Of a stretch of DNA of 32,000 bases, positions 1-32,000 are shown piece after piece. A model generated the notes under the pieces. That model ran no database searches and had not been told where the DNA came from. It worked only from the letters and a program-made list of their open reading frames with translations. Within the stretch, counting starts at the first letter, position 1. Each line of letters begins with the position of its first letter. This stretch comes from Rhodobacter capsulatus SB 1003. GTDB lineage: Bacteria; Pseudomonadota; Alphaproteobacteria; Rhodobacterales; Rhodobacteraceae. Both the position numbers and the translations under genes were made by a program. The stretch spans positions 3,540,001 to 3,572,000 of the forward strand of contig NC_014034.1 of NCBI RefSeq assembly GCF_000021865.1, written 5' to 3'.

Positions 1-227
1 CCGATGCCCACCCCGACGGCGCCCGACCGTTCCGGCGCGAGAATTACGTGCGCAAGTTCCTGACCCTGTCCGACGGCATCCTGAGCGGCGCGGAACAGAC
101 CCGCTTTCTGGATGCGGCGGAAAACCTGGCCGATCTGCCCGCCGACGGGCTCGGTCTTCTGAATTTCACCGTGGCGGCCGATGCCCTGGGCGCGCCGCGT
201 CCGCGCGGCATCTTCGATTGGGAATGA
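1..227 (+). CDS. prpD: 3' end of an MmgE/PrpD-family protein (probable 2-methylcitrate dehydratase), cut by the window edge
   Basis: The frame starting at nt 3 is open to TGA 225-227. The tail [46 protein letters not shown]... resembles PrpD C-termini. It lies directly upstream of prpC-prpB. Confidence 0.5.
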
Positions 228-237
228 GGGGGAAATC

Positions 238-1413
238 ATGTCCGGTTCGATCGTGAAACCGAAGAAATCCGTGGCCCTGTCCGGGGTGGTGGCGGGCAAT
301 ACTGCGCTGTGCAGCGTCGGCCAGACCGGCAACGACCTGCATTACCGTGGTTTTGACATTCTTGAAATTGCCGAATCTTGCGAATTCGAGGAAGTGGCAC
401 ATCTGCTGATCCATGGCACCCTGCCGACGCTGGCGGAGCTGGCCAGCTATCGCACCAAGCTGCGGGCGCTGCGCGGGCTGCCCTTGGCCGTGCGCCAGAC
501 GCTCGAGGCGATCCCGGCCGCCGCGCATCCGATGGATGTGCTGCGCTCGGGCGTCTCGGCCTTGGGCTGCGTGCTGCCCGAGGCCGCCGATCACAACACG
601 CCCGGCGCGCGCGACATTGCCGACCGGCTGATCGCGGTGCAGGGCTCGATGCTGCTTTACTGGTATCACTTCGCGCAGAACGGCCGCCGCATCGAGGTCG
701 AAACCGAAGACGACAGCATCGCCGGGCATTTCCTGCATCTGCTGCATGGCCGCCCCGCGGGCGAGGAAGCCGTGCGGGCGCTGCACACCACGCTCAACCT
801 TTATGCCGAACACGAGTTCAACGCCTCGACCTTCACCGCGCGCACCATCGCGGGGACCGGATCGGATCTTTATTCCTGCGTCGCGGGCGCCATCGGCGCG
901 TTGCGCGGGCCGAAACACGGCGGCGCGAATGAACAGGCCTTCGAAATCCAGAAGCGCTACGCCACCCCCGACGCGGCCGAGGCCGATATCCGCGCCCGGG
1001 TGGCCGCGAAAGAGGTGATCATCGGCTTTGGTCATCCCGTCTACACGATCGCCGATCCGCGCAATGTGGTGATCAAGCAGGTGGCGCGGCGGCTGGCGCT
1101 GCATCACGGCGCGCTGCGGATGTTCGACATCGCCGAGCGGATCGAACAGGTGATGGCCGAGACGAAGGCGATGTTTCCGAACCTCGACTGGTATTCGGCG
1201 GTCTCCTATCATCAGCTGGGCGTGCCGACGATGCTGTTCACGCCGATCTTCGTCATCGCCCGCAGCGCGGGCTGGGGGGCGCATGTGATCGAGCAACGGC
1301 TGGACGGCAAGATCATCCGCCCTTCGGCGAATTACACCGGCCCCGAAACCCGGGCCTTCCTGCCCCTTGAAGCCCGCGGCGGCCTTTTGACCGCGCCCAA
1401 CCGGACGGAGTGA
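238..1413 (+). CDS. prpC: 2-methylcitrate synthase (citrate synthase family)
   Basis: Citrate-synthase-family sequence ([33 protein letters not shown]). I chose ATG 238, preceded by GAGGGGG, over the ORF-track start at 181. Neighbours are prpD and prpB. Confidence 0.85.
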
Positions 1414-1416
1414 GAC

Positions 1417-2328
1417 ATGCCCTATCTGATCGGTTCCGATCATCCCGAGGCCCCGGCGGGGGCGCGGTTTCGCGCCGCCCTGGCCCGGCCCGGCATCCTG
1501 CGCCTGCCGGGCGCGCATAACGGCATGGCCGCGCTGCAGGCGAAAGCCGCGGGGTTTCAGGCGCTTTATCTGTCGGGCGCGGCGATGTCGGCCTCGATGG
1601 GCCTGCCGGACCTCGGCATCCTGACGGTGGACGAGGTCGCCTTTTTCATCCGCCAGATCACGCGGGCCTCGGGGCTGCCGCTTCTGGTCGATGGTGACAC
1701 CGGCTATGGCGAGGCGCTGAACGTCATGCACATGGTCCGGGTGTTCGAAGAGGCCGGGGCGGCGGCGGTGCATCTGGAAGACCAGCTTCTGCCGAAGAAA
1801 TGCGGCCATCTGAACGACAAGAAACTAGCAAGCCCGGCCGAGATGGCGGCCAAGGTCGCGGCGGCGGTGCGGGCACGGCGGCATCTGGTGGTGATCGCGC
1901 GGACCGATGCGGCGGCCGCCGAGGGGATCGAGGGGGCGGTGGCGCGGGCGCAGCTTTATGTCGAGGCGGGCGCCGATGCGATCTTCCCCGAGGCGCTGAC
2001 TTCGGTCGAGATGTTCCGCGCCTTCCGCGCCCGGCTGCCCGGGGTCAAGCTTCTGGCGAACATGACCGAATTCGGCCGCACCCCGGCCCTGACCGCGGCC
2101 GAGTTCGAGGAGCTGGGCTATCAGATGGTGATCTGGCCGGTGTCCTCCCTGCGGGTGGCGAACCGCGCGCAGGAACGGCTTTACGCCGCGCTTGCCCGCG
2201 ACGGCGCCACCACCGCGCTTCTGCCCGAGATGCAGACCCGGGCAGAGCTTTACGCGACGCTGGGCCTTGCGGCTTTCGAGGCGCTCGATGCCTCGATCGC
2301 GCAAAGCGTGCTGCCCACGACGGGTTGA
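1417..2328 (+). CDS. prpB: methylisocitrate lyase
   Basis: Isocitrate lyase/PEP mutase family motifs (LLVDGDTGYG, EDQLLPKKCGHL). A GGAG RBS precedes it, 3 nt after the prpC stop. Confidence 0.85.
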   Translation: MPYLIGSDHPEAPAGARFRAALARPGILRLPGAHNGMAALQAKAAGFQALYLSGAAMSASMGLPDLGILTVDEVAFFIRQITRASGLPLLVDGDTGYGEALNVMHMVRVFEEAGAAAVHLEDQLLPKKCGHLNDKKLASPAEMAAKVAAAVRARRHLVVIARTDAAAAEGIEGAVARAQLYVEAGADAIFPEALTSVEMFRAFRARLPGVKLLANMTEFGRTPALTAAEFEELGYQMVIWPVSSLRVANRAQERLYAALARDGATTALLPEMQTRAELYATLGLAAFEALDASIAQSVLPTTG

Positions 2329-2338
2329 AGGGGGGCGG

Positions 2339-3388
2339 TCAGATCTCGACCGCCACCTTGCCCGAAGGCCGCGAGCAGCAGGCGAGGATATAGCCCGCGG
2401 CGATATCGTCCTCGGAAATCCCGCCATTGTGCAGCATCTGCACCTCGCCCGCGGTTTTCTTCACCTTGCAGGTGCCGCAAAGGCCGAAGTTGCAGCCCGA
2501 GGGGATGTTCAGCCCCGCCCGTTTCGCCGCCGCCAGAACGGTTTCGCCCGGCGCGCAGGCGGTGCTGACCCCCGAGGCGGTGAAACGGATCTCGGCGGCC
2601 TCCGATGCCTCGGGCAGCGCTTCGGGCGCGGTCTCGGGCGGGCCGAAGCTTTCCTGATGATAGCGATTCATGTCGAAGCCCAGCGCCGCAAGGCTGTCCT
2701 TGACCCCGCGCATGAAGGGCTCGGGACCGCAGCAGAACACCTCGCGCTCCAGATAATCGGGCGCCATCAGCCCCAGCATGATCTGGTTCAGACGGCCGCG
2801 AAAGCCGTGCCAGACGCTGAAGGGCTCGACCTCCTCGACCGTGAAGCGCAGCTGCAAGCCGGGCACCCGCGCCGCGAATTGCTCGAGCCGCGGCCGGAAG
2901 ATGATGTCCGAGGGCCGCCGCGCCGCATGGACAAAGACGATATCGGGCATCTCGCCGCTGTCCCAGGCCCAGGTCGTCATCGACATCATCGGCGTGATCC
3001 CCGAGCCCGCCGAGATCAACAGATATTTCCGCGCCGGATGGCGGCGCAGGCTGAACTCGCCCGCGGGGCCGTGTGCCCGCAGCCGCATCCCCGGTTTCAG
3101 CTGCTCGATCAGCCAGCGCGAGCCCACCGACCCGGGCTGCGCCTTCACCGTCACCGAGAGCGACAAGGGCCGCGAGGGCGAGGAGGAGATCGTATAGGTC
3201 CGGCTGACCGGCTGACCCGGCACCGGCAGATCCAGCGTCAGGAACTGCCCGGGCAGGTAGTCGAACCACGCGCCCGAAGGCGCGCGGAAGGTGATCGTGG
3301 CGGTATCGGCGGTTTCGGGCACCACCATCGCGCATTCCAGCGGCTCGGCATCGCTCCATGGCGCGCTGGCCCAGTTGATCCGGTCCAT
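2339..3388 (-). CDS. FNR-type flavin/NAD(P)H reductase with C-terminal plant-type 2Fe-2S ferredoxin domain (GbcB-like oxygenase reductase)
   Basis: RTYTISSSP flavin motif, LLISAGSGITPMMSM nucleotide-binding motif, and a C-terminal CNFGLCGTC...C cluster motif. It starts 3 nt after the Rieske gene stop, with a GGAG RBS. Confidence 0.8.
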   Translation of the reverse strand: MDRINWASAPWSDAEPLECAMVVPETADTATITFRAPSGAWFDYLPGQFLTLDLPVPGQPVSRTYTISSSPSRPLSLSVTVKAQPGSVGSRWLIEQLKPGMRLRAHGPAGEFSLRRHPARKYLLISAGSGITPMMSMTTWAWDSGEMPDIVFVHAARRPSDIIFRPRLEQFAARVPGLQLRFTVEEVEPFSVWHGFRGRLNQIMLGLMAPDYLEREVFCCGPEPFMRGVKDSLAALGFDMNRYHQESFGPPETAPEALPEASEAAEIRFTASGVSTACAPGETVLAAAKRAGLNIPSGCNFGLCGTCKVKKTAGEVQMLHNGGISEDDIAAGYILACCSRPSGKVAVEI

Positions 3389-3391
3389 CGC

Positions 3392-4627
3392 TCACTCCGC
3401 CGCCAGCGGCGGGGCCAGCCGCGCATCCAATGTGCCGCAATACCAGTCGACGAACTGGATCACGCCCTCTTCCTGCAGCGTCGAATAGGGGCCGGGCTCA
3501 TAGGCGGGGGACAGAATCCCGGCCTGATTTTCCTCGACCACCTGCCGGTCCTCGTCATTCGTCGCCATCCAGACCTCGGTCAACTCGGTCAGGTCGTAAT
3601 CCACCCCCTCGACCGCATCGCCGGGGACAAGCCAGGTCGTCGTCACCTCGGTCTCGGTGGCCGAGATCGGCAGCACCCGGAAGACGATCGCATGATCGGC
3701 CAGGAAATGGTTCCAGGTGTTCGGATAATGGAAGAAAAGCAGGCTTCCGGCATCGTTGAAGGGCATCTCGCCCAGCCGTTTGCCCCGCACCGCGGCCTTG
3801 GTGCTCATGGTGTAGCTTTCAGCGCCGTTCAGCAGCGGAATGCGGGCCAGCCGCCATTGCATCTGCGGATGATGCACGAAGCGCGAGGGCAGACCCGCCG
3901 CCTCGCAGCGCGTCCAATGCGCCAGAATATCGGGGCTCGCCGCCTCGGGGCCCTCCATCGCGGTCATGCGCGGATTGTCGGAATAGGTCCGGCAGAGCGA
4001 GGGATGCGAGCCGCCGCAGTGATAGCATTCGCGGTTGTTCTCGATCACCAGCTTCCAGTTGCCCTTCTCGACGATGGTCGAGACATGGGCAACGCGCGCC
4101 TGTTTCAGCCCGGCAGGCGCCAGATAGCGGCCCAGCGTGCCCGCCAGATCGGCGATCGCGGGCGGCACCTCGGCCAGACAGATGAAGACCATGCCGCCGA
4201 TATCGACGCAATGGACCTTTTTCAGCCCATGCGCGGCGGGGTTGAAATCTTCCTGCATGTCCTTGGCCCAGAGCAGTTTTCCGTCCAGGTCATAGGTCCA
4301 TTGGTGATAGGGGCAGACAAGCTTCGGGCTGTTGCCCGTGGTCTTGGCGCAAAGCCGCTGGCCGCGATGGCGGCAGACGTTGTGAAAGGCGCGGATCATC
4401 CCGTCGGCGCCGCGCACCAGGATCACCGGATAGGCGCCCACCTGCAACGTCGCGTAATCGCCGGGCTTGACGAGCTGGCAGGCGGGAATGGCAAACAGCC
4501 ATTCGCGGTAAAAGACCTGCGTCAGATCGGTCTGAAAGATCCCCGGATCGCAATAAAAGGGTTGCGGCAGGGAATGGTCATTGCGCCGTGCGGCAAGCTG
4601 CGCACGGATGTCGGATGCGTCTGGCAT
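3392..4627 (-). CDS. Rieske 2Fe-2S non-heme-iron oxygenase alpha subunit (GbcA/Stc2-like N-demethylase class); substrate unknown
   Basis: Rieske motif CRHRG...CPYHQW and mononuclear-iron region ENNRECYHCGGSHP. I prefer ATG 4627 (GAGG 5 nt upstream). GTG 4633 is the alternative given in the ORF track. Confidence 0.8.
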   Translation of the reverse strand: MPDASDIRAQLAARRNDHSLPQPFYCDPGIFQTDLTQVFYREWLFAIPACQLVKPGDYATLQVGAYPVILVRGADGMIRAFHNVCRHRGQRLCAKTTGNSPKLVCPYHQWTYDLDGKLLWAKDMQEDFNPAAHGLKKVHCVDIGGMVFICLAEVPPAIADLAGTLGRYLAPAGLKQARVAHVSTIVEKGNWKLVIENNRECYHCGGSHPSLCRTYSDNPRMTAMEGPEAASPDILAHWTRCEAAGLPSRFVHHPQMQWRLARIPLLNGAESYTMSTKAAVRGKRLGEMPFNDAGSLLFFHYPNTWNHFLADHAIVFRVLPISATETEVTTTWLVPGDAVEGVDYDLTELTEVWMATNDEDRQVVEENQAGILSPAYEPGPYSTLQEEGVIQFVDWYCGTLDARLAPPLAAE

Positions 4628-4689
4628 CGGCACCTCACTTGCCCCTGCCTCCCCGCAAGGGCTGGTTGGATGGATGGGCCCGGGGGCCC

Positions 4690-4865
4690 GGCGGTCACAG
4701 GGCTGGTTTCCGGGCTTGCAATGCGTGCTTTCGCACCCGGGCGCAGCGCCTTCCCGAACCCCGGGGTCCAGTGGCCTTGCCGTCCCTCATTGCTGACCGT
4801 TGCGGGGGCAGCGCCGGTCTTGCACCGGCTTCCCAATTCTCCCGGCCTTGCGGACGGGCACCCTG
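4690..4865 (-). promoter_or_regulatory. cobalamin (AdoCbl-type) riboswitch upstream of the Rieske oxygenase operon
   Basis: Minus strand reads GGGAAGCCGGTGCAAGACCGGCGCTGCCCCCGCAACGGTCAGCA...GGCCACTGGACCCCGGGGTTCGGGAAGGCG...GCAAGCCCGGAAACCAGCC. The core, the GCCACTG element and a slightly variant B12 box are all present. The expression platform runs to the RBS at about 4634. Confidence 0.85.
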
Positions 4866-4888
4866 AGGCCTTCAGACTGACAGATTGT

Positions 4889-4926
4889 CGCAGAGGGCGC
4901 GTGCCAAAAACGACGCGCCGTCTGCG
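4889..4926 (-). terminator. GC-rich hairpin just after the metH stop (possible terminator)
   Basis: Stems 4889-4894/4921-4926 and 4896-4902/4913-4919 with a 10-nt loop. No U-tract follows, so it is not a canonical intrinsic terminator. Confidence 0.35.
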
Positions 4927-4939
4927 CTTTCAGACAGGA

Positions 4940-7662
<2,723 letters not shown>

Positions 7663-7666
<4 letters not shown>

Positions 7667-8700
7667 GGCAGGGCCCTCGGCGGGAAAGGTTTCACGGCTT
7701 CCGCGATGGCGCGGATGTGATCGGGGGTGGTGCCGCAGCAACCGCCCACGACATTGACCAGCCCTTCGCGGGCAAATTCGGCCACCTGCGCGGCGGTCCG
7801 GTCGGGGGTTTCGTCATATTGGCCAAAGGCATTGGGCAGCCCGGCATTGGGATAGGCGCAGATCGCGCAGGGGGCGACGCCCGCCAGTTCCGCCAGATGC
7901 GGACGCATCGCACTGGCGCCCAGCGCGCAGTTCAGCCCCACGGTAAAGGGCCGGGCATGAGCCACCGAATGCCAGAACGCGGTCGGCGTCTGCCCCGACA
8001 ATGTGCGCCCCGAGGCATCGGTGATCGTGCCGGAAATCATCACCGGCAGCCGCTCGCCCCGTTCGGCAAAGGCTTCGAAACAGGCGAAAATCGCCGCCTT
8101 GGCGTTCAGCGTGTCAAAGATCGTCTCGATCAGCAGGATATCGGCGCCCCCCGCGATCAGACCGCGCACCTGCTGGCCATAGGCCGTGCGCAGATCGTCG
8201 AAGGTGACGGCGCGAAAGCCCGGGTCGTTCACATCGGGCGAGAGCGAGGCGGTGCGGTTCGTCGGCCCCACCGCCCCCGCAACGAAGCGGCGCCGTCCGT
8301 CGGTGGCCTCGGCGCGGTCCATCGCCGCCCGCGCCACCCGCGCCCCCGCGGCGTTCAGGTCGAACACCGCGCTTTCCAGCCCGTAATCGGCCTGCGCGAT
8401 GGTGGTGGCCGAAAAGGTGTTCGTCTCGACGATATCCGCCCCCGCCATCGCATAGCGGAAATGGATCTCCTCGATCGCTTGCGGCTGGGTCAGCACCAGC
8501 AGGTCGTTGTTGCCCTTTTGCGGATGATCGGTGGCATGGCGGCAGGCGCAGCCCGAGCCGTGGCCCAGAAAATCGTCCTCGCTCAGGCCAAGCTGCTGGA
8601 TCTGCGTGCCCATCGCCCCGTCAAGGATCAAGATCCGCTGGCGCGAAAGCGCCTCAATTGCGGCAAAGGCCGCAGATCGGGGCAGGGTCTGGGTCAGCAT
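7663..8700 (-). CDS. metH: methionine synthase, homocysteine-binding (S-methyltransferase) domain as a separate ORF
   Basis: [13 protein letters not shown] and [11 protein letters not shown] (Zn/Hcy domain). ATG 8700 is preceded by GAGGGAG. The ORF ends in the linker that is continuous in fused MetH proteins. Confidence 0.85.
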
Positions 8701-8754
8701 GGCAATCTCCCTCGGGTGGAAGGCAGATAGGCCACAAGTCACCTTTCAGCAAAT

Positions 8755-8778
8755 TCATAATCATCAGGATAATTATGA
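8755..8778. promoter_or_regulatory. 24-bp near-perfect palindrome, candidate operator in the metH promoter region
   Basis: TCATAATCATC-AG-GATAATTATGA, with 10 of 11 arm positions complementary. It sits in the only AT-rich patch here, 55-78 nt upstream of the metH ATG. Confidence 0.5.
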
Positions 8779-8809
8779 GTTCGCTCATGTCCCCATCGGA
8801 CTGCGGCCG

Positions 8810-10264
8810 CTACCGCGCCAGATCCAGAAGCGCATCAAGGTCCAGATCGGCTTCGATTTCCGCAGCAAAAGCATCAAGGGCGGCCCCGATCCGGGCATCA
8901 TGGTCCTGCACGGCGGCGGTGACGCCCAGCTGCGCCAGCCAATGGCCGCGAAAGCCCGCGGCGCCGAAAATCCCGTGCAGATAGCTGCCCATCACCTTGC
9001 CATCGGCAGAGATCGCCCCCTCGGGCCGCCCGTCAAGGGTCAGCCACGGCCGCGCCAGATCGGGGCCGAAGCTCTCGCCCATATGCATCTCGTAGCCCTG
9101 CACGCGGGCACCGCTGAGGCTGTCCCGCGCGTCGATCCTGGCCAGCCGTTTCCTTGGCCCGATCATCGTTTCCAGATCGAGAAGCCCCAGCCCCGGGGTT
9201 TCGCCGGGCGGGCCCTCGATCCCCTCCGGGTCGCGCACGACGCGGCCAAGCATCTGAAACCCCGCGCAAATACCCACGACGCGCCCGCCCCGGCGCAGAT
9301 GCGCGCGGATATCGATGTCCCAGCCCTCGGCGCGCAGCGCGATGAGCGCGGCCCGGGTGGCCTTGGAGCCGGGCAGGATCACCACCGCCGCCTCGGCCGG
9401 GATCGGCTGACCGGGGCGGACCCAGCGCAGATCGACGCCCGGCTCGGCCGCCAGCGGGTCGAGATCGTCGAAATTCGCCACCCGCGGCAGGTCGGGCACC
9501 GCCACGACAAGCGCCCCCGCCGTGCCGCGCTTGCGCGCGACCCCGAGCGAGTCTTCCTCGGGCAGGCGCCTTGCCGCCTCGGACCAGCGCATCAGCCCCA
9601 GCACCGGCCAGCCGGTCTCGGCGCGGATATCGGCGGCGGCGGGGGCAAAGATCGCCGGATCGCCGCGGAATTTCGTCACGATCACGCCGCCCACCCGGGC
9701 GCGTTCGGAAGCGGTCCAAAGGTGATGATGCCCGATCACCGCCGCCGTCACCCCGCCGCGCGATTCGTCGCCCAGAAGCAGCACCGGCAGATCCGCGGCC
9801 TCGGCCAGACCCATGTTCGAAATGTCCTGCGGGCGCAGGTAGCGTTCGGCGCCGCTGCCCGCCCCCTCGATCAGCACCAGATCATGGCTGGCCGAGAGGT
9901 GATCCAGGCTCTCGATCACCTGCCCCCGCAGGCCGGGTTTCAGCGCCTGATAGTCGGCGGCGGAAAAGCGGCCCAAAACCTGCCCCTGCACCACCACCTG
10001 CGCATCGACATCGCTGTCGGGCTTGAGCAGAACCGGGTTCATGTGGACGGACAGGGGAACCCCCGCCGCCCGCGCCTGCAACGCCTGCGCCCGGCCGATC
10101 TCGCCGCCATCCGCCGTCACCGCCGCGTTGTTCGACATGTTCTGCGCCTTGAAGGGCGCCACCTTCAGGCCGCGCCGGGTGAAGGCCCGCGCCAGCCCCG
10201 CGACGAACAGGCTTTTCCCCACATCCGAGCCGGTGCCCAGCACCATCAGCCGCCGCGCCGTCAT
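8810..10264 (-). CDS. cobQ: cobyric acid synthase (copy 1, canonical N-terminus)
   Basis: MTARRLMVLGTGSDVGKS N-terminal ATPase domain. C-terminal GATase1 domain with GICAGFQMLG and YLHGIFG. The start overlaps the upstream paralog's stop as ATGA. Confidence 0.9.
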   Translation of the reverse strand: MTARRLMVLGTGSDVGKSLFVAGLARAFTRRGLKVAPFKAQNMSNNAAVTADGGEIGRAQALQARAAGVPLSVHMNPVLLKPDSDVDAQVVVQGQVLGRFSAADYQALKPGLRGQVIESLDHLSASHDLVLIEGAGSGAERYLRPQDISNMGLAEAADLPVLLLGDESRGGVTAAVIGHHHLWTASERARVGGVIVTKFRGDPAIFAPAAADIRAETGWPVLGLMRWSEAARRLPEEDSLGVARKRGTAGALVVAVPDLPRVANFDDLDPLAAEPGVDLRWVRPGQPIPAEAAVVILPGSKATRAALIALRAEGWDIDIRAHLRRGGRVVGICAGFQMLGRVVRDPEGIEGPPGETPGLGLLDLETMIGPRKRLARIDARDSLSGARVQGYEMHMGESFGPDLARPWLTLDGRPEGAISADGKVMGSYLHGIFGAAGFRGHWLAQLGVTAAVQDHDARIGAALDAFAAEIEADLDLDALLDLAR

Positions 10265-11835
10265 TTCGCCAGCGCCAGCAGCGCGTCCAGATCGAGGTCC
10301 TGCTCCAGCTGATCGGCCAGAGCGTCAAGCGTCGTCTCGATCTGCGCGGCGTGATCGAGGCCCGAGGCCCGCCCGCCCATCGCGGTGATCCAATGGCCGC
10401 GAAAGCCGTCGGCGCCAAAAAGCCCGTGCAGATAGGTCCCCATCACCCGGCCATCATGCGACACCGCCCCCTCGGGGCGGCCGTCAAGCCGGAACCACGG
10501 CTGCGCAAGCCCCGGCCCGGTGGTGCGGCCCATATGCATCTCGTAGCCCGTCAGACCGTGACCGCTGACCGCATCGGTCGCCTGCACCTCGGTCAGCATC
10601 TTGTCGCGCGTCATCACGGTTTCCAGATCGAGCAGCCCCAGCCCCTCGGTCTCGCCCGCCGGGCCCTCGATCCCTTCGGGATCGCGCACGACATGGCCAA
10701 GCATCTGAAACCCCGCGCAAATCCCGACAACGCGGCCGCCGCGGCGCAGATGCGCGCGGATGTCCACATCCCAGCCCTGCGCGCGCAGCGTGGCCAGCGC
10801 GGCGCGGGTGGTTTTTGATCCCGGCAACAGCACCACATCGGCCTCGGGCGGGATCGGCTGGCCATGGCGGACCCAGCGCAGATCGACGCCCGGCTCGGCG
10901 CCCAGGGGATCAAGGTCGTCGAAATTCGCCACGCCATCGAGATGCGGCACGGCGACGATCAGCCCCGCGCCGTTGCCCGTCGCGGGACGCTCCAGCGCCA
11001 GCGCATCCTCGGCCGGCAGCTGCCCCGCCGCCTCGAACCAGCGCGCGACGCCCAGGAAGGGCCAGCCGGTGATCTCGGTCATGGTCCGGCAGGCCGGTTC
11101 GTAAAGCGAGAAATAGCCGCGGAACTTGTTGACCAGAATACCTTTCACCCGCGCCCGCTCGGCGTCGTCATGCAGCATCCAGCTGCCGACGACAGCGGCC
11201 AGCGCCCCGCCGCGGTCGTTGTCGGTCAGCAGAACCACCGGCAGATCGGCCTCTTCGGCCAGACGCATGTTGGTGATGTCGCAATGCTTGATCCAGGTCT
11301 CGGTCGCCGCCCCCGCGCCTTCGACCAGCACCAGATCGGCCTCGGCGGCGACGCGGCGGTAGCTGTCCATCACCGCGGGCAGCAGGAAGGGTTTCAGATG
11401 GTGGTAATGCCGCGCGGGCCAGTTGCCCAGCGCCCGGCCGCGCAGCACCACCTGCGAGCCGACCAGCGCCTGCGGCTTGAGCAGAACCGGGTTCATGTGG
11501 ATCGAGGGCGCCACCCCGGCGGCGCGGGCCTGCAGCGCCTGTGCCCGGCCGATCTCGCCGCGCCGGGGCTGGCCGTCGGGGCCGGGGGGCAGGTCGCTGT
11601 CCACGGTGACGGCGGCATTGTTCGACATGTTCTGCGCCTTGAACGGCGCCACCTTCAGCCCGCGCCTTGCATAGGCGCGGGCCAGCCCGGCAACGAGCAG
11701 GCTTTTGCCGACATCGGAACTGGTGCCCTGGATCATCAGCGCCCGGCCGCGCCGCGGCGGCGGCGGGGTCAGCAACGGCAGGTCAAGATCGGGCAGCGGC
11801 GGCACCGGATCGTGGTCGGGAAGCGAGAGGGTCAT
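10261..11835 (-). CDS. cobQ: cobyric acid synthase paralog (copy 2) with Pro-rich N-terminal extension and an internal insertion
   Basis: MIQGTSSDVGKS, GICAGFQMLG and YLHGLFG are retained. Start ATG 11835 is tentative; TTG about 11775 or ATG 11736 are possible. The 622-aa track ORF start is rejected. Confidence 0.8.
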   Translation of the reverse strand: MTLSLPDHDPVPPLPDLDLPLLTPPPPRRGRALMIQGTSSDVGKSLLVAGLARAYARRGLKVAPFKAQNMSNNAAVTVDSDLPPGPDGQPRRGEIGRAQALQARAAGVAPSIHMNPVLLKPQALVGSQVVLRGRALGNWPARHYHHLKPFLLPAVMDSYRRVAAEADLVLVEGAGAATETWIKHCDITNMRLAEEADLPVVLLTDNDRGGALAAVVGSWMLHDDAERARVKGILVNKFRGYFSLYEPACRTMTEITGWPFLGVARWFEAAGQLPAEDALALERPATGNGAGLIVAVPHLDGVANFDDLDPLGAEPGVDLRWVRHGQPIPPEADVVLLPGSKTTRAALATLRAQGWDVDIRAHLRRGGRVVGICAGFQMLGHVVRDPEGIEGPAGETEGLGLLDLETVMTRDKMLTEVQATDAVSGHGLTGYEMHMGRTTGPGLAQPWFRLDGRPEGAVSHDGRVMGTYLHGLFGADGFRGHWITAMGGRASGLDHAAQIETTLDALADQLEQDLDLDALLALAK

Positions 11836-11905
11836 GGCAGCATCCGTTCGGTCGGCAGGCAAGGACGGCGCCGGGGCAGCCCCGGCACCGGAAGGTTCGG
11901 CGGGA

Positions 11906-12253
11906 TCAGTGCAGCAGGCCCGGCCCGGCGGTGATCTCGGCGGCGGCGCGCAAGGGGGCGGCCGGGTCCGGGTCAAGCAGCGCCGCCACCGGCACCTCGG
12001 GGGCGACATCGCCCCAAAGCCGGGCGCCCGCGGGCGTGGCCCACCAGACCACCGGGCAAAGCCTTGTGCCGCAACACAGGCTGGCGGAGCCGCTGATGTC
12101 GAAATCCGCCCCCACCGGCGCCAGCGCAAGCGCCTGGCACAGCCGGTTCAGAAAGACGAGGCCGGGGCGGCAGGGCGCATCGGCATGGCGGCAGGTGCTG
12201 CAGCCCAGCACCCGATAGGGGGACAGGCCGGGCGGGGATCCTCCGTCAGCCAT
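11906..12253 (-). CDS. DUF1636-like small Cys-rich (predicted metal-binding/ferredoxin-like) protein
   Basis: 115 aa starting MADGGSPPGL..., with CSTC and LCCGTRLCP cysteine clusters, as in DUF1636 proteins found in cob clusters. It is the first gene after the riboswitch. The longer track ORF would run through the riboswitch. Confidence 0.6.
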   Translation of the reverse strand: MADGGSPPGLSPYRVLGCSTCRHADAPCRPGLVFLNRLCQALALAPVGADFDISGSASLCCGTRLCPVVWWATPAGARLWGDVAPEVPVAALLDPDPAAPLRAAAEITAGPGLLH

Positions 12254-12437
12254 GGCGAAGCCCCCCGGGCAACGGACGGCGCCGATGCGCCGGAAAAGGG
12301 CCGCGCCGGGCCCCGGGGAAGGTCTTGTCTTTCGGCACCATACCGTTCCTTTGGCAGTGGGCCGGAAAGCGGTAAGGGGACAGGCCCCGGACAGACCGGG
12401 GCACCCTGCCTCCGGGCCCGCCGCCCGGGATGGTTTC

Positions 12438-12590
12438 GGCCTGGCAGGTCTCCTGGCTTGCGGCTCGAACGCCCCTTGCGCCTTCCCGATCCTGCGATCA
12501 GTGGCCGTGCTCGGGGCTTGCCGCTTACAGTTGCGGGGGCAGCGCCGGACTTGCACCGGCTTCCCTCTTCGTCCGCGGGATCAGCCGCGG
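12438..12590 (-). promoter_or_regulatory. cobalamin riboswitch upstream of DUF1636-cobQ-cobQ
   Basis: Minus strand reads GAGGGAAGCCGGTGCAAGTCCGGCGCTGCCCCCGCAACTGTAAGCGG...GGCCACTGATCGCAGGATCGGGAAGGCG...GCAAGCCAGGAGACCTGCC, with a consensus B12 box. Confidence 0.92.
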
Positions 12591-12724
12591 AACCAAGGCC
12601 CGGGCAAGATGACCCCACGCCGCGCCACTGTCAACGGTCCGCGACGAAAGCCGCCTGCGGCGAAAACCGCGGACGACGGAAGCCGATTGACGCGGGCGGC
12701 GGCGGCTGGCACAACCAAGGCGGG

Positions 12725-12892
12725 ATTGGTTCCCCGTTCATGCGGGGATGAAAAGGGAATGCGGTGCGCCGAACGGCAAACCCGCAGCTGCCCCCGCAAC
12801 TGTAAGCGGCGAGCGACGGTCGAAGATGCCACTGGGGATGCCCCGGGAAGGCCGACCCGAGCCCGGACCCGCAAGCCAGGAGACCTGCCACC
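12725..12892 (+). promoter_or_regulatory. cobalamin riboswitch upstream of the DUF4198-like gene
   Basis: AAAAGGGAATGCGGTG...CCCGCAGCTGCCCCCGCAACTGTAAGCGG...ATGCCACTGGGGATGCCCCGGGAAGGCCGAC...GCAAGCCAGGAGACCTGCC. Confidence 0.92.
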
Positions 12893-13043
12893 CCCCGGGC
12901 CAAGGCCCGGTTTCACCGGACGCCGGGGTGCGCGTCTGGCCCCCGGGGCCCGGCTTTCTGCCCGGCCCTCCGGGGCCACATCCCTTCGTCCTTTCGCGTC
13001 TTGCGGCCGGTTGCCCCGGACCGCGCCCCGGAAGGAAACGACC

Positions 13044-13940
13044 ATGTTCTTGCACGGAAACCTGATGGCCGCCGCCCGCGCGCTGCTGTCGATCCCCCGC
13101 CCCGCCACGCCGGGGCTGATGGCGCATCTGCCCGAGACGGGCGGCGTCCTGACCCTTGCCCTCGGCGATCCTTTGGGCGGCGGCGCGGTGCTTGACCTTG
13201 CCGCGCCGCTTGCGGTGTTTCACCAGCACGGCGCCCGCCGCACCGATCTGACCTCCGGGCTGACGGCGGATCTGCTGCAGGGCGCGGGCAATGCCGCGCG
13301 CGCCTGGCGGACCCGGGTCGATCTGTCGGCGCCGGGGCTGCACCGGATCCACGCCGAGGCCCCGGTCGGGCGCGATCCCGAGGGCCGCGGGCTGGTGCAG
13401 CATGCGGCCGCCTGTTTCGTCCTGCGCGGCGCCGCGACCGCCACCCCCGAGCCGCTTGGCCTCGCCGTCGAGATCCTGCCCGACCTGCTCTCGCCCGGGT
13501 TCCTGCCCGGGATGCGGTTTTCGGCGCGGGTGCTGGCGCAGGGGCATCCGCTGACGGCGACGACGGTGCATCTGGAACGGGTCGGGGCGGAACCCGTCGG
13601 CACGCAGGTGCAAGCCCTGCCCGACCACGGGGCGCCGCTCTGGATCGTCGCCGAAACCGACCGCGAGGGCCGGTTCCGGGTCTCGCTGCCCGCGCCCGGG
13701 CTTTGGGCGATCACCGCGACGGGGCCGATCGGCTGGTCCGGGCTGCGGCCGGTGCGACATGTCACCACGCTTTGGCAGCGCTTCGGCAGCCCGGGCCAGG
13801 GCACGGGAAAGGAGAGCGAAGCCCTTGCAATGGCTTGGGAAACCGCCGCCGTCCGGCCCCCTCACCGCGAAGCCGCCGTGCCGGGGGAGGTCGCCCCGGT
13901 GCCGGCGCCCGAACCGCGGCCGCGGGAAAGCACCGCTTGA
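13044..13940 (+). CDS. DUF4198-like protein (family linked to TonB-dependent Ni/Co uptake), function unknown
   Basis: ATG 13044 follows GGAAGGAAA. The pattern LGLAVEILPD...GMRFSARVLAQGHPL...ETDREGRFRVSLPAPGLWAITA matches the Ig-like DUF4198 architecture. The tail is Pro/Glu-rich and the signal peptide is weak. Confidence 0.55.
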   Translation: MFLHGNLMAAARALLSIPRPATPGLMAHLPETGGVLTLALGDPLGGGAVLDLAAPLAVFHQHGARRTDLTSGLTADLLQGAGNAARAWRTRVDLSAPGLHRIHAEAPVGRDPEGRGLVQHAAACFVLRGAATATPEPLGLAVEILPDLLSPGFLPGMRFSARVLAQGHPLTATTVHLERVGAEPVGTQVQALPDHGAPLWIVAETDREGRFRVSLPAPGLWAITATGPIGWSGLRPVRHVTTLWQRFGSPGQGTGKESEALAMAWETAAVRPPHREAAVPGEVAPVPAPEPRPRESTA

Positions 13941-13959
13941 CCTGCGGGGGGATTTCGTC

Positions 13960-14140
13960 TTGGTTGTGTCCCGTCCAAGTTCCGGCCTGCGGGTCGGATT
14001 GAAAGGGAACACGGAACGGCCCCCGGGCCCAGACCGTGGCTGCCCCCGCAACTGTGAGCGGCGAGCGACGTCGACATGCCACTGGGATTTCCCGGGAAGG
14101 CCGACGAAGCGAAGACCCGTGAGCCAGGAGACCTGCTTGG
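13960..14140 (+). promoter_or_regulatory. cobalamin riboswitch upstream of btuB
   Basis: TTGAAAGGGAACACGG...GTGGCTGCCCCCGCAACTGTGAGCGG...ATGCCACTGGGATTTCCCGGGAAGGCCGAC...GTGAGCCAGGAGACCTGC. Confidence 0.92.
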
Positions 14141-14279
14141 ACGATCACCCACCCGGGCGCGAGGGGCGCCACGGGAGCGGTCTGTCCGCAGAGGTGAGCT
14201 GTCGCCGTCTGCGGAAAGCCCAGCTTTTCCGTGACATCTCTCATGCCGGGCCGTCTTGCCCGAACCGAAGGTCTGTCCG

Positions 14280-16130
14280 ATGCCGCCTCTGTCGCGTCTT
14301 GCCCTGCTCTCTGCCGCTTTCGCCTCTGCCGCCGCCCCCGCGCTGGCGCAGGAGGAGATCACCGATCTGGACACGATTTCCGTCACCGCCTCCTCCGAGC
14401 CGGTCAAGCTCAGCCGCACCGGCGCGACCGTCACCGTCGTCACCGCCGAAGAGATCGAAAAGGCGCCGCTCGGCTTTGCCGATTACCTCTCCACCCTGCC
14501 CGGCATCACGCTGAGCGCGAACGGCGGGCTGGGCACCCAGACCTCGCTGCGGGTGCGCGGCCTGCCCGCCTATTACCTGGGCACCCGGATCGACGGCATC
14601 AACGTCACCGATGCCGCGAACCCGCAGGTGTCCTATTCCTTCGGCGGGCTGACCACCGCGGGCCTGTCGCGCATCGAGGTGCTGCGCGGCGCGCAATCGG
14701 CGCTTTACGGCTCAGAGGCGGTGGCGGGGGTGATCGACATCACCAGCTGGCGCCCCGAGACCGAGGGCAGCTCGGGCCAGGTCGCGCTTGAGGCGGGGTC
14801 GCGGGACACCCGCAGCGGCAGCGCCTCGGTCGGGCTGAAGACGGACCGGACCGAACTGGCGCTGACCGCCAGCCGCACCGTGACCGATGGCATCTCGGCC
14901 TATGCGCTGGGCACCGAGAAAGACGGGTTCAACGGCACGCAGATCAACGCCTCTGCCCGCCATGCGCTGACCGAAAGCCTGACGATCGGGGCGGCGGCGC
15001 TCGTGCAGGATACCTCTGTCGCCTTTGACAACACCGGCGCCGATGCCGACAACCGGTCCGACAGCCGCCTGCGCGGCGGGCGGGTCTTTGCGCAATTCGA
15101 CACCGGCGCGGTCTGGCACGAGCTGTCGCTGGCCCGCGCCCGCACCGAACGCGATGTCCACGAATACGGCAGCGACACCCATTTCCTTTCCGACCGCGAC
15201 ACCCTTGCCTATGCCGGTCGCTGGTCGGCGCGGGACACGCTGTCGCTGAACTGGGGCCTTGAACACGGAAAGGACGATTTCTCCGTCGCCTCGTCCTGGT
15301 CCACCACGGCGAACGGCATCCGCACCACCGCCGCCTTTGCCGAGGCGCTCTGGTCGCCGCGCGCCGATCTGGACCTGTCGTTTGCGCTGCGCCACGACGA
15401 TCACAATCTTTTTGGCGGCCATGACAGCGGCCGTCTGGCGCTGGCCTGGCGCCCGGATGCCGACTGGGTCCTGCGCGCCGTCGCCGCCACCGGCTTCCGC
15501 GCCCCCTCGCCCTATGAACTCTGGAGCAGCTACGGCAAGCCGACCTTCCAGCCCGAAACCAGCCGCAGCTTCGAAATCGGCGCCGAGCGGATGCTGGCGG
15601 GCGGCTCGATCTCGGCGACGCTGTTTGACACCCGGGTCGAGGATCAGATCACCTTCGACAGCAACACCTTTACCTATGTGCAGCAGGCCGGGACCACGAA
15701 AAGCAAGGGGATCGAGCTGGCGGGCAAGGCCGCGATCGGGGCGAACTGGTCGCTGTTCGGCGCCTATGCCTATACCGACGTGACGGTGCGGGAGGGCACG
15801 GCCGAACGGCGCGGGGCCCGGTCGCCGCGGCACAATCTGACGCTCGGTGTCGATGGCCGGATCGGCGCGCGGCTCGACGCCCGGTTCAGCGTCACCCATG
15901 TGGCCGGTCTGTGGGATGAATACGTGGATTATTCCAGCTTCCCCTATGCGACGATGCAGCAGAAGATGTCGGATTACACGGTGGCGACGCTGTCGATGTC
16001 CTATGCGCTGACCGAGACCGCCGAGGCCACCCTGCGGGTCGAGAACCTGTTCGACGAAAGCTATCAGACCGCGCGGAACTTCGGTCAGCCGGGACGGTCG
16101 CTTTACCTCGGGGTCCGCACCAAATTCTGA
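14280..16130 (+). CDS. btuB: TonB-dependent outer-membrane cobalamin receptor
   Basis: Signal peptide MPPLSRLALLSAAFASAAAPALA, TonB box DTISVTA, plug and beta-barrel motifs, and a C-terminal ...LYLGVRTKF. The riboswitch lies upstream. ATG 14280 follows GAAGG. Confidence 0.88.
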   Translation: MPPLSRLALLSAAFASAAAPALAQEEITDLDTISVTASSEPVKLSRTGATVTVVTAEEIEKAPLGFADYLSTLPGITLSANGGLGTQTSLRVRGLPAYYLGTRIDGINVTDAANPQVSYSFGGLTTAGLSRIEVLRGAQSALYGSEAVAGVIDITSWRPETEGSSGQVALEAGSRDTRSGSASVGLKTDRTELALTASRTVTDGISAYALGTEKDGFNGTQINASARHALTESLTIGAAALVQDTSVAFDNTGADADNRSDSRLRGGRVFAQFDTGAVWHELSLARARTERDVHEYGSDTHFLSDRDTLAYAGRWSARDTLSLNWGLEHGKDDFSVASSWSTTANGIRTTAAFAEALWSPRADLDLSFALRHDDHNLFGGHDSGRLALAWRPDADWVLRAVAATGFRAPSPYELWSSYGKPTFQPETSRSFEIGAERMLAGGSISATLFDTRVEDQITFDSNTFTYVQQAGTTKSKGIELAGKAAIGANWSLFGAYAYTDVTVREGTAERRGARSPRHNLTLGVDGRIGARLDARFSVTHVAGLWDEYVDYSSFPYATMQQKMSDYTVATLSMSYALTETAEATLRVENLFDESYQTARNFGQPGRSLYLGVRTKF

Positions 16131-16136
16131 CGGTGC

Positions 16137-16167
16137 CGCGCCGGAGGCGGGCCCTCCGGCGCGTTTT
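16137..16167 (+). terminator. intrinsic terminator/attenuator between btuB and btuF
   Basis: An 11-bp stem (16137-16147/16153-16163) with a 5-nt loop, followed by TTTT (16164-16167). Confidence 0.6.
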
Positions 16168-16180
16168 GGAATGGAATGAG

Positions 16181-17038
16181 ATGACGGCGCAGCCAGCCCC
16201 CTTGCCGATCCGCCCGCCCGCCCGGCGGCGCCAGCGCCTTTGGGCCGCGGGGTTGGCGCTGCTCTCGGCGCTGGCGCTGCCCGCTGCGGCGGCGCCCGCC
16301 CGTGTCGTCTCGATCAACCTGTGCACCGATCAGCTGGCGATGATGCTGGCCGCGCCGGGGCAGCTTGTGTCGGTCACCCGTCTGGCCCGCGATCCCGCCG
16401 CCTCGGTGATGGCCGAAGCCGCAAGGGCTTATCCCGCGAACCGCGGTCAGGCCGAAGAGGTCTATCTGCTGCATCCCGATCTGGTGCTGGCCGGGCGTTA
16501 TACCGCGCAGCCGACGGTGGCGATGCTGCGCCGCCTTGGCATTCCGGTGGCGGTCTTCGAGCCCGCCGACAGCTTTGCCGACATGCAGGCCGATATCGCC
16601 CGGATGGGTGCCTTGCTGGGCCGCGAGCCCGAGGCCGCCGCGATGGCCGGCGCTTTCGCCGCAAGGCTGGCGCGGATCCGCGCGGCAAGCCTGCCCGGGC
16701 CGCGGCCGCTCGCCGCCACCTGGTCGGCGCAGGGCTACATGTCGGGCCATCAAAGCCTGGCGGGCGAAATCCTGACCACCGCCGGCTTTGACAGTTTGGC
16801 CGCGCGGATGGGGCGGGCGCAGGGCAGCACCCTGCCGCTCGAGGCGCTGGTTCTGGCCGATCCCGATCTGGTGGTGACCGGGCGGATCGGCCCCGGGTCG
16901 TCGCGCGCCGAGGCACCGCTGACCCATCCGGCCCTGCGCGCGCTGACCGGCCGCCGCGCCGCCGTGGAAGACCGCGACTGGATCTGCGGCCTGCCTTCGG
17001 TTCTCGATGCCACCGAACGGCTTGGGGGAATGAAATGA
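16181..17038 (+). CDS. btuF: periplasmic corrinoid/siderophore-type ABC substrate-binding protein
   Basis: Twin-arginine-like leader ARRRQRLWAAGLALLSALALPAAAA. Cluster-8 (BtuF/FhuD-type) SBP sequence (RVVSINLCTDQL, DLVL). The start was chosen downstream of the terminator hairpin. Confidence 0.75.
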   Translation: MTAQPAPLPIRPPARRRQRLWAAGLALLSALALPAAAAPARVVSINLCTDQLAMMLAAPGQLVSVTRLARDPAASVMAEAARAYPANRGQAEEVYLLHPDLVLAGRYTAQPTVAMLRRLGIPVAVFEPADSFADMQADIARMGALLGREPEAAAMAGAFAARLARIRAASLPGPRPLAATWSAQGYMSGHQSLAGEILTTAGFDSLAARMGRAQGSTLPLEALVLADPDLVVTGRIGPGSSRAEAPLTHPALRALTGRRAAVEDRDWICGLPSVLDATERLGGMK

Positions 17039-18018
17039 CCGAAAGACCGCTGCACATCGGGCTTGGGATGGCGCTGGTCGCGCTGTTTGTCGCCTCGCTG
17101 CTGACCGGCGTGGCCGAGGTGGCGCCGCTGACCGCGCTCAGGGCGCTTCTCACCGGGGGCGAGGGGCCTTTGGGCCTTGTGATGCGGGAAATCCGGCTGC
17201 CGCGGGCGATCCTGGCCGCGATGGTGGGGGCAAGCCTTGGGCTTTCGGGCGCGGCGATGCAGGGGCTGTTGCGCAACCCGATGGCGGAACCCGGGGTGAT
17301 CGGCATTTCCGCCGCGGCGGCGCTGGGGGCGGTGATCGCGCTGCAGACCGGGCTTGCCGCCAGCTTCGCGCTGGCGCTGCCGCTGGCGGCGCTGCTGGGC
17401 GCGCTGATCGGCGTCGGTGCGATCCTGTTTCTGGCCGGGCGCGGCGGCACGCTGGCGCTGATCCTGGCGGGGATCGCGCTTTCGGCGCTGGCCTCGGCGC
17501 TGACCTCGCTGGTGCTCAACCTCTCGCCCAATCCCTTTGCCGCGCAGGATATCGTGTTCTGGATGATGGGGTCGCTGGCCGATTGTTCCTTTACCCATGT
17601 CGCGATCGCCGCGCCCTTCATGGCGGCGGGCGGCCTGCTTCTGGCCCGCACCGGCCGCGGCCTTGACGCGCTGACGCTCGGCGAGGAGGCCGCCGCCTCG
17701 ATGGGCATCGACCTGACCCGGCTGCGGCTGGCGGTGATCCTGGGCACGGCGGCTTCGGTGGGGGCGGCGACGGCGGTGGCGGGGACGGTCGGTTTCGTCG
17801 GCCTTGTCGTGCCGCATCTGCTGCGCCCCCTTGTCGGCGCCAGCCCGGCGCGGCTTTTGCCCGCGGCGGCCTTGGGCGGCGCGGTGCTGGTGCTGATCGC
17901 CGATATCGCGGTGCGCAAGGTGCTGCCGGGGCAGGATCTGAAGCTGGGCGTTCTGATGGCGCTGGTCGGCGCGCCGGTGTTCCTGAACCTGATCTGGCGG
18001 ATGCGAGGCCAGCCATGA
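17035..18018 (+). CDS. btuC: FecCD-family ABC permease
   Basis: Polytopic membrane protein with FecCD/BtuC-like sequence. ATGA overlap with btuF. Confidence 0.85.
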   Translation: MTERPLHIGLGMALVALFVASLLTGVAEVAPLTALRALLTGGEGPLGLVMREIRLPRAILAAMVGASLGLSGAAMQGLLRNPMAEPGVIGISAAAALGAVIALQTGLAASFALALPLAALLGALIGVGAILFLAGRGGTLALILAGIALSALASALTSLVLNLSPNPFAAQDIVFWMMGSLADCSFTHVAIAAPFMAAGGLLLARTGRGLDALTLGEEAAASMGIDLTRLRLAVILGTAASVGAATAVAGTVGFVGLVVPHLLRPLVGASPARLLPAAALGGAVLVLIADIAVRKVLPGQDLKLGVLMALVGAPVFLNLIWRMRGQP

Positions 18019-18749
18019 GCCTGATGCGACTGGACAATCTGACGGTGCAGCGGGGCGGGCGGGTCAGCCTGCATCCGGCCAGCCTGCAGGCGGCCCCGGG
18101 CGAGTTCATCGGCCTGATCGGTCCGAACGGCGCGGGGAAATCGACGCTTCTGCGCGCGGCACTGGGGCTGATCGCGGCGCGGGGCCAATCCTCGCTGGCG
18201 CAGCTGTCGCCGCGCGCCCGCGCCCGCGCCGCCGCCTGGCTGCCGCAGCAGCGCGAGATCGCCTGGGGGCTGCGCGTCGCGGCGCTGGTGGCGCTGGCGC
18301 AAAACGGGCGCGAGGATGCGCCGCAGGTCGCCGCCGCCCTGGCGCGGATGGATGTGACGGCGCTGGCGCAGCGCCCGGCCACGGCGCTTTCGGGCGGCGA
18401 ACAGGCGCGGGTGCTGATCGCCCGGGCGCTGGCGCAGGACACTCCACTTCTCTTGGCCGACGAGCCGATCGCGGGCCTTGACCCGGCGCATCAGATCGCC
18501 TGCATGGCGCTTTTCGCCAGCCTTGCCGCCGAGGGCCGCACGGTGATCGCCTCGGCGCATGATCTGGGGCTGGCGGCGCGGCATTGCACCCGGCTTTGGG
18601 TGCTGCATCAGGGCCGGATCGTTGCCGACGGCCCGCCGCGCGCCGTGCTGACCCCCGCGCTTTTGCGCGAGGTCTTCGCCATCCGCTGCCATCTGGCCGA
18701 GGCCGAGGGCGGGCTGATCGTGCAACCTCTGGCCGGGCTTGCGCCATGA
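18015..18749 (+). CDS. btuD: ABC transporter ATPase
   Basis: Walker A GPNGAGKST, signature LSGGEQ, Walker B LLLADEP. ATGA overlap with btuC. Confidence 0.85.
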   Translation: MSLMRLDNLTVQRGGRVSLHPASLQAAPGEFIGLIGPNGAGKSTLLRAALGLIAARGQSSLAQLSPRARARAAAWLPQQREIAWGLRVAALVALAQNGREDAPQVAAALARMDVTALAQRPATALSGGEQARVLIARALAQDTPLLLADEPIAGLDPAHQIACMALFASLAAEGRTVIASAHDLGLAARHCTRLWVLHQGRIVADGPPRAVLTPALLREVFAIRCHLAEAEGGLIVQPLAGLAP

Positions 18750-19432
18750 CGCCGCTGCAGGTCCGGCTGCAGCCGCCCTGGCTGGTCGTCGATCTGGGGG
18801 CGCCGCTGCAGGTCCTGTCCTTTGCGCCGCACCGGCCCGGTCTGGTCACCGCGCGCCAGATCGTCTGGCGCGAAGTGCGCAACGCCGATCTGCCGCCGGG
18901 GCTGGATGTCGGGCCGTGGTTTGCCGCCGTGCTGGCCGAGCGCGGGCTGCAGGATGCGGTGGCGATGCTGACCTCGCGCGATATCCGTCGCGTCACCCGC
19001 GCCAGCTGCACCGTGGCGGACTGGACGGTGGAGGTGCTGGCAACGGTGGGGCTGGGCAATGCGGAAGCGGTCGGGCACCGCCTGCCGCCGCGCGACCCTG
19101 AGGCCGCGGGCTATGGCACGATCAACCTGGCGCTGCGGATCGCCTCCACCCTGCCCGGCCACGGCCTGACGGTAGCCGCGCAGATCGAGGCGCTGAGCCT
19201 TGTGGCGCAGGCGCGCACGGCGGCGGTGATGGCGGTGGGGCTTGATCTGCCCACCGGCCGCGCCACCGGCACCGGCACCGACTGCATCGCCATCGCCGCA
19301 AGCCCGGGCCGTGAAGCCCATGCCGGGCTGCACACCGCGCTTGGCGAGGCGATCGGCCACGCCGTCCTGCAGGCCGTTGGCTGCGGCGCCCGCGACTGGA
19401 TGGAAGAAAACCGGCGGCCCTGCGCCGGATAG
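18746..19432 (+). CDS. cbiZ: adenosylcobinamide amidohydrolase
   Basis: 228 aa starting MTPLQVRLQPPWLVVDL..., with GTINLAL and TGTGTDCIAIA, typical of CbiZ. ATGA overlap with btuD. The 282-aa track ORF start is rejected. Confidence 0.8.
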   Translation: MTPLQVRLQPPWLVVDLGAPLQVLSFAPHRPGLVTARQIVWREVRNADLPPGLDVGPWFAAVLAERGLQDAVAMLTSRDIRRVTRASCTVADWTVEVLATVGLGNAEAVGHRLPPRDPEAAGYGTINLALRIASTLPGHGLTVAAQIEALSLVAQARTAAVMAVGLDLPTGRATGTGTDCIAIAASPGREAHAGLHTALGEAIGHAVLQAVGCGARDWMEENRRPCAG

Positions 19433-19436
19433 AAAG

Positions 19437-19495
19437 CCGCGCCCGCCCGGCCGGGTCCGGTCCGCGGATCATATATTATAGTCCGGCGGGCGCGG
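19437..19495 (+). terminator. large hairpin 5 nt after the cbiZ stop (possible terminator or insulator)
   Basis: A perfect 11-bp inverted repeat, CCGCGCCCGCC (19437-19447) and GGCGGGCGCGG (19485-19495), encloses a 37-nt loop with an AT-rich core. There is no clear U-tract. Confidence 0.35.
19469..19478. promoter_or_regulatory. BioR-box-like site 1
   Basis: TCATATATTA matches 8 of 10 positions of the alphaproteobacterial BioR palindrome TTATMKATAA, quoted from memory. Confidence 0.3.
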
Positions 19496-19575
19496 AACTT
19501 TCGCCGGAGTTTCCGGCCCAAAAACGTCCAAGCCCCTGAAAACAGGGCAAAGACAGTCGCGGCCCCGCGACCGGA

Positions 19576-19585
19576 TCATAGATAG
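19576..19585. promoter_or_regulatory. BioR-box-like site 2, 64 nt upstream of bioB
   Basis: TCATAGATAG matches 8 of 10 positions of TTATMKATAA. It shares the flanking GGATCATA with site 1. Confidence 0.4.
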
Positions 19586-19648
19586 CTTTCAAAATTGAGG
19601 CCGCGGCGGATTTGCGATCCCCTGACCGCGACAGCCAAGAGGATCGCC

Positions 19649-20596
19649 ATGCACAGCACAGCCCAAGACCTTTATACCCTGCCGCTGATGGATCTTCTGT
19701 TCCGGGCGCAAAGCGTGCACCGGCAGAATTTCGACCCCAACCGCATCCAATGCGCCAAGCTTCTGTCGATCAAGACCGGCGGCTGCGGCGAGGATTGCGC
19801 CTATTGCGCGCAATCGCGGCGCAACGGCGCGACGCTGCCCGCCGCGAAGCTGCTGGAGGTGCAGAAGGTTCTGGCCGAGGCGCAAAAGGCCAAGGAGGCG
19901 GGGGCCACCCGCTATTGCATGGGCGCGGCCTGGCGCTCGCCCAAGGACCGCGACATGCCCGCGGTGCTGGCGATGGTCGAGGGGGTGAAGGCGCTCGGTC
20001 TGGAAACCTGCATGACGCTGGGCATGCTGGATGACAGGCAGGTGCGGCAGCTGAAGGCCGCGGGGCTGGATTACTACAACCACAATATCGATACGTCGGA
20101 GCGGTTCTACCCTTCGGTGATCTCCACCCACAGCTTTGCCGACCGGCTGGAGACGCTCGACCGCGTCCGCGCGGCGGGGATCAATGTCTGTTCGGGCGGG
20201 ATCGTCGGCATGGGCGAGACGGCCGATGACCGCATCAGCATGATCCAGACACTGGCCGATCTGCCCGAGCCGCCGCAATCGGTCCCGATCAACATGCTGA
20301 TGCCGATGGCCGACACGCCCCTGGCCGATGCCGCGCCGCTCGACCCGATCGAGATGGTCCGCACCATCGCCACCGCCCGCATCCTGATGCCGAAATCCTA
20401 CGTGCGGCTTTCCGCCGGGCGCAGCGCGATGTCGGATGAATTGCAGGCGATGTGCTTCTTTGCCGGGGCGAATTCGATCTTTGTCGGCGACACGCTGCTG
20501 ACCGCCGAAAACCCCGATGACAGCGCCGATGCCCGGCTTTTCGCCAAGCTCGGCCTGCGCCCCGAGGCGCCGCGGCCCTGCGGGGATGCGGCATGA
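19649..20596 (+). CDS. bioB: biotin synthase
   Basis: Radical-SAM motif [11 protein letters not shown] and YNHNIDT. ATG 19649 follows AAGAGGA. Confidence 0.92.
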
Positions 20597-21726
20597 GCCG
20601 GTATCCCCGTCATGCCGCGCGTCTGGCCCGGCTGGCCGAACGCGGGCGGGCGCGGGCGCTGACCCCGGCACGGGGGCTTGATTTCGCCTCGAACGATTAC
20701 CTTGGCCTGCGGGCCTCGGCGGATCTGGCGCAGGCGGTGGCCGAGGCGCTGGCGCGCGGGGTTGCGGTGGGGGCGGGCGGATCGCGGCTTCTGCGCGGCA
20801 ATGACCCGGAATTTGGCGCGCTGGAGCAAGAGGCCGCCGGTTTTTTCGGTGCCGAGGCCTGTCTTTTCATGGGCGGCGGGTTTCAGGCCAATCAGGCGGT
20901 CTCTTGCGACGCTGCCGATGGCGGGGATCTGGTGCTGCATGACGTGCTGATCCATGCCAGCGCGCATGAGGGGCTGCGGCTGGGCTCGGCCGAGGCACGC
21001 AGCTTTCGCCACAATGACGCGCAGGATGCCGCCGATCAGATCCGGCTCTGGCGGGCGGCGGGCGAGCGCGGCCGGGTCTGGATCGCGCTTGAGACGCTGT
21101 ATTCGATGGAGGGCGATTTCGCCCCCGTGGACGATTTCGTCGCCCTTGCGCGGCGCGAAGATGCGGTGCTGATTTTGGACGAGGCGCATGCGACCGGGCT
21201 TTACGGCCGCGACGGGCGCGGTCTGGCCCCCGAGGCGGGCGATCTGGCGCTGATCGTCGTGCATACCTGCGGCAAGGCCCTGGGCGCGGGCGGGGCGCTG
21301 ATCTGTGCCGATCGGGCGGTGATCGAGACGCTGGTGAACCGCGCCCGGCCCTTCCTCTATGCCACCGCGCCCTCGCCCCTGCTGGCGGCGGCGGTGCGGG
21401 CGGCCTTGCGGCTTTTGCCCGCGCGACCCGGGCTGCGCGCCCATGCGGCGGCGCTGCGGGCACGGGCGCGGCACCGTGCGGCGCAGATCGGCTGGGAGGC
21501 CGGGCAAAGCCAGATCCTGCCGCTGATCCTGGGCACGGATGCCGCCGCGTTGCAGGCCGCGCAGGCGCTGCACCAAGCGGGGTTCGATCTGCGCGCCATC
21601 CGTCCGCCGACCGTGCCCAAGGGCACGGCGCGGCTGCGGCTTTCGCTGACCGGCGGGCTGCAGGTGCCGGATATCGACGCGCTCTTCGACGCGCTGGCCA
21701 GCCTGCGGATCGGGGGGCTGCGATGA
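20593..21726 (+). CDS. bioF: 8-amino-7-oxononanoate synthase
   Basis: FASNDYLGL, and PLP-lysine context [12 protein letters not shown] overlap with bioB. Confidence 0.88.
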
Positions 21727-22340
21727 CCTCTGCCTTGGTGATCACCGGCACCGATACCGGCGTCGGCAAGACCGTCTTCAGCGCCGGGCTGACGCTGGCC
21801 CTGCAGGCGACCTATTGGAAACCGGTTCAGGCCGGGCTGGAGGAAGAGACCGACCGCGAGACGGTGGCGCGGCTGACCGGCTGCCCGACCCTGCCCGAGG
21901 CCTATCGGCTGCGCAGCCCGGCCTCGCCGCATCTTGCCGCGGCGCGGGACGGGGTCGAGATCGCGCCGATGCCCCTGCCCGATCTGCCCGGCCCGCTGGT
22001 GATCGAGGCGGCGGGCGGCGCGCTGGTGCCGCTGGAAGGGCGCAGGCTTTACGCCGATCAGATGGCGGACTGGCAGGCGCCGGTGATCGTGGTGGCGCGC
22101 ACGGCGCTTGGCACGATCAACCACAGCCTTTTGACGATCGAGGCGCTGCGCGCCCGCCGCGTGCCGGTGCTGGGCCTGGCTTTCATCGGTGCGGAGGTCC
22201 GCGACAGTCAGGACACGATCTGCCGTCTGGCCGGTCTGCCCTCGCTTGGCCGTCTGCCGCAGCTGCCCGATCTGAGCCGCGCGACGCTGGCCGCGGCCTT
22301 TCGCGGCATCGACCTGACGACGATCCGGGGGGCGCTGTGA
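21723..22340 (+). CDS. bioD: dethiobiotin synthetase
   Basis: P-loop ITGTDTGVGKT. ATGA overlap with bioF. Confidence 0.88.
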   Translation: MTSALVITGTDTGVGKTVFSAGLTLALQATYWKPVQAGLEEETDRETVARLTGCPTLPEAYRLRSPASPHLAAARDGVEIAPMPLPDLPGPLVIEAAGGALVPLEGRRLYADQMADWQAPVIVVARTALGTINHSLLTIEALRARRVPVLGLAFIGAEVRDSQDTICRLAGLPSLGRLPQLPDLSRATLAAAFRGIDLTTIRGAL

Positions 22341-23608
22341 CCGACGATCTGGCCTTTGATGCCGCCCATGTCTGGCATCCCTACACGGCGCGGTTCACCG
22401 CCGCACCGCAGCACAAGATCGTCGCCGCCAAGGGGATCTGGCTGACGCTGGAAGACGGGCGGCAGATGATCGACGCGATGTCTTCCTGGTGGTGCGCGGC
22501 CTTCGGCCATGCGCCCGAACCGCTGGTGCGGGCGCTGCAGGCGCAGGCCGCGACCCTGCCGCATGTGATGTTCGGCGGGCTGACGCATCGCCCCGCCATC
22601 GAACTGACCCGCCGTCTGGTCAGGGCCCTGCCCGAGGGGCTGGATCAGGTTTTCTATTCCGACAGCGGCTCGGTCGCGGTCGAGGTGGCGGTGAAGATGG
22701 CGGTTCAGGCGCAGCTGGCGCAGGGGCGGCGCGGGCGCACCCGGCTGGCCACGGCGCGCGGCGGCTATCACGGCGACACCTGGACGGCGATGAGCCTCTG
22801 CGACCCGGAGGCCGGGATGCATGCCCATTTCGGAAGCGCCATCGCGCCGCAGCATTTCGTTGCCCGCCCGCCGGTGGCCTATGGCGCCGACTGGCCCGAG
22901 GACGACCGGCGGAACGGGCTGGCCGAGGTCGAAGCGCTGTTCGAGCGGCACGGCGCGCAGATCGCCGCCTTCATCCTCGAGCCCATCGTGCAGGGCGCCA
23001 GCGGCATGCATTTCCATCACCCCGCCTATCTACGCGGCCTGCGGGCGCTTTGCGACCGCCATGACATCGCGCTGATCTTCGACGAGATCGCCACCGGCTT
23101 CAGCCGCACCGGCAGCGATTTCGCGCTGCACAGGGCCGGGGTGGTGCCCGACATCCTCTGTCTGGGCAAGGCGCTGACCGGCGGCATGATGAGCCTTGCC
23201 GCGACGGTCGCAACCCGCGATCTGGCCGGGCGGGTGGGCGCCTTGATGCACGGGCCGACCTTCATGGCCAATCCGCTCGCCTGCGCGGTGGCAGCGGCGG
23301 CGATGGATCTGTGGCAAGGCCACGACTGGTCGGCCGAGGCCCGCCGGATCGAGGCGCAGCTGACGCAGGAGCTGGCGCCTGCACGCGGGTTTGCGGGCGT
23401 GGCCGATGTGCGCTGCCTCGGCGGCATCGGCGTGATCGAGATGAAAGCCCCCCTGCCGCTGGCGCCGATCCACCGCTTTTGCGCGCAAACCGGCGTCTGG
23501 CTGCGCCCCTTCGGCCGGGTTCTTTACGCGATGCCGCCGCTGACGATCGGGCCGGACGATCTGAGCCGCGTGACGGCCGCCATGCGCACCATCGCCGGGG
23601 GGCTGTGA
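22337..23608 (+). CDS. bioA: adenosylmethionine-8-amino-7-oxononanoate aminotransferase
   Basis: HVWHPYT, SSWWCAAFGH, FDEIATGF and LCLGKALTGG. GTG 22337 overlaps the bioD stop as GTGA. The upstream part of the 597-aa track ORF is rejected. Confidence 0.88.
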   Translation: MTDDLAFDAAHVWHPYTARFTAAPQHKIVAAKGIWLTLEDGRQMIDAMSSWWCAAFGHAPEPLVRALQAQAATLPHVMFGGLTHRPAIELTRRLVRALPEGLDQVFYSDSGSVAVEVAVKMAVQAQLAQGRRGRTRLATARGGYHGDTWTAMSLCDPEAGMHAHFGSAIAPQHFVARPPVAYGADWPEDDRRNGLAEVEALFERHGAQIAAFILEPIVQGASGMHFHHPAYLRGLRALCDRHDIALIFDEIATGFSRTGSDFALHRAGVVPDILCLGKALTGGMMSLAATVATRDLAGRVGALMHGPTFMANPLACAVAAAAMDLWQGHDWSAEARRIEAQLTQELAPARGFAGVADVRCLGGIGVIEMKAPLPLAPIHRFCAQTGVWLRPFGRVLYAMPPLTIGPDDLSRVTAAMRTIAGGL

Positions 23609-24204
23609 TGCGGGCAGACTGGTTGCAGCGGCGGGGCAGCGCGGATCTGATCCTGGTCTTTGCGGGCTGGGCGGTGGGGCTTGATCCGTTTCGGCATCTG
23701 AGCGGCGCGGCGGATGTTCTGGTGCTCTCGGATTATCGCGACGAGACCCTGCCCGAGGCGCTTTGGGCGCCCGGCAAGCGCCTGAGTGTCGTCGCCTATT
23801 CGATGGGCGTCGCCGTCGCCGCCCGGCATCTGCCGCGGCTGCGGCCCAAGCGGGCCGTAGCGATCTGCGGCGCCCCCGATCCGCGCGCGGTGATCGGCCC
23901 GGCGATCTATGACGCCACCCTTGCCGGGCTGAGCCCGCAAAGCCTTGGGCAATTTTCCCGCCGCGCCGGGGCCGCCGTCCCGCCCGGGGCCGAGATCCCC
24001 GCGCTGGCCGCCGAACTTCGCGCGCTGGCCGGCCGCCCGGCCGCCCCCGCCCCGGCCTTTGACCGCATCCTTGCCGCGACCGGAGACCGCATCTTTCCCC
24101 GGGCCGCGATGGCCGCTGCCTGGCCAGGCGCCGAGATCGACTGGATCGCGGGCGGCCACAGCCCCTTTGCGCGCTGGCGCGACTGGCAGGAGATCACCGG
24201 ATGA
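23608..24204 (+). CDS. bioG: pimeloyl-ACP methyl ester esterase, DUF452/BioG type
   Basis: 198 aa. LILVFAGW, nucleophile elbow VAYSMGV, and later GDRIFP and GGHSPF give a Ser/Asp/His triad. It sits between bioA and bioC. Confidence 0.65.
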   Translation: MRADWLQRRGSADLILVFAGWAVGLDPFRHLSGAADVLVLSDYRDETLPEALWAPGKRLSVVAYSMGVAVAARHLPRLRPKRAVAICGAPDPRAVIGPAIYDATLAGLSPQSLGQFSRRAGAAVPPGAEIPALAAELRALAGRPAAPAPAFDRILAATGDRIFPRAAMAAAWPGAEIDWIAGGHSPFARWRDWQEITG

Positions 24205-24929
24205 TCCCGCGCATCGCCGCGGGATTTGCCCGCCATCTGACAAGTTACGACACCGCCGCCACGGCGCAGGCGCAGATCGCCGACCGGCTGGCGGCCCGGA
24301 TCGCGCCGCGGATCGCCCCCGCGGCGCGGATCCTGGAACTGGGCCATGGCACCGGGTTTCTGACACGCCAGCTTGCGCGGCTTGCCCCCGATGAGATCTG
24401 GCTCAACGATCTTGTCGCGCCGCTGCCCGAGATGTCCTGGCCCGCCGCGACGAAAGTGCAGGCGCTGCCCGGAGATGCCGCGGCCCTGCGCTTTCCCGCC
24501 GGGCTTGACCTGATCGCCTCGGCCTCGATGCTGCAATGGCTTGCCGATCCGGCGGCGCTTTTGCACCGGGCCGCGCAGGCGCTGCGCCCGGGGGGCATTC
24601 TGGCGGTCAGCAGTTTCGGGCCGGGGAATTTCCCCGAACTGGCCGGGCTGGGCCTGCCGCCCGGGGCGCCCGCCTATCGCGATGCGGCGGGGCTTTGCGC
24701 CGATCTGCCCGCGGGCATGCAGGTTCTTGATGCCTGGGACGAGAGCCTGCCGCGCGCCTTTCCCGATGCCCGGGCGCTGATGGCGCATCTGCGGGCGACG
24801 GGGGTGAACGGGCTGCGGGCGGGGCATCTGACGGTGCCGCGCCTGCGCGCGCTGATGCGGCAGATGAATCGGGCCGGGCCGACAACTTTGACCTATCGCC
24901 CGTCTTACTGTATTGCGCGCAGGTGCTGA
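24201..24929 (+). CDS. bioC: malonyl-ACP O-methyltransferase
   Basis: SAM-methyltransferase motif ILELGHGTGFLT, and YDTAATAQAQIA typical of BioC. ATGA overlap with bioG. Confidence 0.8.
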   Translation: MIPRIAAGFARHLTSYDTAATAQAQIADRLAARIAPRIAPAARILELGHGTGFLTRQLARLAPDEIWLNDLVAPLPEMSWPAATKVQALPGDAAALRFPAGLDLIASASMLQWLADPAALLHRAAQALRPGGILAVSSFGPGNFPELAGLGLPPGAPAYRDAAGLCADLPAGMQVLDAWDESLPRAFPDARALMAHLRATGVNGLRAGHLTVPRLRALMRQMNRAGPTTLTYRPSYCIARRC

Positions 24930-24971
24930 TCGGCCTTCGTGCCGCGAAAATCCCTTCGGTTCCCGCCTTTC

Positions 24972-25595
24972 ATGCCCGTCTCGCCCACCCCGCAGCTGAT
25001 CGCCGACGAAATCGCCCGCCGCATCATCCGCGGCGAGCTGAGCGCGGGCGAGCGTCTGCGACAGGATTATGTGGCGGCGGAATTCGGCGTCAGTCACGTT
25101 CCGGTGCGCGAGGCGCTGCTGAAGCTTGCGGCGCGCGGGCTGGTGGTGTCGCAGCACAACAAGGGCGTGCAGGTCGCGCCGCTTGACCCGCTGGCGCAGC
25201 GCGAGCTGAAGCTGATGCGTCTGGCGCTGGAGCCGCTGACGCTGCTGCATTCGGTCCCGCACCTGACCCCGGCGCAGGTGCGCGAGGCCGACCGGCTGCG
25301 CGAGGCCTGCGATCAGGCGCCGGACATCTACACCTGGGAAGAGATGAACCGCGCCTTCCACATGCAGATCTACGAGGCCTGCGAGATGCCACGTCTGCTG
25401 GAAACGGTCGAGAACATGCAAAATCTTGCGGCCCGTTACATCCTTGTCCACTATCGGTCGCGGTGGCGGCCGCGGATCGACACCGATCACCACGGCATCA
25501 TCGCCGCGATCCGTCGCCGCGACGCCAAGGGCGCGGCCGCGATCCTCGAGCGCCACCTGCAACGGCTGAGCCAGGTGTTTGATCCCAGGGCCTGA
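24972..25595 (+). CDS. bioR: GntR/FadR-family (FCD domain) transcriptional regulator, probable biotin regulator
   Basis: N-terminal wHTH (LRQDYVAAEFGVSHVPVREAL) plus an FCD-like C-terminal domain. It starts 42 nt after bioC, and BioR-like boxes lie upstream of bioB. Confidence 0.5.
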   Translation: MPVSPTPQLIADEIARRIIRGELSAGERLRQDYVAAEFGVSHVPVREALLKLAARGLVVSQHNKGVQVAPLDPLAQRELKLMRLALEPLTLLHSVPHLTPAQVREADRLREACDQAPDIYTWEEMNRAFHMQIYEACEMPRLLETVENMQNLAARYILVHYRSRWRPRIDTDHHGIIAAIRRRDAKGAAAILERHLQRLSQVFDPRA

Positions 25596-25775
25596 TCGGC
25601 TGGCGGATGTTGCCGCCACCGGCATCTCCGGCGCGACGGCGATCACCTGATCGGCCTTGTCCTCGCCCCCCTCGCGCGCGCGCCATGTCGCAAGGTCAAG
25701 CGGCACGAGCCTCGGCACCGGCAGCCGCCCCTCACCGCCCTGCGCGCCTTCGAGGCCGCGATCCGTCACGGCCGC

Positions 25776-26579
25776 ATGACCCGCGCCGCCGAGGAGCTGG
25801 GCGTGACCCATGGCGCGATCAGCCGACAGGTGCGGCTGTTGGAGGACACGTTCGGCACGCCACTGATGATGCGCAGCCAAAGCGGCCTTGTGCCGACGGA
25901 GGCGGGCGCCGCCCTGGCCCGGCGCCTCTCCCGCGGCTTTCGCGAGATCGAGGCGGGCGTGGACCTGCTGCGGGCGGATGCGGGGGGCGTGCTCGATGTC
26001 TCCTGCCTTGGCACCTTCACCCTGCGCTGGCTGATCCCGCGGCTTGGCCGCTTTGCCACCGCCCATCCCGGCATCGAGGTGCGGCTCACGCAATCCGATG
26101 CGCCCTGCGATTTCAGCCGGGGCCGTTACGATGTGGCGATCCGGGTGACCGACCACGACTTGCCCGAGGGCGCCCATGTCACCCCGCTTTTTGCCGAGCG
26201 GTTCGGCCCGGTCCTCTCGCCCGCGCTGGCCGAGAGGCTGGCGCTGCGCGGCCCTGCCGATCTCTCCCGCGCGCCGCGCCTTTGGGCCCGCACCCGGCCC
26301 GGCGCCTGGGCCGATTGGGGCGCCCGCAGCGGCGTCGCGGTGCCCGAGGGCGGCACCGCTTATGAACATTTCTACTTCCTGCTCGAGGCCGCCGCCGCGG
26401 GGCTTGGCATAGCGATCGCCCCCGAGCCGCATGTGGCCGACGACCTTGCCGCGGGGCGGTTGGTGGCGCCCTTCGGCTTCCTGCCCTCGGGGCTTTCCTA
26501 TGTGGCGGTCCGGCGGTCCGATGCCCCCCGAAAGGCCCGCGTCTTTTGCGACTGGATCGGCCGCGAAGCGGCGGGCTGA
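25776..26579 (+). CDS. LysR-family (GcvA-like) transcriptional regulator; 5' end unresolved, possibly frameshifted
   Basis: MTRAAEELGVTHGAISRQVRLLE is the HTH, followed by a LysR substrate domain. The same frame upstream encodes the conserved QPPLTALRAFEAAIRHG but has no ATG, GTG or TTG back to the stop at 25593-25595. Confidence 0.7.
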   Translation: MTRAAEELGVTHGAISRQVRLLEDTFGTPLMMRSQSGLVPTEAGAALARRLSRGFREIEAGVDLLRADAGGVLDVSCLGTFTLRWLIPRLGRFATAHPGIEVRLTQSDAPCDFSRGRYDVAIRVTDHDLPEGAHVTPLFAERFGPVLSPALAERLALRGPADLSRAPRLWARTRPGAWADWGARSGVAVPEGGTAYEHFYFLLEAAAAGLGIAIAPEPHVADDLAAGRLVAPFGFLPSGLSYVAVRRSDAPRKARVFCDWIGREAAG

Positions 26580-26618
26580 AGCCACCACCCCCGAAATTGC
26601 CGCACCGCAGATTCTTTT

Positions 26619-26647
26619 CTGTCACCGCCACGATATTTTCCCGTCAC
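26619..26647 (+). promoter_or_regulatory. possible Pho box upstream of fabI
   Basis: CTGTCAC-cgcc-ACGATAT-tttc-CCGTCAC shows 11-bp phasing. The outer repeats match CTGTCAT at 6 of 7 and 5 of 7 positions. It lies 48 nt upstream of the fabI ATG. Confidence 0.25.
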
Positions 26648-26694
26648 GACCCGGGCGCAGCGTGATAATGACCTCTGAACGGAAAGGTTCGCCG

Positions 26695-27459
26695 ATGTTT
26701 TCTTTGGAAGGGCAAAAGGCGCTCGTCGTCGGAATTGCGAACGAACAGTCGATCGCCTTCGGCATTGCCCGGGCCTTGCGGGCACAGGGCGCCGATCTGG
26801 CCGTCACCTGGCTCAATGACAGGGCCGAGCCGCATGTGCGCCCGCTGGCGGAAGACCTTGAGGCCGAAATCATGATGCCGCTCGATGTCGCCGAGCCCGA
26901 TCAGCTTGCGGCGGTGTTCGAGGCGATCGCGGACCGCTGGGGGCGGCTGGACACGCTGGTCCATTCCATCGCCTTCGCGCCGCGGGCCGATCTGCACGGG
27001 CGGGTCGTCGATTGCTCCTCCGAGGGTTTCGCGCTGGCCATGGACACCTCGGTGCATTCCTTCCTGCGGATGATCCATCTGGCCGAACCGCTGATGACGG
27101 CGGGGGGCACCTGTCTTTCGGTGTCCTTCTTCGGCTCGACCCGGGTGGTGCGGCATTACAACCTGATGGGGCCGGTGAAAGCCGCGCTGGAAAGCGCCGT
27201 GCGCTATGCCGCAGCCGAATTGGGCGAAAAGGGCATCCGGGTGCATGCGCTCTCGCCCGGGCCGCTGGCCACCCGCGCCGCAAGCGGCATCGATCATTTC
27301 GACGAGATGATGGCCGAGGCGGCCGAGCGCGCGCCCACCCATCAGCTTGCAACGATAGAGGATATCGGCGCGATGGCCGCCTTTCTGGCCGCGCCCGAAG
27401 CGAAGAACCTGACCGGCGGGATCCACGAGATCGACGGCGGCTATTCCATCACCGCCTGA
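26695..27459 (+). CDS. fabI: enoyl-[acyl-carrier-protein] reductase (NADH), FabI family
   Basis: [22 protein letters not shown] and the SDR Tyr/Lys region [15 protein letters not shown] 26695 follows GGAAAGG. Confidence 0.85.
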
Positions 27460-27469
27460 GGAGGCCATC

Positions 27470-30037
27470 ATGGTCAGCGTTTTCGATTATACCGATCCGG
27501 CCCGCGCCGATGCCCTGCCCGGCCCCGCCGACGACCTTCTGGGGCTGGCCCGGCACCAGATCGCCACGGCGGCGGCGGAGCTGGAGGGCACGGCCGAGAC
27601 CGGCGAGATTCTGGCGACCGCGCTGCAGCGGCACGGCGGCCGGATCGTCCACAGCCATGCGGCCCGGCTGGGAGAGGCGATGCAACAGGCCGAAGCGATC
27701 ATCGACGCCTTTCGTCAGAACGGCGAGAGCCGCTCGGTCTTCGAAGCCTGGGTCGAATATCAGCGCGACGCGGCCGAGCGGCTGGTGCTGAGCCTTGACG
27801 CGTTGCGCCGGCGCGGCGACATCTTTCTGGAGCACGAGGCCGAGGGCTGCCCGCCGGTTCTGGTCTATGAGACCGAAAAGGTGATGGATGGGCGCGACCT
27901 GCCCCTGCCCTCGAACTACGTGCTGTTGCGGATCCTGCCGCCCGAGGGCGTGCAGATCGACCCGCGCCGTCGCCCCTATGTGATCATCGACCCGCGCGCC
28001 GGGCATGGCCCCGGCATCGGCGGCTTCAAGACCGACAGTCAGGTGGGCGTGGCCCTGCGCGCGGGCCATCCGGTCTATTTCGTGGCCTTCCGCCGTGCCC
28101 CCGAACCGGGGCAATTCCTGTCCTATGTCACCCGCGCCGAGGCCGCCTTCGTGCGCGAAGTGATGCGCCTGCATCCGGAAAGCGCCCGTCCGGTGGTGAT
28201 CGGCAATTGCCAGGGCGGCTGGGCGAGCCTGTTGCTTGCCGCGATGAACCCCGATCTGACCGGGCCGGTCGTCATCAACGGCGCCCCGGTCGCCCCCTGG
28301 TCGGGCCGCGTCGGCGAAAATCCGATGCGTTACAATGCCGGGCTGGCGGGCGGCACCTGGATTCCGATGATGCTCTCGGATCTGGGCGGCGGGGTGTTTG
28401 ACGGCGCGCATCTGGTGGCGAATTTCGAGCTGCTCAACCCGTCGCGCACGCTTTTCCGCAAATACACCGATCTTTACCGCGACATCGACACGGCCGAGGC
28501 GGCATTCCTTGATTTCGAACGCTGGTGGGGGGGCTTCTTCCTGCTGGCCGAGCCCGAAATCCGCTGGATCGTCGAGCAGCTTTTCGTCGGCAACCGGCTG
28601 GTGAAGAACGAGGCCCGGATCGAGCCCGGCCGCCCGGTCGATCTCAAGGCGATCCGGGCGCCGATCATCGTCTTTGCCAGCCACGGCGACAGCATCACGC
28701 CGCCGCAACAGGCGCTGAACTGGATCGTCGCGACCTATGCCGATGTCGCCGAAATCCGCATCCGCGGCCAGCGCATCGTCTACATGGTGCATGAGGAAGT
28801 CGGCCATCTGGGCATCTTCGTCTCATCGAAGATCGCCAATCGCGAACATTCCGAGGTTGCCTCGACGCTGAAGACGATCGAGGCCTTGGCCCCCGGGCTT
28901 TACGAAATGACGATCGAGGATGTGACCGAAACCGACGGGCGCAAGCATTTCACCGTGGGCTTTTGCGAACGCACGCTTGATGACATCCGCGCGCTTGACG
29001 ACGGGCAGGCGGACGAACGGCCCTTTGCCGCCGTCGCCCGGGTCTCCGAGGTGCAGGCGCAGCTTTACGAAACCCTGCTGCGCCCGGTGCTGCGCAGCCT
29101 TGTCACCGAAACCTCGGCGGAACTGAGCCGGGCTTTGCATCCCGAACGGCTGTCGCGGGCGCTGATCTCCTCGCGCAATCCGGCCACGGCGCCGCTGCAA
29201 AAGGCGGCCGAGCAGGTCCGCAAGGTCCGCACCAAGGCGCATCCCGCCAATCCGTTTCTGGCCGCCGAGGCGCTTTGGGTGCAGGGCACCGAGCAGATGA
29301 TCGACTTCTGGCGCGACAGCCGCGACATGGCGGCGGAACTGGCCTTTCACAGCCTTTGGGGCAACCCCTGGGCACGGGCCTTCGGCGCCAAGCACGAATC
29401 CCGCCGCACCCTGAAAAGTCAGGAAGAATTGCGGGCCCTGCCCGAGGTCGTCGCGGCGCTGCATGCAATCGAGCAGGGCGGCTTCGTCGAGGCGGTGATC
29501 CGGATGCTGGTGCTTTTGGCCGACACCCGCGGTCAGGTGCGGCGCGACCGGCTGGAACGCTCGGCCCGGGTGCTGACGCGCGACGCGCCCTTCCGCGGCC
29601 TTGGGGCCGAGCAGCGCGCGCTGATCATCCATCAGCAGACCCTGATCGCCACTTTCGAGCCCGACCGCGCGGTCGAGACCCTGCCGAAGCTTCTGCCCGG
29701 GGCGCAGGACCGGGCCTTGGCGCTGCGGGTGGTGCGCTACATCCCCGGCGCGGTGGCGGAAATGTCGCCCGAAACCCAAGCGATGCTGGCGCGGTTCGAG
29801 GCCGTGCTGGGGCTGGAGCCGCTGAGCGGCGACGTGACCGAGGACCCGCTTTCGCTGCCGCCCCCCGTTCCCCTGCCCGCCGCGTCGTCTCCGCAGATGT
29901 CGGATGCGCTGCCCGTGGCCCTTGCGCCCCTTGCCCCCCGGCCCGAGCTTGGCGCAGCCCCTTCCGAACCCGATGCCACCCCCCGCCCGGCCCGTCGCGG
30001 CAGCCATGGCGCGGCCCCGCAGGAGCGCAAACCATGA
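27470..30037 (+). CDS. DUF3141-type large alpha/beta-hydrolase protein with a PHA-synthase-like Cys-Asp-His triad; function unknown
   Basis: 855 aa. PhaC-like box GNCQGGW, then SHGDSITP and [21 protein letters not shown] lies 10 nt after the fabI stop. Confidence 0.7.
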
Positions 30038-31218
30038 CGCAGGCGATCCTCACGCTGAATGCCGGCTCCTCCTCGCTCAAGCTCGCGCTTTATCCGCTGA
30101 CCGGCGACCGGCCGATGGCCACGGGTCTGGTCGATGCGATCGGCCCCGCGGCGGTCTTTCGCCTCAAGGGGCCGTTCGGGCAGGAGATCCCCACCGTCGC
30201 GGGCGATCTTTCGACGCATGCAGCCGCGCTGCAAACCGTCGTCGCCAGCCTGCGCGGCACGCATCCCGATCTGACGCTGCTGTGCATCGGCCACCGCGTC
30301 CTGCATGGCGGCGATCATTTCAGCGCCCCGGTCACGGTGACGGAAGACATCCTGGCGCTGCTCGACCCCCTTGCCGCTTTCGCGCCGCTGCACCAGCCGC
30401 ACAATCTGGCGGGCATCCGCGCCGCGATGGCGGCCTTTCCGGGGGTGCCGCAGGTCGCCTGTTTCGACACCGCCTTTCACCGCCATCACCCCTGGGTCAA
30501 CGATGCCTTTGCCCTGCCGCGCGCCTTCTATGATCAGGGCGTGCGGCGCTACGGCTTTCACGGGCTGAGCTACGATCATGTCGCCACGCGCCTGCGCGAG
30601 ATCGCGCCGCAGCTGGCCGAAGGCCGGGTGGTGGTGGCGCATCTGGGCAATGGCGCCTCGATGTGCGCGCTGCAAGACGGCCGGTCGATCGCTTCGACGA
30701 TGGGGTTCACGGCGCTCGACGGGCTGCCGATGGGCACGCGCTCGGGCCAGATCGATCCGGGGGTTCTGCTTTACCTGATGCAGCACCGCGGCATGAGCGG
30801 CGACGAGATTTCCGACCTGCTCTATCGCCGCTCGGGGCTTTTGGGGATTTCCGGCCTTTCAAGCGACATGCGGGCGCTCGAGGCCGCGAACACGCCCGAA
30901 GCGCGGCAGGCGATCGACTATTTCGTCTTCAGCGCCCAGCGCGAGCTGGGGGCGATGGCGGCAGCGCTGGGCGGGATCGACGCGCTCGTCTTTTGCGGCG
31001 GCATCGGCGAAAACTCGCGGCTGATCCGCGAGCGGATCTGCGAAAGGCTGGGCTGGATGGGGATCGAGATCGACCACCTCCGCAACAGCGCAAACGCGAC
31101 GGTGATTTCCTCGGATTTCGCCCGCACCAGCGTGATGATCATTCCGACGAACGAAGAGCTGGTGATCGCCCGCGCCGCCCGCGCAGCGCTGGGCATCGGC
31201 GAAAGGAGCGTGGCATGA
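30034..31218 (+). CDS. ackA: acetate (short-chain acyl) kinase
   Basis: [25 protein letters not shown] and GFHGLSY. ATGA overlap with the DUF3141 gene. The 647-aa track ORF start is rejected. Confidence 0.88.
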
Positions 31219-31506
31219 AGGGCGCGCTGACACCCGAGACGGTGGCAGAGCGCCCCCCAGCTTCTGCCGCGTTTCCTCGACCGCCACGACGACGCGGCTC
31301 ATCCTCTCGGGATCGATCCGGGTGATGCAACCGATGCGGAAACTCTCGATCATCGCCAGCTTGCGCGGATAGATCAGGACGCCGCGCGCCGTCATCGCCG
31401 CATAAAAGCGTGCGACATCAAAGGCCGTATCGGCGGGCGACGGGAAGGTGACGATGATCGGCGGCATCCGGGCCTCGGGCAGAAGCGTCTCGACGGGGGA
31501 TGTCCT
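31219..31506 (-). pseudogene. phnW: 3' remnant of 2-aminoethylphosphonate:pyruvate aminotransferase
   Basis: 31255-31494 translates to VETLLPEARMPPIIVTFPSPADTAFDVARFYAAMTARGVLIYPRKLAMIESFRIGCITRIDPERM..., roughly the last 80 aa of PhnW. The N-terminal ~300 aa are absent and no natural stop is present. Confidence 0.6.
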
Positions 31507-32000
31507 TCATGCGCTCTCTCGGGTTTCGAAAGTCTGGATCAGCGAGGGCAGATCGGCCACGGTATCAATGACATGCATGGCACCCGCGGATTTCAGCGCC
31601 GCCCTTGCGCGGCGGCGGATCTCGTTGCGCCGCGCCTCGGGCAGGGCCGCCATCTCCTGCGCCGTCAGCCCGGCATAGTTGCCCGACAGCGTCACCGCCA
31701 CGGTGATGCAGCCCGCGGCCACCCCTTCGGCGATGCCGGGTTCGGTGTCGTCCACTTTGATCACCGCACGCGGCGGATGCACCGCCAGATCGGTGAAGCA
31801 CTTGTACATCATCAGCGGCCCCGGCCGCCCCTCGGGCAGGTCATCGGCGCTGACCAGCGTGTCGGGCACATAGCCCTGCGCCGCGGCCACCGGGCTGACC
31901 TCGGCCATGATCGCGCGGGTATAGCCGGTGGTGGAGCCGATCCTGATGCCGCGGCCGCGCAGCCACGCCACCGTCTCCAGCGCCCCGGGCACCAGCGTCG
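31507..32000 (-). CDS. phnX: phosphonoacetaldehyde hydrolase (HAD family), 5' end beyond the window
   Basis: The reading frame is open to the window edge. IRIGSTTGYTR, MMYKCF and VKVDDTEPGIAEG are typical of PhnX. Confidence 0.8.
   Translation of the reverse strand, partial: TLVPGALETVAWLRGRGIRIGSTTGYTRAIMAEVSPVAAAQGYVPDTLVSADDLPEGRPGPLMMYKCFTDLAVHPPRAVIKVDDTEPGIAEGVAAGCITVAVTLSGNYAGLTAQEMAALPEARRNEIRRRARAALKSAGAMHVIDTVADLPSLIQTFETRESA

Follow-up and report, generated by a model that had tools for sequence, protein, structure and literature searches.

The question raised by this locus of Rhodobacter capsulatus SB 1003 is why a cobalamin (Cbl) riboswitch should stand in front of a gene pair encoding a Rieske oxygenase and a reductase. 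The locus lies in a stretch of 32,000 nucleotides (contig NC_014034.1, positions 3,540,001 to 3,572,000), referred to here as the window, and all coordinates are counted from its first letter. The aptamer is located between the stop codon of a split metH and the gene of the 411-aa oxygenase, and the following features were distinguished:

4940-8700, minus strand: split gene of the B12-dependent methionine synthase, metH1 at about 7663-8700 and metH2 at 4940-7666, with an ATGA overlap (NCBIfam, Pfam and gene calls in identical contigs)
4887-4922, minus strand: GC-rich hairpin after the metH2 stop codon, without a U-tract (fold, centroid -22.7 kcal/mol, z = -1.65)
4684-4880, minus strand: cobalamin riboswitch aptamer, RF00174, full length with the P6 extension (Rfam cmscan)
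4803-4808, minus strand: L5 loop CCCCCG (cmscan consensus structure line and sequence)
4769-4775, minus strand: GCCACTG element of the P6 extension (sequence, aligned to GCCACUG of the model)
4701-4719, minus strand: B12 box in the variant form GCAAGCCCGGAAACCAGCC (sequence)
4641-4662, minus strand: P13-like hairpin with an 8-bp stem and the loop GGGGAG at 4649-4654 (MFE and centroid folds)
4625-4672, minus strand: Shine-Dalgarno sequence GAGG at 4633-4636 and ATG at 4625-4627 (sequence)
3392-4627, minus strand: Rieske non-heme-iron oxygenase subunit, 411 aa, predicted member of the Stc2/HpbB/'GbcA' betaine N-demethylase family (Pfam, NCBIfam, PDB)
2339-3388, minus strand: GbcB/HpbC-like reductase of the FNR type (FAD, NAD(P)H), 349 aa, with a 2Fe-2S ferredoxin domain at the C-terminus (Pfam, NCBIfam)

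The split metH is upstream context and lies outside the regulated unit. Many B12 genes lie in this region, among them two cobQ paralogues and genes resembling btuB/btuFCD, and three further Cbl riboswitches are present; no mttB-family gene was found among the annotated genes of the window.

A complete cobalamin aptamer had been claimed at 4690-4865 of the minus strand in the original prediction, which proposed an Rfam search as a check. This search returned a significant, full-length match to RF00174 at 4684-4880 of the minus strand, which encloses the claimed segment, covers model positions 1-189 of 189 and scores 102.8 bits against a gathering threshold of 31.5 (cmscan; E = 6.5e-25 in the whole-window search). 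All the conserved core elements were found in the aptamer, i.e. the GGGAA junction, GCCCCCGC (L5), GCCACUG and the B12 box, the last in a variant, GCCCGGAAACCAGCC, that is common to 32 of the 33 gbcA-linked switches. Read from the sequence, the core, the GCCACTG element, the B12 box, the GAGG and the ATG all lie at or very near the places originally assigned to them. The aptamer was also present, with identical nhmmer score and length, in all eight R. capsulatus contigs that encode exactly this protein and were recovered through it. For these comparisons nhmmer profiles were used instead of a covariance model and were cross-checked with Rfam cmscan; a MAFFT alignment of the four window aptamers, intended as input of the covariance model, misaligned the GCCACTG region and was dropped. 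The analysis supports a real riboswitch, positioned to control the Rieske/reductase pair.

Both proteins of the pair were confirmed as described. The oxygenase, identical to R. capsulatus ADE87075.1, has only the Pfam domains Rieske and Ring_hydroxyl_A; its ORF contains CRHRG...CPYHQW and ENNRECYHCGGSHP, and the ligands C85, H87, C105, H108, H203, H208 and D358/D360 are invariant across 13 orthologues. The reductase ORF starts 3 nt past the oxygenase stop codon and carries the FAD_binding_6, NAD_binding_1 and Fer2 domains, and a reductase homologue stands behind the oxygenase gene in 76 of 80 homologous loci. The structure matches of the oxygenase are PDB 3N0Q (586 bits) and Stc2 (3VCA, 540 bits). 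It shares 61% identity with GbcA of Phaeobacter inhibens, about 57% with Stc2 and 74% with a copy in a Paracoccus denitrificans MAG. With the NCBIfam GbcA model (of the NF058607/NF058606 pair) it scores 493.5 bits, under the cut-off of 670, and the reductase scores 380.8 bits with the GbcB model, under the cut-off of 500. Other family members behave similarly on the GbcA model (460-518 bits, all below 670, for ten representatives that include a Phaeobacter copy). Judged by sequence, the window oxygenase belongs to the Stc2/Hpb/"GbcA" betaine N-demethylase family and is a sister group of canonical GbcA, not an equivalog. The term 'GbcAB-like', under which the pair had been introduced, therefore holds at the family level but not at the level of the GbcA equivalog. 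As the GbcA cut-off was failed, and the identity is only 61% to a P. inhibens GbcA that is itself nearer to Stc2 (66%), glycine betaine is no more than a putative substrate.

The leader between the aptamer and the start codon suggests how the switch might act. The P13-like hairpin ends 4 nt before the Shine-Dalgarno sequence; it is kept in ten clade-B leaders, with compensatory changes in three of its seven pairs, and is also seen in the P. inhibens leader. In the clade-B leaders its loop always opens with GGG(G), a complement of the CCCCC that is invariant in L5, and Phaeobacter sp. CECT 5382 is an exception to a G-rich L13 loop among the homologues. The L5 loop is the proposed partner of the L13 loop, with which it would pair. 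Covariation of this contact is impossible since L5 is invariant. In the MFE fold an extended P13 helix pairs CAUC (4669-4672) with GGUG (4631-4634) and covers the Shine-Dalgarno sequence, a model in which the ribosome binding site would be sequestered within the platform. A pattern scan of 4550-5100 revealed no intrinsic terminator from the aptamer to the ATG. A conserved G-looped hairpin before the Shine-Dalgarno sequence, together with the lack of a terminator, fits translational repression via a kissing loop. The fold energy of the platform is not better than that of shuffled sequences (z = +1.1 and +0.35). At 70% G+C neither the platform nor the leader as a whole reaches a significant z-score, and for this reason fold stability was not used as evidence. 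Upstream, the metH stop and the hairpin after which the aptamer had been placed both exist; however, the hairpin (about 4887-4922) has no U-tract and did not match the terminator pattern in the scan, so that transcription may read through from metH into the leader.

The linkage was then compared across 80 homologous loci from other genomes (81 with the window), with 13-21 kb visible per genome. In thirty of the 80 the oxygenase gene is immediately preceded by a Cbl riboswitch in the same orientation (74-170 bits), and the remaining 50 gave nothing beyond noise (<=5 bits, E >= 0.5); a re-test with Rfam cmscan confirmed seven of seven negative loci and gave one further positive, L090, at 116 bits. 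A linkage repeated in 30 of 80 loci is not due to chance. On the proposed check of whether orthologues also carry the riboswitch, those in these 30 loci do. None of the 17 Paracoccus loci, whose homologues are up to 74-75% identical to the window oxygenase, has it, and close Rhodobacter relatives hold remnants: the Rhodobacter sp. TJ_12 switch reaches 31.8 bits only, and the riboswitch is missing in MAG SZUA-611, R. lacus and R. xanthinilyticus. Loci of the Stc2 clade are also devoid of it.

The switches found before these oxygenase genes resemble one another. The B12-box variant CCGGAAACCAGCC occurs in 32 of the 33 gbcA-associated riboswitches, whereas 12 of the 14 other Cbl riboswitches in the compared loci show CAGGAGACCTGCC, either exactly or with one base changed; a 3' extension motif is present in 25 of the 33 and in none of the 14. 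On these motifs they form one subtype, that of P. inhibens included, and this riboswitch lineage spans at least four protein clades. No broadly conserved context beyond the oxygenase-reductase pair was found across the 80 loci. The pair adjoins nrdE, encoding a B12-independent ribonucleotide reductase, in five riboswitch-positive loci, while LysR regulators and an FMN/NAD oxidoreductase with a domain architecture like that of N-methylproline demethylase occur mostly at riboswitch-negative ones. The proximity to metH, originally said to fit a B12-independent backup of a corrinoid-dependent demethylation, is real but was found in only three of the 81 loci (the window, L009 and L022), all of clade B.

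An alpha-proteobacterial B12-regulated dioxygenase/ferredoxin-reductase candidate was reportedly named 'ardX-frdX' by Rodionov et al. in 2003 (J Biol Chem). Our text search of the earlier literature on such an operon, which did not reach Rodionov 2003 and Vitreschak et al. 2003, found nothing relevant. The view that the pair is not a recognised member of the B12 regulon is not supported, as the riboswitch-gbcAB arrangement is described, with genetics in P. inhibens, in a December 2025 preprint by Hammer et al. (bioRxiv 10.64898/2025.12.19.695462), which also tabulates this species. In P. inhibens, gbcAB is required on glycine betaine only under cobalt limitation, and the ΔgbcAB mutant grows normally on glucose, while the ΔmtgB1 mutant is defective in cobalt-replete conditions (10.64898/2025.12.19.695462). 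A cobalt-dependent switch between two demethylation routes is thereby shown in that species, the riboswitch action itself being inferred from growth curves and not from a reporter or binding assay (10.64898/2025.12.19.695462). Table S3 of the preprint lists R. capsulatus A12 as having gbcA, the riboswitch, mtgB1/C/D/E and metH1/2, but no metE, and among five tabulated Paracoccus genomes mtgBCD is missing in four and the riboswitch in all five (10.64898/2025.12.19.695462). The correlation is not strict, since several genomes reported to have mtgBCD, such as R. xanthinilyticus, possess the pair without the riboswitch.

The P. inhibens DSM 17395 locus (PGA1_c05010/05020) has the same layout as that of R. 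capsulatus, i.e. riboswitch, Rieske oxygenase, FNR/Fer2 reductase. Its switch (L094:7699-7898) is of the same subtype: it has the CCGGAAACCAGCC B12 box and the CAUCCAUCC element, and a G-looped hairpin precedes the Shine-Dalgarno sequence. The P. inhibens genome likewise has mtgBCD according to the preprint (10.64898/2025.12.19.695462). On the other hand, the oxygenases are only 61% identical and fall into different clades, the 3' extension motif CGCGGGTGGCGG is missing from the R. capsulatus leader, and the R. capsulatus copy lies directly downstream of the split metH, unlike that of P. inhibens. Stc2 of Sinorhizobium meliloti (PDB 3VCA) and HpbB1C1/HpbB2C2 of P. denitrificans share the family and the two-component layout, but some Stc2/Hpb-type loci adjoin genes for an FMN/NAD oxidoreductase or a LysR regulator, and the window has neither. 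GbcAB/BmoAB of Pseudomonas aeruginosa and Chromohalobacter salexigens (NF058607/NF058606) are the best full-length NCBIfam matches of the window pair and share its predicted chemistry, oxidative N-demethylation with release of formaldehyde; the window pair and the ten family representatives nevertheless stay under the curated cut-offs of these models. The regulatory logic is that of metE, nrdAB/nrdEF and nrdDG, where the B12-independent alternative is off when B12 is present, and an element resembling a Cbl riboswitch accompanies nrdDG in R. capsulatus as well (L001:20783-20915). In contrast to these isozymes, the function duplicated here would be catabolic (betaine demethylation) and not an essential biosynthetic one.

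Based on our observations, we consider it likely that the R. capsulatus Cbl riboswitch represses translation of a two-gene quaternary-amine N-demethylase operon when free cobalamin is plentiful. Directly established at this set of loci are the aptamer, the gene pair, their recurring linkage, the covarying hairpin and the lack of a terminator. The operon product would be a Rieske enzyme that removes N-methyl groups from quaternary amines with the use of O2 and NAD(P)H. Bound cobalamin would stabilise the kissing contact between the C-rich L5 loop and the G-rich P13 loop, which would keep the ribosome binding site sequestered and translation off. With B12 available, betaine would be demethylated by the corrinoid-dependent MtgB/MtgC/MtgD, the methyl group passing to tetrahydrofolate; under a shortage of B12 or cobalt the oxygenase would take over and the methyl group would be released as formaldehyde. 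We infer that the RNA of R. capsulatus behaves like its P. inhibens counterpart, with regulation at the level of translation and glycine betaine as the substrate. The original suggestion of a B12-independent backup for a corrinoid-dependent demethylation agrees with the P. inhibens genetics, the gene content of strain A12 and the Paracoccus genomes without the switch, although it is not new.

The substrate is the point at which a different account might be given. The regulation could be the same while the enzyme acts mainly on proline betaine (stachydrine), hydroxyproline betaine or another quaternary amine, as the backup of a non-MtgB methyltransferase of the MttB family. The window protein forms a separate clade about equally near to Stc2 (57%) and P. 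inhibens GbcA (61%), all tested family members stay at 460-520 bits, below the GbcA cut-off of 670, KEGG labels P. inhibens gbcA stc2/hpbB, and the published activity of P. denitrificans HpbB2C2 covers both proline betaine and glycine betaine. We regard such a substrate as rather unlikely, though worth keeping in mind, because the closest homologues with genetic data, those of P. denitrificans and P. inhibens, have been linked to the oxidation of glycine betaine, a GbdR-like regulator stands beside the 74%-identical P. denitrificans MAG copy, and hpbD, hpbA and the LysR gene hpbR were not found in the flanks of the window gene. The aptamer might also be a relic without function or regulate only weakly, in which case the operon would be expressed mainly from a promoter that escapes the switch or through transcription running on from metH. 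Decay of the switch in relatives (TJ_12 at 31.8 bits; none in SZUA-611, R. lacus and R. xanthinilyticus), the absence of a U-tract after metH2 and the lack of a sigma-70-like promoter in the scan of 4550-5100 are in line with this. However, the R. capsulatus aptamer is intact in all its core elements, scores 102.8 bits and recurs with the same nhmmer score and length in eight of eight contigs; even in a transcript that starts at metH it would precede the ribosome binding site, which leaves control of translation workable. A relic or a weak switch is therefore very improbable.

It had also been proposed that the oxygenase performs an O2-dependent step of corrin or lower-ligand synthesis, for example a CobG-like one. 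A BluB-like step would be another form of this idea, and the riboswitch would then provide ordinary pathway feedback. The B12 genes and further Cbl riboswitches of the region, named above, as well as the position of the TJ_12 copy beside cbiMNQO and cobW, would suit this idea. Yet the protein has Rieske and Ring_hydroxyl_A domains only, none of the CobG (sulfite/nitrite-reductase-like) or CobZ type, and its closest solved structures are the betaine demethylase Stc2 and a homologue of it. The P. inhibens deletion mutant is defective only on glycine betaine with cobalt limitation, and gbcA is induced more than 300-fold by glycine betaine (log2 8.6). No linkage to a cob cluster is conserved across the 80 loci, and many B12 producers lack the gene, Ruegeria pomeroyi being an example (10.64898/2025.12.19.695462). 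With domains, structural relatives, phenotype, induction and context all against it, a biosynthetic role is hardly credible and was rejected.

The preferred reading, repression of a quaternary-amine N-demethylase operon by cobalamin, rests on an idea already set out in the preprint, and the value of the R. capsulatus locus is therefore confirmatory. The present comparison adds the spread of the riboswitch subtype (30 of 80 loci, none in Paracoccus, remnants in relatives), a covarying G-looped hairpin without a terminator and the failure of the GbcA cut-off. R. capsulatus is also genetically tractable as a model in which the switch is intact, while that of close relatives has decayed. Cbl-riboswitch gating might be an ancient property of the Stc2/Hpb/GbcA family of betaine demethylases as a whole that reaches beyond glycine betaine catabolism alone, which is a tentative suggestion, possible more than probable. 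If true, clades of differing substrate preference (glycine betaine, proline betaine, others) would each be paired with their own corrinoid methyltransferase of the MttB family, the clade-B enzyme of R. capsulatus could stand in for the demethylation of some substrate besides glycine betaine, and the recurrent decay of the switch, as in TJ_12, SZUA-611 and Paracoccus, would go along with loss of the corrinoid partner. Under the preferred reading, the silencing of B12-independent isozymes by B12 riboswitches would extend from biosynthesis (metE, nrd) to a catabolic choice, that between a methyl-conserving corrinoid route and a formaldehyde-releasing oxygenase route. Rhodobacterales are B12 suppliers of algae, and such a choice of route would tie cobalt and B12 supply to betaine turnover in this group.

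Scanning of the whole window with Rfam cmscan revealed four cobalamin (Cbl) riboswitches. One of them (RF00174, 4684-4880, minus strand) reached 102.8 bits, where the gathering threshold is 31.5 bits (E = 6.5e-25), and aligned over all 189 model positions (1-189). All elements of the complete cobalamin aptamer expected before the Rieske gene are present, and the ORFs and Pfam domains likewise bear out the oxygenase and its FNR/2Fe-2S reductase, whose ORF begins 3 nt after the oxygenase stop. The oxygenase is a 100% match to ADE87075.1 of R. capsulatus SB 1003, and many further genomes of the species encode an identical protein; the window gene order is repeated on R. capsulatus chromosomes.

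Features of the window (short elements read from the sequence)
2339-3388, minus: reductase, 349 aa (Pfam FAD_binding_6, NAD_binding_1, Fer2)
3392-4627, minus: Rieske oxygenase, 411 aa (Pfam Rieske, Ring_hydroxyl_A)
4625-4627, minus: start ATG of the oxygenase
4633-4636, minus: Shine-Dalgarno GAGG
4641-4662, minus: platform hairpin, loop 4649-4654 (clade-B leader alignment)
4701-4719, minus: B12 box GCAAGCCCGGAAACCAGCC
4769-4775, minus: GCCACTG element
4803-4808, minus: aptamer L5 loop CCCCCG
4940-7666, minus: metH2 (pterin/B12/activation domains), between metH1 and the riboswitch
about 7663-8700, minus: metH1 (homocysteine-methyltransferase part), upstream of the riboswitch
8810-10264 and 10261-11836, minus: tandem cobyric acid synthase (CobQ) paralogues, full-length CobQ model, each about 580 bits
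12426-12612, minus: full cobalamin riboswitch, 130 bits, preceding a 115-aa ORF and two tandem cobQ-like genes
12727-12890, plus: full cobalamin riboswitch, 127 bits, preceding a DUF4198 gene (about 13045-13941)
13960-14154, plus: full cobalamin riboswitch, 118 bits, preceding a TonB-dependent B12-type receptor (14256-16130)
16133-18749: btuFCD-like genes, downstream of the receptor

The predicted metH and a hairpin after its stop were both found upstream on the same strand. This B12-dependent methionine synthase is split into metH1 and metH2, whose stop and start codons overlap in ATGA. The GC-rich hairpin 3' of the metH2 stop (about 4887-4922) lacks a U-tract, and the pattern scan did not flag it as a terminator. 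The metH1-metH2 pair also adjoins the oxygenase gene in two other homologous loci (L009 and L022).

GbcA and GbcB are the best NCBIfam matches of the oxygenase (493.5 bits) and the reductase (380.8 bits), in keeping with the description 'GbcAB-like', but both scores lie below the cut-offs of 670 and 500 bits, respectively. Scores of 460-518 bits were obtained for ten further members of the family, Phaeobacter, Ruegeria, Paracoccus and Stc2-like proteins among them; neither these nor the window enzyme is a Pseudomonas-type GbcA of the canonical kind. Among solved structures, the nearest are 3N0Q (586 bits), presumably a protein of Ruegeria sp. TM1040, and the stachydrine demethylase Stc2 (3VCA, 540 bits). 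The window protein is 57% identical to Stc2, 74% to a copy in a Paracoccus denitrificans MAG and 61% to Phaeobacter inhibens GbcA (P0162, whose N-terminus MLHDSEIL agrees with the preprint's deletion primer), which itself shares 66% identity with Stc2. In a neighbour-joining tree it lies within a Rhodobacter/Gemmobacter/Cereibacter/Paracoccus clade (clade B) that is distinct from the Stc2 clade and from those of the roseobacters.

Assignment to the betaine N-demethylases can thus be regarded as firm at the level of the family. According to P. denitrificans genetics, proline betaine is a substrate of HpbB1C1 and HpbB2C2, and glycine betaine of HpbB2C2 and Pden_4897-4896, so specificities overlap within the Hpb/GbcA-type family. 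Glycine betaine is most likely the R. capsulatus substrate, but the enzyme may also use proline betaine or a wider set of betaines. The P. denitrificans MAG copy, which has no riboswitch, is followed at 1.2 kb downstream by an AraC/DJ-1-type regulator (L017:9518-10519, plus strand); the Pseudomonas glycine betaine regulator GbdR has this domain architecture. Near the same copy there is also a selenocysteine formate dehydrogenase, accompanied by a SECIS element.

We compared 80 homologous loci from species-representative genomes (56-83% identity) using nhmmer profiles built from the window aptamers and then rebuilt from their own matches. A Cbl riboswitch was located directly upstream, on the same strand, in 30 of them (74-170 bits); the remaining 50 gave no match above noise (at most 5 bits, E >= 0.5). 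When seven negative loci were re-tested with Rfam cmscan, every one proved negative again; cmscan also added one positive, a Cereibacter sphaeroides MAG (116 bits). The linkage therefore recurs and is not absent from all relatives. None of the 17 Paracoccus loci carries the riboswitch, in agreement with the preprint. A reductase gene follows the oxygenase gene in 76/80 loci and is the only broadly conserved neighbour; nrdE, encoding a B12-independent ribonucleotide reductase, adjoins the pair in five riboswitch-positive loci.

The gbcA-linked switches bear the B12-box variant CCGGAAACCAGCC where others have CAGGAGACCTGCC: CCGGA(A/T/C)ACCAGCC occurs in 32 of 33, and CAGGAGACCTGCC or a one-base variant in 12 of the 14 other Cbl riboswitches of the same loci. 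A 3' extension, CGCGGGTGGCGG, is present in 25/33 versus 0/14. The P. inhibens leader (L094:7699-7898) has both features; the R. capsulatus riboswitch lacks the extension, and the two share the CAUCCAUCC element and a G-looped hairpin. Riboswitches preceding gbcA-like genes thus appear, by their motifs, to be a single lineage spanning several protein clades. The switch is also evolutionarily labile, with clear decay in close relatives. Rhodobacter sp. TJ_12 (87% identical protein) retains only the aptamer 5' half, a 31.8-bit remnant (L093:7762-7937), and MAG SZUA-611 (81%) has lost the aptamer (L009:5641-6000) with metH1-metH2 kept upstream; in both aligned leaders the Shine-Dalgarno and the G-looped distal hairpin are still present. 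No riboswitch precedes the orthologue in R. lacus (88%) or R. xanthinilyticus (83%).

A pattern scan found no terminator-like site between aptamer and ATG. The alignment of ten clade-B leaders contains a 7-bp hairpin with compensatory changes in three pairs, a loop starting GGG(G) in all ten (e.g. GGGGAG, GGGAAG, GGGGGT) and a distance of 4-6 nt to the Shine-Dalgarno. Cobalamin riboswitches are known to stabilise a kissing loop between L5 and the platform loop L13 that occludes the ribosome binding site. Taken together, these points make translational repression the most likely mode of control in R. capsulatus: bound cobalamin would promote the L5-L13 contact, occluding the ribosome binding site and repressing translation. 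In the MFE fold, an extended helix pairs CAUC (4669-4672) with GGUG (4631-4634) at the Shine-Dalgarno; fold z-scores did not reach significance in this G+C-rich stretch and are given no weight here.

The original prediction regarded the pair as an unrecognised B12 regulon member, yet the arrangement, its rationale and the species entry are already in a 2025 preprint. Hammer et al. (bioRxiv, December 2025, 10.64898/2025.12.19.695462) reported that P. inhibens has both MtgBCD, a glycine betaine demethylase that depends on corrinoid, and GbcAB, their name for a Rieske monooxygenase. On glycine betaine, gbcAB was essential only under cobalt limitation, whereas the mtgB1 deletion mutant was defective when cobalt-replete; the Cbl riboswitch in the gbcAB 5'-UTR was proposed, from growth curves, to block translation. 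Their Table S3 lists R. capsulatus A12 with gbcA (+), gbcB (++), the riboswitch, mtgB1, mtgC, mtgD, mtgE, metH1 and metH2, and no metE; the four mtgBCD-less genomes, all Paracoccus, have gbcAB without the riboswitch. The suggestion that the pair is a riboswitch-gated, B12-independent backup for corrinoid-dependent demethylation is in essence this published model. It agrees with both the P. inhibens genetics and the A12 gene content, and we consider it quite probably the best explanation of the locus. It was also proposed that the oxygenase acts in corrin or lower-ligand synthesis, e.g. in a CobG-like step, for which we found no support: Pfam detects no CobG-type domains in it, linkage to cob genes is not conserved across the 80 loci, and the gene is missing altogether from several B12-producing genomes. 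Moreover, the P. inhibens gbcAB deletion mutant has no general growth defect (10.64898/2025.12.19.695462), and glycine betaine induces the P. inhibens gene (log2 8.6).

What is added here is the evidence for one riboswitch lineage shared by several protein clades, clear cases of its decay among close relatives, a covarying platform hairpin in favour of translational control, and the caveat that the enzyme falls outside canonical GbcA and has a putative substrate. The neighbourhood offers further observations. A biotin synthesis cluster (19595-24929, plus strand; bioB, bioF, bioD, bioC and one unassigned ORF) adjoins the B12 uptake genes. The CobQ paralogues, encoded on the same strand, immediately precede the split metH: 67 nt separate them from the longest metH1 ORF, and about 110 nt from the metH1 start as called; if co-transcribed, this would place the B12-dependent metH behind a B12-repressed leader. 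Elsewhere on the R. capsulatus chromosome, a cobalamin riboswitch-like match (L001:20783-20915, minus strand; 81.8 bits, nhmmer) lies upstream of nrdD-nrdG, which would extend B12 control in R. capsulatus to the anaerobic ribonucleotide reductase, a further enzyme that does not need B12.

Follow-up and report, generated by a model that had tools for sequence, protein, structure and literature searches.

Cobyric acid synthases, represented by CobQ of Pseudomonas denitrificans and CbiP of Salmonella enterica, are usually treated as one enzyme that performs four ordered amidations, using Gln and ATP, on the b, d, e and g carboxylates of adenosylcobyrinic acid a,c-diamide. The closest solved folds are those of GatD/MurT, CTP synthase and dethiobiotin synthetase, of which the GatD glutaminase fold and the amidoligase folds of dethiobiotin synthetase and CTP synthase match the CobQ model discussed below, at only 10–20% sequence identity. 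A sequence search of the PDB recovered no CobQ structure and a fold search retrieved only GatD, CTP synthase and dethiobiotin synthetase; hence, substrate contacts cannot be transferred onto the proteins considered here. A further described system is the cobQ of Kieninger et al. 2019 (PMC6771967), which amidates a cobalt-free corrin and whose source organism is of the sort in which the B-type genes defined below, and often the A-type genes, occur, although the paper and its supplement name neither gene nor species. Our literature search on paralogous cobQ genes, on cobQ beside bchE, and on the Rhodobacter capsulatus genes cobQ2 and cobQ3 returned mycobacterial and Lactobacillus naming only: the pair is not described there, no published assay of either gene was found, and the paper characterizing BchE is silent on neighboring genes.

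The window, a 32,000-nucleotide stretch of the R. capsulatus SB1003 genome, codes on its minus strand for two full-length cobQ genes arranged head to tail, cobQ3 (rcc03355; 10261–11835; 524 aa from the ATG at 11835) lying upstream of cobQ2 (rcc03354; 8810–10264; 484 aa). The ORF coordinates bear out the ATGA overlap reported in the first-pass annotation (10261–10264, minus strand; start codon 10264–10262, stop codon 10263–10261), and the same 4-nt overlap recurs in Rhodobacter maris (L088) and in a metagenomic Rhodobacter relative (L087). The riboswitch claimed to precede the unit is likewise present as a full-length match to the cobalamin riboswitch aptamer (RF00174; 12426–12612, minus strand), with 130.4 bits against a gathering threshold of 31.5, and it lies 173 nt upstream of a small ORF on the same strand. 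We infer that this ORF, cobQ3 and cobQ2 are transcribed as one operon. Directly downstream of cobQ2, across a 67-nt gap in which a search found no terminator-like site, is a split B12-dependent methionine synthase (4940–8742, minus strand; metH1 7663–8742 and metH2 4940–7741, with NCBIfam metH matches), which possibly belongs to the same transcription unit. Comparably, metH follows cobQ in two Chromatiales loci (L001 and L006). CbiZ was also correctly noted nearby (18584–19432), as part of a riboswitch-controlled btuB-btuFCD-cbiZ cluster 2 kb from the cobQ pair.

The small Cys-containing ORF (11906–12253, minus strand; 115 aa, the hypothetical protein rcc03356 of SB1003) had been labeled DUF1636 (PF07845), an assignment that found no support: Pfam and NCBIfam returned nothing even at E ≤ 1, with zero Pfam matches for both its short and long versions. 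Its homologs number only 12 (56–90% identity), none of the 12 has a Pfam domain, and the label thus comes down to a resemblance in Cys pattern. We also ruled out that it is a PF04071 protein, as BLASTP against such proteins gave E = 19 (R. rubrum) and E = 0.48 (C. sphaeroides); tblastn detected no PF04071 gene in the window. Its GC3 of 0.86 matches that of the neighboring genes, and its read counts are low, with 60 in aerobic and 36 in photosynthetic growth (PMC5643017 Table S5).

Both cobQ products score well above the cutoffs of the NCBIfam cobyric acid synthase equivalogs NF001989 (cutoff 273 bits; cobQ2 580.3, cobQ3 584.8) and TIGR00313 (cutoff 309.9 bits; cobQ2 382.9, cobQ3 396.0), and both carry the Pfam domains PF01656 (CbiA), PF13500 (AAA_26) and PF07685 (GATase_3). 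Among 61 clade members, both copies included, there is no variation at the P-loop (GxxxxVGKS; G37, T38, D41–S45) or at the GATase C373 and H470, in line with the earlier observation that these catalytic motifs are retained. The AlphaFold model of cobQ3 (pLDDT 89.3) shows an amidoligase fold joined to a class I GATase fold. Each enzyme consists of an ATP-dependent amidoligase domain fused with a glutaminase domain. Corrinoid side-chain carboxylates are the most likely targets of both proteins, which would act together.

Among the best 120 relatives of each copy, the named proteins are all from purple phototrophs with a single exception, which is on a 2-kb contig labeled Candidatus Falkowbacteria. 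Beyond these, the closest genomic relatives among the matches listed show at most 53% identity (tblastn), or 56% over the alignment. In NJ trees of this sample, the purple-phototroph CobQs form a clade with a bootstrap of 100/100, and the synthetase core resolves a monophyletic A-type and a monophyletic B-type (99 and 98, respectively). These trees place cobQ2 as the A-type and cobQ3 as the B-type of a clade seen only in alpha-, beta- and gammaproteobacterial purple phototrophs. The GATase tree recovers either type in 0/100 replicates, with the sequences instead clustering by lineage. Pairwise identities follow suit: in the synthetase core they are 0.53 for A–B pairs, both within and between genomes, 0.74 for A–A and 0.77 for B–B, whereas in the GATase domain A–B identity about equals A–A identity. 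This grouping of the GATase halves by lineage rather than by type points to gene conversion, and local dips in synonymous difference (pS) in several species add to the case for what had at first been only a suggested cause of their similarity. Between cobQ2 and cobQ3, pS is about 0.48 overall and 0.30–0.40 within 9162–9461, versus 0.5–0.64 in the synthetase core; the dips are clearer in R. rubrum (0.14–0.22), Ectothiorhodospira (0.13–0.20) and Rhodocyclus (0.20–0.29). A recent conversion tract in R. capsulatus itself is not seen, the minimum pS being about 0.3. The phylogeny and the overall pS rule out a recent or strain-specific duplication and indicate that it is ancient and common to the alpha-, beta- and gammaproteobacterial purple phototrophs. 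Both copies are under purifying selection, with orthologue dN/dS values of 0.13–0.21 for cobQ3 and 0.16–0.21 for cobQ2.

The two proteins are 63% identical, with 0.73–0.93 identity over residues 1–75, 0.40–0.63 over residues 76–255 and 0.77–0.93 over residues 256–360. This unevenness, lowest in residues 76–255, upholds the first-pass view that the copies differ mainly in their synthetase half, and the DNA-level likeness of two stretches noticed by eye was recovered in a repeat search, with a GATase-core stretch of cobQ2 (9162–9461, minus strand) being 84% identical to 10613–10912 in cobQ3. The extension, insertion and motif differences ascribed to the upstream copy are also real. Residues 1–33 of cobQ3 form a conserved Pro-rich N-terminal extension (...PPLPDLDLPLLTPPPPRRGR; 11737–11835, minus strand) with a GC3 of 0.85 and a pLDDT of 83–87 for residues 11–30, whose motif PPLPxIxVPxLxPxPPRRxR is kept in B-type proteins of several genera. 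Residues 80–92 correspond to a clade-specific insertion of 12–13 aa (SDLPPGPDGQPRR; 11560–11598, minus strand) between the invariant NMSNNAAV and GEIGRAQ motifs, which most B-type and basal A-type proteins carry, which the majority of A-type proteins in Rhodobacterales have lost, and which occurs in 0/67 outgroup CobQs. However, neither is an innovation of the upstream copy: their distribution marks both as ancestral to the clade and subsequently lost in the downstream copy. Similarly, the altered synthetase motifs are not confined to cobQ3, as cobQ2 has its own change. The motifs EGAGSPAE-x-NL, DIDRGG and KFRGD, taken as canonical from their empirical conservation in the 67 outgroup CobQs rather than from a curated definition, are modified in both: cobQ2 has DESRGG for DIDRGG, while the B-type of the R. 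capsulatus lineage shows AATE for SGAE, DNDRGG for DIDRGG and KFRGY for KFRGD. Across the clade, the Asn of AEINL, present in 67/67 outgroup proteins, is replaced by Tyr, Trp or His (Tyr in cobQ2, Trp in cobQ3), and the Pro of GSPAE is Gly throughout. The type-specific changes sit in otherwise conserved synthetase motifs.

In other phototroph loci, the neighbors of these genes include bchE, a PF04071 Cys-rich gene, cobZ-like genes, cobT/cobS, corrin-ring genes or metH. The clade as a whole is linked to bchE, the PF04071 gene and metH, and the downstream type additionally to cobZ-like genes of the late-cobalt-insertion route, which A-type genes overlap at three gammaproteobacterial loci. BchE is the B12-dependent bacteriochlorophyll cyclase. 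R. capsulatus codes for a third gene, cobQ1 (rcc02051), in its main cob cluster beside cobO and bluB; hence, the pair is accessory and not the only CobQ of the cell. Between aerobic and photosynthetic growth, cobQ2 falls from 799 to 175 and cobQ3 from 634 to 144, metH1/metH2 drop about 4-fold in like manner, and cobQ1 is unchanged, going from 752 to 709 (PMC5643017 Table S5). Two observations weigh against the reading proposed below: the pair is expressed less in phototrophic growth, which is not what a role in phototrophy would lead one to expect, and one R. capsulatus cobQ, given without a number, has been enough for B12 synthesis in engineered E. coli.

We propose, with a probability of roughly 0.55, that cobQ3 and cobQ2 constitute a differentiated, co-operating amidotransferase pair that is induced at low B12 and is not redundant with cobQ1. 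They would represent an old, conserved two-gene module, confined to purple phototrophic Proteobacteria, of cobyric-acid-synthase-type enzymes that have become differentiated, in which the glutaminase halves would be functionally interchangeable and repeatedly homogenized by gene conversion, while the synthetase halves, predicted to bind ATP and the corrinoid, would be held distinct by selection. The maintenance of distinct synthetase halves alongside homogenized glutaminase halves suggests that the work is divided by substrate form or side chain rather than duplicated, and the age and persistence of the synthetase-half difference fit such a split. Lying behind a cobalamin riboswitch with presumed OFF logic, the module would be expressed at low AdoCbl, together with MetH. 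One possibility is that the substrates divided between cobQ2 and cobQ3 include cobalt-free or non-adenosylated corrinoids.

Plain redundancy, with two copies that merely raise CobQ dosage and differ neither from cobQ1 nor from each other, would sit well with their similar scores on the equivalog models and the retention of all catalytic motifs. We nevertheless hold it improbable, given that the pair is conserved over three proteobacterial classes with synthetase cores that remain type-specific despite recombination in the other half, that both copies are under purifying selection, and that they are regulated unlike cobQ1. Moreover, in R. sphaeroides, whose species group carries the pair, the single modeled cobyric acid synthase RSP_0796, itself not assigned to a type, is essential by Tn-seq. 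The first-pass annotation had raised a role in salvage, whereby the pair would re-amidate under-amidated or deamidated corrinoids imported by BtuB-BtuFCD and processed by CbiZ. The proximity of the two units and their shared B12 regulation speak for it, but the adjacency that inspired it, while genuine, is local to the R. capsulatus genome, being absent from the 20 further phototroph loci inspected. The Pfam name of CbiZ makes it an adenosylcobinamide amidohydrolase, and its product, adenosylcobyric acid, is already fully amidated; this reading appears to be a poor candidate.

A somewhat doubtful alternative is that the two proteins pair up, obligately or by preference, as a putative heterodimer whose two active sites are not equivalent. 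The CobQ of P. denitrificans forms homodimers, and dethiobiotin synthetase, a relative, uses the corresponding loop to bind its substrate across the dimer interface. In favor of a heterodimer, the order B-then-A, which also supports the preferred reading of a differentiated pair, is kept at all eight tandem loci read besides the window, namely in Rhodobacter (L087 and L088), Cereibacter (L082), R. rubrum (L081), Rubrivivax (L012), Rhodocyclus (L086), Ectothiorhodospira (L089) and, probably, Rhodoferax (both genes on the same contig); the ATGA overlap is shared by three Rhodobacter loci (the window, L087 and L088); and the transcript levels of cobQ2 and cobQ3 are alike. The motif changes are also complementary in the tight-tandem lineages, in that A lacks the second Asp of DIDRGG and keeps KFRGD, whereas B keeps the DxD and often lacks the Asp of KFRGD. 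Against a heterodimer, and in part against the preferred reading as well, several genera have B without A: Rhodopseudomonas palustris and many Chromatiaceae loci code for a B-type gene only, so B can apparently work alone, and A and B are unlinked in some gammaproteobacteria, such as Thioalkalicoccus, and 9 kb apart in Thioflavicoccus. A narrower form of the preferred reading, which we see as rather unlikely, holds that the phototroph-clade CobQs accept corrinoids without an adenosyl ligand or cobalt, for example converting hydrogenobyrinic acid a,c-diamide to hydrogenobyric acid. This would provide purple bacteria with an amidation route independent of light-labile adenosylated intermediates and would explain the long-known cobalt-free corrinoids. 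Purple sulfur bacteria deprived of cobalt do make such corrinoids, up to hydrogenobalamin in Chromatium vinosum; the replacement of the AEINL Asn (by Tyr among others) is clade-wide; the putative substrate site has the clade insertion between two of its invariant motifs; and the A-type overlaps with cobZ-like genes point the same way. Further, a cobQ that may belong to the clade turns metal-free HBAD into hydrogenobyric acid in E. coli (PMC6771967), but its source is given only as 'a purple sulfur bacterium'. Against this form, the structure searches brought up no substrate-bound CobQ by which to tie the motif changes to a cobalt or adenosyl site, and green sulfur bacteria (L058, L059, L070 and L072), which live in light and use BchE, have ordinary CobQs among the matches listed. 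The combined version, a dedicated and possibly heterodimeric amidation branch acting on cobalt-free or non-adenosylated corrins and wired genomically to BchE and the CobZ late-cobalt route, is distinctly unlikely.

If that branch were real, it would identify the enzymes behind the cobalt-free corrinoids that purple bacteria have been reported to make since 1965 and would allow B12 to be built in light without relying on photolabile adenosylated intermediates. The pair also offers concrete candidate genes for these long-unexplained compounds, whose practical interest lies in making metal-substituted B12 analogues from them. More generally, two enzymes whose substrate-binding halves differ while their glutaminase half is shared and recombines amount to a natural experiment on side-chain or substrate specificity. 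The confinement of the clade to purple phototrophs, together with its genomic ties to bchE, cobZ-like genes and metH, suggests a B12 supply branch connected with anoxygenic photosynthesis; the literature searched describes none.

Within R. capsulatus, cobQ1 shares organism and annotated function with cobQ2 and cobQ3 but, compared by annotation, location and expression, stands apart from them and lies outside the best 120 relatives of either copy, which reach down to about 60% identity. The canonical CobQ and CbiP share with the pair the two-domain architecture, the same NCBIfam equivalog matches, and the P-loop, EGAG, DI(S/T)NM, KFRG and GATase Cys and His motifs, and differ in lacking the 12-aa insertion and N-terminal extension that most clade members carry. 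While the genomes of those enzymes are described with one enzyme for four amidations, R. capsulatus has two differentiated paralogues in addition to cobQ1.

Two full-length cobyric acid synthase genes lie head to tail on the minus strand of the window, namely an upstream gene coding for 524 aa (copy B, 10261-11835) and a downstream gene coding for 484 aa (copy A, 8810-10264), with the start codon of copy A and the stop codon of copy B sharing an ATGA overlap at 10261-10264. On this point the ORF coordinates, family models and domains agree with the first-pass annotation: both products display the CbiA/AAA_26 + GATase_3 architecture, i.e., an N-terminal ATP-dependent amidoligase half (synthetase) and a C-terminal glutaminase half (GATase), and both lie far, and equally far, above the NCBIfam cobyric acid synthase equivalog cutoffs. 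Overall, 63% of residues are identical between the two proteins, with amino-acid identities of 0.73–0.93 over copy A residues 1-75, 0.40–0.63 over residues 76-255 and 0.77–0.93 over residues 256-360. The likeness earlier noticed by eye at the DNA level corresponds to 9162-9461 and 10613-10912, which are 84% identical across 300 nt. A cobalamin riboswitch (12426-12612, minus strand, 130 bits) is found upstream of copy B on the same strand, and between them is a small ORF of 115 aa (11906-12253, minus strand). The assignment of this ORF to DUF1636 is the only part of the observation that fails: it has no Pfam or NCBIfam match even at E<=1, and its 12 homologues, all Rhodobacter-like, have no Pfam domains. 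Judging from its GC3 of 0.86 and the 56–90% identity of these homologues, it looks to be coding.

The gene order in the window is that of rcc03348-rcc03371 of SB1003 in PMC5643017 Table S5 (prpC, prpB, ferredoxin reductase, Rieske protein, metH2, metH1, cobQ2, cobQ3, two hypotheticals, TonB receptor, ABC transporter, cbiZ, bioB and onward); copies A and B therefore correspond to cobQ2 (rcc03354) and cobQ3 (rcc03355), respectively. Consistent with this organism, copy A has 99% identity to a protein of Rhodobacter capsulatus. Also in Table S5 is a further gene, cobQ1 (rcc02051), which belongs to the main cobalamin cluster and is flanked there by cobO and bluB. Thus, the pair is additional to an ordinary cobQ, the existence of which was not knowable from the window. 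The regulation of cobQ2 and cobQ3 differs from that of cobQ1: in rich-medium cultures, reads went from 799 (aerobic) to 175 (photosynthetic) for cobQ2 (log2FC -2.1) and from 634 to 144 for cobQ3 (log2FC -1.98), as against 752 and 709 for cobQ1 (log2FC -0.08, not significant; PMC5643017 Table S5). The drop of metH1, metH2 and the Rieske/reductase pair parallels that of cobQ2 and cobQ3 in these data. Riboswitch repression, and not need, may lie behind the phototrophic drop of the cobQ pair.

Both copies fall within a CobQ clade that is restricted to purple phototrophs among the best 120 relatives of each copy and the loci listed. The named sources of the best 120 relatives of copy B (61–96% identity) are all purple phototrophic proteobacteria, bar a 2-kb contig labelled Candidatus Falkowbacteria, and span the alpha (Rhodobacter, Rhodovulum, Cereibacter, Rhodobium, Rhodothalassium, Rhodospirillum, Rhodopseudomonas, Blastochloris, Rhodomicrobium and others), beta (Rhodocyclus, Rubrivivax) and gamma (Chromatiaceae, Ectothiorhodospiraceae) lineages; the closest relatives of copy A (best 120) are likewise purple phototrophs. 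Among the matches listed in a scan of a genome collection, the best 12 loci (59–72% identity) are phototrophs in 12 of 12 cases, the 13th is down to 53%, and the non-phototrophic Rhodobacterales genus Pseudophaeobacter stands at 52%. The clade has a bootstrap of 100/100 in a neighbor-joining (NJ) tree rooted on distant CobQs; all trees were NJ with a simple distance correction, built on the best 120 matches per copy and 80 loci among the genome-scan matches listed. A further mark of the clade lies in the EGAGSPAE-x-N-L motif, whose Asn, found in 67 of 67 outgroup CobQs, is replaced by Tyr, or His/Trp. Three other traits of the clade are without counterpart in these 67 proteins: Gly for Pro in this motif, a 12-aa insertion with the consensus DLPPGPDGxPxR that separates the invariant motifs NMSNNAAV and GEIGRAQ, and an N-terminal extension ending in PRRxR.

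Within this clade, the full-length NJ tree separates an A-type group (91/100) from a B-type group (100/100), typified by copies A and B, respectively. Both types are found in Rhodobacter spp., Rhodovulum spp., Cereibacter, Fuscovulum, Rhodobium, Rhodothalassium, Roseibacterium and Phaeovulum, and also in Rubrivivax, Rhodocyclus, R. rubrum, Thioalkalicoccus, Thioflavicoccus and Ectothiorhodospira sp. PHS-1; among the loci sampled, those of Rhodopseudomonas palustris and most of those of Chromatiaceae show the B-type gene alone. The tandem duplication is ancient and its order fixed, with B preceding A in every readable tandem locus, i.e., the window, two further Rhodobacter loci (L087 and L088), Cereibacter (L082), R. 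rubrum (L081), Rubrivivax (L012), Rhodocyclus (L086) and Ectothiorhodospira (L089). The 4-nt overlap likewise recurs in both other Rhodobacter loci. The Rhodocyclus purpureus locus L086 has a family-less ORF of 65 aa (10632-10829) between the B-type and A-type genes, with no counterpart in the other loci examined. Against three orthologues, dN/dS is 0.16–0.21 for copy A and 0.13–0.21 for copy B, pointing to purifying selection on both. Hence, cobQ2 and cobQ3 are intact, selected CobQ-type genes, and the spread of both types across genera, the fixed order and the selection speak against a strain-specific and recent duplication, an origin that the first-pass annotation had named as one that would refute its reading.

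The two halves of the proteins have different histories, the synthetase cores being distinct and the glutaminase halves recombining. For the synthetase core (copy A residues 76-250), the split between the types has bootstraps of 99 and 98; for the GATase domain (256-440), monophyly has a support of 0/100 for either type, and the Rhodobacterales A and B sequences cluster together, apart from the beta and gamma A-types. Concordantly, A–B identity in the synthetase core is 0.53, the same within and between genomes, as compared to 0.74 for A–A and 0.77 for B–B, while over 256-360 the A–B identity of 0.73–0.76 equals the A–A value of 0.74. Over 361-440, A–B identity is higher within than between genomes in several species, such as Rhodocyclus (0.88 vs 0.69) and Rhodothalassium (0.78 vs 0.63). 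Sliding synonymous divergence (pS) between A and B shows local dips from baselines of 0.45–0.55, to 0.14–0.22 in the GATase core of R. rubrum, 0.13–0.20 in the P-loop region of Ectothiorhodospira and 0.20–0.29 in the GATase of Rhodocyclus; in R. capsulatus the minimum anywhere is about 0.3. We read this pattern as probable gene conversion between neighboring paralogues, occurring in episodes and affecting the conserved N-terminal and glutaminase parts, with the synthetase cores apparently held apart by selection.

The upstream copy had been taken as the altered one. Its extension and insertion are instead ancestral to the clade: B-types have them, as do the basal A-types of gammaproteobacteria and R. 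rubrum, whereas the A-type of Rhodobacterales has lost them. The hallmarks of the A-type are AE(R/A)YLR, D(E/D)SRGG instead of DIDRGG, and KFRGDP. One group of B-types (Rps. palustris, Chromatiaceae, Ectothiorhodospira, R. rubrum) retains SGAE, D(I/L)D(R/K)GG and KFRGD; a second (Rhodobacterales, Rhodobium, Rhodothalassium, Rubrivivax, Rhodocyclus) has xxTE, DNDRGG and often KFRG(Y/Q/H), and forms a tight B–A tandem at all readable loci. R. capsulatus copy B, with AATETW, DNDRGG and KFRGY, stands at the far end of this trend.

The clade is also linked genomically to the B12-dependent enzymes BchE and MetH and to the CobZ route. In the first 18 phototroph loci (L001-L012 and L081-L086), bchE is found within 10 kb of the clade cobQ in 9, and a Cys-rich PF04071 "zf-like" gene of about 115 aa in 11 (and additionally in L089), as compared to 0 of 68 outgroup loci for either gene. 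The neighboring BchE proteins are 70–77% identical to that of R. rubrum, which itself scores 803 bits on the BchE equivalog. The bchE gene is directly 5′ of the B-type gene in R. rubrum and four Chromatiaceae loci (L001, L002, L009, L010), and divergent from it in Rhodocyclus; in Ectothiorhodospira L089, a BchE-sized B12-binding radical-SAM gene takes the directly 5′ position. In Rhodoblastus sphagnicola L008, a cobalamin riboswitch (2075-2269, plus strand) is directly 5′ of bchE (2548-4179, plus strand), an odd arrangement for a B12-dependent enzyme. The PF04071 genes (L081 5042-5389; L082 11177-11554, minus strand; L085 596-946; L084 5222-5548, minus strand; L089 437-775; also L004-L009 and L012) code for proteins 57–81% identical across alpha, beta and gamma purple bacteria, and lie directly behind their own cobalamin riboswitches in C. 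sphaeroides (L082 11644-11831) and Rps. palustris (L005 9123-9327, L007 6650-6856); the window has none. Genes resembling tcuA and tcuB come directly after the A-type gene in three gammaproteobacterial loci (L083 9588-12117, 6 nt away; L089 10557-13084 and L090 10533-13155, overlapping cobQ); they have matches to CobZ_N-term and CitB of NCBIfam and together look like a split form of R. capsulatus CobZ. Ectothiorhodospira PHS-1 shows a near-complete cluster, ordered zf-like ... BchE-like radical-SAM gene, cobQB, cobQA, cobZ(N), cobZ(C), adjoining corrin-ring methylases, cbiJ and cbiC. The metH gene directly follows a cobQ gene in the window and two Chromatiales loci (L001, L006), in the latter as a single fused gene. 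Riboswitch control recurs for the C. sphaeroides pair; in Rps. palustris, cobT and cobS separate cobQ from a riboswitch about 4 kb 5′ of it. Among the loci examined, the btuB-btuFCD-cbiZ neighborhood is confined to the window. In L087 (B 96%, A 92% identical), a metagenomic Rhodobacter relative, no metH follows the pair; 3242-7737 is instead a microcompartment-type locus with an AraC-type response regulator, PocR-domain histidine kinase, radical-SAM activase, BMC shell protein and aldehyde dehydrogenase. A HEARO RNA (RF02033, 111 bits) is found near cobQ in Halorhodospira abdelmalekii (L011 4459-4686, minus strand).

In the window itself, metH1 (7663-8742) and metH2 (4940-7741), both on the minus strand and named as in the SB1003 annotation, are the first and second ORFs of a split B12-dependent methionine synthase, in different frames with a 79-nt overlap. 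The short cobQ2-metH1 gap contains an AT-rich imperfect inverted repeat (about 8768-8791, minus-strand reading TCATAATTATC-ct-GATGATTATGA) in a genome of 69% GC, which could be an operator or promoter element. Four cobalamin riboswitches are present inside 10 kb. Besides that of the cobQ unit, one (4684-4880, minus strand) precedes a Rieske oxygenase (3392-4633, minus strand) and its ferredoxin reductase (2339-3388, minus strand), which are GbcA/GbcB-like (glycine betaine monooxygenase) below the curated cutoffs, are about 6-fold lower in photosynthetic than in aerobic growth (PMC5643017 Table S5) and may constitute a B12-independent demethylation route repressed by B12. Another (12727-12890, plus strand) precedes a DUF4198-domain ORF (about 12990-13940, plus strand; Pfam E = 2e-15) divergent from the cobQ unit, and the last (13960-14154) precedes btuB-btuFCD-cbiZ.

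We propose, with a probability of about 0.55, that cobQ2 and cobQ3 work together, splitting corrinoid substrates or side chains, as a low-B12-responsive accessory to cobQ1. The fixed B–A gene order and the complementary motif losses in A and B might alternatively point to a CobQ2–CobQ3 heterodimer, which we consider doubtful given the genomes with B only and those in which the A and B genes are unlinked. A salvage role for the pair and plain redundancy are the least supported readings; RSP_0796, the one modelled R. sphaeroides cobyric acid synthase, which could be of A-, B- or other type, is essential in both growth modes despite the pair in that species group, arguing against simple redundancy.

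The division of labor between CobQ2 and CobQ3 has a more specific version, in which non-adenosylated or cobalt-free corrins would serve as their substrates. Purple bacteria are known for their odd corrinoids without cobalt, and a cobQ converts hydrogenobyrinic acid a,c-diamide into hydrogenobyric acid in E. coli (PMC6771967). However, we hold this version to be quite unlikely because that gene is given only as "from a purple sulfur bacterium".

AlphaFold models copy B with confidence (pLDDT 89.3, pTM 0.89). A PDB sequence search found no solved CobQ structure, and the nearest solved folds, GatD, CTP synthase and dethiobiotin synthetase, are at 10–20% identity too remote to place the motif residues relative to the corrin. 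In the searchable part of the literature, no description was found of the purple-phototroph restriction of cobQ2/cobQ3, of the A-type/B-type division or domain-mosaic evolution, or of a cobQ linkage to bchE, PF04071 or cobZ-like genes. The genes themselves are already known, being annotated as cobQ2 and cobQ3.
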